A stretch of 64,000 bases of DNA, from the IMG/VR virus record IMGVR_UViG_3300008261_000125, positions 31,568-95,567 of that record. One strand, given 5' to 3'. Position numbers and translations under genes: made by a program. Under the pieces are notes generated by a model. It saw nothing but the letters and a program-made list of their open reading frames with translations. It was not told the origin of the DNA and did not search any database. The stretch comes from a virus. Shown in pieces: positions 1 to 64,000 of this stretch. How positions within the stretch are numbered: position 1 is the stretch's first letter; each line of letters starts with the position of its first letter.

Positions 1-1
1 G

Positions 2-3000
2 ATTAGTAGAAGGATCCTCATAAGATTGACTTATTACATAAACTCCATCATCAATTTTAGATACATAAGGTTTATCAAACAAGTAAGTATCTTTACCAGT
101 AGCATCTGCTATTAATTGATTAACTGATCTTTTATAGCTAATACCTCTACCTTTAAGTCTATTGTTTTCAGTTTGATTATTTTGTTTAAAGAACTCATAA
201 AATCCTTCTAGTACCATGTTAGCTTTAGACTCATTTTTATTTAAGAATGTATAGAATGCTTCAGAAGCTTTTTCCATTACAGGTCTATATCTATCATAAG
301 GCATGATACTGTTTAATGAAAATTCACTAGAATCCATACCACTCTGTAGGAAAGCAATCATAGGTAACTGAGCAAAGAACTCACTAATATATGCATTAGC
401 TTGTGCTCTATTAGCTGTTTTCTCAGACACTTTCATTTCTTTAGGATTAGCTAACTTAAGCCACTCATTATAGTATTCTTCACTCAAGTTTTCATCTAAC
501 TCAGTTAAGTTTTTAATCTTAAAGTTAGTTCTTGACATGTGGTTCTTTTTACTACTTATAGAAGATGCAGAAAATTGTCTAACTAAATCAAATTGAAGTT
601 TTAATTCAGGATAGCTTTCAATAATACTAATTAGTTTTCTAGCTGTAGTATGCTCACCAGATCTGAATAACTCATAGTTATTATAAGTATTACTTAATGC
701 TTCATGCATTAATACATACTCATAAACTATTTTGTTTAATCTATTTGTATAATCTTCTTGACTTTCACCTTCTCTTTTAACAAATAAACTAACCCCACTA
801 TTTACAAGTCTGTTTTTAGCACTTTGAAATTCTTTTGTTCCTAATAAAGATTCTAAACTTTTTATCTTTCTTAAATATTCTCTTTCTAAACTGAACTCAA
901 TAAATGATTCAACATCATTTTGATTAAATGCAGATGGATGAATATAAAATAATCCTCTTCTTAAATAAGCTTCATCAGATTTAGAACTAGATAAGTGATT
1001 TTCATTAGCAAAATCACTTCTTAATTGCTCAATACTTTTAACAGGACTGTTCTCATTAAGTAATTCACTAATAGGAGTTTGTTTGTATTCACTAGCACCT
1101 TGTTTATATTGTTTAAGAACATTAGTAAATATGTATAAACTTAAAGCATTTTTAAATCTGTTAATAAATGTTTCTTCATCTAAACCAGTTTCTTGTTTTA
1201 GAATAGCTCTTTCAATTGGATTCTCTAAAGTTTTTATTAAGAATTTATTTACTAAATCATTATCCCTTGTAGCAAATAAGTTTTTACCAAATAATGCTCT
1301 AGAAAATTCTTGAATAAAGAATGATGATATAGCACTCTCTTCTTTGAAATGAACTTTAAGAGAAGAATCTAATGTTTTAAACTTATCAATTTTTTCAATG
1401 TCATGTATTTTAGCTTGAGCTGCAAAGTTATCAACTGCTGATTCTGTATCTACATTAAGATATCCTTTAAGGTTATCAAACTCTTCAATTAAATCTTCAA
1501 TATAAAAATACTGTAATAAACCAGCTATTTGTTCTTTATTAAATTTAAATGATTGTTTTGCTACTTCTTTTAAAGATTCTTTACTAAAAGATACATCTTT
1601 ATATCTTGTATTTAATATTTTATAAAATCCAGCAATATTATTTTTTAATTGATTTCCATCAAGATCTACCATTACTCCTTTAAGTAATTCTTTTCTTGCT
1701 TTATTTTTAGCAGAAGTAGTTGTATTTCTATGTTTAGGACCATAGATTATTTTTGCTAAAGGTGATTTATAATTTATCTTAGATTCAACATATTTTCTAA
1801 TCATAGGATTACTTACAAAATACGCTATATCCTCTATAGGAACACCTGCTTGTAATAAGAATAATGTTTTAGGAATTACTTCCATGTTACCTTGTAAGTA
1901 ACTAATCCATGCATCTTTACCAACATCCACAGCACCATTCATCAATTGAGATAAAATATCAGCTATATTATTAATTTTTTCAGCATCTGTTTTATTAGAT
2001 AAAGAAATAACTTCAATCTCTTTTAATGTTTTACTATCAATTTCTTTAGTTTTATTATAATTAAGTCTTAGTTTAATTGGAACTTTTACAGGTGATAAAA
2101 CTTCACTATCACTATAGTATGGATTTTCTACTTCAAATGAATAATTCATTTTAGCACCAGCCATAGTTAACATATTAGCAAATGTATTATGTAAAGTAAT
2201 AAGTCCTAAAATGTTTTTACCTGTAATATTATCTTGTTGTTTTTTAAGATTGTAAGCATACTCAGTCATTTTAGTAGGACTCACTCCACCACCTGGAGTT
2301 GATTCTCCAGTTTTAATAGATTTAGTATGATCAACTTCATTATCTGCTTTTTGAATATCTTTTTTGAGTGTATTAGATAAAGGTTTAGTTAAATGAGTAT
2401 CATTAGGTTGCATTAATGAGAAAGCCATCTCTGGCATTTCCATAACCCCAATAATATTATCTATAAATTTATTTTGAATAGCAGCAGTAAAGTTTCTCTT
2501 ATGTTCTTTTAAATTAGAAAGTTCATTATAAGCTCTACTTAATTCACTATCTTTTGATATTAATTCAGTAATTAAATTTTCAATTTCAGGATATTTTTCT
2601 GAATCAAATCCTTTAATTTGTTTAGATAAAATTTGATAAGATTCTGGAAGATTCTTTTTAATAAACTCTTGTTCCTTTGGATTACTTAAAGTTTTTAATA
2701 ACTCTTCATTATTATAAGTAGTATAAGCAAAGAACTTTTCTTTAACAAGTCTTTTATGTTTACTTTCTTTTTTAATACTATTTCTAAAGTCATCAAGATC
2801 TTCTTTAATAGTTAATTTATCAGCTTTTAAATCTTTTAATTTAGTTTTTAATTCTTGAATTTTAGCATCTAATTCTTCTGGTGTTTTATAAGTATCACCT
2901 GCAGATGCTGGTAAGAATTCATGTATTTGAACAAACTCAACTGAGTTAGGTCCTTGTGTAGGAATCCTTACACCAGTCATTCTAATAGAGTTTTCATTTT

Positions 3001-6000
3001 CTTTTAACCAAGCTTCATTCTTAATCATTTCATTAAGTCTTATGAAACTTGCATCATAGTCTAATACATATTTAATCTCAGATTCTGTATCAGGGTTCTT
3101 TACATAAACAGCTACTTTATCTGTAGTCTTTTTACCATTAACATAGTAATTAGTAGAGAATAGATTTTGATAGTTATCTGTTAAGGCAACTTTAACCTTT
3201 GCACCTATAGTCTCTTTACTACCATTTGTACTAACAATATATCCACTTAAACCATTAGTACCAAAGTCATCATATTCTTTTGTTTGTTCAATAGTAGGTT
3301 TTTTAAATGATTGTGTAAGAGCAGAAGAAACTTGTACTAAAGGTTCACCTTTAATTTTAAGTTTAATCAATCTATTATTAATAACAGACATTAAAAGTTT
3401 TTCAAGTCTAGCAGCTTGAGGACTTAAACTTAAATCAATTTTCTTGTTAGAACTATATTGAACAAAGTCTATTTCATGATCACTATATCCTTGACTTTTT
3501 AATATATCAACAACATAAGTAATCATGTCATCAATATTACCTTCTGGTAAACCATTTACTTCAGTCCAACCCATTTCTTCTAATAGGTCTTTTCTCATGT
3601 ACTCAGTTAACCTTTTAAGTTGCTTATATACTTGTTGTGTATTTTTATAAGCATTACTGTTTTTTAGCTTTTCAGCTTTAGTTAAACTGTTCCATTCCTC
3701 TTTAGTACCTTTATAATCTATAGGGACACCATTATCAAATAACCCAACATTAAACACTTTACGTAACTGAGTAGATAAAACACTCTTTCCTTTAAAGTAT
3801 TTATTAACTTCTGTTTGATTTTTTAAGTATTCAAAGTAAATAGGATTAGGAGTAAAGTTAATATCTTGATATTCTTTGATATTACTTGTATCACCTTCAT
3901 AAATACTATCACCATTAGTTTTGTCATCAGCTCTTAAGTAAGATCTCTTAGCTCCAGAATCAAATAATGCATAGTCAATGTTTTGAGCCATCATAGCTAA
4001 GTGCATTTTTTCTAAAGGTAATCCTTTAATTACACTAGGAATTAATGGTAATAAACTGAATTTATCAATACTTTGTATAGGATAGTTCTTTAATTCAGTT
4101 ACTAATGGTCCTGCATACTGTAATTTATATACTGGGAATAAATCAGTTAACTCTTCAGGTGTAAGACTTTCTCCTCTAAGTTCTTTTTGGTAAGCAGCTT
4201 CTTGTTGTTCTGTCCAACTATTTTCAAGATTTTTTAAGATTCTATATGAGTCAAATGATATCCATCCTTGACCATCACCATCTTTAATTCCTGTATATGG
4301 TTGTAATAAACCTCCAGTAATATTAGTTTCAGAACCACCTTTACCATATAAAGCTTCGTTAATATCACCTTGATATTTTTTTTCTTTTAACCAATGTCTG
4401 AACATTTCAGCATAATCATCTAAGTAAATACTATCTACTTTACTCTCTTTGATTATTGCTTTGTTACCTTTACCTGTATATAATCTTGACTCAGTTTGAT
4501 TTGGATCTCTTCTTACTAATTTACCACTCTTAACTAGACTATCTTCATATGGTCTTTTTACATGAGTATTAATAAATAGTTTTGCTAGTTCATCAGTAGG
4601 GAAGATTAGACCAGAAGAGTTATAAGTAGGAACCCTTTTTAAACTCTCGTCATTGATATGATTAAATTGAAATCCATCACCAAGCTCTAACAATATAACT
4701 TCATTAGCATGTAAAGAACTGTTTATAGCAAATGAATATAATAAAGCATCTTTAATACTATCAGTTGTAGCTACTTGTCCTTCAGTAAGATGTTCTTCAG
4801 CAATTGATCTTAAGAAATTAGGAACATTATTACCAAAAACTTTATTATAATTATTAACTTCTAATGATTTTTTTGAAGTTTCAAAATAGTTAATAATTTC
4901 TTTTTCAATTTCTTTTCTTAACTCAAGGTTTTTATTTAATAAACTATTTAAAGTAGTTTCATCATTTAACTGACTAGCATACTCATTAATAAGTTTATTT
5001 TTTAATTCACCATCTTTAGTATTTAAGATATCATCAAAATAATCAAACTTAATACCTTTTTCATAAAAGTCTTTAGCTTTAGAATAGTACTCTTTATTGT
5101 CTTTGATTTTTTGAATTCTTCTTAACTCACCTTCTAACTTAGGAATCATTATGTCCATTACTTTATCAAATGGATTATATCCTAATAAGTAATTACCATT
5201 AATATCTTTTAAGAAAGCTTGAGTATCTACATATAAATGGTTATTCTTTTTAAGTGAATAAGTGTTAAGTCTTTTTACTTTAACTCCAGTATAAGTACTT
5301 TTTTCACCATGTCTTACAGCTTCAATATATCCATCTTTTAACATAGAAGCAAAGTCAGTAATAAACTTATCAACTTTGGTCATTGAACCGTGTGAAACAC
5401 CATTACTATCATCAGATAAATCTTCATATTGAGAACCAGTTAAATCTACTAATTCAATACCATTAAGATTATTTCTCTTACCTGTAGTGTCAAATAATGA
5501 ATTCATTATAACACTACCTATAACATGAGGGTTGTTTTCTTTAACTAAATGAGGAACATAACTATAAGCACCACTTTTTAATTCATCTAAAGAACCTGCT
5601 TTCTTTAAAGCATATACAATTTGAGTTAAAGTTGTATTTAATGAGAATGCACTTTTCTTACTTTTTTCTGCAGTAAGTTTCATCCTACTAATGTTTTCTG
5701 TAGAGAACTCAGCATCAATCTTAGCTAATGTATTAACATTAGAAGCTTGATTATCTATAGCACCCTCAATAAACTCACCAGTAGCTAGTTCAATTTTAAT
5801 CTTATTATGTTTTTGACCTAAGAAATTAACTATGTTAGTAATAGGTAATAGGTTTCTTTTTGCTAAGATGTCTTTGTTAGCTTCTGCTAAACCAATAGCA
5901 TTAACAATATAATCAAAAGCTTTTGTAGTATCATCATTAATAGCTTTTCTAACATCATAGTTATCTTCTAAATACATACCTATTGCATTTAAGAATGGAA

Positions 6001-9000
6001 TCTTTAATGATTCATCTTTAATGAAATATTTAGTAATACCTTCTTTACCTATAGCAGAAGATGTTAAAAATTCTTTAACTACTTTACTTAAGTTAAGAGT
6101 ATTTTCTTTATTAGCATTTACAGTAACAAATGGACCTGATTCAGTAGAGAACTTAGCTGGCCATACTTTATTTTTAATTGCTGAGTGATCAGCTGATACT
6201 TTACCTACTACAAAACTAACTTGAGTTTGATTATCAATGGTTTCTTCTTTAAATTTAGAAGTAACTAAATCTTCTCTTTCTAAGTTCAATGATCTGAATA
6301 CACCCATCCAAATTTTAGATGCACCAGCACCTTTATCAGCACCCATAACCACAGTAGGATCACCTAGTTTTTCTAACAACTGAGCAAATAAAGGTGAAGT
6401 ATTTTTAACTGATGCTAGTTTTTTGTATAACTCATCAACTCTTTTTTCACCACCAACTTTATCTATTAAATTGTTAAAGAACTGTTTATGATTAATAGGC
6501 TCAGGAAATCCTAGACTATTTAATATATTAACTCTTTCTCCATTTACAACTTCTTGTTTTAATAAAGTCTTTAGGATGTATGTACAATCAGCAGTAGCAA
6601 GTTCATATGATTCAGTTTCATTACCACCTTCTCTTCCAGATTTAGATAATGGAGACTCATAGTTCTCATCAATCATTTCATTAAATGAACTGTTTTGTAA
6701 ATGGTAAGTAATAAGATCTAACTTATCACCTTTTCCATTTAAAGAATTAGTTGCATCACCATAGTTATCTAAAGCTTTTATTAACAATAAAACATTGTTT
6801 CTTTTATATTTTCTTTCAATCTTATCCCACTTAGTTTTATTATTTTTATCTTTAGCATAATCTGCTTCAAACTCTTTTCTTAAAACATCTAATCTAGATG
6901 CTAATTTCTTTTTAATTGCAGAATTATATAATAAAGTTAATCTCTCTTGTCCTTTTAAGATATTAGCTGCAGCATCATATTTACCTTTTAATAAATAACC
7001 TGTAGTTATATCAGATATAATACCATCCATACTCTTAACAAGTAATGATGCTTCTACTGGAGTAAATATTACAGTACCATCTTTAGCAATTATACCAGAG
7101 TTTAATACACCAAACTCAGCATTGTCCATACTTGGAGTATACATGTTTAATTGTTCAGGACTTTCTGCTGTATATAACTGATTAAACATTTCAGATAATA
7201 TACCTTGAGAACCAGGATTAGAATAAACATTAATATCAGTTGTTCCTTTAAATAATGTTTTTAAGAATTTCCAAACTCTATCAAAGATTCTTGAGAATAT
7301 ATTTGATTTTTCATTTTCAGTTTTGAACTTACCATTGTTCATGGCATATACTCTGAACTCTTCTGCTATAAATTCTTCTAACTCTTTTCTAGAAGCTTCA
7401 GTAAATTCTACTTTAACTGTTTGGATGTTATTACTTTCATTCTTTCTGGTAACAGTGAAGGTGCCTGGTAATTGTCCTACAGCTTCATATAGTTTATTTC
7501 TATCAGCTTTAGATAAATATATCTGACTGAATGCATGCCAAGCCTCATGGTAATTATGAGTGTAATCTGAACCTGCAAACAAAGTAATAGTAGCATTACT
7601 AAAACTAGCCCAAGCATCTGAGTTAACTAAATTAAAAGCTTCTTTTAAAGTAATCAATGGTTTACCATTAGAGTCTTTAGCTTTAGATAATGCACTTTTT
7701 TCCCACCATGTTTTTGCTTTAGCTTTCTGTTCTGGAGTAGCAATACTTTCAATTAACTTAGATCTTAATAAACTTTCTAGTTTATCTTCTTCATCAGTAT
7801 CTTCTTGTATAATTGTTTTAGCATTATTAACTACTTCTTTTACTTCTTGTTCTACTACTGCTGTTTCATTAGTAGGTTCAAAACTGAAATATCCATTAGC
7901 TACTAATGGTCTTTCTGTTGTAGAATCAAAAGCAATTCTGGGGATCATGTTTTGTAAAACATAATCTTTAATGTAATTAATAGGTTGTACACTTACTACA
8001 CCATCTTTAATATTAAATCTTTCAATGGTTACTTTATTTTTTAAATCAGTAGAGAAGTTAGCAAATAGTTTTGCACCCAAAGTTTTTACTAGCTGTTCTT
8101 TAGCTTGTACTTTATCTGATAAATCTAACTGCTGTCCATTTAAACTAATAACAATTTCATTGTTTACTATTGAAAGATTAAATACAGATCTATCTAATTT
8201 ACTAGCATAGTTATTAAAATAACTTTGTCTATCAGCTGGAGATAATGGTTTACCATTTTCATATACTAAATCATCAATCAGTACAGAAATTAAACTATCA
8301 AACAATGATCTATCACCTGCAAGAAGGTTTCTACCTTTTAATGATATAGGTTTATCAATATTGTTTATTTTAATAGATGGTAAGTTTAATGTTTTAACAA
8401 CACCTTTTACCATCATATCAGCATATGCTATTGCAATACTTTCAATTTCAGTATCTGTAAGATTAAATTGACTTAGTGTTTTTTCAACTAAAGATTTGTA
8501 TTGTTTTAATTTTTCAGGATCAGTTATTTTCTTAAATGTCTCATCAGTATTTTCATGATAACCTTTTTTACCACCTGTTATATCTAACAAAATTGGTTGG
8601 TTATCCATTACAGATTTGGATATAAGATCACTTTGTTTTTTTTCTTCATTAACCATTTGGTTAATTTTAGAAATAAGTTCATTTCTTAATCTTGAGTATT
8701 CAAGAGGATCATTTTTAGATTGCTCTCTTAAAGCTGTCTCATTACTTTTTAATAACTCTTCTTTAAGTGCTTTAACTTTAGCATCAGAAGAGTCTTTCAT
8801 ATAGAAGTAAACTATTTTACCATCTTCTTTAGATGTAATCTCACCTTTACTATTAAAGTATAAAAACTCACCTTTGTTATTAGTTAATGCTAGAATTATT
8901 CTCTTAGAACTTAAAGTAGCTCCAGGATATATATTTTTTTCTAAATCAGGTAATGTATTTTCTACTATTGGTTTTAATTTAAAACCTTTATGTCCACTAT

Positions 9001-9625
9001 ATTCTACATTAGAGTAATTAGCATTATCAGTTGTATTAGCTTCTAATACTTTAGTTAATACATTATAGTAAAAGTTTTTACCAGCATTTGTTTTAGTAAA
9101 TATAGGAAGACCTGATACTTCTTCTAACTGTTGACCTGTTGAGTTTTGTAAAGATAAACTAGTTAATATTTTATTAAGAACTAATTCTAATATTTGATTT
9201 TCATTAGATACTTCAGACTGAGTTTCAGGAGTGGTAACACTATTTTCTAATATGACTTTCATACTAGTTTTAGTACCAACTTTAATGTAATTAGCAATTT
9301 CTTTTAAAGGATCCTCTGACTTATTAACTAATAACTCAAAATTTCTTACAGCTTTTAAATCAAAGTTTTTGTCTATTAACTGAGTTAGTAATTTAGGATT
9401 GTCTTCAATAACTTGAAAAAACACTGTAGGAATAACTGCTGCTATTCCTAAAGACTTAGCTTGGTCTTTGTTTTTCTCATAAGCAACATAATAAACATCT
9501 CTTACTACTTCTAATATTTTAAAAGGTTTATCAGGAGTCTTTAAGTTGTTTAAAATCTTATTGTAGACCTGATTAGCAAGAACTTTAGCTAATTCTTTAT
9601 TTTCATCTAAATTACAAATACTCAT
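2..9625 (-). CDS. Virion-packaged DNA-dependent RNA polymerase (crAss-like double-psi beta-barrel RNAP) with N-terminal zincin-like domain; 3'-truncated by the window edge, >3200 aa
   Basis: ATG at 9625 (MSICNLDENKELAKV), directly after the stop of the previous gene. The frame was open at every segment translated by hand, and the ORF track lists no terminated ORF here. Motifs read: HEAWH (7535-7549) then EEFIAEEFR; DGQGWISFDSYR (~4245-4280); DKFSLLPLIP; STQLRK; GVRIPTQGPNS (2942-2974); GKNILG; LSQLMNGAVDVGKDAWI. All resemble crAss-like virion RNAPs. Confidence 0.88.
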   Translation of the reverse strand, partial: MSICNLDENKELAKVLANQVYNKILNNLKTPDKPFKILEVVRDVYYVAYEKNKDQAKSLGIAAVIPTVFFQVIEDNPKLLTQLIDKNFDLKAVRNFELLVNKSEDPLKEIANYIKVGTKTSMKVILENSVTTPETQSEVSNENQILELVLNKILTSLSLQNSTGQQLEEVSGLPIFTKTNAGKNFYYNVLTKVLEANTTDNANYSNVEYSGHKGFKLKPIVENTLPDLEKNIYPGATLSSKRIILALTNNKGEFLYFNSKGEITSKEDGKIVYFYMKDSSDAKVKALKEELLKSNETALREQSKNDPLEYSRLRNELISKINQMVNEEKKQSDLISKSVMDNQPILLDITGGKKGYHENTDETFKKITDPEKLKQYKSLVEKTLSQFNLTDTEIESIAIAYADMMVKGVVKTLNLPSIKINNIDKPISLKGRNLLAGDRSLFDSLISVLIDDLVYENGKPLSPADRQSYFNNYASKLDRSVFNLSIVNNEIVISLNGQQLDLSDKVQAKEQLVKTLGAKLFANFSTDLKNKVTIERFNIKDGVVSVQPINYIKDYVLQNMIPRIAFDSTTERPLVANGYFSFEPTNETAVVEQEVKEVVNNAKTIIQEDTDEEDKLESLLRSKLIESIATPEQKAKAKTWWEKSALSKAKDSNGKPLITLKEAFNLVNSDAWASFSNATITLFAGSDYTHNYHEAWHAFSQIYLSKADRNKLYEAVGQLPGTFTVTRKNESNNIQTVKVEFTEASRKELEEFIAEEFRVYAMNNGKFKTENEKSNIFSRIFDRVWKFLKTLFKGTTDINVYSNPGSQGILSEMFNQLYTAESPEQLNMYTPSMDNAEFGVLNSGIIAKDGTVIFTPVEASLLVKSMDGIISDITTGYLLKGKYDAAANILKGQERLTLLYNSAIKKKLASRLDVLRKEFEADYAKDKNNKTKWDKIERKYKRNNVLLLIKALDNYGDATNSLNGKGDKLDLITYHLQNSSFNEMIDENYESPLSKSGREGGNETESYELATADCTYILKTLLKQEVVNGERVNILNSLGFPEPINHKQFFNNLIDKVGGEKRVDELYKKLASVKNTSPLFAQLLEKLGDPTVVMGADKGAGASKIWMGVFRSLNLEREDLVTSKFKEETIDNQTQVSFVVGKVSADHSAIKNKVWPAKFSTESGPFVTVNANKENTLNLSKVVKEFLTSSAIGKEGITKYFIKDESLKIPFLNAIGMYLEDNYDVRKAINDDTTKAFDYIVNAIGLAEANKDILAKRNLLPITNIVNFLGQKHNKIKIELATGEFIEGAIDNQASNVNTLAKIDAEFSTENISRMKLTAEKSKKSAFSLNTTLTQIVYALKKAGSLDELKSGAYSYVPHLVKENNPHVIGSVIMNSLFDTTGKRNNLNGIELVDLTGSQYEDLSDDSNGVSHGSMTKVDKFITDFASMLKDGYIEAVRHGEKSTYTGVKVKRLNTYSLKKNNHLYVDTQAFLKDINGNYLLGYNPFDKVMDIMIPKLEGELRRIQKIKDNKEYYSKAKDFYEKGIKFDYFDDILNTKDGELKNKLINEYASQLNDETTLNSLLNKNLELRKEIEKEIINYFETSKKSLEVNNYNKVFGNNVPNFLRSIAEEHLTEGQVATTDSIKDALLYSFAINSSLHANEVILLELGDGFQFNHINDESLKRVPTYNSSGLIFPTDELAKLFINTHVKRPYEDSLVKSGKLVRRDPNQTESRLYTGKGNKAIIKESKVDSIYLDDYAEMFRHWLKEKKYQGDINEALYGKGGSETNITGGLLQPYTGIKDGDGQGWISFDSYRILKNLENSWTEQQEAAYQKELRGESLTPEELTDLFPVYKLQYAGPLVTELKNYPIQSIDKFSLLPLIPSVIKGLPLEKMHLAMMAQNIDYALFDSGAKRSYLRADDKTNGDSIYEGDTSNIKEYQDINFTPNPIYFEYLKNQTEVNKYFKGKSVLSTQLRKVFNVGLFDNGVPIDYKGTKEEWNSLTKAEKLKNSNAYKNTQQVYKQLKRLTEYMRKDLLEEMGWTEVNGLPEGNIDDMITYVVDILKSQGYSDHEIDFVQYSSNKKIDLSLSPQAARLEKLLMSVINNRLIKLKIKGEPLVQVSSALTQSFKKPTIEQTKEYDDFGTNGLSGYIVSTNGSKETIGAKVKVALTDNYQNLFSTNYYVNGKKTTDKVAVYVKNPDTESEIKYVLDYDASFIRLNEMIKNEAWLKENENSIRMTGVRIPTQGPNSVEFVQIHEFLPASAGDTYKTPEELDAKIQELKTKLKDLKADKLTIKEDLDDFRNSIKKESKHKRLVKEKFFAYTTYNNEELLKTLSNPKEQEFIKKNLPESYQILSKQIKGFDSEKYPEIENLITELISKDSELSRAYNELSNLKEHKRNFTAAIQNKFIDNIIGVMEMPEMAFSLMQPNDTHLTKPLSNTLKKDIQKADNEVDHTKSIKTGESTPGGGVSPTKMTEYAYNLKKQQDNITGKNILGLITLHNTFANMLTMAGAKMNYSFEVENPYYSDSEVLSPVKVPIKLRLNYNKTKEIDSKTLKEIEVISLSNKTDAEKINNIADILSQLMNGAVDVGKDAWISYLQGNMEVIPKTLFLLQAGVPIEDIAYFVSNPMIRKYVESKINYKSPLAKIIYGPKHRNTTTSAKNKARKELLKGVMVDLDGNQLKNNIAGFYKILNTRYKDVSFSKESLKEVAKQSFKFNKEQIAGLLQYFYIEDLIEEFDNLKGYLNVDTESAVDNFAAQAKIHDIEKIDKFKTLDSSLKVHFKEESAISSFFIQEFSRALFGKNLFATRDNDLVNKFLIKTLENPIERAILKQETGLDEETFINRFKNALSLYIFTNVLKQYKQGASEYKQTPISELLNENSPVKSIEQLRSDFANENHLSSSKSDEAYLRRGLFYIHPSAFNQNDVESFIEFSLEREYLRKIKSLESLLGTKEFQSAKNRLVNSGVSLFVKREGESQEDYTNRLNKIVYEYVLMHEALSNTYNNYELFRSGEHTTARKLISIIESYPELKLQFDLVRQFSASSISSKKNHMSRTNFKIKNLTELDENLSEEYYNEWLKLANPKEMKVSEKTANRAQANAYISEFFAQLPMIAFLQSGMDSSEFSLNSIMPYDRYRPVMEKASEAFYTFLNKNESKANMVLEGFYEFFKQNNQTENNRLKGRGISYKRSVNQLIADATGKDTYLFDKPYVSKIDDGVYVISQSYEDPSTN

Positions 9626-9627
9626 AA

Positions 9628-12600
9628 TTAACAAATGTTATCTTGTATATCTTTTTTAAGTTCATCTTCTGATTTCTCTGTGTAAGTTATATTAACATTT
9701 TTAATAGCTGATTGATTTTGTACTGCTGTATCAATATCCTCTTTACTATTTTGTATTCCTTGGATGTCAATTATTGATTTAATTTCATTAGGAATGTTTT
9801 CTGTTTTTACACTGATATCACCAGATAATCCTGATAAAGATACAGAATTTTCTTTTATTTCCTTTATTATATATCTACCATTTTTCTCTGGATTATCAAC
9901 TGATTCATACATAACTTCATAATTTCTGTCTTTAGCAACCTGAAGACTGTTAATGTTAATATTCTGATTTAATGTTTCTATAGTAGCTTGTTTACTCTCT
10001 GGTACTTCTACTTTAGCTTTTTCATTTTTAGGTGTACTCTCTCTTATATATGTAAGAACATTTCCATTATATAATACTTCAATTACATCAGTAGAAGGTT
10101 TGTCACCAACTGCTTTTTTAATCTTTTGTATAGTAACCTTTTCTCCAATAGGTAACTTGTTATCTTTAAAGAATTGAGTTACTCTTACTACTCTACCATC
10201 ATCTAACACTACATGATATGAACTCTCATCAGCTGCATTAGGATATACACCTTTTTGAAATACACCACTAAGTTGCTCACCTGGCTTAAGTTCATCAACA
10301 ATAGTTTTAAATTTCTTTTCTATTGATAACTCATTAAATTCTCCTACAGGTTTACCTTTTAAAGCTTTTAGTTCTGCATCATATCTAGTATTGATTTTAG
10401 TTACTTTGTTACCTAAGTGAGTACTTCTGTACTTTTCACCTTTTTCTTCATATCTTCTTTGGTCAAAAGTATTGTAACCTATTTTTGGTTCTAAAGATGT
10501 TTCAACTGTTTCAATAACTTTTCCATCTTTAACAATAGCAAGTTTTACATCTTTCCCTTTTACTTGCTCATTAGTATCATAAACATTTCCAGCAGAATCA
10601 ACTACATATAACTTTTTACCATCTTGCCTATTTTGTGCAGAAAGAAAATCTTGTTCTTGTTGTACATTTTTAAACTTAACAAATACAATTAAGTCATTAG
10701 GTTCATTTTGTTCTCCAGTAGCTGTTTTAAATCTTTGTGTTCTACCATCAGGTAACACAGTATAAACACTTCCTTTAGCTGTTTCAAAACTTTCTATATC
10801 AGCTTTCTTATCAGAAACAGTACCTTCTAAAGCAGCTAGTTCTGCATCGTAATCTCTATATGCAATAGCTTCTGCTTTTCTTATTCTATTACTAGCAAGA
10901 TTTTCAAATAGTTCAGAATCAGTAAATCCTTCTGAACCCATTGCTTTTCCTGTATCTGACACCACAGCTATTATCCAAGTCCATAATCCATTTTCTTTTC
11001 TTTTAGCCCTCCCAACTTTTACAGTACCATCAGATTGTTTTTTACTTATAAGAATTTCATCTTTTCCTTCAATATCTTCAATTTGAACTGGTCCAGAAGG
11101 TTTAACTTCTACAAATTGTCTATCAGACCCGTTAAAAAGAGTTGTTTTATTTAAATTTTTTAAATCTTCTTGTCTTCTCTCTTCTATATCAGCTTTCTTA
11201 GCTTTTAAATCTGTAGTAGTTTCGGTTCCAGTTGGTACTGGAGCTGCTACTTCTAATTTAGAAGGGATGTATTTATTTACAATCTCTTTAAATTCATTAT
11301 AATTAATCTTTGTTTTACTTGCTCTTGGTTCTTCTGTTAATGAGGTAATATTACCATCTAAATCTTCTTTTGTTTTAAAAGCTATAAGTTCTAAGTTAGT
11401 TACTTTTATTCCTGTAGTATTCTCTAATAAGTTTTTATATAGAGAAAGCTGTAGGGAATATTTTTCTTTCTTAGCAGACTTATCACTTTTGTTTCCAAAG
11501 TATTCCCATTTTGAACTAGTTTTCATGTCATATATTTTGTATTCTCCACCAGGAGTAACTACAAGTAAATCCATTTCACCAGCTATAGTTTGAGGCTTAC
11601 CATTTACTTCATTAGTTGTAACACCAGATAACACTAATCCACTAGCAACTACAACTTCATTTTGTTCAGCTAATTGTTGATCAAATTCAATTAATTTAGT
11701 TCTTAAATTGTTAAAAGCTGTCTCACTCATATTTGATGGTTTTATAAGTTCAACACCCTCAAAATAATCACGGACTAATTTATCTACAACATTACCTCTA
11801 ATTGTAGTTTCTTCATAAATATATTTTTCAAATAGCTTTTTAAAATTATCATTTGAAGTATTAGACTTAAGTTCTTCTTTAAATAGTTTTAATTTTCTAC
11901 CATTAAATTGTTTATTAAATAACTCTTGAGCTTTTTGTTTAGCTTCATTATCTTTATTATCTGCTAAATCTTTTTTAATAAATTCAAATATACTGTCTAC
12001 ATATGCTTCTCTATTTTTAGCATTTGCTTTAACAGTATCATCTTCTTGAGCTTTTATATAAGCATCAAGAATAGGAGCAGCAGATTTTTCAAATACAGCA
12101 AACTTGCTATAATCTGGATAATTTTCTTCTAAGATTTGATCAATAAGTTTTGTTACTCTAGTGTCTTTCTTTTCACCATTGATAATATAATTATTATCAA
12201 CTTTATCTTTATTAACTGTTCTCTTAGATAAAGCTTTAACAAGAGCTAATGCATTTTCTTGTTCAGGTGTCATTTTAATTGACAATCTGATTTTATAGTT
12301 AAGTGCTTGTTTAACTTTATTTAATTCATTTAAAACACTAGGTTCAGTTTTATATTTTTCTAAAAGCTCTTTATGTTTATTTTCAAGTTCCTTAAGTGTT
12401 AAGTTTAAATACTCTTGAAACTCAGCTGTTTTTTCATTTAGTATTTCTTTTTCTAATTGTTTTTTGAAATCATCAACAATATTTTTACCAGCTGGAAACT
12501 GTGTAGAAAATTCTTCAATAGTCATTTCATCACTAATATCTCCTGCTTTAATTAAAGCATTGTATTTTTCTTCTAGTTTAGCTTTAAGTTCATCAGGGTA

Positions 12601-15600
12601 TTCTTCATACTTAGCAGAATCAAATGATTTTAAAGTTTGTAGTTTCTCATCTTTTTTCTTTTGCTTTTCTAATTCAGCTTTTACAGTTACAATATTTAAA
12701 TGCATCTCCCATAACTCTAAAGCTTTATCAAAGTCAACACCTTGAGTTACTTGTTCATTTCTAGAAGGATCTATAAAATTAGTAGGAAGTATAGGTGTTT
12801 CCCCTTTATCCAAAGCTTTTTGATATTCAGCAATGTACTCTGCAGATAATGTTAAACCAGTTTCTTTTGTAATCTCATTTAAAGCATCATTTTTTTCTTG
12901 AAGCTTTACTAACAGATCAAACATTTTTTTTGCTTGTTCTGCTTTTTCTTTATCATGTTCAGTAATAGCTTGTTGAAGTCTATACTGTAAATTCATAAAA
13001 CCTTTAGGACTGCTTAGTACATTAATACTTTCAGCTAAACCTTGTCTGTCTTTTTGAATTTGTAATCCATCTTTTAATAAAGAAAATGCTTCATCCATGT
13101 CTTTATCAAAAACTATGGTATTATTTTTTTTACTTAAATATTTAGCATATTTAGCAAAAACCTTTTTAGCATTTTCATGTATCTTTTCTTTTTCAATAGG
13201 ATCAGTTGTTTTTTCTGCAGCTAATAACTCTTCTTGAAACTGTTCTAATATTTCAATTCTTTTTTCTTTATCTCTTTTAACATCAGCTTGTTCTGGTACA
13301 TTACCTAAAACTTTTACCTCATCTCTTAATAACTTAAGTTCTTTTTCTAAACTAGGAAGAGATAATACATTCATTAAAGATTGAGAATCTTCTTTAGCAA
13401 TATTACTAGACAATTTAGAAAATGAGTTATACATTTTCTCTAGTCTTTGACCATAATGCTGAAAAGTATTAGTAGCAAATACTAAGTTTTGTTGTGCTTT
13501 TCTCCAAGCAATGGATGAATTAACAGCTGCTAAATAAGCATCACTACCATGTTCATATTGATTTGGATTAAATGGATTTGGATAATTAGTAGCTACTTCT
13601 TCATAAGTTTCTTTAATCTTTTTAGCTCTGGCAATAACACCATCCATTGCTTTTAAAGCTTTACCTACATCTTCTTTAGCTACACCATATTTAGCAAATG
13701 CTTCAGCTGCTTCTTCTGGAGATAAGTTTTTATAATCTTCTAACTGATCTACAAATAAATCAAACTTACTTGTTTCTAATGCAGTCATTATATGATTATA
13801 TTCAATTTCTTCTTGAGCATCTTTAGCTTCTTTATGCTTACCTTCTTTAATAGCAGTATATAAATCATCTGATAAAGTACCATTTCTTATAACATTATGA
13901 ATTTCTGGAAAAAAATGTTTTAAATTATCTTTAGAAAGCTCATTTAATATCTTAACTTGTCTATCAATAGTTTCATCTCTTTTTCTCTTTGCTTCTTCAA
14001 TTTTAGATTTATCACCTGCTAGTTTAGAAAGTTTTGTAAATGACCAAGCAGGTACTGCCATAATAGGTTGAGCAAACATACCCATTAAGAAACCTCCAGC
14101 AAAAGTCTCAGCTCCTTCAGCAGAAAACTGATCTTTCATACCTTCCATAAAGTGACCCATGTAACCATGATATGCACCCATCTTAGGATCTTTAAAAACT
14201 GCAAGTGCATGATTAATTGCACCTTTAGAAATAGCTTCTTGAAGATTCTCTTGAATACCTTCAGCAAAGTTGGCTTTTAAATAGTTCATACCAACTTGAC
14301 CATATATTTTAGGTTGTGCTAATGACTTAGCAGCAGCTCTAGCTTTAGAACCAAAACCTTCACCTAATTTAGCAAAGCCTTCAGTTGTAGTTGCTTTTAA
14401 TGGTTTTGATGCTATGATGTCATCAAGTAATTTAACTGAGCTACCTCTACCTACCATTTTACGAATAGGTGCAAGCATTGTAGCATAAAGTAATTTATTA
14501 CTAGTCATGATTGCTGGTAAGTTCCAGAAAGCAGTTCTTCTAGCTTCTTCTCCTGATAATGCTTCTATTTTTGCAAGTTCTTTTTCATCAGGCTCTTGAC
14601 CAAAATGTGTTCTTTTATATTCATCAATCAATGCTTTGTTAGCATCAATTTTAACCATACCACCTTCTAACTTAGCTTCTGATACAGCAGTTTTAATACT
14701 AATAATATCATCTGCAAAAGCTCCGAATGTTTTAGTAGTCTTAATAAGATCAGTTGCATAATCAGTTTTCTCTAAAGCTTGTAATGTATTTTCAAATGGG
14801 TTTAATGTTCTTAAAGTACCCATTGCTATTTGTTTAGCCCCTAACTCACCAGCTTTTATAGAATTATAAAAGTTTCTAGCATCATTAAAACTTCTAATAC
14901 CCTTAATATTATCAGTAGCTTTTTTAACAGTCTCAGCTTCTTTAGCTAATCTTCCAGCAGCAGCAGCTTTTTCAGCACCTGCTACAGCTTCACCAAAACC
15001 CATTAATTTTCTAGTTGCCATACCTGCTTTAGCAGCCATTCCTGGTAATGTAACTTCACCAGCTAAACCACCTGTAAATGCAGTAACAGCTCCTAATGCA
15101 ACCTCTTCTGCTAAGAAGTCAGCAGCAATACCTATAGTGTAAGCAGAGTTTAAGAATGTATTAGTTACAAATCCACCTATACCACCAGAACTAGAGTTAC
15201 CAATAGCCATAGCTTTTTGCATTTCTCTAGCACTTTCAATATCCGGGGCTAATGGATCTGTGAATAAAGTACCCCATGCTTTAATACCTGATTTAAAACC
15301 AGTTAATGCTAAGTTATCCCATTGTGATGCAGCTCTTACAAACTGATCACCAAATGTCATCTTACTATTATATAGTGCTTCATTATCTCTAAAGGGGGAG
15401 AATCCTAAAGTTTTAAATTGATCAGTAGAGTAATATCTTTCAAAGTTAGCACCATCCACATCACCATTGTATGTATATGGTCTCATCTTTACATAATCAC
15501 TCTTAGAAGACTGAACATTTATATCAAATAGTTTTGCTTCATCTTTAGGACTAACAGCAGCAGTATTAATATCACTTAGTTTTGTTTTAGGATTAGTACC

Positions 15601-15762
15601 AGTTATTGGATTACCTACAACATTTTTATAAATATTTAAACTTGCAGGTTTTGCTGAATACTCTCCTAAGTCTGTAGTAACACCTGTGGTATTAATACTA
15701 GAAAAATCTTTAGGGGAAGCTGTGTTTACTGCTTCTTCAGATGTGTTTAATTCTTCTGCCAT
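9628..15762 (-). CDS. Large virion cargo/ejection protein with hydrophobic segments, coiled coils and a PD-(D/E)XK nuclease-like domain
   Basis: 2044 aa. Gly/Ala-rich hydrophobic stretches (VALGAVTAFTGGLAG, FAGGFLMGMFA). Nuclease-like motif RGNVVD...IAGEMDLLVV...IYDMKTS...YSLQLSLY. Adjacent to the RNAP gene. Confidence 0.7.
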   Translation of the reverse strand: MAEELNTSEEAVNTASPKDFSSINTTGVTTDLGEYSAKPASLNIYKNVVGNPITGTNPKTKLSDINTAAVSPKDEAKLFDINVQSSKSDYVKMRPYTYNGDVDGANFERYYSTDQFKTLGFSPFRDNEALYNSKMTFGDQFVRAASQWDNLALTGFKSGIKAWGTLFTDPLAPDIESAREMQKAMAIGNSSSGGIGGFVTNTFLNSAYTIGIAADFLAEEVALGAVTAFTGGLAGEVTLPGMAAKAGMATRKLMGFGEAVAGAEKAAAAGRLAKEAETVKKATDNIKGIRSFNDARNFYNSIKAGELGAKQIAMGTLRTLNPFENTLQALEKTDYATDLIKTTKTFGAFADDIISIKTAVSEAKLEGGMVKIDANKALIDEYKRTHFGQEPDEKELAKIEALSGEEARRTAFWNLPAIMTSNKLLYATMLAPIRKMVGRGSSVKLLDDIIASKPLKATTTEGFAKLGEGFGSKARAAAKSLAQPKIYGQVGMNYLKANFAEGIQENLQEAISKGAINHALAVFKDPKMGAYHGYMGHFMEGMKDQFSAEGAETFAGGFLMGMFAQPIMAVPAWSFTKLSKLAGDKSKIEEAKRKRDETIDRQVKILNELSKDNLKHFFPEIHNVIRNGTLSDDLYTAIKEGKHKEAKDAQEEIEYNHIMTALETSKFDLFVDQLEDYKNLSPEEAAEAFAKYGVAKEDVGKALKAMDGVIARAKKIKETYEEVATNYPNPFNPNQYEHGSDAYLAAVNSSIAWRKAQQNLVFATNTFQHYGQRLEKMYNSFSKLSSNIAKEDSQSLMNVLSLPSLEKELKLLRDEVKVLGNVPEQADVKRDKEKRIEILEQFQEELLAAEKTTDPIEKEKIHENAKKVFAKYAKYLSKKNNTIVFDKDMDEAFSLLKDGLQIQKDRQGLAESINVLSSPKGFMNLQYRLQQAITEHDKEKAEQAKKMFDLLVKLQEKNDALNEITKETGLTLSAEYIAEYQKALDKGETPILPTNFIDPSRNEQVTQGVDFDKALELWEMHLNIVTVKAELEKQKKKDEKLQTLKSFDSAKYEEYPDELKAKLEEKYNALIKAGDISDEMTIEEFSTQFPAGKNIVDDFKKQLEKEILNEKTAEFQEYLNLTLKELENKHKELLEKYKTEPSVLNELNKVKQALNYKIRLSIKMTPEQENALALVKALSKRTVNKDKVDNNYIINGEKKDTRVTKLIDQILEENYPDYSKFAVFEKSAAPILDAYIKAQEDDTVKANAKNREAYVDSIFEFIKKDLADNKDNEAKQKAQELFNKQFNGRKLKLFKEELKSNTSNDNFKKLFEKYIYEETTIRGNVVDKLVRDYFEGVELIKPSNMSETAFNNLRTKLIEFDQQLAEQNEVVVASGLVLSGVTTNEVNGKPQTIAGEMDLLVVTPGGEYKIYDMKTSSKWEYFGNKSDKSAKKEKYSLQLSLYKNLLENTTGIKVTNLELIAFKTKEDLDGNITSLTEEPRASKTKINYNEFKEIVNKYIPSKLEVAAPVPTGTETTTDLKAKKADIEERRQEDLKNLNKTTLFNGSDRQFVEVKPSGPVQIEDIEGKDEILISKKQSDGTVKVGRAKRKENGLWTWIIAVVSDTGKAMGSEGFTDSELFENLASNRIRKAEAIAYRDYDAELAALEGTVSDKKADIESFETAKGSVYTVLPDGRTQRFKTATGEQNEPNDLIVFVKFKNVQQEQDFLSAQNRQDGKKLYVVDSAGNVYDTNEQVKGKDVKLAIVKDGKVIETVETSLEPKIGYNTFDQRRYEEKGEKYRSTHLGNKVTKINTRYDAELKALKGKPVGEFNELSIEKKFKTIVDELKPGEQLSGVFQKGVYPNAADESSYHVVLDDGRVVRVTQFFKDNKLPIGEKVTIQKIKKAVGDKPSTDVIEVLYNGNVLTYIRESTPKNEKAKVEVPESKQATIETLNQNININSLQVAKDRNYEVMYESVDNPEKNGRYIIKEIKENSVSLSGLSGDISVKTENIPNEIKSIIDIQGIQNSKEDIDTAVQNQSAIKNVNITYTEKSEDELKKDIQDNIC

Positions 15763-15764
15763 AA

Positions 15765-18578
15765 CTATTTATTTTTATTTATTTCTCTAATAGCATCTTC
15801 TGCTGCTAAATTTCTTGCTTCTTGGTCCTTGAGTATTTGAAGTAATTGCGATTCTACTGCATTAATGTCTTCTAGATTATAACTATTATATGGAATATCT
15901 TGAGTTCTTGGTTGACCATTAATATATACTTTTTTATGATAAACAACATTAACTTCATTAGTTTCATCATCATAACTAAGATTTATTTTTCCAGCTTTGG
16001 GAAATGAATCAATAGTGTAATTTTTTTGAACTTTAAGAATAGGTGTTATATTACTTACTTCAGCTTCTTTTTTGAATACTGTATTTAAACTATTATCATA
16101 AAACAAAGTAAATTTAGATATGTCTTGACCATATAAAGGACCAGGATTTTCTTTAGTACCTACATATTTTTTAATATAATCTGGATCAAATCCACTAAAA
16201 GTAATAGCTGCCATATTTTTATTACCAGCAGCATAAGGACTAAGTTTTACATTAAATACAGGTCTAGTTCCTTTTTCTTTAGATGATGTAGTATTAACAT
16301 CATTTATTAATCCTGACATAAATTGTTTAACTAACTCTGTGTTATCTTTTTCAAATGATTCTTTAGAAGCATCACCTAATACTCCAGTAAATGAACCAGG
16401 TGTATTAACTAATTGATTAGTAACAGATGTTACATTTTTAAGAACTTTAGATTTATTTTTAGCATCTACAGTTGAGTAGTTTAAAGTACTAGCACCAATA
16501 GAACCTGTTCCTTGATAATCAGTAATTAATCCAGTAGCTTGTTTTAAACTAACTCCAGGGGTTGTGTTGTATGTTCTGTAAAACTGAGTTTTTAATGCTT
16601 CATAAGCATCTTCAGCATCTCCTTTATCAACACCATAATCCCCTTCAGAGTGTTTTTTTGATATATATTTTTGAATAAATTCTGCAGGTGCTTCTTTATC
16701 TGTATATAAAAATCCAGAAGAAGTTAATAATAAGTCTGCATATTTAGCTACAGGATTTTCTGAAGATACAGTTTTCTTGATTTCTCCTACTACTTTTTTA
16801 TTTGATGTTGTTAAATGTTTTATAGATGCATAGTAAGCATCATTAGTAGTTTTAATATCATGAATTTGTGAACCATATTTTTGCAATACTGGTTGAGCCC
16901 ATGCATAATCACCTTGAGGATTTTTACCTTCAGGAACTATTTTCATAGTAGCATCAAAAACAGATTTAGGAGAAGTTTTCTTTGCTGCCATTGCAGCAGT
17001 TAACTCTTGTTTGTTTGTAATTGATTTACTTCCTACTACTTGTTGTAAATATTGTTTAGCACCTACACTACCTTCTTTAGCAGCTTTTTGAGCAGCTATA
17101 ACCATATTATATACATAGTCAGTAGACATAGCATTTGCTTTAGCTTGATAGTCATGCATTTCTTTCCTAGTCATTTCAAATCCTGCTTCAGGATTATTGT
17201 CTAGATCTACTTGAACTTGAGTATTAGGGTCATTCTCATCAACTGTTAATGATGGTTCTTCACCATCTTCACCAGCAGTACCTTCTTTTCTAAGTTTTGC
17301 AAACTCTTTAAACTCTTCTAACTTAATATCTAAATCATGTTTTATTAACATTTTTTGTTTATCAAGTTCAAAATCTAAAAGTTTATTTTGTCTTGTAATA
17401 GCAGCTTGTTGTGCATTTACACCATAAGGGTTAGCCTTAACACTTTGTTTTTTTGTAATGTTAGCAAGTGATTCGCCTAAACTTCTAAAATCTTCATCTT
17501 TTAAAGTATTAGCTACAGCTATATCAACTCTATTTCTAAAACTACTTAAATCAGCACTTTGTAAATTATTGTTAACATTATCTATATCTGATTGAATAGC
17601 AGTTCTTTGAGCAGCTAATGATTCTTTAGTTTGAGGAATATTTTCTAAATAAGCTTCTTCTTCAGGAGTTAATCCTTTACCACTATCTCTTTGTTTTTGC
17701 AATTGTAATTGTCTACTATTTAAATTTTCATAAGATTTATTTAAATAGTTATAATTACTTTCTAGTTTTTTAAGACCTCTTTGCATTTCAGTTTGTATGT
17801 AATGTTTTTCAGCTTCTTCTTCAGAACCAAATTGAGCAGCATTACCTTTAACAAAATCTTTTCTTCTAACATAAGATTGGGTATTATAGTTAGATTGAAT
17901 TCTTGAATCATCCCCATAAATGTCTTTAAACAACGAATGTAATCCCCCACTTACTAATTGACCATTAGTGTTTGTAACAATCCATTCTTTAGTAACTTCA
18001 TCTTGAGAAACACCATAATTTAAATCTTTAGCAGCTTTAATAGCTTTAGTTTTCCAATCAAAGTATGGTGTATATTCTCCTATATCATATCTAAGAGCTT
18101 CATCATCACTTGCATTTTTAAACTCTTCCATTCTATATTGAAGAGATTTAACACCATCATCCCAATACTGACCTCCACATTTATCTGGATCTAAACATGA
18201 TTTTAATGATTCAGCTTTATCTAATTCAGCATAAGCCTTCTTAGTTTTAACCATATCATTAATCATATTTTTATCTTCATAAAAACCTTTAAACACATTT
18301 TCAGCAGCATCTACATTTTGTTGTAGTGATAAATCCATTCCAGATATTTTTTTAATATCTTCATCTATCACTTTGAAGAACTCATCCCTTCTTTTAACAT
18401 TACCTTCTCTCAACATTGGAGAGTAAAGTAACGAACCATATAAATCACTTACTTTCTTCTTAGCAGAATCATACCTAGTTTGTCTAGTCTGCATTACATT
18501 TGCTAAGAAATTATAATCAGGTCTGAATGGTTGAATTTGAGGAATGTAATCTGTTACACCATTAATATAAGTAGCCAT
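15765..18578 (-). CDS. Virion cargo protein (coiled-coil rich)
   Basis: 937-aa ORF in the cargo cluster upstream of the RNAP; no catalytic motif recognised. Confidence 0.55.
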   Translation of the reverse strand: MATYINGVTDYIPQIQPFRPDYNFLANVMQTRQTRYDSAKKKVSDLYGSLLYSPMLREGNVKRRDEFFKVIDEDIKKISGMDLSLQQNVDAAENVFKGFYEDKNMINDMVKTKKAYAELDKAESLKSCLDPDKCGGQYWDDGVKSLQYRMEEFKNASDDEALRYDIGEYTPYFDWKTKAIKAAKDLNYGVSQDEVTKEWIVTNTNGQLVSGGLHSLFKDIYGDDSRIQSNYNTQSYVRRKDFVKGNAAQFGSEEEAEKHYIQTEMQRGLKKLESNYNYLNKSYENLNSRQLQLQKQRDSGKGLTPEEEAYLENIPQTKESLAAQRTAIQSDIDNVNNNLQSADLSSFRNRVDIAVANTLKDEDFRSLGESLANITKKQSVKANPYGVNAQQAAITRQNKLLDFELDKQKMLIKHDLDIKLEEFKEFAKLRKEGTAGEDGEEPSLTVDENDPNTQVQVDLDNNPEAGFEMTRKEMHDYQAKANAMSTDYVYNMVIAAQKAAKEGSVGAKQYLQQVVGSKSITNKQELTAAMAAKKTSPKSVFDATMKIVPEGKNPQGDYAWAQPVLQKYGSQIHDIKTTNDAYYASIKHLTTSNKKVVGEIKKTVSSENPVAKYADLLLTSSGFLYTDKEAPAEFIQKYISKKHSEGDYGVDKGDAEDAYEALKTQFYRTYNTTPGVSLKQATGLITDYQGTGSIGASTLNYSTVDAKNKSKVLKNVTSVTNQLVNTPGSFTGVLGDASKESFEKDNTELVKQFMSGLINDVNTTSSKEKGTRPVFNVKLSPYAAGNKNMAAITFSGFDPDYIKKYVGTKENPGPLYGQDISKFTLFYDNSLNTVFKKEAEVSNITPILKVQKNYTIDSFPKAGKINLSYDDETNEVNVVYHKKVYINGQPRTQDIPYNSYNLEDINAVESQLLQILKDQEARNLAAEDAIREINKNK

Positions 18579-18646
18579 GTTTTAAAATCAATTTATGTTT
18601 AAATATACAAAATTTAAAAAGAGTGATAATACACTTTAAAAGTTTA

Positions 18647-20143
18647 TTATGCTGTTGAACCTGGATATCCAGGAGGTATTGATCTTTCATTATCTTCACC
18701 TGTATTAACTTTTTGATTTTTTAAATAATCAAGAGCATCTTTTGGAGTTAAACCTGGTATATCTCTCATTAATTTTCTTACTTGTGCAGTAATATCATTA
18801 TTAGTAGGGGAGGTAGGAGTAAAATTGTTTGTTGGATCAAAATTAATTAAACCACCACTTGAAGGATCTGTATAGTAGTTAGGATATAATGTATTTAAGT
18901 TAGCAGTATTAGCTCTATTAGTAATAGCATCCATATATGATTGTCTGATATTTTGTCTAGCTTGAGCTTTACTATTATCAAACTGTTGATTAAGTACTGT
19001 ATACTTATCCCATAACTGAGTATCTAAATTAGCTTTGTTTTGTGAAGCTTGATTTAAGATATTAGTTCTTTCTTGAGATAACTGATTAGATAGTCCTACA
19101 TTTAAGTTATTATATCTGCTCATTATGTCTGCTGCATTCTTACCTGCTTGTCCTTGAGCTGCTGACATTTGGGCTGCTAGTTGTCTTGGATCAGTAAAGG
19201 AAGCTGCAGCTTGTGCTGATATATTAGCTTGTTCTGCATTAGCAGCAAGTTCTCTAGTTGGATCATAGAAGGTAGCTTCTGGCAATCTTACTTGAGGAGT
19301 AGCTTGCCAAGGCATGTATCTTTTAATTCTAGCTTTATCTCCTACAGCTCCAGCTACTTTAATAATATCTTGCAACCACCAAGGAGCTTGACCTTGTGGA
19401 CCTAATGGTGGAGGAGGATTTCTTTGAAAATCATCTCTAGTAATTTCTTCTTCAGGTTTTTCAGTTGGAGTTGTACTAGTATCTTTTGGTGTTTTTACTG
19501 GTTCATCAGTTATGTAAGTTGTATATTCATAAGGTTTGTCTAAATCTTCAACCCAATATTTTTTATTATCTTGAGAAACAAAATTCTCACGACTCATTAA
19601 CTTATCATATTCATCTTTGCTAACTTTTTTAACTTGAGGTACTACAGCTCTAAACCACCATTGTTGATCTTTGTAAGAATTTACAACATCATCTTTAGAA
19701 AGTTTACCAGATTTCACAGACTCATGAACATCTGACATTGTAGGTACTTTACTAGTCTTATTTAAAGATTGCCAAGTTTTAATTAATTTATTATTAGGTT
19801 TAGGATTTCTATATAACATAAAATCATAAACCAACTCAGGAAGTTTACCACCTGAATATTGTTGAAGTTCATTAATACCTTGCCTCACAGCTTTGTCTAT
19901 ATCAGTAGAACTATTTGACTTAGGTTGGATAGGTGGTAGTTCAACTCTAGCTCTAAGCTCATTAAGTCTTTTTAAACCTTTTTCACCATAAGCTTCTTTT
20001 TCTCCATAACCTGCTTGCTTTTCAGCTTTATGATATTCATAATCTTGTACTTCTTCGTCAGTTGCTTTTCTTAAGTCAGTATATGTTTTACCATCATCTG
20101 TACTTTTTTGAAGCATTCCATTATATATTCTAAATTTGTCCAT
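18647..20143 (-). CDS. Putative virion cargo protein with Q/N/A-rich helical C-terminus
   Basis: 498 aa. PWWLQD motif followed by a Q/A/N-rich coiled coil; position in the cargo cluster. Confidence 0.5.
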   Translation of the reverse strand: MDKFRIYNGMLQKSTDDGKTYTDLRKATDEEVQDYEYHKAEKQAGYGEKEAYGEKGLKRLNELRARVELPPIQPKSNSSTDIDKAVRQGINELQQYSGGKLPELVYDFMLYRNPKPNNKLIKTWQSLNKTSKVPTMSDVHESVKSGKLSKDDVVNSYKDQQWWFRAVVPQVKKVSKDEYDKLMSRENFVSQDNKKYWVEDLDKPYEYTTYITDEPVKTPKDTSTTPTEKPEEEITRDDFQRNPPPPLGPQGQAPWWLQDIIKVAGAVGDKARIKRYMPWQATPQVRLPEATFYDPTRELAANAEQANISAQAAASFTDPRQLAAQMSAAQGQAGKNAADIMSRYNNLNVGLSNQLSQERTNILNQASQNKANLDTQLWDKYTVLNQQFDNSKAQARQNIRQSYMDAITNRANTANLNTLYPNYYTDPSSGGLINFDPTNNFTPTSPTNNDITAQVRKLMRDIPGLTPKDALDYLKNQKVNTGEDNERSIPPGYPGSTA

Positions 20144-20154
20144 AAATAAATTTT

Positions 20155-21825
20155 TTAATCCCAGTTATGCAAAGGTTTACGTGAACTTGATGTTTTAACT
20201 TCTTCAACATCAGTTACAGCTTTAGCTGCAGGTTTTTTTATAATTTTTACATTTTCAACAACAGGTTTAGCTACAGGAGTTTTTCTAATATTAGTTACAA
20301 CATTCTTTGTAGTTACTTTTGTTTTTGGAGTTATTTTATTAACTTTTTTACTATTTAATGCATTAGGATGTTGAATAGCTTTTTCAGCTTCTTCTCTTAA
20401 TATTTTATTTTGTAATTGAAGATTTTTAATTTCTTTATCTTTTTTTTGTTCTTGACCATATCCTTGTAAAGATCTTGTTCCAATATTAACAACAAATCCA
20501 GGAGGCATTTTTTCAGCAATTTTTGGAGCATTTTCTATAACATAGTCAATACCTTTTTTACCATATTTATTAATAGCATCTATACCAGCTTCACCATATT
20601 TTTGGACTAGCTCGTATCCTTTTGTACCATATTTTTGTAAAAATTTTCCTACTTCAGGGCCATACTTTAATGCTGCTTGACCTATTTGTTTAGCATACTG
20701 AACAGGTGCAGTATAGGCTTTTGCACCAAACCAAGTTGTAGGATCAGCAGCAACATCTGTATAAATGTTTCCTGTACTTTCCCATTCACCTGTTAATAAA
20801 TTATTTACACCATATAATGGAGCATTTAACATATTGGCTGCATAATCTATAACACCTTCTGAATTTGCTGGATTTAATTTAGCAACAAATTGATTAAGTT
20901 TTTTCTTACTTGGATTTTCTACTACACCTTTTCCTGATTTAGGTGGTGGAGCAAATTCATACATATCTCCTGACCATCTTTTCCCTACTTTTTCAGCGTA
21001 ATCTTCTATAGATTTAAGATCAAAATAACCATGTTCTTGTTTAAGATTACCTTCTTCATCAAATCTATCACCAGAACCACTTACCCATTCAGACTCTTCA
21101 GCAATATTTAATTTAGGTTTACTTTTTCTAAACTTATCTCTTTCTGCATATGTTTTACCATAATTTTCATTAATTAGTTTATTATTATTAGTATATTGAT
21201 CTAAGAGATATTTAGGTATTTTTTCACCTGATTCATTATATTGCCCAAATTGTTTTAGTAAATTTCTTTCTTTAGTTTCTAAAATCTCTAAAGAAGGTAT
21301 ATAACTTTTTTTGGCTCCACCTTTTTGTTTTGTATCAAACTGAGATATCATATTTCCACCATATCTAGCTTCACCTGTATCAGCATCTGGTTCTTCTTCT
21401 TGAGACTGAGTAGGTAAATAGCTAGAAGGATCAATGTCATTCTCAATGATATATGGCATAGCAATAGCAGGTATACCTTGAGGGAAACCTTTCATTGATT
21501 CTTGAATTAAAGCAAGTTTAGCTAACTTTAAATTGTAGTTAGATATCATTGCTTCTGCAGTTTTTCTTTGTAAATCTTCAGAATTAGGATCAGCAAGTAT
21601 TTGTCTGAACTTATTAATATCAAACTTCTTAGCTATTTCAGCTGGAGTATATCCTGCTTTTTTAGGAACCATTCCAAACTGAGCTATTATAATAGGATCC
21701 TTTATTTTCATCTTAGCTGTATCACTAAAAATAAAAGAGTTATCAGGAAGGTTTAATGGTGTACCACCTTGACTATGTCTTTTACCACCAATCTTAAAAT
21801 GAGCTGGTAATCCTCCTAAACTCAT
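20155..21825 (-). CDS. Putative virion cargo protein (GKRHSQGG motif); true start uncertain
   Basis: 556 aa from the first ATG. The frame stays open upstream to 21882 (KNIAREGANLEAEKGETAV), immediately after the TAA of the preceding gene. Confidence 0.55.
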   Translation of the reverse strand: MSLGGLPAHFKIGGKRHSQGGTPLNLPDNSFIFSDTAKMKIKDPIIIAQFGMVPKKAGYTPAEIAKKFDINKFRQILADPNSEDLQRKTAEAMISNYNLKLAKLALIQESMKGFPQGIPAIAMPYIIENDIDPSSYLPTQSQEEEPDADTGEARYGGNMISQFDTKQKGGAKKSYIPSLEILETKERNLLKQFGQYNESGEKIPKYLLDQYTNNNKLINENYGKTYAERDKFRKSKPKLNIAEESEWVSGSGDRFDEEGNLKQEHGYFDLKSIEDYAEKVGKRWSGDMYEFAPPPKSGKGVVENPSKKKLNQFVAKLNPANSEGVIDYAANMLNAPLYGVNNLLTGEWESTGNIYTDVAADPTTWFGAKAYTAPVQYAKQIGQAALKYGPEVGKFLQKYGTKGYELVQKYGEAGIDAINKYGKKGIDYVIENAPKIAEKMPPGFVVNIGTRSLQGYGQEQKKDKEIKNLQLQNKILREEAEKAIQHPNALNSKKVNKITPKTKVTTKNVVTNIRKTPVAKPVVENVKIIKKPAAKAVTDVEEVKTSSSRKPLHNWD

Positions 21826-21882
21826 TACAGCTGTTTCACCTTTTTCTGCTTCAAGATTTGCACCTTCTCTAGCAATATTTTT

Positions 21883-24800
21883 TTAATAGCGTTGTACTGT
21901 GTATCCTAATTTTTGTAATCTATCAATCTCATCTTCATCAATATCTGCTTCATAATACTCATCATCTTCATCTGAGGAACCTCCCATAGCATAACCACCA
22001 TATCTCATTGCTGGTTGCATTTGTTCTTGCTCAGGTTGTTGTTGTTCAGACATTTGTAATTGGTTAATTACAGTATCAATTATTTCAGAAGCTTGTTCTT
22101 CAGGTAAACCCATTTCAACAAGTTGTTCTAAAATCTGTTCTGATTCAGCACCTTGTTGTAACATTTGTGCAACACCTTGCATGATTTGTTGTTCTCTACC
22201 ATCTTGTTGTTGCATACCTCCATCTTGCATAAAGCCACCATAAGCTGCTACAGATTGTCCATGAAATTGTACAGGTGTATGATCCCGTGATCTTAACCTA
22301 CCTGAATTAATTTCAGTATCACCTTGACTTATTGCATTTTCTGGAGTTTTTATTTTTGCATTATCTGCTACTGTAGATGCTTTAAGATTTCTTTTATTAG
22401 GTGCTACCTCTGATATTTGTTCTAAACCACTTGAAATCATATCTGCTCCGGTAATTTCCCAATTAGCCATAGCCTCTTGGTTAAATTTAGGTTTACTCTT
22501 TTCAGTTATTTCAACTTGTTTTTCATCTCTACCCATACCTTTCATTTCAATATTTTTATGTTGTAACCCAACTGATTCGGGTGTAGAGTATGCTGGTTGA
22601 GAAGCACCTTGATAAGATATATTTGAAGGTGCTGCACCTGGAGCATTACCAGATGGTTGAAAAGGAGAACCTTGATTAGAAAATAAAATAGGATTAGAAG
22701 ATACTCCTAAATTACCAGTTGAAGATTGAACACCAACTTGAGCTTTTGCTAATCCTCCATATTCTTTTTGTCTAGCTCTATTTTTAAATTTTTTAAGTAT
22801 TTCTGCATCTAATGGATTTTTACTATCTAATACCATTAATGTATCTGATGTAGGGAAAACTTTTGCTATATCATCATAAGAAGCTTCTGCTACATTAACA
22901 CATCCATAAGAAGTACATCTCATGTTAGGATTTTGAGAGTTTAATTTTTTCATCCTTTCTACAAATACAGGATCTTTAGGATTAAATGCATTATCTGAAT
23001 AGACTCTATGAAAACCTAAATCATTAGCAGCAGGAGCAGGTTGACCATAAGCAGATATAGGATTCATATCTCTTGTTTTTCCTTTATAAGCTTTTTTAAT
23101 ATAATTATAATATGAACCTGGTTTACCTAGACTTCCATCATCTTCCTCAAGAACCATTGTTTTTAAATCAGGGTGTGTTAAAGCAGGTTTTCCTAAAGTA
23201 TAATAACCAACTGGAGTAGCTCTTAATGATGGGTTATTTGCTAATTGTATTAAATTATAAGGATTATAATTAGATTCAACATTTGAACCAGTTAATACAG
23301 GAAATGAACCTGCTTGTCCTTTGTCTCCAATATAATAAGCTTGATTAGTTCTTTTATCAACTACTACTCCAGATTGAGGGGCTTTTCTTTTATCTACTTT
23401 ATTTTGAGTTAATTTTTTAGCAGATGGACCAAAAGGATTTTGATAAATATGGTTTAAGTTATTAGTTACTGCAGGCATTGGAGAACTGCTTTTAACATTT
23501 GATTTTTCTGGTAATGTTCTTGGAGCAGGAACTGCTTTAACAGGAGTCTTTACTCCTTTTGTAGGTTTAGTTTCTGATTTAACTTTACTTACATTTTCTT
23601 TATTTACAACTTTTGGTTTATTATCAGATGTATTTCTATAAGAAATTTTAGTAGGATTAGCAACATCATTCAATATATTTGCTAAATTAACTTCTGGTTC
23701 TTCTTGTTGCATTTGAAGTACTTTTGCTTGAATAGCATTCATAATCTCAGGGTGATATGCTTCATCATTATTTTCATATGCTTCATCATTATTTTCAAAA
23801 GCATTACCATGATTAAATGGGTTCATCATCATCTCAACAGTCTGACCTTGAGGTCCTATTCTTGATGATTTAAATCCTCCATCTTGGTAGAATCCACCAT
23901 ATCTTTGTATTCTTGGGCCAGATTGAGGAATCATTGCTTCTTTTTGGAAATTATAATTTGTTTCTACATTATTTACTGGATTAGCAGGGTTATTCTGATA
24001 AGCATTTATTTCATCCATTACTTGATCTTCATCAATATCTTTATATCCAAAATTATAATGACCTTGAACTGGTATATTATTTTGAACTGGTGGAGTGTAT
24101 TGAGAATAAGAAGGATTTAACATATCATTTGCATACTGTTCAAAATCCATATCTTTATAATTCTCTCTTTGTCTAGGTAAAGATTGTAATTTATTTTTTA
24201 ATTCAGCTGCTCTTCTTTCTGGCATATCTTCTACAGTATGCACTGCAGGGAATCCTTCAGTAAATCCTCTTGGTTGTACTTGTATAGGATCACCTTTATA
24301 TTCACTATATGGAGTTTGATCTTTATAACCAAATTTCATTTTAGTTTTACTCCATGGTCCAAAATGTCTATGACTAAACTCTCTAAGATTACTACTAGGG
24401 TTGTTAGCTAATTTCTTTAAAGCTTCTACATCACTAGAAGAAATTGAATGTTTATATCCATAGTTCATTGGAAAATACCTCATACCATATCCTTGGTTAT
24501 AGTAATGAGCTGGATAACCATATTGTTGAGGAGCATAGCCATAAGGATAATAATCTCTTTTTGGTTGTTTTTGTGACTCTTGATATTGAGATATTATTTG
24601 ATCTAATAACTTTTCTCTTTCTGCTGCTTTTTTATTAACCTCAGTTTCTTTAGTATCTTTTGTTTCAATACCTTCTTGTGCTTTAACTTCTTTAACTTTA
24701 GTTTTATCTTTAGTACCCATGGTGTTAAATACATCCATAGTTGAACTACCTAAGTTAGCAGCTGCTTGACTTAATCCTGCTTGACCTTGATTAATGTTTT

Positions 24801-26178
24801 GTTGTAACATTTGTTGGTAAGCTTGATTTTGAGGATTAAGTTGTGGACCACCCATTTGCTTGTATTGTTCAAGCATGCTGTTTCCTTCTTCCTCTACTAA
24901 TGAATTATGTAAATTAGTTTTAATAGCATTATCAAATTCTTCTCTTCTTTTACCTGGATAGTCTGTAGCATTACCTCCTTGCATTACTGTATCTCCACCT
25001 TTAGAGAATAGTTTCTTTTTAGCTTTCTTTAGGTTGTTTATTAAGCTGTAGAAGGATCCACCTTTCTCAAACTCATTACCACCTTCTTGAAATACAGGAT
25101 ACTCATCCATATTAGATTGGTCTAACATTCCACCATATTCAGTATTAGGAAATGCACCATAGTTCATAGGAGAAGCAACATCACCTCCATCATCCATATA
25201 TCCACCACAATTCATACATGGCATTTCATTAGCACCATTAGGTAAACCTCCACCATAAGCAAAACCAGTAGAACCAGCCATTGTAATAGGATTATCTGTT
25301 GCTGAACCAATTGGTGTATTAATTCTTGTTTGTTTTAATGTACCTTCAGCACCAGGAGCACCTTGTATAAAATTAGCTACATAGTCTCCTTTATCAGTAT
25401 ATGATTTAGCAGGATCAATTTCTTGCCCTGTCTTTTTATCAAAGTATCTTCTTGTAGGATTTGCATAACCAGAATTAACATCAGGATACATATATGAATC
25501 ATAATTTTGACTTTGATTACCTGGAGATGAAAACCATTTTCTATCTATTTTATCTTGATCTTTTAAAGGAGTTGGTTGAGGTTTAGAAATAGAAGTTGCA
25601 GGAGTTGTTTGAGCTGTTTCAGTATAAACTGGTTTATAATATTGTTCAAAATCTTTAGCAGCATCTTTAGATATATGACCAGCTTCAACTAATGATTGAG
25701 GACTAACTCCAGATTGTAATCTACTTATCATTGATTGCTTCCAATCACCACTTGTACCAGAACCACTTCCAGGACTACTAATAGCTTTATCAGCTTTCTT
25801 ATCATAGAATGTTTTACTTCCTACAGAACCTAACATATTATATCCTGGTTCTACAGTAGATACTTTAGTAGCACCTCTAGGTTCTTCTTTTAATACAGGA
25901 GGATTTGGATTATTCATCCCTCCTGGTTCAAAATACCCACCATAAGCAAAATTACCAAATGGTATATTTAAATTACCATATGTAGGATCTCCAAAACTGA
26001 AGAACTCATCAGCAGTAGGTTGTCCATTGTGAGGAGCACCACTTAGTGATCCACCATGTTTCATTTGCTTATAACTTTCCCAATCTTCTTTAGTTGGAAA
26101 CTCTTTATAAAAAGCAGCTTTGCCTTCTGGGGTATTTGGAAACCCTGCTTCTGCTAAAATTTCATCTATCTTGCTCAT
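21883..26178 (-). CDS. Large low-complexity virion protein with an L,D-transpeptidase (YkuD-like) domain and many xxGG motifs
   Basis: Likely ATG at 26178 (the track's 26184 start is a TTG). VVVDKRTN...TPVGYY...GFHR...SYGCVNV matches the YkuD His/Cys signature. Confidence 0.65.
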   Translation of the reverse strand: MSKIDEILAEAGFPNTPEGKAAFYKEFPTKEDWESYKQMKHGGSLSGAPHNGQPTADEFFSFGDPTYGNLNIPFGNFAYGGYFEPGGMNNPNPPVLKEEPRGATKVSTVEPGYNMLGSVGSKTFYDKKADKAISSPGSGSGTSGDWKQSMISRLQSGVSPQSLVEAGHISKDAAKDFEQYYKPVYTETAQTTPATSISKPQPTPLKDQDKIDRKWFSSPGNQSQNYDSYMYPDVNSGYANPTRRYFDKKTGQEIDPAKSYTDKGDYVANFIQGAPGAEGTLKQTRINTPIGSATDNPITMAGSTGFAYGGGLPNGANEMPCMNCGGYMDDGGDVASPMNYGAFPNTEYGGMLDQSNMDEYPVFQEGGNEFEKGGSFYSLINNLKKAKKKLFSKGGDTVMQGGNATDYPGKRREEFDNAIKTNLHNSLVEEEGNSMLEQYKQMGGPQLNPQNQAYQQMLQQNINQGQAGLSQAAANLGSSTMDVFNTMGTKDKTKVKEVKAQEGIETKDTKETEVNKKAAEREKLLDQIISQYQESQKQPKRDYYPYGYAPQQYGYPAHYYNQGYGMRYFPMNYGYKHSISSSDVEALKKLANNPSSNLREFSHRHFGPWSKTKMKFGYKDQTPYSEYKGDPIQVQPRGFTEGFPAVHTVEDMPERRAAELKNKLQSLPRQRENYKDMDFEQYANDMLNPSYSQYTPPVQNNIPVQGHYNFGYKDIDEDQVMDEINAYQNNPANPVNNVETNYNFQKEAMIPQSGPRIQRYGGFYQDGGFKSSRIGPQGQTVEMMMNPFNHGNAFENNDEAYENNDEAYHPEIMNAIQAKVLQMQQEEPEVNLANILNDVANPTKISYRNTSDNKPKVVNKENVSKVKSETKPTKGVKTPVKAVPAPRTLPEKSNVKSSSPMPAVTNNLNHIYQNPFGPSAKKLTQNKVDKRKAPQSGVVVDKRTNQAYYIGDKGQAGSFPVLTGSNVESNYNPYNLIQLANNPSLRATPVGYYTLGKPALTHPDLKTMVLEEDDGSLGKPGSYYNYIKKAYKGKTRDMNPISAYGQPAPAANDLGFHRVYSDNAFNPKDPVFVERMKKLNSQNPNMRCTSYGCVNVAEASYDDIAKVFPTSDTLMVLDSKNPLDAEILKKFKNRARQKEYGGLAKAQVGVQSSTGNLGVSSNPILFSNQGSPFQPSGNAPGAAPSNISYQGASQPAYSTPESVGLQHKNIEMKGMGRDEKQVEITEKSKPKFNQEAMANWEITGADMISSGLEQISEVAPNKRNLKASTVADNAKIKTPENAISQGDTEINSGRLRSRDHTPVQFHGQSVAAYGGFMQDGGMQQQDGREQQIMQGVAQMLQQGAESEQILEQLVEMGLPEEQASEIIDTVINQLQMSEQQQPEQEQMQPAMRYGGYAMGGSSDEDDEYYEADIDEDEIDRLQKLGYTVQRY
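23755..23796. repeat. Perfect 21-nt tandem duplication (ENNDEAY x2) inside a CDS
   Basis: atatgcttcatcattattttc occurs twice back to back. Confidence 0.9.
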
Positions 26179-26181
26179 ATA

Positions 26182-26189
26182 CAAATATA
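26182..26189 (-). promoter_or_regulatory. Bacteroidota sigma-A type -7 element TATATTTG
   Basis: Matches TAnnTTTG; lies 3 nt upstream of the ATG at 26178. Confidence 0.55.
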
Positions 26190-26198
26190 TTGAATTTA

Positions 26199-28622
26199 TT
26201 AAATATCATCAAGCCAATTAGTAGATTCCCCACCATCTTGGTACTTTAAATTTGGTTTATATCTTCTTTTACCAGAAGGTCCATAAATAGTTTCATTTCT
26301 TAACATAATATCATTTATGCTAGTTTGAATATTTTTAGATGTAAATCTTTTTAAACCTTTTTGACCACCTTTTTTAAACTCATCTTCATACTCATCCAAC
26401 CATTCTCCACCTTCTTCTTTCTTCATTCTTTTTTTAGCTTGATTTAAGAGTTTTAAATCTTTAGGTCTTTTACTATCAATTACCATAAGTGTATCAGGAT
26501 TAGGAAACATCTTATTTATTTTATCATAAGAATTATCTCCAACATTTACACAACCATAAGAACCACATCTTAATTTAGGATCTGCTTGTCTTAATAATTC
26601 TAATCTTTTATTATACTCAACATCATCAGCATTATAAGCATCATCTGCATAAAGTCTGTGAAAAGCTAAATTAGCAGCACTAGGAGCTGCTTGCCCATAT
26701 GCAGGAATTGGATTTAAATATCTAATTTTAGATTTATAATTAACATCTTCATCATCACCTTTAACAGGAGTTAATTGTTTTTCTAAATTATAATAACCTA
26801 CTGGAGTACCTCTTAATTTACGGTTTTGTGCTAGTTGCTCTACAGTATATGGGTTTACATTTAAATCAGGGTTAGCACCTGTCATTACATTAAAAGAAAG
26901 TGTTTTACCATTATCTCCTACTGCATAAGCAATGTTAGTTCTTTTATCAACTACTACTCCAGATTGAGGTATCTTTCTATTGTCTTTATAAACTATAGGA
27001 TATTTTTCTCCTGAAGCTAATCTGTTATCATAATATTCAGGATGATAACCACCTCCTACTTGATACTCATCTAACCATCCTCCATTTTTAAAAGTTTTTG
27101 ATAAACTTAAACCCTGATAATCTGGAGAAATATTTGCCCCTATAGATATATCATTATTTAATTGATAATTTGCACCCACATATGGATTTATAATACCTGT
27201 TTGTTCAAATGTTTTAATAGGTATATAATTTCCAATATTACCTGTTAGTTTTCCTTTACCAAAAGATAATCCTAAATCTTTATATGATTCTCCTAACCAG
27301 TTCATATTTTCATTCCATCCTTCTAATAATTTATTTTCTGAAAGGTTAAATTTTGGAATAATATCTATTTGTCTTGGTTTATTATGTATATTATTTATAC
27401 CTCCTTTTTGCATATGAGTATGAGTCTTAGTGTTCTGTCCACCAAAAGGATAATGACCTGTTATGTTAGGTAGAGAAGGATCTCCACCATAAGCTACTGT
27501 ATTTAAGTCTTTAGTTTGATTATTTTTAGCTAAAGTATTAAGCATATCAATAATGGTATCATCATCATAATAAAATCTAAGATCAGAAATAGGTAGTTTA
27601 ATAGATTTATTATCAAGTATAGATTTATTTACTTTTTGACCAGGCTTTAAATTAAGAGTTCTTCTAATATCCATTATTCTAGGATACATACCATCTTTAT
27701 CTAAATATTTTTTTTGTTTTTCAAACTCGCTATAAATACCAGGATATTTTTGTTTTGCTTTATCAAAAGAATCATAGACTTTATTATAATTATCATCAAA
27801 ATTATAATCTCCATACATCTCTACAAATTTTTTATCAGAATTTTGTTTCTTATCTAAATAGTTGCTCAATATAACATCCTCCATAGTTTTTTGCAAAGGG
27901 CCTGCACCATGTGTTTGTTCATGAGTAATTACTCCTGGATTATTAAAAGTATTAACCATTGATACATGGTAATTAGGTATATAAACACCAAGTTCTCCAG
28001 GATCACCTGAAAAATAAGGATTACTTGAAGAAATATTACTAGGTGTTTTCCATCCTTGTAAAGAGTTATTATATTCTATATCATTTTGACTAACATCAGC
28101 TTTTTTTACTAACTCTCTACTAAACATTGGTAAAGCATTAAGTTTGTTTATAACTTCTTTTGTTAAAATTTTTGGATTTATATCATTAGTAAGAATATTT
28201 GACTTTAAGTTTTTACTTAATCTTTTTTGTGTTTCTGGATGCTGCAACCAATTGACTAAAAAAGGATCTACATCAGGTGCCATCTTATATGTACTTTGTA
28301 CATCATCTGTATTATTCCACCAGTCACTTATAGGATTACCTTTTTGCTTACCTTTCTGAGCCATAGGTATTTCAGTAACATACTGTCCTGGAAACTGATA
28401 GTCCATACCAGGATACATCATCTGACCATAACCTAAGTCATCTTCTCCATATACAGGGTAATTTACACCCTGCATTGTTATATCATTAGAAGGAATTTTA
28501 GTTACTTGTCCAGGGTATTTCCACTGACCTAAGTTAGTATATTGTACATCATCCTTATATGGATCTGTTTTACCTTTTGGTTTAACTATGTACTCATTTC
28601 TAGGTATCTTATTCTGTTTCAT
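26199..28622 (-). CDS. Multi-domain virion protein: zincin-like HExxH segment plus L,D-transpeptidase-like domain
   Basis: 807 aa. THEQTH at ~27909-27926. Second YkuD-like domain (AFHRLY...SYGCVNV) at ~26450-26970. Confidence 0.65.
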   Translation of the reverse strand: MKQNKIPRNEYIVKPKGKTDPYKDDVQYTNLGQWKYPGQVTKIPSNDITMQGVNYPVYGEDDLGYGQMMYPGMDYQFPGQYVTEIPMAQKGKQKGNPISDWWNNTDDVQSTYKMAPDVDPFLVNWLQHPETQKRLSKNLKSNILTNDINPKILTKEVINKLNALPMFSRELVKKADVSQNDIEYNNSLQGWKTPSNISSSNPYFSGDPGELGVYIPNYHVSMVNTFNNPGVITHEQTHGAGPLQKTMEDVILSNYLDKKQNSDKKFVEMYGDYNFDDNYNKVYDSFDKAKQKYPGIYSEFEKQKKYLDKDGMYPRIMDIRRTLNLKPGQKVNKSILDNKSIKLPISDLRFYYDDDTIIDMLNTLAKNNQTKDLNTVAYGGDPSLPNITGHYPFGGQNTKTHTHMQKGGINNIHNKPRQIDIIPKFNLSENKLLEGWNENMNWLGESYKDLGLSFGKGKLTGNIGNYIPIKTFEQTGIINPYVGANYQLNNDISIGANISPDYQGLSLSKTFKNGGWLDEYQVGGGYHPEYYDNRLASGEKYPIVYKDNRKIPQSGVVVDKRTNIAYAVGDNGKTLSFNVMTGANPDLNVNPYTVEQLAQNRKLRGTPVGYYNLEKQLTPVKGDDEDVNYKSKIRYLNPIPAYGQAAPSAANLAFHRLYADDAYNADDVEYNKRLELLRQADPKLRCGSYGCVNVGDNSYDKINKMFPNPDTLMVIDSKRPKDLKLLNQAKKRMKKEEGGEWLDEYEDEFKKGGQKGLKRFTSKNIQTSINDIMLRNETIYGPSGKRRYKPNLKYQDGGESTNWLDDI

Positions 28623-31600
28623 TATCTTGGAGAATTAAGGTTCTTAGTATTAGCTATCATTACCAACATTTTGTAATTCATAGATTGGTTTAACACAACT
28701 GCTTTTCTTAATAAAACAGAAGTAGTATAATGTCTGAATTTTTTTCTTTGAAATGGAGCTTTGTTATAATCTAGATTAAAAGTATTTAATACTCTATGGT
28801 ATCCATTAGCACCTGTGTTCCAAATAGGTCTTTGAGCAAATCCAGGAATAGTTGGGTTATAATATTCCCCTCTATCTTTAGTAGTATCCCAGAATTGATT
28901 GAATCTATATTTGTTTTCTTCCTTAGAGAATAGAACATTTATGTTAGTTGGATTGATGATTGGATACTGAAGTATTGCAGTTGGATTCTGTTTAGGATTA
29001 AGAACTAACTTCAATAATCCTGAAGTTTGTTCAGTATTATATATAATAGCTTCATTAAAATTATAATCCAATACATGGAATCTATCATAACAGTTTGGTG
29101 CATATTTGTATGCTTCCATAATATATTCAATACTTCTTAAAGATGTAACATCTTGAGCAGTATTAACCATAAACTCTACTTCAAATGGTTGATCAATATT
29201 GTAATAGTTACAATATAAATCACATCTTTGATTATGAATCCATATACCTCTAAGATCATTAGGGTTAGTAGTCATGAAAGTATTTTTACCAGGAAGTGTT
29301 AATGATGGATGCCAATCATGGTACCCAATCCAACCATCAGTTTTAGGATCATAACTTATAGTCCATGATGCATCATCAAAGTATAATTGCCATAAAGTAT
29401 CTACAGGATCACCTAGTTTAAATAGTAATTGTGTAGAAAGTACTTTGAATACATTTGAACTACCAGTGTATTGTATTAAGTTTTTAAACTCAGGTTTGAG
29501 TTTGTAATCCTTCTTACTAAAGTATAATATACCATCTTGATTATTATACATAGATTGACAACCAATACCAATAACAGGGTTATCAATAAGTTCAAAATCA
29601 GGAAAGTCTTTTGTTAATACATAAGGTAAGTATTGAGCAAACCACCATTTCATATTCATGTTGGATACCTCTTTAATACCACCTTGTAAAGAGAATACTT
29701 TACCTTGGTTTTGACTAATCCAATACAATCCTGCTGGAGTATTTATTACACTTAATCTATTTTGACAAGATGCATACTCATGAGAACTATCTACATTAAT
29801 AAGTGCTTGCATTGGTTGAGAGAATAATCCTCCATCACCAATAGTAAGTTTAGTTCCTAAACCTGTTTCTAATTGATCTGTTCCTTGAAACTGAACTGGA
29901 CTAGCAGCATCAAAGAATATCATAGCACCACTTTTATTTACTGGTTTAATACATGTTACTACATTGTCAAAATCATTATAGTTACTCGGTAGGAAGACCA
30001 ACCATCCATCCTTTAAACTTTCATATTGAGCAGGTAAAGAATAAACAGCTCTTGTTGGTTTATATACATAACATGTTTCAGCAATATATGGATCATAACT
30101 AATAGGTTGACTACTAGCCCATGATACATAATTAGAAAACATTTTAGATATACTTAATGAAAAATCATATTTATAATAGTTACCTGATTTAATAATACTA
30201 GTTTTAAATAAATCTTTAGTATCACTTCCTTCATATGGATCATAAAACTTTTGTTCTTCTAAAGCACCATAATCTCTATAGGCAGTATTAATTTCACTTT
30301 CAACAAAGAAATCTCTTACACCAGATTTAAATAAATAAAACCATCCTTTTACATCAAACCTAAACGAGTTAGGTGAAAAACCTGAAATTGCAGCATTAAA
30401 ACCTTCACCATCTAGTACATAATAACTACTAGGAACAATTGAAGGTTCACTTTGTCCAAAAGTAGCTAATTGTGAAAAAAAACTACTAGTAAAATCACTT
30501 GTTTGAAACTGATTAAAGTTAGCCCAATACTTAGGATAAGGTATCATTACATGCTGCGTGTAATCTAACTGAGCACCATCTGGTTGACCCTCTAACCAAT
30601 CATAAAAGTATAAGAAAGTATTTTTTTCTGTATATCTGTTTACATAAGTATCACCACCAAATAGTGTAGTTGTAGAAGATCCTGTACTATAACAAGGACT
30701 TACAGGTACTTGAACTATATTATTTAATTGACTATACTGATTTTTAATTCTAACTTTTAAAGCACCATAATGAGAAGCACATCTGGTTTCAAAAATTTTA
30801 TTAACCATGTCTTCTACTTTTGTAATATTACTAGGTTTTATAATACCAGATCTAGAATTATCTCCTGTTGGTACTGGTAGTTTATTAGTTGATATTGTTT
30901 CAAATGTAACAGTTCTTTGTCTATATAGATTGTTTATTTGTAAATTAGGATTTAATGATACTATTTCAGGATTAATATAAAATGCATTATCAATTTCACT
31001 TCTAAATGTATTAGCTTTATTTACATTGTCAAATTCATTATAAAACCCATGAGAATGGTATCTTAATGCAAAGTCTCTATATCTAATAATTGCTCTAATT
31101 AATCTTATAATAGAATCAGTTCCTTCAGAAAAATAGTTTAAAAACATTGGTATTTTGTATATTATTCCTGCTCCTCCTAAACCATCTAAATAACCATCAG
31201 TTTTATTAACTTCTAAATCTGGTATTGAAGCTGCTAAAACACCTGAAGCCGACATTGCAGCAGAATAATAAGCTATATTTTTTTGAGTAGCATTTGGAAC
31301 TAATGGTACTAATGCACCAATTGTATTTGAAGCTAAGGCTTCATCAGCTAATATTGTTCCTACTAATCCTAAATTTACTCCAGTAACTGGGGGGTTTACT
31401 AATAAATAACTTGGTGATAATAACCCACTAGATGTACCAGCTGCTAATACATCATTATAATGACCAGATGTAGAAAGAGTGGTGCTAAATTTTTTACTAC
31501 TTTGTCCTTGAGCTGCTTGAGCTGCTATTACTAAACCACCTATAGCTGAAATTATAAAAGATAAATTAGTAATTAGTTTTTCTTTAGGATGTTCTTCAGA

Positions 31601-33676
31601 ATATTCATATTTACCTCTTACACCCCCTTTTATTGTACCATAGAGTTTAAATTCTTTAGCAGATAAAAATGGATTATTAAAGTTAGTTTCAGGAGAGTGA
31701 AAAGTATAATAAGGATTATCAAAACTAGAACCAGGTATTGGTATATTAGCATTTATATTTCCATTACTATAAGAAGTTAATGTTGAACTTAAAAATGGAT
31801 TATTGCCTAAATCATTATATGGATAATTTGGAAATAAACCATTTTTTGTACTATTTGGTATAGCATATCTACACATGTTATTAATCATACCTTTGGCAAT
31901 AATTGTTCTATTACCATTTCTAGTACCTCTTAATATTTCATATCCTATAATACCTGGAATAGGTTGACCACTATTATCTACAGGAGGTTTGACTTTTTCA
32001 AACTTAACTCCCATTATTCTTATTTTATCTCCATTACCACTATTAAATAATACTGTATTTGAACTAGTATTATCTTCAGGAAACTTATGATGTCTTATAG
32101 GTTTTCCACATAAATCATAATCATCAATTTGAGTACTGCTGTAAGGAAAGCTAGTAACTGCTGACCAAGTATGAGCACTTGCATTCCAAATTTGTGGTTT
32201 GTTATCTGGGTAGTTTTCACTTGATTGCCAATAACCCATATAACCTTCAGCAATGACTACACCACCATCTGGTAAAACATTAGCACCTAAAGGTGGAGGT
32301 AATGGAAAAGTAGCAGTTTCAGTAGCTGTATTGTAAGTTTCAAATACGTATTCATCTCCTTCTAATGCATTACTTGCTCCAAAACTCCAAGCTGAATCTT
32401 CTTTAGCAGAAGGTCCACCAGGAATTGAATATGAAACTGCTGGTCTACCTGGAATATGATATGAAGAAGATTTATCACCTGTATCATATATCCATTGGAT
32501 AAAGTAAGAATAAACTTCATCTCTCATATACCCAACATGGTTATTACCTTTTTTGTAATAGTTAGCAGGATATTCAACTGATTGCCATTTAGCAACTATT
32601 TGATTAGCTAATGGTTGATAGTTAAAATCTTGTTTTGATGTTGGACCAACTCTTAATAAGTAATCTCCTACAGAGTACATAGCATCTGTCTTGTCCATTA
32701 TAGGAGTCATTATAGGTAACTGCTCTATAGGAATAGCTGGCCAAGTATCTTGTATAATATCAAAGCTTAATTTTTTTTGTCTAGTGCTGTAGATACCAGC
32801 TTGCCTTACTACTACTTGTTGATTAGTGCTTGAACCAACTCCAACAATTAATTCATCATAATCAGCATCAACACTATCTATAAATACATCTAATGATGAG
32901 GCTACATTATTATGATCAAATAATCCTTGAACATTTGACATATACCAGTCACTTATTTTTTGTCCTTTAATAGCATAAGCCATTACAACAAAGTAAGATC
33001 CATTAATTAGATTACCACCACTAACTCCTTTTTCCACTCTAGGACAGATAGGATTTATGTACTTAGCTAATCTAATTTTATCACAATCTAGTACAGATGT
33101 GTTTTCTGTTTCACTACATGGTGGTTGACCTTCTGGACCAGGTGCTGGTGCTTGTATCCATGGAATAGTACTTTCAGGATTACTATAAAGATTTCTAGCA
33201 GGATTATCTACATCAATCTCTAATACTCTTGATGGGTTGTTTCCATCATCCCAATATAAATTATATGTACAAGTACTTAAAGATCTTGCTACTCCTATTA
33301 CTAAATTATCTTGATTAAACTTTAAGCAAGCATCATTTACTACTGTTATGTAAGCTGGATTGATTTGTTGATTTTGACCACAGTTCTTTTCTATAAACAA
33401 TCCTATTTCAGAATTAGTATTATCAGTAGAGAAAACAGCCCATTTATCTTCAATAATATGTATGTATCCAATAACCGGATATGGTGCAGATACACAATAA
33501 AGGTTTGCTGGCTCATTACCAAGTTTTCCTAAATCACCAGTATTTGAATTATTAATAGCATTCCTAGCCTGTGTCCAGGAATTGGAGGGTAGGTGAAAGT
33601 CATTAACATCTTCATTTAAAGCTTTATCAAATGTCCTACCTTGACCACCACTAGTATTTTGTGTATTATCTTCCAT
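28622..33676 (-). CDS. Tail stabilisation / muzzle protein (crAss-like)
   Basis: 1684-aa beta-rich protein with YMRDEVY and WTISYDP...W.GYHDW motifs; follows the tail ring genes as in crAss-like gene order. Confidence 0.75.
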   Translation of the reverse strand: MEDNTQNTSGGQGRTFDKALNEDVNDFHLPSNSWTQARNAINNSNTGDLGKLGNEPANLYCVSAPYPVIGYIHIIEDKWAVFSTDNTNSEIGLFIEKNCGQNQQINPAYITVVNDACLKFNQDNLVIGVARSLSTCTYNLYWDDGNNPSRVLEIDVDNPARNLYSNPESTIPWIQAPAPGPEGQPPCSETENTSVLDCDKIRLAKYINPICPRVEKGVSGGNLINGSYFVVMAYAIKGQKISDWYMSNVQGLFDHNNVASSLDVFIDSVDADYDELIVGVGSSTNQQVVVRQAGIYSTRQKKLSFDIIQDTWPAIPIEQLPIMTPIMDKTDAMYSVGDYLLRVGPTSKQDFNYQPLANQIVAKWQSVEYPANYYKKGNNHVGYMRDEVYSYFIQWIYDTGDKSSSYHIPGRPAVSYSIPGGPSAKEDSAWSFGASNALEGDEYVFETYNTATETATFPLPPPLGANVLPDGGVVIAEGYMGYWQSSENYPDNKPQIWNASAHTWSAVTSFPYSSTQIDDYDLCGKPIRHHKFPEDNTSSNTVLFNSGNGDKIRIMGVKFEKVKPPVDNSGQPIPGIIGYEILRGTRNGNRTIIAKGMINNMCRYAIPNSTKNGLFPNYPYNDLGNNPFLSSTLTSYSNGNINANIPIPGSSFDNPYYTFHSPETNFNNPFLSAKEFKLYGTIKGGVRGKYEYSEEHPKEKLITNLSFIISAIGGLVIAAQAAQGQSSKKFSTTLSTSGHYNDVLAAGTSSGLLSPSYLLVNPPVTGVNLGLVGTILADEALASNTIGALVPLVPNATQKNIAYYSAAMSASGVLAASIPDLEVNKTDGYLDGLGGAGIIYKIPMFLNYFSEGTDSIIRLIRAIIRYRDFALRYHSHGFYNEFDNVNKANTFRSEIDNAFYINPEIVSLNPNLQINNLYRQRTVTFETISTNKLPVPTGDNSRSGIIKPSNITKVEDMVNKIFETRCASHYGALKVRIKNQYSQLNNIVQVPVSPCYSTGSSTTTLFGGDTYVNRYTEKNTFLYFYDWLEGQPDGAQLDYTQHVMIPYPKYWANFNQFQTSDFTSSFFSQLATFGQSEPSIVPSSYYVLDGEGFNAAISGFSPNSFRFDVKGWFYLFKSGVRDFFVESEINTAYRDYGALEEQKFYDPYEGSDTKDLFKTSIIKSGNYYKYDFSLSISKMFSNYVSWASSQPISYDPYIAETCYVYKPTRAVYSLPAQYESLKDGWLVFLPSNYNDFDNVVTCIKPVNKSGAMIFFDAASPVQFQGTDQLETGLGTKLTIGDGGLFSQPMQALINVDSSHEYASCQNRLSVINTPAGLYWISQNQGKVFSLQGGIKEVSNMNMKWWFAQYLPYVLTKDFPDFELIDNPVIGIGCQSMYNNQDGILYFSKKDYKLKPEFKNLIQYTGSSNVFKVLSTQLLFKLGDPVDTLWQLYFDDASWTISYDPKTDGWIGYHDWHPSLTLPGKNTFMTTNPNDLRGIWIHNQRCDLYCNYYNIDQPFEVEFMVNTAQDVTSLRSIEYIMEAYKYAPNCYDRFHVLDYNFNEAIIYNTEQTSGLLKLVLNPKQNPTAILQYPIINPTNINVLFSKEENKYRFNQFWDTTKDRGEYYNPTIPGFAQRPIWNTGANGYHRVLNTFNLDYNKAPFQRKKFRHYTTSVLLRKAVVLNQSMNYKMLVMIANTKNLNSPR

Positions 33677-34698
33677 TAGTATCTATTCATTTGATTTTGA
33701 ACATTAATATTAAAAGCTTGATTCCATGGGTATGATTTAAATGGTTCATAGAATTTAGCATATTGAGCTTTTCTATTAGCTTCCCATAATTGTTTCATCT
33801 CAGCAAAGTTTGGAGTATTAACAATCATTTTAGCATAGTTCCTAGATTGTCTTAATCTTTGTTCTACTAAGTTTAACTTAGCTGAAACATTCTCATCATT
33901 CATTAATAAGTTTTCTAGTATCCTTTGTTTAATAGCATACTCATAATACTCATTAATTTCTGGATGATCTGGAACAAGTAAGTTACCTTCTTCATCTTCT
34001 AATTGACCTTGGTAAGCAATGTATACTCTCCCATCATCAAAATTAGTAAAGAGAAAGTTATCTTTTATCCAAGCTTGTTGTGGAGATCTAACATATAAGT
34101 TAGGACAATCACAATCAATAGTCTGAGGATTATTAATAATAGTCAAAGGCCAAAGTCTTTTATAGACTCTCTGTTGAGTTTTAACTATTTGTACTAACTC
34201 ATAAGTTTCACCTTTACAGTTTAATTGAATCTTAGGTTTAATACAGTAGCTTTGATCACCTGGTAAATCAGGACAGTTAGATGGGTTAGTATGACATGTG
34301 CAAGTATTACAAGGAATACCACATGATTGACAATTTACAACTCCATCAGTACATGAACTAATAGTAGCAGGTGTTTGATAGTAAGGAGGAATTATCTTAA
34401 CTTCTTGAATATCAGTACCTTGACTAACTGGTTCATGAACAGTTAACTCATCACAAATCAATGCATAGTTTAAAACAAAGAAATCATCAGGTAATTTTAC
34501 TCTACCTTTATTAACTTCTAAAAGAGTTTCTTTAGTCATATTAACTCTAAGACCTAAATCATAAGTAACTCTTTTAGCAACTTTAATAAGCTGCTGAGGT
34601 TCAATCATATTTTGCAATGACAAGTTTTGAAAGTCAACCTGAACATCATCAAGTAACTGGTCAAAAGTTCTGTATTTGAGGGTATAATTATATGACAT
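33676..34698 (-). CDS. Tail tubular / ring protein (P22 gp4-like by position)
   Basis: 340 aa. LPDDF...NF.DG.V.I.Y....DEEG...VPD pattern; sits directly upstream of the muzzle gene. Confidence 0.65.
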   Translation of the reverse strand: MSYNYTLKYRTFDQLLDDVQVDFQNLSLQNMIEPQQLIKVAKRVTYDLGLRVNMTKETLLEVNKGRVKLPDDFFVLNYALICDELTVHEPVSQGTDIQEVKIIPPYYQTPATISSCTDGVVNCQSCGIPCNTCTCHTNPSNCPDLPGDQSYCIKPKIQLNCKGETYELVQIVKTQQRVYKRLWPLTIINNPQTIDCDCPNLYVRSPQQAWIKDNFLFTNFDDGRVYIAYQGQLEDEEGNLLVPDHPEINEYYEYAIKQRILENLLMNDENVSAKLNLVEQRLRQSRNYAKMIVNTPNFAEMKQLWEANRKAQYAKFYEPFKSYPWNQAFNINVQNQMNRY

Positions 34699-34703
34699 TG
34701 TTA

Positions 34704-35375
34704 TTAGGTTCTAAGAGGATTTTGATTATCATCATTATTTTCAATAGGTACTTGCATTAAGAATGTTAATTCTTTTAATACCATTTGTTCTATTTCAGCA
34801 AATAAGTATTCTGGAATGTGAGTATCACTATCTTGTCTTGGTTTACATTGATCTCCATCACATAGATACATCTCAATACTATCATCCCATAGACCTTCTA
34901 CAGCAACAGCTTCCCAAACAATATTAGGAAAATATAAATATCCTCCTAAATACCAGTAGTATTTATTTTTATTATACTTGAATGAACTAAGATTAGCCAT
35001 GTTAGTATATGTACTAGGATAGGTTTTATAAACTTGTATAGATCCATCTATAGAGGAGATAGTCCTAAACAATGGTCCATAAGCTCCTTCTAATACAGTA
35101 GGAAGTTTATCCTTTGTTCTTTTAATAGTACAGTTGGATTTTACTCCTGCACAACATGCTTCAATTTTATCTACTTCAACAAGTTCTACACAAGGTAATC
35201 TTTCAAACAAACTTTGAAATCTCATAATCTTGTTTTCATTATCTTGTCTCCTGATTAGCATCTTAGCATATTTCAAGATCATAGAATATAAGAATCTATC
35301 TGTAAGGAAAGCATCTTCTTTAACACCCTTTACAACATTCCTAACTCTGGATATGGTTTCACCTATAGTTGTCAT
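34704..35375 (-). CDS. Tail ring / structural protein
   Basis: 223 aa with a YYWYLGGYLYFPN motif; conserved position between the IHF-like and tail tubular genes. Confidence 0.55.
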   Translation of the reverse strand: MTTIGETISRVRNVVKGVKEDAFLTDRFLYSMILKYAKMLIRRQDNENKIMRFQSLFERLPCVELVEVDKIEACCAGVKSNCTIKRTKDKLPTVLEGAYGPLFRTISSIDGSIQVYKTYPSTYTNMANLSSFKYNKNKYYWYLGGYLYFPNIVWEAVAVEGLWDDSIEMYLCDGDQCKPRQDSDTHIPEYLFAEIEQMVLKELTFLMQVPIENNDDNQNPLRT

Positions 35376-35379
35376 TTTA

Positions 35380-35985
35380 TTAATTTAAATCAAATTCATT
35401 ATATAATGGATCAATAGCAAAAGTTTCAATTGAATTTCTAAACCATTCATTTTTCTTATATGTCTGCATGTATTTAGAAATGTTTTTACCATTCTCAACT
35501 TGCACATATATTTTCCAGTTATTAATATAAATATCTTTAACACTTCTTTTAAACTCTCTAACAGCTGTAAATCTCCAAAGCTCTCTGTTTTTAAACTTAT
35601 ACTTGTTAGCAAAATTAGTATAGAATATTTTAGCTAAGAAGTTATCTGAATCAAAGTTCTTTTGTCTGTGTCTTAAACCAGAATCTTGTATTGATTTACC
35701 ATAATCAGTGTTATATTTTTTAGGACTTAAACAAGTTCCTAAGAATATAAAACCTAAATTTTCTGGAAGCTCTACCCCATCTCTGTAATTTAAAGCATGG
35801 TTCCATAATTCACCATTAAATACTTTAATTATTTCTTTAAGGTCTTTAATAGGAACATCTTTAAACTCTGGATTATCTTTCTTAAACTTTTCAAAAAACA
35901 CTTTATTATAAATACTGTGTACTTCTTCTCTCTTTCTAGGAGCTTTTAAATCAGGTTTTTTAAAATGAGTAATTACACCTTCCAT
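35380..35985 (-). CDS. IHF/HU-like DNA-binding protein (crAss-like)
   Basis: Helical N-terminus followed by GVELPENLGFIF; position matches the crAss IHF-like gene before the tail genes. Confidence 0.5.
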   Translation of the reverse strand: MEGVITHFKKPDLKAPRKREEVHSIYNKVFFEKFKKDNPEFKDVPIKDLKEIIKVFNGELWNHALNYRDGVELPENLGFIFLGTCLSPKKYNTDYGKSIQDSGLRHRQKNFDSDNFLAKIFYTNFANKYKFKNRELWRFTAVREFKRSVKDIYINNWKIYVQVENGKNISKYMQTYKKNEWFRNSIETFAIDPLYNEFDLN

Positions 35986-36055
35986 ACTTAAATATACATA
36001 TAATTTCTAATCTTTAAAAATAATCTTTTATTGCCTGATTTGCAAGATATTATAA

Positions 36056-36097
36056 AGCAAAAGTCCTCTGGTATAATTTAACCAGAGGACTCTGCTT
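36056..36097 (-). terminator. Probable intrinsic terminator
   Basis: 11-bp inverted repeat agtcctctggt (36062-36072) / accagaggact (36081-36091), followed on the minus strand by a T-rich tract; downstream of the 36138 stop. Confidence 0.7.
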
Positions 36098-36137
36098 GTT
36101 AGGCACGTTTAAACCAACAAACCGTGACACTAATATT

Positions 36138-36695
36138 TTAATTCAATCTAATTCTATTATGTAAAAATTCATTTATAGATTCAATTGTTGTATAATTTTT
36201 ATTTACTACTTCATTCCTTACCATCTGAATATACTTTCTAATATAATTAAAATTATTCAGATTTAAATATCTGGGTGTAATATTAACAATAATTTTTGTA
36301 TTATTTTTCTTAACAATACTGTTTAATTTCATTAATGCAAATCTGTCTGCTGATTGCTCAAAATATAATAAAGATTCTATAGCTTCATCTATGGATGTGT
36401 TGCTCCTATAGATTTCTAATGCTAAGTCTTTACCATACTTTTTATACTGATATTGGTGTGCTATCTCATGTAGTATTATGTATAAGATGTAATCAGTAGG
36501 AAGATCCAACACTTTATAGCTTATAACACATTCTTCAGGTTTAGATATACCCATAGCTTTAATTGACATGTGTTCAAACCTAATACTTACACAGCCAGAC
36601 TTAATAATAAAATCTTCTAAATCCTCAAAGAATTCCTCACCAATATAAAAACATCTGTCTTTTATTGTATTGATAAATTCTTTGAGATTATTCAT
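36138..36695 (-). CDS. Putative HExxH metallopeptidase-like protein
   Basis: ILHEIAHQYQ followed by E..AD.FA, a zincin/ImmA-IrrE-like pattern. Confidence 0.55.
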   Translation of the reverse strand: MNNLKEFINTIKDRCFYIGEEFFEDLEDFIIKSGCVSIRFEHMSIKAMGISKPEECVISYKVLDLPTDYILYIILHEIAHQYQYKKYGKDLALEIYRSNTSIDEAIESLLYFEQSADRFALMKLNSIVKKNNTKIIVNITPRYLNLNNFNYIRKYIQMVRNEVVNKNYTTIESINEFLHNRIRLN

Positions 36696-36700
36696 TAGTA

Positions 36701-37306
36701 TTATAAAGTAGGAGTAAAAATAAAATCAGGAACATTAACTACATCTTCAATATCACTACCGACAGTAATCTTAATTAATTTTTTAAGAGTACACATAAGT
36801 TCTTGTGAAGCAGTAATATAGTCATTAAGAACTTCTTCAGTAAGATTTTCATAATTACCAAAATCAATGACTTGATCAAAGTCATATGCTACAGGTTCAT
36901 ATAACCAAGTATTACCTGTCATAGGAATTAATTCAGGTACTAATTTAGTTAATTCAACAATCTTAACACCAGTACCAGGTAAACATGATGCACATGGTTC
37001 AAAAACATCAGTTGCTGCACATCCTGCATAAGCATTATAAAAAATTAATCTTTTAATCCTCCAATTAATAAAAGCATCTTGAAACTCTCCGTAATAATAA
37101 CTATCAGGATTTGGTGTACAAGTATAAGGAGGATGCCAAGCAGTACTTGCTAAAAACCATTCATTAACAGCTTTTAAAAAAGCATTAAAACTTTCATTAG
37201 CAGTTCCTAAAGCATCTACTTTATCTCCATAAGGTGTTGAATATGGTGGTCTGTTATATTGACCGATTAGACCAGTAGTGTAATAATCTTCTAAATCAAA
37301 TAGCAT
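36701..37306 (-). CDS. Hypothetical protein (tail-fibre region)
   Basis: 201-aa ORF tightly packed with its neighbours. Confidence 0.6.
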   Translation of the reverse strand: MLFDLEDYYTTGLIGQYNRPPYSTPYGDKVDALGTANESFNAFLKAVNEWFLASTAWHPPYTCTPNPDSYYYGEFQDAFINWRIKRLIFYNAYAGCAATDVFEPCASCLPGTGVKIVELTKLVPELIPMTGNTWLYEPVAYDFDQVIDFGNYENLTEEVLNDYITASQELMCTLKKLIKITVGSDIEDVVNVPDFIFTPTL

Positions 37307-37318
37307 GTTTTATAATTT

Positions 37319-38956
37319 TTAAATATTTGTAATTTGATAATCTCTATATGTTTTAATTACATGTTGTAATATATACACATTAGACCAAGTAAATGGTTTC
37401 GTAGCTAAAGACATTTGAACTGTAGATTGTTTTTGTGCATCTCTTCTTGCTCTTCTTGTAGTTAATATGTCATCAAAATATAAACTTATAGGTTCCCATA
37501 TAGATAATGTGCTATTCCATATTAAATCAGCACCAGCATCAAAAACTCTAATAATTTGTCCAGGTTCAATTGGTATAGGATCATTGCTAGTTAAAGTTGG
37601 TAAATCTGCAGCTGTTTTTACAGCAGGTCTTCTTTTAATATCAATAACTCCAGGATATCTGTCAGATAATGTGGTTCCATAATCAGGGTCTATAACTTCT
37701 GTCCACATATTTTTAATAACACCTGAATCTTCATAATAAATTTGACTAATAGGATAACCACCATCAAATACATTTATATATTTTAAAGGAGCTTTTCCAT
37801 TATTGTTGTAAAAAATATCATGAGGAAAAGTTAATGAATTAAGATTTAAGTTTTCTCCAGGTAAATATGATTGTGGTTTAGGTTTATCATATGGTTGAAA
37901 TCCTGTACCTGCTGATGATGCTAATAAAACCCCCCATTGACGTTTCATAAAAGAATCTCTTTGTTCTCTATATATAGTTCCAATGTCTCCTTCATTTAAT
38001 TCAGGTCTATATATACCATAACTATTTAAATCAGTACATGTAGGTATAACCCTTTTATCATCCATAAAATCTAAATCCATTGTCACCCAATTAAAGAAAG
38101 TTTGACCTTGATCACAAAACTCTACATTGTAAGAATTACATACAGATGCATTAACTGGATAACAATCTTCATTAGTATATCTATAATAAAAAGTTTTATT
38201 AGCTCCATTAGCATCAGTTACTTTTAGTTGCAAAGTAGTACCAGCTATAGTAGATCCATCTTCTTTTAAAGTTGTTTTTGGTGTATATGCACCAGTTAAT
38301 TTTGGTCTTCCATTATATACAGCCCCATTAAATTCTCCATCAATTTTTTTAAAATTTACATCTAAATAAATTTTGTTTGTATTTGTTGGAAGACAACCTC
38401 TGAAATAATGACCAGCTTGATCTCCTTCAGCAATTGTCCATTCATAAGTATATGGACTTTGACCACCAGTAATTGTTACCTCTACAGAGGGTGTTAAAGC
38501 TTTCATATAAGCAAACCACTGAGATTCTCCTATCCAACCTGGACCACATGGAGGTGTTGACCCTATATAATTATCAAATGGTGCTGGTATATCTCCACAA
38601 CAATATGGTGTATTATCACTAAGTTGAGCAGCACAACTTAAGCTTGTTACATAATCAGTATATCTCTGATCTGGATAAGAAGTAAACTCAGCTTCTAAGT
38701 CACAATATCTTTTATTGATGTAATCCATTATATCATTTAATCCAGCACTAATTGGTGAATTAGTAGGGATAACAGGTCCATTAAGTCCTTCAATAGGATC
38801 ACCTGTATATATGACACAGTCAGCATCAAATGTTTCAGTACATGGAGATGGGTCTGGACATGCTGGTGTATTTGGAATACAATAATCAGGAGTTGTCATT
38901 GATTGTGGAATACATCCACAATTACATTCTTTATCACATTTATTACAGTTTGACAT
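37319..38956 (-). CDS. Putative fibre protein with Cys-rich N-terminal domain and Ig/SprB-like ITGGQSPYTYEW segment
   Basis: 545 aa; N-terminus paralogous to that of the 38968 gene. Confidence 0.55.
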   Translation of the reverse strand: MSNCNKCDKECNCGCIPQSMTTPDYCIPNTPACPDPSPCTETFDADCVIYTGDPIEGLNGPVIPTNSPISAGLNDIMDYINKRYCDLEAEFTSYPDQRYTDYVTSLSCAAQLSDNTPYCCGDIPAPFDNYIGSTPPCGPGWIGESQWFAYMKALTPSVEVTITGGQSPYTYEWTIAEGDQAGHYFRGCLPTNTNKIYLDVNFKKIDGEFNGAVYNGRPKLTGAYTPKTTLKEDGSTIAGTTLQLKVTDANGANKTFYYRYTNEDCYPVNASVCNSYNVEFCDQGQTFFNWVTMDLDFMDDKRVIPTCTDLNSYGIYRPELNEGDIGTIYREQRDSFMKRQWGVLLASSAGTGFQPYDKPKPQSYLPGENLNLNSLTFPHDIFYNNNGKAPLKYINVFDGGYPISQIYYEDSGVIKNMWTEVIDPDYGTTLSDRYPGVIDIKRRPAVKTAADLPTLTSNDPIPIEPGQIIRVFDAGADLIWNSTLSIWEPISLYFDDILTTRRARRDAQKQSTVQMSLATKPFTWSNVYILQHVIKTYRDYQITNI

Positions 38957-38967
38957 GTTATATTTTA

Positions 38968-41076
38968 TTAATAAGGTGCAACATAAACAACATTAGTACC
39001 ATCAAAATAACTCATATATATAGTACCATTACTACCAGTTAAAAATTTACAATTAGTATTTCCATACACAGGACTAGCAGAATTTATAAAATCTATAGCA
39101 AAATAACCTGTATTAAATTCATTAAAACTAAAATTACTTAAAGTTTCAAAACCTATATTAATTGAACACTCTTCACCTATAATTATATTATTTGTACAAT
39201 CAGCTCCAAATTTACTACCAACTATTCTATCTATTTTATTATACTTAAAGTTATTTCTAAAAGTACTCCCCTCTACATATTTTAATGTATTAAACGTAAA
39301 TAATCCATAAGTAATACAGTCACTCATATTTTGAATAACATTTCCCCCAAAACCATCTGCAATGGTGTTAGCATAAAAAAAATCTTTTATTTGATTATTT
39401 CTAAAGTTATTTCCAATAGTATTACCAAATTGTGTTAGATCAGGATCAGCACTACCAAAGTAATTTCCTATTTGATTATTTTGAAAATCTTCACCTATAA
39501 TATTAGATTGAGAACCTGGTGCTTGTTTAGTATTACCAAAATAATCTCCTATAACATTATTATTAAATCTATCACCTATTTCATTATTCCATATATAATT
39601 ACCTAATGTATTACTATCTGCATTACCAAAAGTATTACTATAATTAGTATTACCTCCATTATATCCACAATAATTACCTATTGTATTGTTTGTAAAAAGT
39701 CCATTAAATATATTATATCCACAATTATCACCTATTGTATTATGTTCAAGTACAGCATTTATAGTATTGTTAATAAAATTAAAACTAATTTTATTAAAAG
39801 CCATCGGAACATTTAAAATTGTATTATTAGTAAAATTTGTTTCTATAACATTGAAACAAAACTCTTGACTTGAGTTATTTATATTATTTGATGCAAAGCC
39901 TCCTCTTATTGTATTAGAATAAAAAAGTGAATAACTAATATTATTGTCTTTAAAACTATATGGTTCTGCATAACCAGAATTATCAATTATATTAGATTCA
40001 AAATCACTTTCTGTAATTATATTTTGTACAAAATAATTATTTATAGTATTATTAATAAATCTACTTCCACTTACAATATTATTGTTAATAAATTGAAAAT
40101 TAATATTATTATTATCAATAATATCACCAGTAATTCTATTTCTTATAAAATTGTTTTTAATATTATTATTTTTAAAACTTTCAAAAAATGCTATACTATT
40201 ATTAACACAATTATTTCCAATTATATTATTTTTTGTTAAATTAGAAAAGTCATTATCAAAAACATTATTACTTAATAAAAAAGGTAAATTAAATTCTGTA
40301 TTATTACCTATATAATTATTTGTAGAATTATTATTTAATAAATCAAAAGTTAAAAATTCACTACTAGCATATCCTGTATCATAAAATACATTATATCTTG
40401 AAGTAATAGGATCTTCTTTATACCTTTTAAACAATATATGTCTATGGTCATAATCAGTTCTGTTATTCCACTCATCTATTCTTTCAATGATTCTACCTTT
40501 TGCAGGAGCATTCATTACTTCTGTATTAGTAAAAGTTATATCAAATTTTATTTGATCTTTAGGATGAAGAGTTGATACAGCCTCTGGTAATAAAGCATTT
40601 GTAGTTGCAGCAGTTACAATCAAAGGTTCTATTGGACCTGTCTTAGTAGCTACTACAGTTTTAGGTGTTGCATCTCTTAACTCTACTGGAGTTACAGGTA
40701 AATTTCCTGTATAATCAGGTTGATCATATATAGTTTGAAAATTACTAATTAAATACTTAGCACCAGGTGTTAATGAATTTGTATTAATTAAATTAGTTAA
40801 ACTAGTAAAAGTTACACTTGTAGGAGTAATAGAATTATAGTTTATATAATTTACAATATTTTGCACACTAGTACTTATAGGAGTATTAGTAGGAATGATT
40901 GTACCGGTTGTCCCAGTGATAGGAGGTCCAGTGTAAATTACACAATTTGCATCAGTAGTTTCATCACAAGGAATAGGATCTGGACAAACAGGTGTATCAT
41001 TTGGACAAAGGTTTGGTGTTGTTAAACCTTTAGAAATACATCCACAGTTATTTGTATTGCATGTTGAGCAGCTCAT
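38968..41076 (-). CDS. Putative tail fibre/spike with Asn-rich beta-helix-like repeats
   Basis: Likely ATG at 41076 (MSCSTCNT). Many (F/C)xNNxIG-type repeats; EWNNRTDYDHRHILFKRY segment. Confidence 0.65.
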   Translation of the reverse strand: MSCSTCNTNNCGCISKGLTTPNLCPNDTPVCPDPIPCDETTDANCVIYTGPPITGTTGTIIPTNTPISTSVQNIVNYINYNSITPTSVTFTSLTNLINTNSLTPGAKYLISNFQTIYDQPDYTGNLPVTPVELRDATPKTVVATKTGPIEPLIVTAATTNALLPEAVSTLHPKDQIKFDITFTNTEVMNAPAKGRIIERIDEWNNRTDYDHRHILFKRYKEDPITSRYNVFYDTGYASSEFLTFDLLNNNSTNNYIGNNTEFNLPFLLSNNVFDNDFSNLTKNNIIGNNCVNNSIAFFESFKNNNIKNNFIRNRITGDIIDNNNINFQFINNNIVSGSRFINNTINNYFVQNIITESDFESNIIDNSGYAEPYSFKDNNISYSLFYSNTIRGGFASNNINNSSQEFCFNVIETNFTNNTILNVPMAFNKISFNFINNTINAVLEHNTIGDNCGYNIFNGLFTNNTIGNYCGYNGGNTNYSNTFGNADSNTLGNYIWNNEIGDRFNNNVIGDYFGNTKQAPGSQSNIIGEDFQNNQIGNYFGSADPDLTQFGNTIGNNFRNNQIKDFFYANTIADGFGGNVIQNMSDCITYGLFTFNTLKYVEGSTFRNNFKYNKIDRIVGSKFGADCTNNIIIGEECSINIGFETLSNFSFNEFNTGYFAIDFINSASPVYGNTNCKFLTGSNGTIYMSYFDGTNVVYVAPY

Positions 41077-41078
41077 AT

Positions 41079-42563
41079 TTATGGTGTTAATGTTGTTACT
41101 ACAGTAAATGCACAAGTTGTTATTGCATTATTGATATCTATTTTAACTCTTAATTTATAACTAGTAGAGGATACTAATTCTACAAATGATCCATTGTAAA
41201 TATTAACTGAACTAGATTCAAATGTTTGAGAACTAATCAATACAGTTCCTAAATCATTCCATAACTCAACAATATAAGTTTTATTTCCAGACTCACTTGT
41301 AAATTGGAAATCAATAGAATCTAAAGCTGGAGTATAAACTACTTCAGGACAGTTAGCTAATTGAATAATAGTAAATTGTAATATTGATTGACATTGAGAA
41401 CCACTTACAGTATTTGTAAAGTTAGGTTCTGCTGTGATAGTCAAGTTAGTTGAACCATTTAATATTGTATTTCCAATAGGAATGATACCACCAAAAGGAG
41501 AGTTTAGAATATCAATGATGTTTAAGTAACTACTAGTAGTAGAGTTATAACTATCACGGACAGTAAATAATGTACCTAATGACTCAGTATTAACAAATGT
41601 TCCTGGAATAACTCCATTAACAAATACACTTACTTCTTGTGTATCACTATTGTATGATGCAAATATAGTTAAGTTGATTCCACTACATACATTAGGAATA
41701 TAGTTAGTAATGATATTCTGTAGGGCAACCCTCATATCAGCAATAGTCAACCAGATGTTTCCAATTGAAGATGCTTCATTTTGAATTGATGAATTCCACC
41801 CATCTAAAGAAGCCATATTTCCACCAACACCAGATAGGGTTGGAGCTTCATTAAGATTAGGAATTTGTTTTTGAATATTAGTAAAAATATCAATTGGAGT
41901 TCCTGTTGCTAATCTTAACTCACAAAACTGTTGTTCTGTAGCAGCTAAAACTATATTCATTGCAGTAGGTCCTGCTTCTGGTATTACACATATTGGAGTT
42001 ACAGTTGGTAATTCAATTGTTGGAGCAGGAGCTGTTTCTAATAATATTAATCTATTATTATGATTAGTTAATGTAGATTCAATATTAGTAATAGTAGTAA
42101 CCATGTTTGATACTCTATTACCAATTGCAACTGCATAATTAGTTACTGTCATTGTGGTAACTAAATCACCAAACTCATTATAGTAATAGAAAGCTGGAGC
42201 TATTTCAACAATAGTATCTCCACTAGCATCTACACCAATTACTGACATACTTCTTGCTGCAGGTTGTGCAGAAGATACTGAATAATTACTGATTTGACCA
42301 GTACATACTTTATCAATAAGTAATTGTACAAATTCTCTAAAAGTTTGTGGAGGGCAAATACCTTGAGCAAAACAACTTAATGTATAAGTGCTTATATCAA
42401 ATGTGTTAATTAACTCACACAATTCTGTAGCTAATTTGTATACAACTTCTGTAACAGAATCTCCTTTACATAAATTAATACAAGGTATATTAGGACCTTG
42501 CCAAACTACACAGTTTGATGAAATATTTGAGCATCCTGTTTTATCAATATTTAATGGTTTCAT
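41079..42563 (-). CDS. Putative fibre / structural protein
   Basis: 494 aa. N-terminal SSNCVVWQGP motif related to the neighbours' DAxCVIYTG; central coiled coil; FN3-like C-terminus (LVSSTSYKLRV). Confidence 0.5.
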   Translation of the reverse strand: MKPLNIDKTGCSNISSNCVVWQGPNIPCINLCKGDSVTEVVYKLATELCELINTFDISTYTLSCFAQGICPPQTFREFVQLLIDKVCTGQISNYSVSSAQPAARSMSVIGVDASGDTIVEIAPAFYYYNEFGDLVTTMTVTNYAVAIGNRVSNMVTTITNIESTLTNHNNRLILLETAPAPTIELPTVTPICVIPEAGPTAMNIVLAATEQQFCELRLATGTPIDIFTNIQKQIPNLNEAPTLSGVGGNMASLDGWNSSIQNEASSIGNIWLTIADMRVALQNIITNYIPNVCSGINLTIFASYNSDTQEVSVFVNGVIPGTFVNTESLGTLFTVRDSYNSTTSSYLNIIDILNSPFGGIIPIGNTILNGSTNLTITAEPNFTNTVSGSQCQSILQFTIIQLANCPEVVYTPALDSIDFQFTSESGNKTYIVELWNDLGTVLISSQTFESSSVNIYNGSFVELVSSTSYKLRVKIDINNAITTCAFTVVTTLTP

Positions 42564-42618
42564 GCTATAATTTTAGTATGTTAATTTACATAATTTTTAT
42601 TTTATACACAATATTTAT

Positions 42619-44268
42619 TTAACAATCTGGATCAGGTTCTGGTAAAGTAGATTTACATAAATCTGGATCTGTTAATAGTTCAAAATCTAGTATTTGTTTT
42701 TTGATATCCCAAGTGTCTAGTTCATCACCACAACAAGGGGTAATACCATATCTATTAACTATCATTTTGTTATATACTTCTTGTGCAAATGTGCAGTTTA
42801 CTTTCTCTATGTAATCAGTAGAGAGACATGAATTTTTACTGAAGTATCCAGGTTTAATTCTTCTAGGATGTAAACTAAAAGTTGGTACTGGGATTACTGG
42901 AGCACATGCTTCACATGTTTCATAATCATCAGTTACTTCACCTACATTAACTCCAAACTCACAAGTATCAGCAATAGATACTTCCCAACATACATCAGGA
43001 CAACCTACAATCTTAATTATATTACCTACATATTGTGAGAAGTCATTATATACAATTCTAGGTTCTAATGTACTAGGAGTACATGGAGTAATTAAATAAC
43101 AAACTCTTAAGCATTCAAAACAGTTTGCATAGTTATTAGATAACACAGTTCCTGTGAAAGGTTCTCCTACTACTGTAACTACTCTTTCAATAGTAACACA
43201 ATATACACCTTCATCCCAGAATTCACCAGGTTCTGTTATTTCTATTTTTTGTGTTGTACCATCATATACTAACAAGTCTGTGTTAGTAATCCAAGGGGTT
43301 AGTCCTGAATCTTCTTCACAAGCAGTAATTTTAAATGTTGGAGCATTACACTGAGGACAACTAGTAAATTGTGTAAAGCTTACTACATCAGTATATAATA
43401 TTGCAGTAGGGTATTCTCCAGCTGGTGCTGGTATTATATTAAAACAACCAGGTAAAGTTGTATTACTACTACCTGAATCATAAGTAAATACACCTAATGT
43501 AGCACTACCTAATGTTGATGGATTAGGTAAAGCATTAGGATTTGGTCCATTATATACAATTATTTTATTATTAGTAGTATCATTAGTACAACTATTTAAA
43601 TAATATGCAGGTGGTGGAGGTGGAGGTAAGCAATCAAGACAAGTTTCATAATCATCTGAAACAGTAACTGATACAGTATTAGGACTAAATTCTGTCAAGC
43701 TTACACTATAACAATTTGTATCTCCATCTATTTTAATTACTTTATCTAAGTATAATAATAAATCAGTTTGAGTTACTATTGTTAATAAATCTGGACCACA
43801 CCCAGTTAATAAATAATAAATATTATTATTTAAACATGTTTCACACTCAGTATAAGAATTTTTTCTAGTTAAAGTAAAATCAATAATTGAGTTTGTATTA
43901 GGAGCACATTCAACCTGAGATCTAATATGTTTCCAGCATCCAGGAATTTCATCAAATTCATAAATTCCACTACCAATTCCTTGAGGAATTACATAAATGT
44001 AATCTAAAGGGTTACTACAACTTTGTAATTCAATATATGTACTTCTACCCCTACTTTGTACTAAATAATCTGAAAAACTTAAATTTAAAGGAAGAGTACT
44101 ACTACATACTGGTATATATTGTCTAAGACCATTAGAACCTGATACAATCATAGTTGCAGGTTGGCCTGTTTCACAATCAGTATAATTAATAAAGGCATTA
44201 CCCTCATTAGAATAAAAATTAATAGTAAACAAATAACAACAACATGAAGTAGGTTGATCAAATAACAT
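42619..44268 (-). CDS. Cys-rich repeat protein, probably structural
   Basis: 549 aa with five modules each ending in CxxC. Confidence 0.55.
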   Translation of the reverse strand: MLFDQPTSCCCYLFTINFYSNEGNAFINYTDCETGQPATMIVSGSNGLRQYIPVCSSTLPLNLSFSDYLVQSRGRSTYIELQSCSNPLDYIYVIPQGIGSGIYEFDEIPGCWKHIRSQVECAPNTNSIIDFTLTRKNSYTECETCLNNNIYYLLTGCGPDLLTIVTQTDLLLYLDKVIKIDGDTNCYSVSLTEFSPNTVSVTVSDDYETCLDCLPPPPPPAYYLNSCTNDTTNNKIIVYNGPNPNALPNPSTLGSATLGVFTYDSGSSNTTLPGCFNIIPAPAGEYPTAILYTDVVSFTQFTSCPQCNAPTFKITACEEDSGLTPWITNTDLLVYDGTTQKIEITEPGEFWDEGVYCVTIERVVTVVGEPFTGTVLSNNYANCFECLRVCYLITPCTPSTLEPRIVYNDFSQYVGNIIKIVGCPDVCWEVSIADTCEFGVNVGEVTDDYETCEACAPVIPVPTFSLHPRRIKPGYFSKNSCLSTDYIEKVNCTFAQEVYNKMIVNRYGITPCCGDELDTWDIKKQILDFELLTDPDLCKSTLPEPDPDC

Positions 44269-44269
44269 A

Positions 44270-44434
44270 TTATCTAAAAGTTTTAATATTAGGATTAGGA
44301 GGCTGAGTATTTTTGATAGTTTTTAATTTGTTTTCATATAAACCTAAACAGTTACTACATACACTTTTTCCATCAGTTGCCACTCTCTTTTGGCAACCAC
44401 ATGATAATTTAGCATTACAGTTAAGACAATTCAT
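44270..44434 (-). CDS. Small Cys-rich protein, 54 aa (not in ORF track)
   Basis: Hand translation MNCLNCNAKLSCGCQKRVATDGKSVCSNCLGLYE...; fills the gap between neighbours and is preceded by AAACCAAC. Confidence 0.7.
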   Translation of the reverse strand: MNCLNCNAKLSCGCQKRVATDGKSVCSNCLGLYENKLKTIKNTQPPNPNIKTFR

Positions 44435-44455
44435 ATTAGTTGGTTTTTAATTGGT

Positions 44456-45019
44456 TTAACATGTTTTACAAGAACTACTGCAACTTAATTTATCAATTAG
44501 CTTAACAGCATATCTGTATAGTTCCATACCTTTTGAAGGATCATGACAATCTTCTACATATGCTTTAGCAGCTTTTAAATATTGTTGTATTAATCTTACT
44601 TGATTAAGTTTATCTTTAATAGATGCTGGTGGATCACAAGCACCTAATGATAAAGAACAATAGATCTCTTTTATTCTATTGTCTGCACAAGTAGTTCTTA
44701 AATGATTATACTCTACATATACTAAGTCTTTAGGTTCTACACTATACTTAACTATATAAATACCATCTGGTACATCATAGAATGTAGTACCACAATCTGA
44801 TACTTGTAATTCTAAATCACAAGCTGTAAGATTAAGATTAAATCCTGGTAGTATTTGAGGGTTAGTAAAGTTTACAGGATGTATATACCCTGGAGGTGTA
44901 ATCTGTAAGAGGGGGCAAGTCACAGGTATAGTTGTTGCATATACACTTGTATCCACCACTCTAAAAATACATTTGTTCATTGTGTCTGGAATTTCCAAAC
45001 TTAATACATGTTTTGCCAT
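44456..45019 (-). CDS. Putative structural protein (tail hub-like)
   Basis: 187 aa with a DVPDGIYIVKYSV motif; position in the structural module. Confidence 0.45.
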   Translation of the reverse strand: MAKHVLSLEIPDTMNKCIFRVVDTSVYATTIPVTCPLLQITPPGYIHPVNFTNPQILPGFNLNLTACDLELQVSDCGTTFYDVPDGIYIVKYSVEPKDLVYVEYNHLRTTCADNRIKEIYCSLSLGACDPPASIKDKLNQVRLIQQYLKAAKAYVEDCHDPSKGMELYRYAVKLIDKLSCSSSCKTC

Positions 45020-45029
45020 AATCTTATTA

Positions 45030-45037
45030 CAAATATA
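45030..45037 (-). promoter_or_regulatory. -7 element TATATTTG
   Basis: TAnnTTTG match directly after a terminator and 10 nt before the ATG at 45019. Confidence 0.55.
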
Positions 45038-45039
45038 AT

Positions 45040-45072
45040 AAAAAAAAAGAGGAAAATTAATTCCTCTTTTTT
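45040..45072 (-). terminator. Intrinsic terminator
   Basis: aaaaaagaggaa / ttcctctttttt hairpin with a long T run on the minus strand, after the stop at 45091. Confidence 0.75.
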
Positions 45073-45090
45073 ATTGTAAGTTATTAATTT

Positions 45091-46437
45091 TTAAGCATTA
45101 GGTTCTGGAGTACATTCTACACATTCTTGAATTTCAAGAGGTACAACACAGTCAGTACAATTACCTAACCAAGCATTTAAGAAAGTATCTAATGCAGGAT
45201 TACCTACTGGTGATGCTGGATCTGCTTCAGGTACTATAATTTCTAACATGTATCTGTCATTATCAAACACACCAGTTGGGTTGTTGAAACGAGGTACACT
45301 GTGTAATAAGAAATAACGAGTATATAAAGCATCTCTATCTACTGAATTCAAGATATCAAAACCTTGAGTGATTTCCCTAACCCTGATATCAGAGTGGAAG
45401 AAGTTTTGTAAATAAGATTCAGCTTTAATTAAATCCCTTACAACTTGTTCACCAAAGCCCATACCTTGTAAACCTAAACAATCATTGTATACACAGATAC
45501 CTTCAAAAGTACAAGGATCTCCAGTGTAATCAACCATTGAAGCATAAACTTTAATTGGTTCTTTTTCAAAGAAGTCAGTTACTTGGAAAGAGCAGTTACC
45601 AAATTTAGTTTCTACAAATGCACCAAATAATCTTAAACCTGCAGTTGCACCTGGAGTATGAACACCTGGTACATAAGCTGTCCACCATTGAGCTGAAGTT
45701 ACAGACCCTGGTATTCCAGAGATAGGATCTACAGTTGTTCCTGGAGCATACCAAGGAGTACCTGCTTCATCAAATACTACTGGAAGTACAAAGTCTTTTA
45801 AGTAGTTATTGATAATTAATGCTTTAGCCCATTCAATCATTACTAAAGTTGAATCAACAGCTGTAGGAACAGCACCTGCACAACATCCTGTGTAAGCAGA
45901 TAATGTTTGGTAAGCATTGTGATTCAAAGCACGTAATGCTGGTGAACCTTTAACATCAATTCTTAAGTAGTAAGTTTCTCCACATAAGAATTCAAAATTA
46001 CAACCTGCTTCAGTAGTTCCACCTTGGAATTTGTTTACATCTAAACCACCAGCAGTAATTTGAGGAGTTGTTCCTACTGATACTACAGTTTGTTTAGGTA
46101 CACAAGTTGTTACTTTGTATGCTTTTTGTACATACTTAGGATTGATTAATTTAGACTTGTTAGTCTCTTTGTAACCTCCATGGAAAGGTCCAATTTTATC
46201 TTTAGCTAATAAAGAAGAACCAGCTAAGATCAATGGACAACATCCAGTGAGAGTACTTACATTTACTGATTCATAGTTTTTATCAAAGAATCCAAAGTAT
46301 CCAGGAGCCAATTTAGATAATTCAGAAGTTGTTACACCAGCATCAATGATTAAACCACCATCTGTTGCAAATGGAGAAGCTATTGTTCCCCCTGTTCCCA
46401 AGAACATCTTGGTAAACGCATGATTAAAATAAGCCAT
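45091..46437 (-). CDS. Conserved crAss-like structural protein (auxiliary capsid protein candidate)
   Basis: 448 aa; A-rich leader like that of the major capsid gene; position in the capsid module. Confidence 0.55.
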   Translation of the reverse strand: MAYFNHAFTKMFLGTGGTIASPFATDGGLIIDAGVTTSELSKLAPGYFGFFDKNYESVNVSTLTGCCPLILAGSSLLAKDKIGPFHGGYKETNKSKLINPKYVQKAYKVTTCVPKQTVVSVGTTPQITAGGLDVNKFQGGTTEAGCNFEFLCGETYYLRIDVKGSPALRALNHNAYQTLSAYTGCCAGAVPTAVDSTLVMIEWAKALIINNYLKDFVLPVVFDEAGTPWYAPGTTVDPISGIPGSVTSAQWWTAYVPGVHTPGATAGLRLFGAFVETKFGNCSFQVTDFFEKEPIKVYASMVDYTGDPCTFEGICVYNDCLGLQGMGFGEQVVRDLIKAESYLQNFFHSDIRVREITQGFDILNSVDRDALYTRYFLLHSVPRFNNPTGVFDNDRYMLEIIVPEADPASPVGNPALDTFLNAWLGNCTDCVVPLEIQECVECTPEPNA

Positions 46438-46495
46438 TTTGTTTTGTTTTTGTTGTTAATAAATAAAAATATAAATAATAGTTAAATATATAAAA

Positions 46496-46945
46496 TTATT
46501 TTAAAAATAACAATTTATATTTAATTGAATTAATTGTTGATTTAATTGTGTCTAAATCATTCACTATTTCAGAGTAAGGCATTTTACCTTGTAATCCTGT
46601 AACCATTTGGTACATTTCTCTTAAATAAGCTAATGCTTCAGGTACACTATTTAATGTTCTTGGAGCTACATCTTTGTATTCCAATAATTTTTCAGTTGCT
46701 CCTTGGAATCCTTCAGCTAATGCATCAGCATGATCTGGTAATGCATCATATAATTCATTCAAAGCTTTATGAGATGCAAATGATCCTGGACCAGAAACTT
46801 TCAAATGAAGTTTGTGGATGGCAGTTGCAGCATTCATTAACTCTGATACACATGCTGCAGTCATTGTATCCAATCCTCCTGTAGAGGGAGCACTGTAGTT
46901 GGCAGCTGAACCACCATCTCTTTTTAAAAATCTTTTTGCTTCCAT
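46496..46945 (-). CDS. Dps/ferritin-like protein
   Basis: H..HL.V.G..SF..HKAL.ELYD......D.LAE pattern of the Dps/ferritin-like four-helix bundle. Confidence 0.75.
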   Translation of the reverse strand: MEAKRFLKRDGGSAANYSAPSTGGLDTMTAACVSELMNAATAIHKLHLKVSGPGSFASHKALNELYDALPDHADALAEGFQGATEKLLEYKDVAPRTLNSVPEALAYLREMYQMVTGLQGKMPYSEIVNDLDTIKSTINSIKYKLLFLK

Positions 46946-46953
46946 TATATAAT

Positions 46954-47655
46954 TTAGTTATTATTTTCTACTGTTTGTGTCATTCTTTGATATTGGTTCA
47001 TTGATTCAATATCACCTGCTAATATTTTAACTGCTTCATCTATAAACAACTCAACTAAATCATCTTTAAATTCTGATTCAGTATCTACTGTTGGTGTTAC
47101 ATTAGTGTAAGGGTTGGTTACACCAGCTATTTGAATATATCTAGGTTGTCTGTAATAGTAAAGAGTTGCCTCACTTACATCAAACAGGTTATTAGTATAT
47201 ATCTGTATTTGGTTATTTGATATGGTAGCAAATGTTTCAGCCCACTCAAAGCTAGGTTGTTTATTTTTATCTCTAAGAAGTTGATCCACATTGGCTACTT
47301 CTCCTAAGTAAACCACCATTGGTTTAGATTCACAACAATCACTTTTAGCTTTTGCAGAAAGTCTTTTCCATTGTAGGTAATTAGTAGGGAAGTTGGTAGT
47401 CTCAAAGTATGTTTGCTTATCAGCCATTTTTAAATTAAGTGGAGTAAGCAACACTTGTAAATCATCTATTCTTCTAGTAGATTGTTCATCACCTTCCTTG
47501 GTAATATTAGTACCATGAAGGTTTCTTCTACACCAATCAACTTGACCTTTATTAAAAGCTTCAGTTATTTGCCAAGCTTCTATGTTATCATAATCGTTTG
47601 AGGAGAGTTTATTTAAGCGGTTTTTCACTTTAATTAGTATAGCTGAATTAAGCAT
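46954..47655 (-). CDS. Conserved crAss-like structural (ring/adaptor) protein
   Basis: 233 aa with a YYRQP motif; position downstream of the capsid genes. Confidence 0.55.
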   Translation of the reverse strand: MLNSAILIKVKNRLNKLSSNDYDNIEAWQITEAFNKGQVDWCRRNLHGTNITKEGDEQSTRRIDDLQVLLTPLNLKMADKQTYFETTNFPTNYLQWKRLSAKAKSDCCESKPMVVYLGEVANVDQLLRDKNKQPSFEWAETFATISNNQIQIYTNNLFDVSEATLYYYRQPRYIQIAGVTNPYTNVTPTVDTESEFKDDLVELFIDEAVKILAGDIESMNQYQRMTQTVENNN

Positions 47656-48154
47656 TGTTTAAATAAGTTATAAGGTTTAATAATGTGTCTTTATTATCTT
47701 CAATCATTCCTAAAGCTGTATTACATTTAGTACATAACAAACCTCTTACTTTACCTGTAGTATGACAATGATCTACACATAAATCACTTTTTAAAATAGA
47801 CCTATGATTCTTACAACCTAAGCAACACCCTTCTTGTTTTTCAAACATTAAAGAATATTCTTCCAAAGTTATACCATAAATTGCTTTTAAATGAGGTTTA
47901 GTTTCTTTTACTTTTAACCATCTTTCTTTATTATAAGCTTTTGTTTTTTCTTTATTATTAATTAAATATTGTTTTCTGGTTTCACTTTTACCAAACTTTG
48001 TAGCTCTTGCTTTATATGTATCTATATTAGCATAGTAATGAGCTTTTTTATAAGCTGCAGCTTTTTCTTTATTTCTATGATACCATTCTAGAGATCTACT
48101 TTTTTTAGGAATAGACTCTGCTGGATTAGTTATGAGAATAGCTGAATTTAACAT
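47648..48154 (-). CDS. Endonuclease VII-family (His-Me finger) nuclease, probably a free-standing homing endonuclease
   Basis: YGITLEEY...QEGCCLGC...VDHCHTTGKVRGLLCTKCNTALG. Confidence 0.9.
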   Translation of the reverse strand: MLNSAILITNPAESIPKKSRSLEWYHRNKEKAAAYKKAHYYANIDTYKARATKFGKSETRKQYLINNKEKTKAYNKERWLKVKETKPHLKAIYGITLEEYSLMFEKQEGCCLGCKNHRSILKSDLCVDHCHTTGKVRGLLCTKCNTALGMIEDNKDTLLNLITYLNNA

Positions 48155-48157
48155 TTG

Positions 48158-48325
48158 TTATTTTTTCTTTTTAGCCTTAGCTTTTGGATTCATAAATTCT
48201 TGTACAACTTCAACTCTAGGTTGTTTCTTTTTAGGAGATCCCTCTACAGTTTTGTTATATATACCTACCATTTTTTTATCAGTAGATAAGATTGATTTTC
48301 CTTTTTTAGGTGCTGTCTTTTTCAT
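48158..48325 (-). CDS. Small basic protein, 55 aa (not in ORF track)
   Basis: MKKTAPKKGKSILSTDKK...KAKAKKKK; fills an intergenic gap exactly. Confidence 0.65.
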   Translation of the reverse strand: MKKTAPKKGKSILSTDKKMVGIYNKTVEGSPKKKQPRVEVVQEFMNPKAKAKKKK

Positions 48326-48331
48326 ATTATT

Positions 48332-48577
48332 TTAGCATTTCCACTTTCTAAGTGATTTGTTTATTCTTGAATTAGGATCATTAGCTGTTTTACTAGAAGT
48401 AAGTTTCTTTTTCATTCCTTCCATTCTAGCACAAAAAGATTTCTTTCTAGGTCCTCCTTCAGGTTGAGGAGCTTTAATATCATGACCTGCAGCTTTAAGA
48501 GAAGCTCTCCCTTTAGCATTTAAACCTCCACTTGGAGATTTACCTTCTTTTCTTTGCCATGCTGGACTCTTTGCCAT
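48332..48577 (-). CDS. Small basic phage protein (DUF6321-like)
   Basis: AWQRKEGK.PSGGLNAKGRAS...RKKSFCARM...W.C pattern. Confidence 0.7.
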   Translation of the reverse strand: MAKSPAWQRKEGKSPSGGLNAKGRASLKAAGHDIKAPQPEGGPRKKSFCARMEGMKKKLTSSKTANDPNSRINKSLRKWKC

Positions 48578-48578
48578 A

Positions 48579-48737
48579 TTATCCTTTTTTTGCTTTAGCC
48601 ATTTTCTTAAAAGTTAATGCTAATGCTTTAGCTTTACCTGTGCAACCTGGTTTAGTAATAGGAGTACATTTACCTTCAGTACCTCTTCTTTTTATAGAGG
48701 CTGTAGCTTTTTGTATCCAGTTTTTATCTTTAGCCAT
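48579..48737 (-). CDS. Small basic protein, 52 aa (not in ORF track)
   Basis: MAKDKNWIQKATASIKRRGTEGKCTPITKPGCTGKAKALALTFKKMAKAKKG. Confidence 0.7.
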   Translation of the reverse strand: MAKDKNWIQKATASIKRRGTEGKCTPITKPGCTGKAKALALTFKKMAKAKKG

Positions 48738-48739
48738 TG

Positions 48740-49258
48740 TTATTTCTTTTTAGCTGTTTTAGCTGATTGAACAAATGCTTTAGAAGTTGGGGCACCAGCA
48801 GCTCCAGGTTTTCTCATTTTCTCCCCATAGTTAGCTTTGTTAGCTGCATCTGATGCTGCAGATCTAGCTGATTGAACAGCTCTTTCTTTTTCATAAGCTC
48901 TAACATTAGAAGGTCTTTTAGTAGCTCTAGCTGCAGCTTCCATTTTAGGTTTTATGTTAGAACCTCGTAACTCTTCAGGACTAAATTTAGATTTAGCTTG
49001 AGCCATATATTGAGCACCTGCTGTACTATCAGATACTGCTTTGCTCATTCTTGGTGATATAGGAGCTATTGGTTTTACTGGAGCTGGTGTTGTAGCCATT
49101 CCTACTTGTGCTTTTTTTAATGCAGATTTCTTGGCAAGTGAATCTCCTATAGCACGAGCTTTTTCAATTTTATTTGATGCAGCTTTAAATGCTGAATCAT
49201 AAGATGATTTCTTAACTTTTGTTGAACCACCTGTTTGTTTTTTAGCTAATTTTCTCAT
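48740..49258 (-). CDS. Lys/Ala-rich basic protein
   Basis: 172 aa, histone-H1-like composition. Confidence 0.65.
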   Translation of the reverse strand: MRKLAKKQTGGSTKVKKSSYDSAFKAASNKIEKARAIGDSLAKKSALKKAQVGMATTPAPVKPIAPISPRMSKAVSDSTAGAQYMAQAKSKFSPEELRGSNIKPKMEAAARATKRPSNVRAYEKERAVQSARSAASDAANKANYGEKMRKPGAAGAPTSKAFVQSAKTAKKK

Positions 49259-49270
49259 AATATTTTTATA

Positions 49271-49447
49271 TTAACATGATTTTTTAGAACCACCCATTTT
49301 CATTTTAGCAGGTACTGCACCTTTAGGGGGAGTATTAACTTTACCAGATGGTTTAGCTTTAATACCTTTTTGTACTTTAGCAGTACCATTAGTACCACCT
49401 TGTTTACCTGTAGGTTTAGTAACTACTTTTGCTTTTATATCTTTCAT
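49271..49447 (-). CDS. Small basic protein, 58 aa (not in ORF track)
   Basis: MKDIKAKVVTKPTGKQGG...AKMKMGGSKKSC. Confidence 0.65.
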   Translation of the reverse strand: MKDIKAKVVTKPTGKQGGTNGTAKVQKGIKAKPSGKVNTPPKGAVPAKMKMGGSKKSC

Positions 49448-49452
49448 GATTA

Positions 49453-49623
49453 TTATTTTTTTAATTTACCTGCTGGTACATTACAAGCTTCAATATTTTT
49501 TCCACCAGTATAACGAGTAGGGTTAGTTACTACAGTAACATTAGCATTTTTTCCTCCTGTGTATCTTGTAGGGTTTGTTACAACTTGAGGATAAGAGTTT
49601 GCGGTTTTCATTTGTCCAGCCAT
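49453..49623 (-). CDS. Small basic protein, 56 aa, with internal VVTNPTRYTGGKN repeat (not in ORF track)
   Basis: The peptide repeat is exact while its codons differ, which supports coding function. Confidence 0.75.
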   Translation of the reverse strand: MAGQMKTANSYPQVVTNPTRYTGGKNANVTVVTNPTRYTGGKNIEACNVPAGKLKK

Positions 49624-49642
49624 GATATTTAATTTTAATTAG

Positions 49643-50659
49643 TTATACATTCCAATATTTTTCAACCTTTTTAGTTAAGTCTAATAATAAACCATCATTA
49701 AGAGGGTTCTTTAAGAACTCAACACAATCAGCTGCATTTCTTCCCATCAAAGCACTTGAATCAGTATGGTAAATAAATCCATCAGATTTTGCTATAATAA
49801 ATTTGTAGTAAGTAGAATCTTTAACAATAGATTTCAACTTAAGTGTCTCCATATCAGATACTGCTGCATCTAAGAATAATTGAGATGCTCTTTTGATATT
49901 TGGTTCAACACCTTCTCCTCTAATAAATCTATCCATGTTGTCATATACAATATCATTAGGAGTAGATTTTTTGTATTGAACACTATTACCATCTACTACT
50001 TTAGCAACATAGAAAAGTTTGTTTTGATTTTTATCAAACAACTTAGTAAGTTCAGCAATAGCTTTATTTCTAAGTTTAGAAAGCTCAGTTTTAGTAGATA
50101 CAGTTTCAACAAATTTATCTAAGTAAAATTTAGGTGCAACAGATCTGCTTCTTGCATCTTCATAGCTTCTAGCTACTATAGAGAATCCACCATTTTCTAT
50201 TGCATATATCTTAATCAAGTCATGTGCATCTTTAGAGGGATCCAAATAAACTGGTTCATTACCACATCTAATTGTAATCTTACTCCAAAAGTCATGATTG
50301 TTAGGAGATAATAATTGAACTTTATTCCAAAAATCTTTATCATTAGGATCAATAATGTTAGCAGCTAATTCTTTTTCTAATTCAGAAACTACATTTCTAA
50401 TTTCTTTAATCTTAGCTTCTCTTTCTTCTGGATCCTTGATTAATTTAATTTCAGGTGCAAATTCATTTAGTCCTGTTAAATATCTTGTTATACCATTTCT
50501 CTCTATACAAGCTAATTGCTCTTCATGGAATACTCCATCAAATAAAGACATGTTATATTTTTCAAGACCTAAATTACTTTTGTTTGGGTCAAAGAACGGT
50601 TTGATAGTTATACTACCAGATTTTGCTGTTTCAGCTAATGATACAATTGAGTAACTCAT
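49643..50659 (-). CDS. Conserved crAss-like capsid-module protein (gene downstream of the major capsid protein)
   Basis: 338 aa; synteny. Confidence 0.55.
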   Translation of the reverse strand: MSYSIVSLAETAKSGSITIKPFFDPNKSNLGLEKYNMSLFDGVFHEEQLACIERNGITRYLTGLNEFAPEIKLIKDPEEREAKIKEIRNVVSELEKELAANIIDPNDKDFWNKVQLLSPNNHDFWSKITIRCGNEPVYLDPSKDAHDLIKIYAIENGGFSIVARSYEDARSRSVAPKFYLDKFVETVSTKTELSKLRNKAIAELTKLFDKNQNKLFYVAKVVDGNSVQYKKSTPNDIVYDNMDRFIRGEGVEPNIKRASQLFLDAAVSDMETLKLKSIVKDSTYYKFIIAKSDGFIYHTDSSALMGRNAADCVEFLKNPLNDGLLLDLTKKVEKYWNV

Positions 50660-50797
50660 GTTGGTTTATTTTTGTTGGTTTATTTATTTAATGTAAAAAT
50701 AACAATTATTGGTTAAACTTACAATTTTGCCCCACATCAGAATCATGATTTCTGTAGAAGTCTTTAACTTGCATGTGGGTGAAGGTACCTATAATTT

Positions 50798-50825
50798 AAA
50801 AGGGGGTATTTAACAACCCCCTCTT
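50798..50825 (-). terminator. Terminator-like hairpin after the major capsid gene
   Basis: Minus strand reads AGGGGGT-loop-ACCCCCT followed by TTT. Confidence 0.65.
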
Positions 50826-50837
50826 AAGGTACAAGTA

Positions 50838-52463
50838 TTAGAATGATCCACCTGTGATTGGGTTTCTCATAACAATTTTCAACACTTTGGTTGGATCTTT
50901 AACCCAAATAGCTGGCATTGTTTGTGTCATCATTACACGGTATCCATTGAAGTTACCATTAGATTGGAAACCTTGAGTTCTTCCCATGTAATCCATAGTT
51001 CCATTTTGGTAGAACCATTTCAATTGATTATCCCAAGATAATTTTAACATGTAGATGTTGTCATTACCTGTATCAGTGATATCAAAAATTACAAAGCTGT
51101 AAGAAGATAAAGGATTACCATCAATGATTGGATTCTCAATATCATTAGTATGTAAGTTATCAAAAGCTGGATTAAGAACAAACTTAACATTAGCTAAGAA
51201 AGGAATTACATAACTAGTGAAAGCAAATCCAAAATTTAAATCCATTCCTTGACCAGAGATTGCACCAATACCATTGTTAGATGCAGCTTGGATTACTAAA
51301 CCTGAGTTAACAGCTTCACGCTTGATAGCCTCATTTACTAATCTCATACCACCCATACCAGTTTGTACAATCAATTGTCTTTTTGGATCTGGACCTTGGA
51401 ACTCCACACGACCTGCATAGAAGTTATACAATTCAGATCTGAACAATTCTAAGCTGAAGCTAGATTTGTTGTATACTCTTTTGTAAGAGTTATCTAATTG
51501 TTTCCAAAGACCCACAGATAATCTCATATCATCTGGACCATCTTGCTTAATTCTACCACCATGACCCCACATTAAGTAAGTTTCAATGTCAGTAGCAATT
51601 TTAGTCAAGTGAGCTGCTTCCATGCTAGTTAAGAATGTACGAGTTAATGTACCATTTCCTACTGCTCTTTTTAAATAGTCTTTACCCATTTTAGAAGCAA
51701 CATCCTCAATTTTAGAAATTGCAGGATCAACATTTTTGTCAAAGTTTCTCCAGATTTCTGTAACAGGAACTGTTCCATCTGCATTCATACCACCTTTTAA
51801 CATTAAATCAGCTCTTGAAGAAACTGAATAATGAACATGAGCTTCAGCACCACCCACAAAGTTATAGAATTCACGGAAACCAGATCTAGTTTGAATATCT
51901 GAAAATCTTTCACCATACTCACCTCTAGCAGAACCTTTTCTGAACAATTTAGTTTGTGGTGTTAAATACTTGTTCTCTAAGAATTTGTAGTTATCATTGT
52001 TTACTAATTGAACAGTATAGATGAAACCATCACCCATAGGTAAGATATCATCAGCTGTGATGTACATCTCAACACCATTGTATTTGTCATAAGTGATGAT
52101 ATCACCATGTCCAAATTCTCTTTTGTTGATTTTAACTTTGAAAGTTGTACCATCAATACCTTTTGTAGCATTTCCTGCTTCAATATCTTCTACAATGTAA
52201 GGAAGATCTTGAGACACTGGAGTTTGCCATTTGTACTCACCACGAGCATTATCTACATTAATGATGTTCTTGCCACCAAATGAAGATAATTGGTAAAGAG
52301 GCATTTCAACCTTTTGAGACATAGCCCAGATATCTACTGGTCCTAAATCCATAGGTTCTGCATCTTTCAACATATTCACTAAGTGATAAGAATCTACATG
52401 TGAACTAGCTTGGTAGTTGGTATCACGTAGAAATATACCATTGTTTAAAACTGGAGTTGACAT
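50838..52463 (-). CDS. Major capsid protein (crAss-like, HK97 fold)
   Basis: 541 aa; order terminase-portal-acidic protein-this gene; EYKWQ and GLWKQL motifs; strong A-rich leader and downstream terminator. Confidence 0.85.
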   Translation of the reverse strand: MSTPVLNNGIFLRDTNYQASSHVDSYHLVNMLKDAEPMDLGPVDIWAMSQKVEMPLYQLSSFGGKNIINVDNARGEYKWQTPVSQDLPYIVEDIEAGNATKGIDGTTFKVKINKREFGHGDIITYDKYNGVEMYITADDILPMGDGFIYTVQLVNNDNYKFLENKYLTPQTKLFRKGSARGEYGERFSDIQTRSGFREFYNFVGGAEAHVHYSVSSRADLMLKGGMNADGTVPVTEIWRNFDKNVDPAISKIEDVASKMGKDYLKRAVGNGTLTRTFLTSMEAAHLTKIATDIETYLMWGHGGRIKQDGPDDMRLSVGLWKQLDNSYKRVYNKSSFSLELFRSELYNFYAGRVEFQGPDPKRQLIVQTGMGGMRLVNEAIKREAVNSGLVIQAASNNGIGAISGQGMDLNFGFAFTSYVIPFLANVKFVLNPAFDNLHTNDIENPIIDGNPLSSYSFVIFDITDTGNDNIYMLKLSWDNQLKWFYQNGTMDYMGRTQGFQSNGNFNGYRVMMTQTMPAIWVKDPTKVLKIVMRNPITGGSF

Positions 52464-52509
52464 TTTGTTTTGTTTTTGTTTTTAGTTGTTGTTTATAATT
52501 TATGTTAAT

Positions 52510-53766
52510 TTATCTTTTGAAAAAATTCTGAGATGGTCTAGCTATTCCTGAAGATTGTTTTTTAACTTTAGATTCAGAAGTATCATTAGACATACCAGAT
52601 GTTAATTTATTACTTTGTTCTGTTTTTAATGCTCTAACTGTTTTTTCAGTTGCTTCTTTTTTACCTATCTCTCTAACTCTTGCTTCAAAGCCTTGTTCAT
52701 CTGATAATAACCAAAGTGCTTTAGCAATTAATCCATGATTAGGTTCAACATATTGATATTTTTCTAACAAGTGCCCTAAAAGATTTGTAGGCTTTCCAGA
52801 CATTGATGGATAGTTAGCTTGAGTTAACCCAGAGAATAATTGACTTTGAGTTTTTTTATCAAGTTTTAATCCATTTAATTCACCTGGCTCTAACACTCTA
52901 TAGATATTATCAGTATATAATTGAGCTTGTTTTTGTTGTTGTTTGCGTAAGTGCTCTTGTTGTTCTAGTTGTCTAGCTACAACTTGCTCTTGCATAGCAT
53001 CTAATTTTGGTTTGAATTTTTTAGCTTTAGCTTCTAATTCATCCCTATCTTTCCATGCTTCAATTTCTTCTTCTATTTCATCAGCATCACCAAAGTTAGT
53101 TGCATGTAAATAGCTTCTAACAATTTGTTCTTGACTGTTTTCATCAGAAGTATCTAAACTTCTAATTTCTTCTGCTGCTGCTAATGATCTGAATAGAGAC
53201 TTAAGATCTTTACCACCATTTGCTACATAGTGAGCAGCAACTTGCAACTCATTAGGAAGAGCATCAAAAAATTCAGATGAAACTTGTTCTTGTAGTTTTG
53301 TTACTCTTTCATGCTCATTAGCTTCATATAACTCTTCAAAATCTTTGACAGTATATTTTTCAATATCATCATTGTCCTCAAATGGAACAATTAAACCTTT
53401 TTGAATAAGTTTATTAGTTAACTCTACAAGCCCATTAGGTCTGCCACCTTTTTTAGTAGGTCCTTCATTTTCTTCAGCTTCAGCAGTCTCATTAATAATA
53501 CTATCAATTTCAGCTGATGCTTGCTCTGCTGTTTTCTTTGGTTTAAAAGAACCTTCAGCTCCTGCAGTTTCACCTTCTGATGATTCTTCATTTTCTTCAG
53601 GATTATCAAGGAACGATAGATCTGCATCTTTTCTAGAAAAGATACTAGGTTTCTCTTCTTTTTTTGTTTCAGCAACCATGATGTTTTCAGCACCAGGTGT
53701 ACCTAATAGTTCATCAAGGTTCATTTCAACCTCTTGAACTGTTGTTGTGTCTTTATTTTCTGACAT
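52510..53766 (-). CDS. Acidic coiled-coil protein between portal and capsid genes (putative scaffold)
   Basis: 418 aa, Glu-rich; synteny. Confidence 0.6.
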   Translation of the reverse strand: MSENKDTTTVQEVEMNLDELLGTPGAENIMVAETKKEEKPSIFSRKDADLSFLDNPEENEESSEGETAGAEGSFKPKKTAEQASAEIDSIINETAEAEENEGPTKKGGRPNGLVELTNKLIQKGLIVPFEDNDDIEKYTVKDFEELYEANEHERVTKLQEQVSSEFFDALPNELQVAAHYVANGGKDLKSLFRSLAAAEEIRSLDTSDENSQEQIVRSYLHATNFGDADEIEEEIEAWKDRDELEAKAKKFKPKLDAMQEQVVARQLEQQEHLRKQQQKQAQLYTDNIYRVLEPGELNGLKLDKKTQSQLFSGLTQANYPSMSGKPTNLLGHLLEKYQYVEPNHGLIAKALWLLSDEQGFEARVREIGKKEATEKTVRALKTEQSNKLTSGMSNDTSESKVKKQSSGIARPSQNFFKR

Positions 53767-53796
53767 AAGTGTTGGTTTAATTGACTATGTTACTAA

Positions 53797-53804
53797 CAAA
53801 TTTA
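53797..53804 (-). promoter_or_regulatory. -7 element TAAATTTG
   Basis: TAnnTTTG in the intergenic region upstream of the scaffold/capsid operon. Confidence 0.55.
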
Positions 53805-53874
53805 ATAAAATAAACTTTATAAATTTAATACTAAGGGATACTATAGAATAATTTTTTCCATTATATGGCTAACT

Positions 53875-56643
53875 CTATTTCTTCTTATTATTATTTTTAG
53901 CTTTTACATCAAATTTATTTTTATTTTCTCTTGCTATATTTAAATCCATCTGCTTCATTTGCATTTGAGCTTGTATTTTCTCTCTTTCAATTTGAGCCTT
54001 TTCTCTATCATTCTCTGTTCTGTTAGACTCTTTATTGTATTGCAAATTCATGTTTTCTTTATACTGTTCAGTTTTTTGAATTTGTCCTAAAGCATCCATA
54101 TAATCAGACTGTTGGTTCTGATTAATATCTTGCATAGCACCATATCCAGCAGATTTAATTTCAGCAATAAGTATATCTTTTCTTCTATCTTTCTCAGCTT
54201 CTTGCATTTTAGTATCAAGTTCAAGTTGTTTTTCTTGAAGTCTAGTTTGCATTTCTTGCTGTTGCATTTCTTGTTCATGCTGTTGTTGTTCTTGTCTCAA
54301 CTTATCAGCTTTCTTCTCTATTCCTTTTAATGCATTAGTAAGTTCACCAATAGATTCAGTTTGGATAATATTTCCTAAATCATAAATAGATGCACCAGCA
54401 GTATTGTTAGAAATAGCTAACTGTTTCATTTGCTCTAATATAGATCTTTGATTTGCCTTAGTAGAAGAGAATATATTAAGATCTCTTAATAATAAATCAG
54501 TACCATTCATTTCAAAGTTTACTTTTTCATCAGCAGATGTCATATACTGAAGTCTTACAGATGGTTTTTTAGCTTGATAATATTGTGCTAAATCAGTTCT
54601 CATCTGGTGAACTCTTGGCATTAAGTAATCTGAATGTTGAATAAAGTAGGTTTCAGTCTGTGCATAAGATCCTGTTACAGCTTGTTCAATTCCTTTAGCA
54701 GTATCAGTTTGTCCTATTTGTTGACCTAATCTTTGAGGAGATACACCAATTACTTCAAAACATTGTTGTTTAAAGTAGTTAGCCATTTGAATCCTAGATA
54801 ACATCCTTTGAGTTTGTTCTAGGTTCATTACTTGGAAATGCTGGAAGTTTAATGCATTTTCTGTATTAGTAATAGAAGTATCCAATGGTAACATTTGGAA
54901 ATTCTTCATTGCTACATAAGCTTTGGCTAAATTGTTTTTACCCCAATCACCTCCTAAAGATTTTTGTGGTAAAGCATTTTGATCCAACATAATAACTGTA
55001 CCTAATTCATCTACTAGAATATCAGCTATCTGGTTATTAACAATGTTGTATCCAATTTGGAAAGGTTTCATTAAATCTACCATAGAAGTAGATCTTGTAT
55101 TTCTATCATTAAATACAGCACCTTCTACTGGAAGTTTACAACCATAAAGTGTACTGTCTCCTTTGAATTGAAATTTTAATGGTCCTAATTTGTTTTGATC
55201 TATACCTAAGTACATTGGGTTAATACCTCCTGGATTATTCATACCCCAGAATGATGGATGGTTAGGTCCTATTTTAATACCTCCCCAAGTTTGATTAATC
55301 CATATCCAATCAATGTGCTCACCAAATACTAAGTTATCTTTAGTTTTATTTTTAACTAAAGTTGTATCATAGATTGGTTTATCTGTTACTATATAGTCTT
55401 CTGTGATGATGTCTGTATCTACTTCACCTGTTTCACTTATCTTAGTAAGATGACCTACTTTTCTTTGTGATTTCCAGTATGCTGTAGTTACCCTTAGTAG
55501 GAAGGCTGCACCCATAGGAGCATAATCCTCATTCTCAGACATGATCCAGTTAATAATATCTCCACCATTATAAATGAAGTTATCATACATAGACACAAAC
55601 TGTCTGTATGCTAAACCTGGCATATTTGTATTCCACTCATGTGATTTAGTAGCATCATAGTAACTACCATCATTTTGATAACCTTGAAGTGGATAACCTG
55701 CAGATCTTACCGGGTAAATAGCTTCAATAGATTCTAATTGTTCTTGAGTCATTACATAACCATACTTGTCAATAACATCAGCAATGGTCATCATCTCAAT
55801 TTTACCAACCCAGTTACCTTGAGAAATATATCTAGCATCAGGAGATTTATGATAGAATGTAGTTACAGGATTCCATAATTCTACATCATAATCATCATCA
55901 TTCATTTTAAAGTGCCAGAACTCTCTATCAGTAATAAGCATATCTCTGAATCCTCTTTCCTCAAGCTCATCCATTTTAAATCTTTCTTCATCAATTTTAT
56001 ACTGATGAATAGCCCATTGTTCACACATACTTCTATAATCTTTATCAAAGAATGATTGAATCTCTGGTAAAGTTTTAAGATTTTCTGGAGACATTTGTTG
56101 TTCCATTTGTTGTTGAACTTCAGGATCATTTTGATCAAGACCTTGTTCAAGCATTTTAGCCATAAGCTTTTGTTGTGCTTTAGCTAATAATACTTCTTCA
56201 ACTTGAGATCTCTTTTGTTCTAATTGTTCATTATAAGAGAATTCATCTACAGCTTTAAATGTAATTTTAGTATTTCTTTTTGCAAACTCAGCAGTAAGGA
56301 CATTAATTACATTAGGAATGATAGGATAAAACTTTAATTCAAGAGCACTAACATCTTCTTTTGCTAGAGTGTCAACTATATCTCTCATCTCATTATCATC
56401 TTCAACAAGATAATCTGTTTTATCAATTACACCTTTAGCTAATTTGTAATTTTTCATCAACCTCCTGGCATTTCTTCTGATTTGCTTTAATCCATTCCAT
56501 TCAAGCCAATCTAAATTCCAGGCTGCCCATTCTGCATCTTTTTCACTTTTAGGTAAAAACTGGAGAGGTTGAGTAATAGAACCCATTCTATTGTACTCAG
56601 CCTTTTTTCCAGACTTCATTTGCATTGCATTTAATACTTGCAT
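53875..56643 (-). CDS. Portal protein
   Basis: 922 aa; YPIIPNVINVL..E and SMVDLMKPFQIGYNIV.NQ motifs; C-terminal coiled coil; follows the terminase. Confidence 0.88.
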   Translation of the reverse strand: MQVLNAMQMKSGKKAEYNRMGSITQPLQFLPKSEKDAEWAAWNLDWLEWNGLKQIRRNARRLMKNYKLAKGVIDKTDYLVEDDNEMRDIVDTLAKEDVSALELKFYPIIPNVINVLTAEFAKRNTKITFKAVDEFSYNEQLEQKRSQVEEVLLAKAQQKLMAKMLEQGLDQNDPEVQQQMEQQMSPENLKTLPEIQSFFDKDYRSMCEQWAIHQYKIDEERFKMDELEERGFRDMLITDREFWHFKMNDDDYDVELWNPVTTFYHKSPDARYISQGNWVGKIEMMTIADVIDKYGYVMTQEQLESIEAIYPVRSAGYPLQGYQNDGSYYDATKSHEWNTNMPGLAYRQFVSMYDNFIYNGGDIINWIMSENEDYAPMGAAFLLRVTTAYWKSQRKVGHLTKISETGEVDTDIITEDYIVTDKPIYDTTLVKNKTKDNLVFGEHIDWIWINQTWGGIKIGPNHPSFWGMNNPGGINPMYLGIDQNKLGPLKFQFKGDSTLYGCKLPVEGAVFNDRNTRSTSMVDLMKPFQIGYNIVNNQIADILVDELGTVIMLDQNALPQKSLGGDWGKNNLAKAYVAMKNFQMLPLDTSITNTENALNFQHFQVMNLEQTQRMLSRIQMANYFKQQCFEVIGVSPQRLGQQIGQTDTAKGIEQAVTGSYAQTETYFIQHSDYLMPRVHQMRTDLAQYYQAKKPSVRLQYMTSADEKVNFEMNGTDLLLRDLNIFSSTKANQRSILEQMKQLAISNNTAGASIYDLGNIIQTESIGELTNALKGIEKKADKLRQEQQQHEQEMQQQEMQTRLQEKQLELDTKMQEAEKDRRKDILIAEIKSAGYGAMQDINQNQQSDYMDALGQIQKTEQYKENMNLQYNKESNRTENDREKAQIEREKIQAQMQMKQMDLNIARENKNKFDVKAKNNNKKK

Positions 56644-56650
56644 ATCTTTT

Positions 56651-58852
56651 TTATCTTAAATTTTTAAATGGTGATCTTGGTACTCTATAAGAAGAATCCC
56701 AATTACTTTTACCCATATGTCTAAAAGGACTATTAGTAAATTTATATAAATCTTGTGAATTATCCAAAGATTTTTTATCTGTCTTATCTATTCTCTTTTT
56801 GATACCTCTATTGGCTTCCTGCACTTTAGCAAAAGCTATAAGAGCCCCCAATGCAACTAGTCTATCCACATTCATTCCTTCTCTGTATTGTTGCATTTCT
56901 ATCATTGCCATTATATCAGGAATCCTTTCAATACCATACTTAATTCTTACAACTACACCATCTTCTTTTTCAACTCTGTCCAGTTCTTCTTTACAGTAAT
57001 CAATTAAGTAATTTAGAATGTAAGTTTTAAATATAGTACCACTATTTCTCCAACCATATTCAGTATATCCTCCTATAGAGTTTTCTATATCTTTTCTAAA
57101 TATAATTTGATCTTTAGGAACAAGGTACTTTTGTTTTCTTTTTTTAATCATATGTGTTAGAAAGCCTGGTACATTGTTCTCAACAATAGTCCAAGCATTA
57201 TACCACTCTATGAGTAACTCTAATCTTTCATGTGTTTTATTAATATCATCAAACCTTCCACACCAGCTTGCTACAATTCTATCTTCTTCAATATAAGTAG
57301 TTACTTCACCACCATCAATCTTAGTTACTTCTACTGGAATTTTATACACATAAATAGAACATAAAGATTCTGATGTAGTTGTTTTACCCTGAGCTACTGG
57401 ATCTATAGAGGCATAATATGTTCCCCAACTAGCATTTTTATCTGGTCTTTCATAAACAACAATAACACCTGTTTTATCTTCAGTGTTTTTAGTTATAGGA
57501 AATTCACTAATAGGAATCTTATTACTCTTTTCTACATTCCATGTAGCATCTGCATTTCTTGATAAATTAATAAATTCAGTTACATATTCCTTTTCTTCAA
57601 TTCTTCTTTTCTGAGCAGCAACTAAATGACTAGGAAATATAGAAACAGATCTTGTAGCAAATGCTTCTTCAATATTTCTAGGATGCTGTGATAACTCTAA
57701 CTGGAAAAGCTCTGGAGATAAATCCTTTTTCTTTTTATCAAAGTATTCATCTAGCATTTTTAGAGCTTCCTCTACTAATGAGTTACCATACTTATCTACA
57801 CAAGGAGGCATTGACCATTGTTCAGGAATAAATAATCCTGATTTACCATGAGTATTTTTATTGTCTAATAGATTAGATTCAACATAAAAAATATCATTAG
57901 CTTCTGGATGAAGTATCATTTCTCTTAATGGTTCACATTGATCTAAATCACCCACTGATCCAGCAGCAATAAAAGTACCTGTTGTAATCATACCTGATTT
58001 AAGTGCAGGCTTCATGTATCCAAATGTGTTATCCATCTTTGGAGCAATTCCTGCCTCCTCATGGAAGAAGTAAGTACATGGTCCCCCTACACCAGCAGTA
58101 GGATCTTTTTCAAATGATGTTCCTTTAAGAACTCCTTTCAAACCTTTGTTAGTTTTTCTGTTTTGACCTGGGACTGAAGTCTCAATTTGCTGTTGCCAGT
58201 CAAGGACTTTACCTGGGTTCATTGGTCTATACCAAGCAGTATTATCATCTAAGAAGTTTCTATATTCATTTAAGAATCTCCATGTATCATTAACATAAGT
58301 CTTAAGACTTGCACCTATTTTTAAGATAGGAGTTTCTTCAAACCAAATACAGTTTATAAGTTTAGCTGCATGGAAATAAGAAGAGGCTATCTGCCTTTTC
58401 TTTAATACAGCTGCATGTTTATAGAATAACTCTGCTAAAACTTCATATAATGCTAAATGGTATTGAGCATCTCTTATATCTGGGAAGGAGAATCTTCTTA
58501 TCTCTTTATTATTAATTGGTAGGAAGTTCAACCACATGTAGTACTCTCTAGTTAGATACCAACACTTTTCCCCATTCTTAAAAATAACTCCCTTTCTACA
58601 TCTTGTTTTTTGTTCATCCCAGTATGTTATATAGTCTTTACTTTTAACTGGAGCTGCTACATAGTAACCATTTTTATTATACTTTGAAGCCTCTTCATTA
58701 AATACAAATGAAGTCTCATCAAATTCATACTTACCTGGTTCTTTAAATATAGACAATACAAAATCTCTAAACTCACTTCTGGTATCAAAACTAGTTGTTG
58801 TCCAAGTACCATTGTCCCAAGTAGGAATATCAGTATAAAAAAATTTATCCAT
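56651..58852 (-). CDS. terL: Terminase large subunit
   Basis: Walker-A-like LKKRQIASSY, Walker-B-like FFHEEAG, RNase H-like YYASIDPV, IVENN and DRLVA motifs. Confidence 0.92.
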   Translation of the reverse strand: MDKFFYTDIPTWDNGTWTTTSFDTRSEFRDFVLSIFKEPGKYEFDETSFVFNEEASKYNKNGYYVAAPVKSKDYITYWDEQKTRCRKGVIFKNGEKCWYLTREYYMWLNFLPINNKEIRRFSFPDIRDAQYHLALYEVLAELFYKHAAVLKKRQIASSYFHAAKLINCIWFEETPILKIGASLKTYVNDTWRFLNEYRNFLDDNTAWYRPMNPGKVLDWQQQIETSVPGQNRKTNKGLKGVLKGTSFEKDPTAGVGGPCTYFFHEEAGIAPKMDNTFGYMKPALKSGMITTGTFIAAGSVGDLDQCEPLREMILHPEANDIFYVESNLLDNKNTHGKSGLFIPEQWSMPPCVDKYGNSLVEEALKMLDEYFDKKKKDLSPELFQLELSQHPRNIEEAFATRSVSIFPSHLVAAQKRRIEEKEYVTEFINLSRNADATWNVEKSNKIPISEFPITKNTEDKTGVIVVYERPDKNASWGTYYASIDPVAQGKTTTSESLCSIYVYKIPVEVTKIDGGEVTTYIEEDRIVASWCGRFDDINKTHERLELLIEWYNAWTIVENNVPGFLTHMIKKRKQKYLVPKDQIIFRKDIENSIGGYTEYGWRNSGTIFKTYILNYLIDYCKEELDRVEKEDGVVVRIKYGIERIPDIMAMIEMQQYREGMNVDRLVALGALIAFAKVQEANRGIKKRIDKTDKKSLDNSQDLYKFTNSPFRHMGKSNWDSSYRVPRSPFKNLR

Positions 58853-59057
58853 TTTTTAATAGCTTTTTAATTTTAGCTTCATCACCATCAGTTCTTTGTA
58901 TAACATCAACTAATGTACTGTGATTTTTTGAAGTCAAAACATTTTGTAATTCTCCATTAAAATATTTGCTTGCATCTTCTCTTTTAAATGCAGCCCAACT
59001 TTTAATATGATAGTTATAATGAAATAACCAATTGTATAAAATATTATCATTGATCAT
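58845..59057 (-). CDS. Hypothetical protein
   Basis: 70 aa, overlapping both neighbours by a few bases. Confidence 0.65.
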   Translation of the reverse strand: MINDNILYNWLFHYNYHIKSWAAFKREDASKYFNGELQNVLTSKNHSTLVDVIQRTDGDEAKIKKLLKNG

Positions 59058-59559
59058 AAGCTAATGAGCCTCCACCTCTTGTTCTAGTTAATTGTTCATC
59101 TTGTAAATCTTTATATACTCCTTTGTAAGATTGTCTTACAGCATCAAAGTCTTTTGCTATTCTAAGTAAAGCAGTAGCAGATCCATCTCTACCAAATGTT
59201 GGTTTAGTTGTACTCATTACTTCTGCCATATTATCTAGTGCAATTTTAATCCCATTATAAGCTCTTGATGTAGGAGTTTCATTTAACTCTTTACATTTTT
59301 GTAAAGCAATTAAAATCAATTCATCTTCAGAAAAGAAATTAGCATCTATATCTCTTAGGATTAATTCTTCTTTGTCATCTTCTGAAATATTAAAATACGG
59401 ATTCAAGTCTTCACTAGGGCATGTCATATAAAATAAATAAGAATAAATAGATGTATAATCATCTGGATAACTCTCCATTATATCTTTAAGAAACTTTAAA
59501 GTATAACAATGTTCAGTAGGAATTATCTTTCCATTTTGTAAATCAAATAGTCTTATCAT
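59047..59559 (-). CDS. Hypothetical helical protein upstream of the terminase (possible small subunit)
   Basis: 170 aa; function inferred from position only. Confidence 0.45.
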   Translation of the reverse strand: MIRLFDLQNGKIIPTEHCYTLKFLKDIMESYPDDYTSIYSYLFYMTCPSEDLNPYFNISEDDKEELILRDIDANFFSEDELILIALQKCKELNETPTSRAYNGIKIALDNMAEVMSTTKPTFGRDGSATALLRIAKDFDAVRQSYKGVYKDLQDEQLTRTRGGGSLAYDQ

Positions 59560-59728
59560 CTTTAATTTTTTTTATTTGTCCACAAAAAAGTTCATGTACT
59601 TGTTCTTTGTCATTAAGTTCTAAAAAAACATACCTAGCTGATACAAGACATTTACCATTTTTATCTTTTTCTAAACATATGTTAGGATTTGTCCAATAGT
59701 TTTGGTGTGTATATTCTTCGTTACTCAT
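59543..59728 (-). CDS. Hypothetical protein
   Basis: 61 aa; ATGA overlap with the upstream gene. Confidence 0.55.
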   Translation of the reverse strand: MSNEEYTHQNYWTNPNICLEKDKNGKCLVSARYVFLELNDKEQVHELFCGQIKKIKDDKTI

Positions 59729-59973
59729 TTTGTTTTTTCTATAAATAATTTGTGAAAATCATCATAAGGTATATCAATACAAATACTGATACCTGGATCT
59801 ATTATTATTAATGTATATGGTTCAGGTTCTCCATCATCATCTACAGATTCTCTGTAGTAAATTACACCATCTAAATCAAAAGAACATTTGGAAAAATGCA
59901 ATTGCTCAATTCCTAAATCTTCTTTCATTTTACTATTTTCTAACACTAAGTTAAATTGTACTATATTTTTCAT
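59725..59973 (-). CDS. Hypothetical protein
   Basis: Likely ATG at 59973 (MKNIVQF). Confidence 0.6.
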   Translation of the reverse strand: MKNIVQFNLVLENSKMKEDLGIEQLHFSKCSFDLDGVIYYRESVDDDGEPEPYTLIIIDPGISICIDIPYDDFHKLFIEKTK

Positions 59974-59974
59974 A

Positions 59975-60793
59975 TTATTTTTTATTTTCACTTAACCAAT
60001 TTAACATTGATAATACTTCTGATTTTAAATATGGTACCTCATAAGGAACCACTTCTTTTACTATTGGATCTCCATTTGTATCTTTTCTAGGAATAGGGTT
60101 TCCAAATTTATCTTCACCTTCCTTTTCAAATATAATATGATGCAATATTAGTTTACCTGCTTTGTATCTAGGATTATGTTTTAAAATAAAATACATGTAT
60201 GTACTTAATTGTAAAGCATAATGGTTATAGTTACAATCATCTAAATGTTCTAAAGGATGTAACATTTTTGTTGATTTACCTTCCCAGTTTACAAAACTTG
60301 TTTTCTTAATTTCTTTGTTTGTTTTGTAATCTACAATATCAACTGTATCTTTTATTACTTCTACTCTATCTGACTGACCACATACTCCTACTGATTTTAA
60401 ATATACAAAATGTTCAGGATAAATCCCTTCAGTAAGTTTCTGATTAGGAGCATGTTTTACTTTACCATCCCAAATAGGTTTGATAATAGGAATAGCTACA
60501 CCTTGTCTTTGTATAGTATCTATACTAAGTAAATCTGATTCTCTTTGATCATGATACCAAGACCCTGCAGTAATTGCTCTATCTGTTTCACTTGCCCAAT
60601 GAGCTTGAATTTCTTCAGGCTTCATACCAAACCATTTAGATTTAGGATTTTTTGCAGACTTGATAGATTGCTTAATAGGATCAAACTTTTGCTTAAACTG
60701 ACCAACAAATGTTGTAACACTTACCCAATCTATTTTATCATTTGGGTCTAAGCTTTCATATTTATGATTCTGTGCTTTGAATATTACTGCCAT
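59975..60793 (-). CDS. PD-(D/E)XK (RecB-like) exonuclease
   Basis: SVTT...GSWYH...CGQSD...IVDYKT...YALQLSTY. Confidence 0.85.
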   Translation of the reverse strand: MAVIFKAQNHKYESLDPNDKIDWVSVTTFVGQFKQKFDPIKQSIKSAKNPKSKWFGMKPEEIQAHWASETDRAITAGSWYHDQRESDLLSIDTIQRQGVAIPIIKPIWDGKVKHAPNQKLTEGIYPEHFVYLKSVGVCGQSDRVEVIKDTVDIVDYKTNKEIKKTSFVNWEGKSTKMLHPLEHLDDCNYNHYALQLSTYMYFILKHNPRYKAGKLILHHIIFEKEGEDKFGNPIPRKDTNGDPIVKEVVPYEVPYLKSEVLSMLNWLSENKK

Positions 60794-60803
60794 TGTTATT
60801 TAA

Positions 60804-61082
60804 TTAAAGTTTTACTTCTTTCCATTTAGCTCCATCTGGATGTGGACATTCTGATTCTAAAGAGCGAAGCTTTAGAGAAAGACTGCAACCACATTCCCCA
60901 CAACAAGGATGTGTACCAGATACTACACACTTTTCTCCTTTTACATCTAATAAAGGACATGTGTTACAAATCATTAATCTTTTATAATAAACTTTTTCAA
61001 CAGGATCTGTTTTAAATATCTTGTTGATCAGTCCCTTTAGAATCAAAGTTTTGTTTTTCCATATTGTTTTTACTTTGCTCAT
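60804..61082 (-). CDS. Small Cys-rich (zinc-binding) protein
   Basis: R..IC..CP...CGECGC.L..K......CP....W pattern. Confidence 0.65.
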   Translation of the reverse strand: MSKVKTIWKNKTLILKGLINKIFKTDPVEKVYYKRLMICNTCPLLDVKGEKCVVSGTHPCCGECGCSLSLKLRSLESECPHPDGAKWKEVKL

Positions 61083-61434
61083 TTCTTAGGTTTTTAATTT
61101 TATTAAATTTCTCAGTTGTTTCTAATGCTTGTTTCTTAATGTTTTCTAAAAGAGCAATTCTTTCTTCAAGTTTTTTCTTGATGTGAAACTTTTTAAATTC
61201 CCCATCTAACTTATTAACTGCTCTAGTATATTTGGTTACAATCTCATCAATCTTCCAGTGTTTAACTTTGAATGTCCCTAGATTAGCTACAGATATGTTC
61301 ATATATTCCATATTAACTATATCTTGTCTAATGTTTTTCCAATAGTAATTAACTACTGCAGCTACTAACTTATCTGATTGACCAGTTTTATTAGCTGTAA
61401 CCTTTATAAAATCTTTAGCTTTTTTGGGATTCAA
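61012..61434 (-). CDS. HU/IHF-like DNA-binding protein
   Basis: FIKVTANKTG...ISVANLGTFKVK resembles the HU/IHF signature. Confidence 0.6.
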   Translation of the reverse strand: MNPKKAKDFIKVTANKTGQSDKLVAAVVNYYWKNIRQDIVNMEYMNISVANLGTFKVKHWKIDEIVTKYTRAVNKLDGEFKKFHIKKKLEERIALLENIKKQALETTEKFNKIKNLRNEQSKNNMEKQNFDSKGTDQQDI

Positions 61435-61828
61435 TGTAAATAATTTTATAGTTTAACAAAATATTACCTTCAGTTTGAATCTGCAATTCACTATTAATTT
61501 CTACTGTTTTACTATGACCTGAACCTTTTTTAATAACAAGCTGATAGTTAGCCATTTTGGCTAGGCAGTTTCTAACTGTTTGTGGTGTTTTAAAAATAAG
61601 TCTGCTAAATGGTAATGTAGAATCCTTCTCTTTATTCTCAGGATCACAACAAGCATTACAAAAATTTGATAGCTCAGATTTTTTAACAAGAGCTAAGACT
61701 GTAAGACACTCAAGATCAGAGTCACTTATTGTTAACTTTTTAGTAAAACAATAAGTGATTATCTGATACTTGATAACCTCTTCCAAAGTCATAGCAACTT
61801 TCTTATCTACAAGGTTAACTTTAGCCAT
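61415..61828 (-). CDS. Putative winged-helix DNA-binding protein
   Basis: FKTPQTVRNCLAKMANYQLVIK looks like an HTH followed by a wing. Confidence 0.45.
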   Translation of the reverse strand: MAKVNLVDKKVAMTLEEVIKYQIITYCFTKKLTISDSDLECLTVLALVKKSELSNFCNACCDPENKEKDSTLPFSRLIFKTPQTVRNCLAKMANYQLVIKKGSGHSKTVEINSELQIQTEGNILLNYKIIYIESQKS

Positions 61829-61854
61829 GTTGGTTTATTTTAGCTAAGTTAATC

Positions 61855-62109
61855 TTAAGAATTTGCTTCTGCTTTTTGTTCAGCTTCTTGATTCTCTTGT
61901 TCTTCTTTTGGTCCCATTGTCAAATGAGTCCTTTTGATAATACAACTGATTTCTCTTAATGCTGACTCTTCAATATCAGCTTTAAGTTTTTGATACTCAG
62001 CTTGTAATTTTAAAATTTCAATTTGATTTTTGAAAAACTCAGTTGTTTGAATTCTTCTTTTCATTAACTCTTCTGGAGTAATTTGCTCTTGTTGGTTTTC
62101 TGTTGACAT
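61855..62109 (-). CDS. Hypothetical coiled-coil protein
   Basis: Likely ATG at 62109; the track's TTG start lies inside the promoter element. Confidence 0.6.
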   Translation of the reverse strand: MSTENQQEQITPEELMKRRIQTTEFFKNQIEILKLQAEYQKLKADIEESALREISCIIKRTHLTMGPKEEQENQEAEQKAEANS

Positions 62110-62121
62110 AATTGTTAGTTT

Positions 62122-62150
62122 AACTTTATACAAATTTAATGTATAAAGTT
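62122..62150 (-). promoter_or_regulatory. -7 element TAAATTTG (62131-62138) embedded in an 11-bp inverted repeat
   Basis: aactttataca-N7-tgtataaagtt. Confidence 0.55.
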
Positions 62151-62175
62151 TAAACTTACAATATTTATTTTAAAA

Positions 62176-62709
62176 TTATTTAAATTTAAAATAAGATGCT
62201 AACCCTCTTAAACCAAGGTAAATAGCTATTAAAAGAATTGTAATCCAGAACCACCAGAATGTAAAACCAGTAAATTTAGTTTGATGAGGTTCTGTACATG
62301 CAGATACTTGTGTAGTTACTGAAGTTGAACTGGTTGAGATATAATGTTCTAACCATTGAATTCTAGCTTTTAATGAATCTGTTTCACACTTAATAACTAA
62401 TGAATTTCCTACAGATTGAACTGTAGATTTTAAACCTCTGTTAGAAGTTGATTTATAAAACTTTTTTAATCTTCCTAAAGAATCACATAGTTCTGAACAA
62501 GGGTTCTCTAAATATATAGGTTCATTAACTATATAAGGAATACTAATTGTTGTATCTCTAAATACTATTGAATCTTTATATACATATGATATACTGTCTT
62601 TTGTAGTACAGTACTTTTCTAAGAATCTATTCTTTTGCTTTTTAGTTAATACACATTGTGTAAAAGTAATCAGTAAGAGGATAACCCAAAGTTTATTTAG
62701 CTTTTTCAT
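62176..62709 (-). CDS. Putative unimolecular spanin-like lipoprotein
   Basis: N-terminal signal ending LLLITFTQC plus C-terminal transmembrane helix FWWFWITILLIAIYLGL; lies in the lysis cassette. Confidence 0.55.
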   Translation of the reverse strand: MKKLNKLWVILLLITFTQCVLTKKQKNRFLEKYCTTKDSISYVYKDSIVFRDTTISIPYIVNEPIYLENPCSELCDSLGRLKKFYKSTSNRGLKSTVQSVGNSLVIKCETDSLKARIQWLEHYISTSSTSVTTQVSACTEPHQTKFTGFTFWWFWITILLIAIYLGLRGLASYFKFK

Positions 62710-62923
62710 CAGAAAAGAAATTAGTTAAAAACTTACCTAAAATACCTACTACTAATGTTACACCAATAGCTACTTTTAATTGTTCAGGAGAATATAATTC
62801 TTTTAATTTATCATACTCAATTAAACCTCCACCACCTACTAAAGCAGCACAAGCTAATAAAGCATCTCCAAGTTTTCTCCATTTAACAGGAGTAGGTTTA
62901 TAATAATGTTTTAATGATTTCAT
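62693..62923 (-). CDS. Holin-like membrane protein
   Basis: 76 aa with two hydrophobic helices; adjacent to the amidase. Confidence 0.55.
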   Translation of the reverse strand: MKSLKHYYKPTPVKWRKLGDALLACAALVGGGGLIEYDKLKELYSPEQLKVAIGVTLVVGILGKFLTNFFSDEKAK

Positions 62924-63613
62924 TTATAATGATTTTAATAATTCAATTAATTGAGGATGTGGATACATATCACTTTTATCTGACCTTACATTACTGTGAG
63001 ACCATACACCAGGCCAACCTTTTTGAGCAATTTGATTTACTTCAAAACAGTCATCATTTGTAATAATTTCTTTTAAGCCTTTTTTAAGATCAATTTTAGG
63101 ATGCTTTTCAGCAATTAATATCATTAACTCTTTTAAACTTTCTAATTGTTTTTGAGTATAAGCATGATAATATGTATATCCTCTAAATGGTTTGTTAAGT
63201 TTAATAACCATTTCTTTAGGTATCACACCTTTTACATAATTATAATATTGTCCATCTTTACCTAAGATTAATGGACCATAATTACATACTTCAATAGCAA
63301 CTGATTTTTTATTTAAAATAGAATTGTTAGGAAGAGTTGTACCTAAATGGTGAGCCCAGTATTTATCATCAAATGCATTTACTACTACACCATCCCAGCT
63401 ATTATCTTTAGGATCTCTAGTAGATAATCCACCTATTACATAAGCTGTTGCTACTTTTAGACTTAATCCTGTTTTAGTTTTATCATGTTCCCATGAACCT
63501 ACAGTCCAATCAGCTCTATGACTTCCTGCAGTATGATGAATATAGATTGTATCTTTTTCATAGATCTCACTATAATATTCATCTTTTTCTAATAGTATTT
63601 TTTTTATTTCCAT
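62924..63613 (-). CDS. N-acetylmuramoyl-L-alanine amidase (endolysin, Amidase_2-like)
   Basis: IYIHHTAG, WAHHLG, SVAIEVCNYG and HSNVRSDKSD motifs. Confidence 0.88.
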   Translation of the reverse strand: MEIKKILLEKDEYYSEIYEKDTIYIHHTAGSHRADWTVGSWEHDKTKTGLSLKVATAYVIGGLSTRDPKDNSWDGVVVNAFDDKYWAHHLGTTLPNNSILNKKSVAIEVCNYGPLILGKDGQYYNYVKGVIPKEMVIKLNKPFRGYTYYHAYTQKQLESLKELMILIAEKHPKIDLKKGLKEIITNDDCFEVNQIAQKGWPGVWSHSNVRSDKSDMYPHPQLIELLKSL

Positions 63614-63624
63614 TTTTAGTACAG

Positions 63625-63930
63625 TTAGTTAGTGTGTTTTCCCAATTGTGTTTGCACTAGCATTTGCACATTGGTAGTCAGCTTTCCCACTTGATCAGCT
63701 AAATTTCTAAGTTCAAGCTGGGTTGTTTGTTCTATTCTTTTTACATCACTAGTAAGCTGTTGCTCTACTAATTCAATTCTACCTTTGTTTTTACCACACT
63801 CTTCTACAGAAAATTTTACATCTGTATGTACAATCTTTAGGAAGTAACCAATAATACCAAATAGCAATAAAATAAAGCCACCAAGTAAACCGGCTACAAA
63901 ATATATTAAATCTATGTTTTCAGCAGTCAT
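63625..63930 (-). CDS. Single-pass membrane protein with coiled coil (holin/antiholin candidate)
   Basis: N-terminal transmembrane helix; directly upstream of the amidase. Confidence 0.5.
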   Translation of the reverse strand: MTAENIDLIYFVAGLLGGFILLLFGIIGYFLKIVHTDVKFSVEECGKNKGRIELVEQQLTSDVKRIEQTTQLELRNLADQVGKLTTNVQMLVQTQLGKHTN

Positions 63931-64000
63931 AATTGTATAAATAAATAATACTGTTAAAATACAAATAATATAAATTTTATAAAAGTTTTTTATTAATTAT

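What the first reader, a model, noticed from the sequence alone, without database searches (positions are those of the whole stretch)
2780..2990. Virion RNA polymerase lacks the DFDxD catalytic motif at its expected position
Seen: hand translation gives GVRIPTQGPNSVEFVQIHEFLPASAGDTYKTPEELDAKIQELKTKLKDLKADKL..., running into a charged coiled coil and then the next conserved-looking blocks (QNKFID, GKNILG, NGAVDVGKD). I found no DxDxD in this stretch. Known: in crAss-like virion RNAPs (phi14:2 gp66 has DFDID) the Mg-binding motif follows shortly after the RIP...FLP...G segment. Inference: there are three options. The catalytic loop may have been removed by an in-frame deletion near 2890-2900 (defective genome or misassembly). 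The protein may be catalytically dead and kept for a structural or ejection role. Or the loop may be supplied some other way. The flanking motifs look intact, which favours a recent deletion over gradual decay.
Basis: partly seen in the sequence, partly recalled or inferred. Interest (0 to 1): 0.78.

Follow-up and report, generated by a model that had tools for sequence, protein, structure and literature searches.

The report
Deleted catalytic loop in phage polymerase
A crAss-like phage's giant injected RNA polymerase gene has lost, through a clean 111-base in-frame deletion, the short loop that does the chemistry, while an otherwise identical copy of the same phage found elsewhere still has it, so this is a freshly broken (or mis-recorded) copy of a known enzyme and not a new kind of polymerase.

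Summary
The minus-strand ORF (window 2..9625, 3620 aa in full) has no DxDxD anywhere, and no frame of the 95.6-kb record encodes the loop elsewhere.

The protein belongs to the phi14:2 gp66 family of crAss-type virion RNA polymerases. A family profile hits PDB 6VR4 at E 1.5e-33, and a model of a relative finds 6VR4 first (Foldseek E 3.5e-15).

Of 252 family members collected without regard to the motif, 251 carry D[FY]DxDK. The window allele lacks exactly 37 residues (PIIIIPAEIVAKSGGDFDVDKLTMYIKYITKQGSELK) between Gly2243 and Asp2244, at window 2896|2897.

A 3657-aa protein from another assembly is 100% identical over all 3620 shared residues and differs only by this segment. The two flanking giant proteins also occur letter for letter in other sources. 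The loss is therefore a single, very recent event, not decay or an evolved inactive form.

The junction allows no microhomology, which argues against a k-mer misassembly. I could not obtain reads, so whether it is a real defective molecule or a library/assembly artefact remains open (about 65:27).

The encoded protein should be catalytically dead.

The parts
2..9625 (-). Virion RNA polymerase gene, gp66 type. The part inside the window begins at ATG 9623-9625 (MSIC...). The ORF runs 1,238 bases beyond the window's left edge, to 3620 aa in full.
   Evidence: ORF list and translation. Profile of 19 relatives against PDB hits 6VR4_A at E 1.5e-33 in four collinear stretches. The exact protein is on record as P0002.
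2894..2899 (-). Deletion junction: codon GGT (Gly2243, 2897-2899) abuts codon GAT (Asp2244, 2894-2896). 111 bases (37 codons) present in the intact allele are missing here.
   Evidence: Alignment with P0003 (88-93% identical) and with P0122 and P0123 (100% and 99.96% identical) shows a single 37-residue gap. BLASTN against L083 and L081 gives a length difference of exactly 111 nt between the flanking matches.
2897..2974 (-). Retained first half of the beta-prime-like double-psi barrel (GVRIPTQGPNSVEFVQIHEFLPASAG).
   Evidence: Aligns to gp66 GYRIPNQGQSSNDPLQIVGILPEAMG. Modelled as strands 437-441 and 451-460.
2477..2896 (-). Helical (coiled-coil) insert that now follows the junction directly. 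It contains EDLDD (2789-2803) and the look-alike DLKADKLT.
   Evidence: The same stretch lies downstream of the catalytic loop in intact alleles. It is modelled as long helices. Its acidic positions vary among relatives.
3746..4288 (-). Region that includes the first (beta-like) barrel, with invariant Lys/Arg (K1834, K1855, K1893, K1935, K1945, R1955 in P0122 numbering).
   Evidence: Invariant columns of A1/A2. Lies within the stretch aligned to gp66 residues 923-1263. Which barrel is which is my inference.
1913..2476 (-). Conserved blocks downstream of the insert (QNKFID, GKNILG, NGAVDVGKD), intact in the window allele.
   Evidence: Conserved in A1/A2 (N2422, G2506, N2600, G2601, D2604) and aligned to gp66 1612-1682.

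Best explanation
The gene is the orthologue of the virion-packaged, injected two-barrel RNA polymerase of crAss-like phages (phi14:2 gp66 type). In this record it carries one very recent 111-bp in-frame deletion. The deletion removes a short strand, a short helix, the Mg-binding loop GGDFDVDK and the following strand of the beta-prime-like barrel. The rest of the 3620-aa protein is untouched, so it can still be made and perhaps packaged, but it cannot polymerise RNA. I read the record as a real defective variant genome sampled from a population whose normal allele is intact. It is not a lineage that lives without the motif. Shown: the homology, the exact deletion, the intact twin allele, the lack of a second copy, and a junction that allows no microhomology. 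Inferred: that the protein is catalytically dead, that the molecule existed in the sample, and that such a genome depends on wild-type phage.
For: Homology to gp66:
- The family profile hits 6VR4_A at E 1.5e-33, and a 221-aa profile around the motif hits at E 5e-20. The family's AKSGxDFDxDK aligns onto gp66 TKTGSDFDIDK.
- An AlphaFold model of the intact region of relative L003 (pLDDT 82.7, pTM 0.80) finds 6VR4 first by Foldseek at E 3.5e-15. The weak matches below it (all E > 0.1) are mostly largest subunits of cellular RNA polymerases and QDE-1.

The deletion:
- P0122 (3657 aa, another assembly) is identical at all 3620 shared positions and has the 37 extra residues. P0123 (99.96% identical) has them too.
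- The neighbouring 2044-aa and 1096-aa proteins are on record letter for letter from NCBI, JGI and Logan sources.
- 251 of 252 relatives keep D[FY]DxDK.
- No second copy of the segment exists in the 95.6-kb record.

The junction: the deleted segment starts with Pro (CCN) and ends with Lys (AAR). The flanks are ...GGT and GAT.... No shift of the break by 1-2 bases reproduces Gly-Asp, so microhomology is zero and the flanks share no k-mer (my inference).

Loss of function:
- Each single Asp-to-Ala change in gp66's DFDID abolishes RNA synthesis (preprint 10.1101/2020.03.07.982082).
- The model of the window allele has pLDDT below 50 at 461-468. It runs from strand 451-460 straight into helix 471-487, with nothing replacing the lost elements.
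Against: No reads could be examined, so the junction is supported by one assembled contig only. A phage without an active virion polymerase should not propagate, so a deletion allele that wins an assembly is unexpected. That raises the weight of an artefact. Catalytic death is inferred from gp66 mutants and from the fold, and was not measured for this protein.
Confidence: 0.65

Rival explanations
1. The deletion is not biological. It arose in library preparation (a chimeric or amplified fragment), in long-read consensus, or in scaffolding or gap closing, and the phage in the sample had the intact gene.
For: Every other assembly of this phage that covers the site is intact (P0122, P0123). The rest of the roughly 20 kb compared is identical at protein level. 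A polymerase-dead phage should be rare in nature.
Against: A de Bruijn assembler can only make a false join through a shared k-mer, and the codons at the two breakpoints exclude even 1 base of shared sequence (inference). A random chimera would need to outweigh the true path in coverage. The deletion is exactly in frame, which has a one-in-three prior.
Confidence: 0.27
2. The protein is an evolved, catalytically inactive form kept for a structural, packaging or ejection role.
For: The frame stays open for about 1,340 residues after the break and all other conserved blocks are intact. One other family member, P0226, has HFNID in place of DFDID.
Against: There is zero amino-acid divergence from the intact allele over 3620 residues, so selection has had no time to act. 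251 of 252 relatives keep the motif. No second polymerase is present in the record to take over.
Confidence: 0.03
3. Catalysis is rescued within the same protein or genome, either by other acidic residues (EDLDD, or the DLKADK stretch that now follows the junction) or by a separately encoded loop.
For: Unguided MAFFT lays DTYKTPEELDAK...DLKADKLT onto PxIIIPAEIVAK..DFDxDKLT.
Against: That stretch is also present, downstream of the true loop, in intact alleles and is modelled as a helix. It has Lys where the middle Asp should be, and single Asp losses kill gp66. The EDLDD positions vary among relatives (N, Y, H, A, S). No other match to the segment or to the profile exists in the record.
Confidence: 0.02

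Closest known systems
Cellulophaga phage phi14:2 gp66, virion-packaged DNA-dependent RNA polymerase (PDB 6VR4; preprint 10.1101/2020.03.07.982082)
   Same: Collinear profile homology over about 1,600 positions. The same RIPxQG...FLP...G...DFD[IV]DK signature in the family. The same two-barrel fold in a modelled relative. The same place at the end of the virion module of a crAss-like genome.
   Different: The protein here is about 3,620 aa against 2,180. It has a long helical insert after the catalytic barrel and extra N- and C-terminal modules. Single-sequence searches, PHROGs and Pfam do not connect them. The window allele lacks the catalytic loop altogether.
Neurospora QDE-1 and the largest subunits of cellular multisubunit RNA polymerases (two-barrel superfamily)
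   Same: Double-psi barrel with an Asp triad. They appear as weak fold matches behind 6VR4.
   Different: Only a distant fold-level relation (Foldseek E 0.1-0.6). Cellular enzymes have Gly at the fourth motif position, and this family has Ile, Val or Tyr.
Coliphage N4 virion RNA polymerase (Schitoviridae)
   Same: Works alike in outline: a giant polymerase packed in the capsid and injected to transcribe early genes (established knowledge; PMC13434306 listed, abstract only).
   Different: Unrelated fold (T7-like single-subunit polymerase, from my own knowledge). Not a relative.

Membership tests
gp66-type virion RNA polymerase of crAss-like phages | Sequence homology to gp66 across the polymerase core | tested here: met
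   hmmsearch of family profile A2 against PDB: 6VR4_A at E 1.5e-33, with four collinear stretches. Profile A3: E 5.2e-20. The window protein is a member of A-family searches at E 0 to 1e-38.
gp66-type virion RNA polymerase of crAss-like phages | Two double-psi beta-barrel fold like 6VR4 | tested here: met
   Tested on relative L003 (43% identical to the window region). The AlphaFold model (pLDDT 82.7) hits 6VR4_A by Foldseek at E 3.5e-15, probability 1.00, TM 0.50. The window allele's own model lacks part of the second barrel.
gp66-type virion RNA polymerase of crAss-like phages | DFDxD Mg-binding motif in the beta-prime-like barrel | tested here: not met
   Absent from the window allele and from all six frames of the record. 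Present in the allele that is identical at all shared positions, P0122, and in 251 of 252 relatives. The window gene is therefore a member by descent but not a working polymerase.
gp66-type virion RNA polymerase of crAss-like phages | Gene sits among giant cargo genes at the end of the virion module of a crAss-like genome | tested here: met
   All on the same strand: terminase (phrog_6681), portal (phrog_6547), major head protein (phrog_11589), then a run of 0.5-3.6 thousand-aa ORFs. The terminase is 24-26% identical to those of crAss-like phages of Bacteroides, Flavobacterium and Cellulophaga.
gp66-type virion RNA polymerase of crAss-like phages | Packaged in the virion, injected, transcribes early genes | not testable with these tools
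   Needs virion proteomics and transcription assays.

The most novel reading that the evidence does not exclude
The deletion allele is real and abundant in its source sample. A polymerase-dead crAss-like genome then persists as a cheater. Because the polymerase is a virion protein made in the previous host cell, a mutant genome packaged in a co-infected cell inherits working enzyme from wild-type phage. It can start one more infection, so the defect is masked for a generation and can be carried along at high phage density.
Probability: 0.1. Interest if true: 0.55.

Novelty: new member of a known kind. Interest (0 to 1): 0.22.

Why it matters
It matters mainly for quality control. A catalogued viral genome (about 80% complete) encodes a polymerase that should not work. 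Anyone using this record as the reference for this phage or for this polymerase subfamily would draw a wrong conclusion about the active site.

It also shows how an aligner can invent a degenerate motif from the sequence that follows a deletion.

If reads show the allele to be real and frequent, it would be a natural example of a defective genome of a crAss-like phage kept going by protein inherited from wild-type co-infection. That has some interest for phage population biology.

The subfamily is large: 985 clusters at 50% identity give E <= 0.001. It has no Pfam or PHROG model, so a model built from these alignments would improve annotation.

Tried and rejected
- Single-sequence searches linked the protein to nothing. 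These were phmmer against PDB, PHROGs and Pfam scans, and tblastn of residues 2000-2700 against 50,697 phage records. Only profiles and folds made the link to gp66.
An exact 27-mer next to the junction found nothing in viral or metagenome contigs. The search for related loci with P0122 found no relative. A degenerate pattern for GDFDVDKLTMYIK fetched four loci (L081-L084); the two nearest, L083 and L081, are about 70% identical in DNA.
No reads could be laid and read laying was not used.
- I rejected an intein or intron reading. The segment begins with Pro, ends with Lys, is 37 aa long, and carries the family's invariant active-site residues.
- I rejected recombination between the two DKLT-like stretches. 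That would remove a different interval and keep DFDVD.
- Alignment A5 mis-placed the window residues onto the motif columns and was discarded. A6, which includes the intact twin, was used for the fold instead.

Full report
WHAT IS THERE

The finding lies in a minus-strand ORF that fills window 2..9634 and runs off the left edge. The window is bases 31568-95567 of a 95,567-bp linear IMG/VR virus record of 30% G+C, estimated about 80% complete. In the whole record the frame is 3623 codons. The gene on record (P0002) starts at ATG 9623-9625 and has 3620 aa.

There is no DxDxD anywhere in the protein. No D[FY]DxD in a polymerase context occurs in any frame of the window or the record.

WHAT THE PROTEIN IS

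Direct searches say nothing. phmmer against PDB, PHROGs, Pfam, and tblastn against 50,697 phage records all came back empty. The protein nevertheless has a very large family:
- 148 hits among proteins of similar length in the word-indexed search.
- 985 clusters at 50% identity with E <= 0.001 in the exhaustive search.
- At least 482 IMG/VR loci.
- Most members are 3,300-4,800 aa long, on contigs of up to about 130 kb.

A profile of 19 members hits exactly one meaningful solved structure, 6VR4_A, the virion RNA polymerase gp66 of Cellulophaga phage phi14:2. The E-value is 1.5e-33, in four collinear stretches. A 221-aa profile centred on the motif hits gp66 at E 5.2e-20. It aligns the family's GVRIPVQG...FLPxxAGNIIIxPxEIVAKSGxDFDIDKL to gp66's GYRIPNQG...ILPEAMGDTIVAYTEIPTKTGSDFDIDKM. 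These are chain residues 1375-1379, which correspond to the published D1361-D1365.

An AlphaFold model of the intact region of relative L003 (921 aa, 67-row alignment, pLDDT 82.7, pTM 0.80) finds 6VR4_A first by Foldseek at E 3.5e-15, probability 1.00. It is the only match below E 0.001. The weak matches that follow are mostly largest subunits of cellular RNA polymerases and QDE-1.

The genome context fits. On the same strand lie terminase, portal and major head protein, then a run of giant ORFs. The terminase is 24-26% identical to those of crAss-like phages of Bacteroides, Flavobacterium and Cellulophaga. The phage is therefore a distant crAss-like phage, and the gene is its gp66-type virion polymerase.

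WHAT HAPPENED TO THE MOTIF

All 119 other proteins listed carry AKSGxD[FY]DxDK. Together with the top 150 representatives, 251 of 252 members do. The one exception, P0226, has HFNID.

Aligned with P0003 (about 90% identical), the window protein shows one clean gap of 37 residues between ...EFLPASAG and DTYKTPEE.... The 90% cluster of the window protein holds P0122 (3657 aa, Logan assembly). P0122 is identical to the window protein at all 3620 shared positions and differs only by PIIIIPAEIVAKSGGDFDVDKLTMYIKYITKQGSELK inserted after Gly2243. P0123 (JGI, cut by a contig end, 99.96% identical) has the segment too.

The DNA of more distant relatives gives the same size. Between the flanking BLASTN matches, L083 and L081 each have exactly 111 more bases than the window. 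The neighbouring 2044-aa and 1096-aa proteins are on record letter for letter from NCBI, JGI and Logan sources. Across the 3620 shared residues of the polymerase, the 37-residue segment is the only difference from the intact copy.

In window coordinates the junction lies between GGT (2897-2899) and GAT (2894-2896).

STRUCTURAL MEANING

In the intact model the barrel runs as follows:
- strand 437-442 (GVRIP)
- strand 451-460
- strand 467-469
- helix 472-477 (AEIVAK)
- the Asp loop (D481, D483, D485)
- strand 486-490
- a long helix from 506

The deletion removes everything from 466 to about 502.

The model of the window allele was built on alignment A6, in which the window row is correctly gapped. 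It has pLDDT 78.4 and pTM 0.68. Confidence falls below 50 at 461-468, and the chain passes from strand 451-460 straight into helix 471-487. Nothing replaces the lost strands or the metal site. In gp66 each single Asp-to-Ala change abolishes RNA synthesis. I therefore infer that the encoded protein is catalytically dead.

ALTERNATIVES

A second copy of the loop is excluded for the 95.6 kb on record. The family profile matches only the polymerase gene and stops at profile position 105, just before the loop. tblastn of the 37-residue segment gives only chance matches.

EDLDD lies in a variable helical insert. The same positions read YLND, HLDD, NLND, YLNS and NLAD in close relatives, and the insert is absent in distant ones.

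One trap needs noting. Without the intact twin in the alignment, MAFFT lays the window's DTYKTPEELDAK......DLKADKLT onto PxIIIPAEIVAK..SGxDFDxDKLT, which suggests a degenerate DxKxD motif. That stretch is also present downstream of the true loop in intact alleles, is modelled as a helix, and has Lys at the middle Asp position. The resemblance is accidental.

An evolved inactive enzyme is not credible, because there is no divergence at all from the intact allele.

REAL MOLECULE OR ARTEFACT

One inference is possible from the codons. The deleted segment begins with Pro (CCN) and ends with Lys (AAA or AAG). The retained flanks end in ...GGT and begin with GAT.... Moving the breakpoints by one or two bases either way would give GGA/GGG, GAA or CAT, not the GGT GAT that is seen. 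The break therefore has no microhomology, and the two sides share no k-mer.

A k-mer graph assembler cannot create such a join unless reads contain it. That favours a real molecule, or a library chimera, over a misassembly. Against a real allele stands biology: a phage with a dead virion polymerase should not spread, yet this allele won an assembly.

My odds are:
- about 65% a real defective variant
- 27% an artefact
- the rest for the exotic readings

Within the real-variant case, one reading of some interest is that the genome survives by inheriting working polymerase protein from wild-type phage in co-infected cells (about 10% overall).

VERDICT

The enzyme family is known and crystallised, and earlier agents of this scan have met it repeatedly on other genomes. 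This record is a broken copy of an ordinary member. Interest is low. The value lies in flagging the record, in the alignment caveat, and in the read-mapping test that would settle real versus artefact.

Noticed in passing
window 7535-7549 (-): HEAWH, in the context YHEAWHAFSQ, is invariant or nearly so across the family (Y692, E694, W696, H697, F699, Q701 in P0122 numbering). It looks like a zincin HExxH metallopeptidase site in the N-terminal third of the polymerase protein. No Pfam hit.
   Followed up: no
window 9614-9625 (-) and the ORF's end, 1,238 bases left of the window: Cys4 and the Cys two residues from the C-terminus (C3655 of P0122) are invariant in the 24-sequence and 19-sequence alignments. 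This agrees with another first-stage note on terminal cysteines in the cargo proteins.
   Followed up: partly
P0226 (2421 aa): The only other family member of 252 without the Asp triad. It reads AKTGGHFNIDK, two single-base-type changes (D to H, D to N) in an otherwise typical context.
   Followed up: no
L020:2001-16850 (+): A single 6282-aa open frame with two polymerase signatures: RIPVQG...DFDGDK at residue 2260 and RIPTQS...DFDIDK at 5606. It may be two different virion polymerases fused, or two genes read through.
   Followed up: no
L073:3-5636 (+): A much more distant gp66-like protein (IRIPTEDKYSM...GLDFDIDK). It shares a 135-aa C-terminal module at 81% identity with residues 3323-3457 of the window phage's polymerase, while the cores are barely alignable. 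This looks like module exchange between cargo proteins.
   Followed up: no
L085:9331-10599 (-), i.e. the last 422 residues of the polymerase ORF, left of the window: Pfam gives only a sub-threshold ASCH match (E 9.6e-4, 20.3 bits against a cut-off of 21.2) at residues 253-333. The NADAR family (PF08719) noted by another first-stage reader did not appear at E <= 0.01. PF08719, AlkB, ART and helicase domains are on record for other family members.
   Followed up: partly
window 9628-15762 (-): The 2044-aa protein upstream of the polymerase has an exonuclease-like PHROG match (phrog_298, E 1.7e-8) at residues 1315-1505.
   Followed up: no
window 28622-33676 (-): The 1684-aa protein matches two large 'virion structural protein' PHROGs (phrog_37948 at E 7.5e-54, phrog_15100 at E 1.4e-27), whereas the polymerase itself has no PHROG.
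   Followed up: no

Follow-up and report, generated by a model that had tools for sequence, protein, structure and literature searches.

In the window analyzed here (the whole stretch of 64,000 nucleotides), three successive minus-strand genes encode proteins in which an aromatic residue or methionine is repeatedly followed, two residues later, by a glycine pair ([MFY]xxGG, or Phi-xxGG). The initial annotation interpreted this motif either as a processing site at which polyproteins are cut or as a tag that targets exchangeable passengers to the capsid. The question is whether the motif is genuinely enriched and conserved in these proteins and, if so, which role it is likely to serve.

Gene order and motif enrichment

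The three genes come after the muzzle protein gene, which anchors the synteny of the locus (positions 28622 to 33676, minus strand; 1684 aa; Pfam PF25731, crAss_MUZ, E=1.9e-20; PHROG virion structural protein). Behind it lie ORFs of 807, 1433, and 556 aa, followed by ORFs of 498, 937, 2044, and 3623 aa. The first three thus occupy a CARG1-like position, directly downstream of the muzzle gene and upstream of the giant RNA-polymerase-like genes, as in the crAss001 order gp44-gp45-gp46-gp47. Their positional counterparts in Cellulophaga phage phi4:1, gp039 to gp041, are annotated as virion proteins from MS/MS. The 807-, 1433-, and 556-aa proteins are probably cargo of this uncultured, metagenomic crAss-like phage that is carried in the particle and injected.

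Counted over the whole 95.6-kb record, which is approximately 80% complete, [MFY]xxGG occurred 21 times in the three post-muzzle ORFs and 6 times in the remaining 28,156 aa (7.5 versus 0.21 per 1000 aa; Fisher p=1.9e-17). Glycine pairs alone were also more frequent (12.2 versus 3.2 per 1000 aa; p=2e-9). Every motif that the initial annotation had listed for these ORFs was found there, and the recurrence of Phi-xxGG is confirmed, as is its enrichment against the remaining proteome. The 1433-aa ORF contains 20 GG, 13 of which belong to [MFY]xxGG; the corresponding numbers are 9 and 6 in the 807-aa ORF and 5 and 2 in the 556-aa ORF. When residues were shuffled inside each protein (5000 rounds), the 13 copies of the 1433-aa protein compared with a mean of 1.44 and a maximum of 7, so that no round reached the observed number, and the 6 copies of the 807-aa protein (mean, 0.71) were reached in 2 rounds. 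The 2 copies of the 556-aa protein (mean, 0.36) were reached in 245 rounds and are not significant by themselves. Motifs had also been noted in small basic proteins and exist there, although with a weaker fit to the consensus: KKQTGG (49226-49243), MKMGG (49289-49303), and two copies of YTGG (49501-49563).

The giant RNA-polymerase-like cargo ORFs (937, 2044, 3623, 1096, and 1904 aa) carry 0 or 1 copy each. This weakens the proposal of a general capsid-targeting tag and suggests that the motif goes with the proteins threaded first and not with packaging as such.

Module architecture of the three proteins

The 807-aa protein (26199..28622, minus strand) is a modular cargo protein with 2853 relatives at E<=1e-3, each of which shares just some of its blocks. 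Its N-terminal handle is a small beta domain (residues 25-88; 28359..28550, minus strand; AlphaFold2 pLDDT 54-85) for which a fold search gave no clear match (Z about 4). This handle is the most widely conserved block of the family and stands at the start of proteins whose lengths range from 93 to 2225 aa, with 55-80% identity. It is followed by a helical, zincin-like HExxH module (residues 98-365; 27528..28331, minus strand) with HEQTH at residues 234-238 (27909-27923). In 12 homologues, whose identity falls as low as 28%, the two histidines and the glutamate each show conservation of at least 90%; neither a Pfam match at E<=5 nor a fold match was obtained for this module. A disordered linker (residues 366-544; 26991..27527, minus strand; pLDDT below 50) carries AYGG, YPFGG, MQKGG, FKNGG, and the unit GGWLDEYQVGG (27051-27083). 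The ends of BLAST high-scoring segment pairs (HSPs) in this protein cluster at residues 376-380, 408, and 512.

The linker leads into a YkuD module of L,D-transpeptidase fold (residues 545-737; 26412..26990, minus strand), which was predicted with a pLDDT above 90. VIA matched it to Csd6 (4xzz; Z=12.8, rmsd 2.7 over 132 residues), Pgp2 (6xj7; 11.9), and Tlde1a (7uma; 8.7), while the best Foldseek match was DpaA (8ikr). The C-terminal handle (residues 738-807; 26202..26411, minus strand), common at the C-terminus of many relatives, is made up of a WLD helix flanked by GG (26364-26411), a further helix that is conserved, and the tail YQDGG..NWLDDI (26202-26243). In the AlphaFold2 model of the 807-aa protein, the ordered regions are 25-88, 98-365, and 545-737, and all GG motifs fall in stretches with a pLDDT of <50. 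The model thereby bears out the earlier description of motifs lying between recognizable units, except that the "beta-strand module" placed at approximately residues 420-510 was unconfirmed, this region being of low confidence with no strands predicted.

The 1433-aa protein (21883..26184, minus strand) is likewise a modular cargo protein. Its motif-dense linker (residues 300-450; 24835..25287, minus strand) has 11 separate GG sites, and relatives keep several of them unchanged, with G351, G352, G368, G369, and G397 among the invariant residues. Its own YkuD module (residues 940-1111; 22852..23367, minus strand; Pfam PF03734, 24.4 bits versus a cut-off of 23.4) occurs in just a few homologues and is a paralogue of that of the 807-aa protein, to which it is linked by a 209-nt direct repeat (to 26777-26985, 73% identity). 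Both YkuD modules retain FHR...SYGCVNV, with the catalytic His and Cys. The downstream border of the YkuD insert is formed by the junction word YGG-LAKAQVG (residues 1142-1152; 22729..22761, minus strand), an instance of the AQxG variants noted earlier. HSPs end at residues 1140-1148 and start at 1140, all positions of the word except two variable x positions are 70-100% conserved, and the same word opens or joins ORFs in relatives.

An 11-residue doublet unit, xYGG-Phi-xxx-GG-x, recurs in the same gene, with a reference copy at 22213..22245 (minus strand) and others at 23872-23904, 25180-25212, 25228-25260, and 25915-25947. A repeat search recovered these five DNA copies at 64-73% identity, and glycine codon choice at GG is the same as overall glycine codon use. 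Taken together, the divergence of the copies and the unbiased codons indicate that selection acts on the peptide. The protein ends with a C-terminal handle of another kind (residues 1396-1433; 21886..21999, minus strand), composed of a YGG..GG doublet, an acidic stretch, and the end ..EI..L...GY.V..Y. The acidic GY.V.Y handle ends 25 of 41 homologues, namely, all unfused forms (25/25), and none of the five forms fused to a 556-type domain; it also ends a Leptolyngbya phage protein. Judged from these sequences, the distribution fits a terminal handle that would replace a covalent link.

The 556-aa cargo ORF (20155-21825) is preceded by 19 in-frame codons 5' of its ATG (21826-21882), which encode near-invariant residues of the family, giving a feature of 20155..21882 on the minus strand. 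The family comprises 857 relatives, which have approximately 75 additional N-terminal residues, and the ORF's N-terminal domain contains GG..GG..H..GG.

Conservation of the motif and its position at module seams

The motif is real and widespread in the cargo proteins of crAss-like relatives. Its conservation extends to distant relatives: Phi-xxGG was observed 313 times versus 53 expected in the 41 homologues of the 1433-aa protein, and it occurs at 5.4 per 1000 aa in 142 representatives of the 807-aa family (50% clustering); in four close relatives, it is present in the post-muzzle ORFs only. Glycine pairs and positions -1 to -3 form islands of 80-100% identity in variable linkers, and most of the invariant alignment columns are motif glycines. 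The information content lies almost wholly at -3 to -1, N-terminal to GG.

The borders of homology blocks, seen as HSP ends, pile up on motif sites, as predicted from the proposed link between motifs and domain boundaries. Modules, including YkuD and HExxH, are gained, lost, and swapped at these seams across relatives, and ORFs are fused or split there. The suggestion that passenger domains can be exchanged at the motifs is therefore borne out by the modular proteins, their motif-bearing seams, and the relatives that exchange modules.

The vocabulary of the seams is small: [M/F/Y]-x-x-G-G, often as a doublet GG-x(4-8)-GG; GG-WLDx-Phi; YGG-LxKAQxG; and two kinds of terminal handle. Internal WLD has a GG at most 4 residues upstream in 186 of 213 cases and GG on both sides in 137 of 213. 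Among the 142 representatives of the 807 type, a W[LIV][DENQ] tail follows GG at the end of 98 (69%), WLD lies within the first 12 residues of 5, and the C-terminus falls at GG in 1. The same words thus appear at the natural ends of proteins, both N- and C-terminal, and at junctions inside them. No published description of this junction motif was found in the literature.

Possible roles of the motif

What is observed is that the motif is enriched and conserved, that it sits in disordered seams and coincides with the borders of modules and ORFs, and that selection acts on the protein. From these we tentatively infer that the motifs act as an uncut hinge and as docking handles at module seams, a reading to which we give a little less than an even chance. 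The three ORFs would encode tail-proximal cargo or ejection proteins in the position of crAss001 gp45, each a chain of independently folding modules (N-terminal handle, HExxH, YkuD, and helical domains) joined by disordered segments. The glycine pair may serve as a hinge or helix break, and the neighboring aromatic or methionine residues with a short amphipathic helix may form a sticky handle. By holding the chain in an extended, flexible state, such motifs could allow many copies to be stored in the portal and tail lumen and threaded through it, and they could dock segments onto ring-shaped virion parts or a neighboring cargo protein. As every module ends in the same words, these would also be the seams where phages swap, fuse, and split passengers.

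The closest parallel is gp45 of Bacteroides phage crAss001 (cargo protein 1; Bayfield et al. 2023; PDB 7QOG, 7QOI, 7QOJ, 7QOL, and 8CKB; PF25725; PMC10172136), a large, Gly-rich, mostly unresolved virion protein whose gene directly follows the muzzle gene. It has 3 Phi-xxGG plus YGG/FGG variants, and phi4:1 gp040 has 4 plus looser Phi-Q-x-GG-like copies, both as raw counts. The words of gp45 include FSAYGG, FGGWLNTQGG, MFAYGG, NWLD near the C-terminus, and an internal handle-like ..MSVEELEAL..G... Its short ordered pieces on the tail barrel and portal start at or just after a motif: residues 214-245, bound in the tail barrel, begin four residues after FSAYGG, and residues 425-552, modeled portal-bound as one chain, open with the doublet FGGWLNTQGG; gp45 was inferred to span tail and capsid as a single chain (PMC10172136). 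The structure paper does not discuss the motifs, and "cleav" and "proteoly" are absent from its text (PMC10172136). Virion bands of 150, 270, and over 300 kDa (PMC6235969) lie near the masses calculated for the large cargo proteins gp49 (154.5 kDa), gp47 (262.5 kDa), and gp50 (276.9 kDa) (PMC10172136), a comparison by mass alone. However, gp45 has neither HExxH nor YkuD, whereas the phage described here divides the function among three ORFs that carry such enzymes as passengers, and no similarity in sequence or fold was detected beyond the words. BLASTP of these ORFs against gp45 was nonsignificant, a 556-aa family profile found no gp45 among PDB sequences, the PF25725 crAss_CARG1 HMM matched nothing in the entire genome at E<=10, and Foldseek with a 575-aa model returned nothing from the PDB at E<=0.001, including no chain of 7QOG, PDB chains being fragments only. 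As gp45 homology is not demonstrable, which counts against the hinge and docking role, the crAss001 evidence transfers only via synteny and shared motif words.

According to the main rival, the ORFs encode polyproteins from which individual enzymes are freed by cleavage behind GG, either inside the procapsid or once ejected; the cut would be made by an unrecognized phage or host protease or perhaps by the embedded HExxH module, whose triad is conserved. Specificity on the non-prime side of an invariant GG is typical of GG-specific protease sites and counts against an uncut hinge. Moreover, the sites are exposed, dense, and at domain borders, fusions and splits at seams in relatives make covalent continuity look dispensable, and the motif-like sequences close to the termini of small basic proteins encoded next to the capsid gene recall adenovirus core precursors. 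However, the hydrophobic residue stands at P5, while the adenain consensus has it at P4; doublets 4-8 residues apart would give tiny peptides; and natural C-termini almost never lie at GG, while the residues after GG, WLDx-Phi, are conserved and form tails. No genome match to adenain C5 (PF00770), Ulp1 C48 (PF02902), or C39 (PF03412) was obtained at E<=1, and PHROGs identified no prohead protease in the head module, although the gene for one could lie outside a record of this completeness. The HExxH module occurs sporadically (approximately 12 of approximately 180 family members), whereas the motif is near-universal. For polyvalent phage proteins, embedded zincin-like peptidases are the predicted processing enzymes, and P1 DdrB undergoes processing ahead of packaging (PMC5512222), yet the continuous chain modeled for crAss001 gp45 contains a motif doublet (PMC10172136). 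On balance, the motif seems to resemble a protease site less than it does a hinge or docking handle that stays uncut; these data do not support the cleavage proposed initially, which we consider unlikely.

A signal for processing or sorting that belongs to a maturation system of a kind unknown in tailed phages, either a cut after GG by an unrecognized protease or YkuD using Gly-Gly as a sortase-like donor, is rather improbable. The protease version would amount to adenovirus/ASFV-like polyprotein maturation of injected effectors; in the sortase-like version, YkuD modules would fix ejected modules covalently to host peptidoglycan. Equally improbable are legacy seams, that is, ends of ancestral small proteins kept as flexible linkers and recombination joints with no binding or processing role today. 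The shared words at termini and junctions and the constancy of seams amid widely varying module content agree with this, but GG and its flanks are (near-)invariant across proteins with just 23-30% identity, in contrast to the linkers around them, which vary freely, the diverged DNA of the copies means that short-homology recombination cannot maintain them, and a plain linker needs no aromatic at a fixed distance. Colicins and filamentous-phage g3p, with their TolB/TolA/TonB boxes, offer a precedent for host-directed epitopes. By analogy, ejected Gly/aromatic/acidic peptides might bind host periplasmic or envelope proteins and pull cargo and peptidoglycan enzymes across the envelope, which we regard as very unlikely. 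Aromatic/acidic peptides between glycines in disorder resemble colicin translocation domains, modules whose target is periplasmic (YkuD fold) have the motifs on either side, and the cytoplasm-acting polymerase-like cargo is nearly devoid of them; however, the words are common to phages of distant hosts (Bacteroides, Cellulophaga, and a cyanobacterium), which a conserved partner in the virion would explain better than varied host proteins.

The T4 capsid targeting sequence, encapsulin cargo-loading peptides, and CsoS2 carboxysome repeats are short conserved peptides that load passengers into icosahedral containers. Like them, the words described here lie in disordered regions or at termini and accompany interchangeable passengers, but they are multicopy and internal and nearly missing from the capsid-stored polymerase-like cargo. 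With the adenovirus (C5), ASFV pS273R, and Ulp1-like C48 systems they share Gly-Gly with a hydrophobic residue upstream, a motif that recurs in precursor-like virion proteins and in small basic ones; they differ in the hydrophobic residue being one position further from GG, in the conserved residues after GG, in natural termini away from GG, and in the genome, where C5 and C48 searches found no such protease.

The polyvalent proteins of Iyer et al. (2017; PMC5512222) likewise combine several unrelated enzymatic domains in one virion-delivered polypeptide, include peptidoglycan-targeting domains and a zincin-like peptidase, and vary highly in domain content among relatives. For that group, no conserved junction peptide was described, "linker" is absent from the text, and crAss-like phages are not covered (PMC5512222); the HExxH module here, moreover, matches no Pfam model. 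At least two unrelated effector or enzymatic domains of one phage polypeptide in a virion-gene context, the mark of polyvalent proteins, are present here as HExxH and YkuD in the 807-aa protein and as YkuD with other blocks in the 1433-aa protein.

Motif enrichment and conservation in the post-muzzle ORFs

The source record (95,567 bp, ~80% complete, 30% G+C), of which the window is part, carries nearly all of its genes on the minus strand. PHROGs and Pfam matches identified the terminase (56651-58852), portal (53875-56643), and major head protein (50838-52463), and a crAss-type muzzle protein was found at 28622-33676 (PF25731, E=1.9e-20). Downstream of the muzzle gene, ORFs of 807, 1433, 556, 498, 937, 2044, and 3623 aa follow in that order. 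The same gene order, with the muzzle followed by cargo proteins and giant RNA polymerase-associated proteins, is found in Bacteroides phage crAss001 (PMC10172136). In close IMG/VR relatives (L001 to L004), the string is broken into 2, 3, or 4 ORFs depending on the phage. The cargo ORFs had no matches in the annotated phage collection (megablast, tblastn), and distant cultured relatives were reached via the muzzle only. By muzzle tblastn, the closest of these (24-27% identity) were Leptolyngbya phage Lbo-JY46, csAssE-Sib, and Cellulophaga phages phi4:1 and phi17:2.

Every di-glycine motif that the initial annotation listed for the three cargo ORFs (807 aa, 26199-28622; 1433 aa, 21883-26184; 556 aa, 20155-21825) was present, and the enrichment over the rest of the proteome that it proposed to check was confirmed. 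[MFY]xxGG occurs 21 times in 2796 aa of cargo protein versus 6 times in the rest of the proteome (28,156 aa; Fisher p=1.9e-17). Within-protein residue shuffles ruled out amino acid composition as the sole cause: the 1433-aa protein has 13 copies (shuffle mean, 1.4), a number reached in 0 of 5000 shuffles, and the count in the 807-aa protein was reached in 2 of 5000. For the 556-aa protein taken alone, the count was not significant in such shuffles. The giant polymerase-like ORFs carry 0 to 1 copies apiece, and in the IMG/VR close relatives enrichment was likewise confined to post-muzzle ORFs.

In de-duplicated contexts from both the 807-aa and 1433-aa families, information resides at positions -3 (M/Y/F, also K), -2 (A/K/Q/E), and -1 (Y/D/E) and in both glycines, with a weak preference for W/Y/L immediately C-terminal of GG. 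The motif is also built into larger words, namely, an 11-residue doublet, xYGG-Phi-xxx-GG (5 copies in the 1433-aa protein), GG-WLDx-Phi-...-GG (3 copies in the 807-aa protein), and YGG-LxKAQxG. As the doublet copies are only 64-73% identical at the DNA level and glycine codon choice at GG equals that overall, selection acts on the peptide and not on a DNA signal; the same two observations rule out a recombination hotspot or Chi-like GGTGG origin. TOP-IDP was uninformative as a disorder proxy, as the aromatic residues of the motif depress the local score. One doublet, AAYGGFMQDGG, contains the Met-enkephalin sequence YGGFM (22228-22242; residues 1315-1319 of the 1433-aa protein), and RYGGFY occurs at residues 761-766; YGGFM almost certainly just reflects the YGG-Phi word rather than a processed peptide.

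Across 41 homologues of the 1433-aa protein, 313 Phi-xxGG motifs were observed versus 53 expected. In alignments, GG and its aromatic neighbors form islands of 80-100% identity between freely varying linkers, and these glycines make up most of the invariant columns. A 50%-clustered library contains 2853 relatives of the 807-aa protein, and motif density was 5.4 per 1000 aa in the query plus 142 representatives among the matches listed. Motif-like instances also occur in phi4:1 gp040, a virion protein by MS/MS, and in cargo protein 1 of crAss001 (gp45), with strict Phi-xxGG counts of n=4 and n=3, respectively, which are small and were taken without shuffle comparison.

Exchangeable modules and common terminal words

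The proposal that the motif separates modules and that passenger domains are exchangeable proved correct. AlphaFold2 predicted order at residues 25-88, 98-365, and 545-737 of the 807-aa protein, and every GG motif lies in segments with pLDDT <50. Among ~300 relatives, BLAST HSP ends cluster at motif sites in both the 807-aa protein (376-380, 408, 512, and 736-739) and the 1433-aa protein (78-88, 327-349, and 1140-1148). Members of the 807-aa family, which range from 93 to 2225 aa, have conserved terminal blocks or handles (N-terminal, 1-91; C-terminal, 738-807) with variable passengers between them; in the 1433-aa protein, the YkuD insert and residues 640-760 were found in few homologues only.

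Residues 545-737 of the 807-aa protein are confidently modeled as a YkuD fold (Z scores, 12.8 to Csd6 and 11.9 to Pgp2; best Foldseek match, DpaA). The YkuD modules at 22852-23367 and 26412-26990 are paralogues, with a 209-nt direct repeat of 73% identity joining 23187-23395 to 26777-26985. Their best structural neighbors are hydrolytic YkuD-fold proteins (Csd6, Pgp2, and DpaA) together with the T6SS effector Tlde1a, which suggests that the modules trim peptidoglycan at entry rather than cross-link it. A conserved HExxH (residues 234-238) lies inside the ordered part 98-365, a module that received no assignment by Pfam (E<=5), Foldseek, or VIA wide, the 807-residue model being long for a single-domain search. 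For the N-terminal handle, the only matches were cupin- or jelly-roll-like, at a Z of about 4, and were not trusted.

Among the matches listed, 98 of 142 representatives of the 807-aa family carry a W[LIV][DENQ] tail within the last 12 residues, and 81 of 142 end in GG-x(0-5)-W..-x(0-6), while GG itself forms the C-terminal end in 1 of 142 only. WLD falls within the first 12 residues in 5 of these 142, mostly right after Met-Lys-(Gly), and GG lies <=4 residues upstream of 186 of 213 internal WLD. In the 1433-aa family, the C-terminal handle is an acidic stretch followed by ..EI..L...GY.V.Y, which also ends a Leptolyngbya phage protein. This handle is present in 25/25 unfused 1433-type proteins and in 0/5 forms fused to a 556-type domain, and in the five fused forms the junction reads YGG/FGG-(A/P)LP(K/Q)AL... 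Natural N termini, natural C termini, and internal junctions therefore use the same words. Directly before the handle of the 1433-aa protein, a Gln-rich helical region (22090-22146; residues 1347-1365) gave a weak UBA-like match below the cutoff (PF00627, E=0.004).

The 1433-aa ORF ends in a TAA (21883-21885) that lies in a stretch of seven A (TATTAAAAAAATATT) and shares the reading frame of the 556-aa ORF. From this stop to the first ATG (21825), 19 codons specify near-invariant residues of the 556-aa family (R, ANLEAE, and E; site, 21826-21885), whose members are either fused or have ~75 extra N-terminal residues. These codons could be explained by initiation at a non-ATG codon (ATT), by read-through, by re-initiation, or by a sequencing error.

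Possible junction tags or cleavage sites

Our leading, still tentative reading, held at somewhat under an even chance, is that the motifs are uncut junction tags, each pairing a Gly-Gly hinge with a sticky element, either an aromatic residue or a short helix. Such tags would keep the proteins that are ejected first in an extended, flexible state suited to storage in the portal and tail lumen and to transit through it, would dock segments onto ring-shaped virion parts or the next cargo protein, and would serve as standard seams where passenger modules are swapped, fused, or split.

Cleavage at the motifs, by which the cargo ORFs would be polyproteins, is unlikely, and no support was found for this part of the initial annotation. 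Processing of polyvalent phage proteins has been expected (PMC5512222), specificity lies on the non-prime side of GG, and six small basic proteins encoded next to the capsid genes carry motif-like peptides close to their ends. However, C5, C48, and C39 peptidases had no matches in the ~80% complete genome, no prohead protease was seen in the head module (PHROGs), and the HExxH module, which had been put forward as the protease, is too sporadic (~12 of ~180 family members) for a dedicated enzyme. Furthermore, post-GG residues are conserved and natural ends do not fall at GG. In crAss001, gp45 residues 425-552 were modeled on the portal as a single chain (PMC10172136), which opens with the doublet FGGWLNTQGG (GG at 427-428 and 434-435). 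The second resolved piece, 214-245 in the tail barrel, begins four residues past FSAYGG, and gp45 was inferred to run from tail to capsid as a single chain (PMC10172136). Virion bands of 150, 270, and >300 kDa (PMC6235969) lie near the masses calculated for the large cargo proteins (154.5, 262.5, and 276.9 kDa; PMC10172136), compared by size alone; the crAss001 papers assign no band to gp45 and report no cleavage data for it. Legacy seams without present function are a slimmer possibility than cleavage, and host envelope-binding epitopes are improbable; the remainder falls to other readings, one being that YkuD uses GG in a sortase-like manner. If the motif did prove to signal cleavage or transpeptidation, it would represent a new maturation system in tailed phages.

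The crAss001 evidence carries over by synteny and common words only. Homology to gp45 was not recovered for the 556- and 807-aa proteins by BLASTP (nonsignificant) or phmmer against PDB sequences (no match), the 556-aa family profile matched only low-complexity TolA-like repeats in PDB, and Foldseek with a 575-aa model (the 556-aa ORF plus the 19 upstream codons) gave no gp45 match. The gp45 family, PF25725, had 0 matches in the genome.

crAss-like phages rank among the most abundant viruses known, and the junction-tag reading bears on the way in which megadaltons of protein are packed into capsid and tail and later passed into the cell. A conserved tag of this kind, common to the sampled members of a family that numbers in the thousands, would help to tell which proteins thread first, to explain how different enzymatic modules are exchanged between phages without breaking packaging, and to indicate where to cut or graft for cargo delivery tests. 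No published description of the motif was found, nor were GGWLD-type strings in phage-context literature. New here are the statistics on terminal handles, the inverse relation between fusion and handle, the lack of the motif in polymerase-like cargo, and the motif doublet within the resolved crAss001 chain.

Small basic proteins and other neighboring ORFs

Six small Lys-rich ORFs (56, 58, 172, 52, 81, and 55 aa; 48158-49623, minus strand) lie in the head gene region, ~1.2 kb downstream of the major head gene. The pI, computed for the 172- and 81-aa products, is 10.6 and 10.7, respectively. Together, the six contain 7 GG in 474 aa, including a tandem VVTNPTRYTGGKN repeat and a KMKMGG five residues from a C terminus; the 172-aa protein carries KKQTGG and LKKAQVG. 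They may be packaged DNA-binding proteins with related tags.

In a 149-aa ORF (46496-46945, minus strand), a short tail with two GG (FLKRDGG and STGG) precedes a helical core that looks Dps/ferritin-like by sequence. An endonuclease VII/HNH-type ORF (47648-48154, minus strand; PHROG E about 1e-29) and the virion structural ORF just downstream (46954-47655, minus strand) have the same first eight residues, MLNSAILI; it looks as if insertion of a homing endonuclease duplicated the start of the structural gene. Five consecutive ORFs of 545, 715, 494, 549, and 187 aa (37319-45019, minus strand) had no PHROG matches and may form a paralogous tail fiber or spike set; at least four of them have cysteine-rich ends, e.g., CNKCDKECNCGC.
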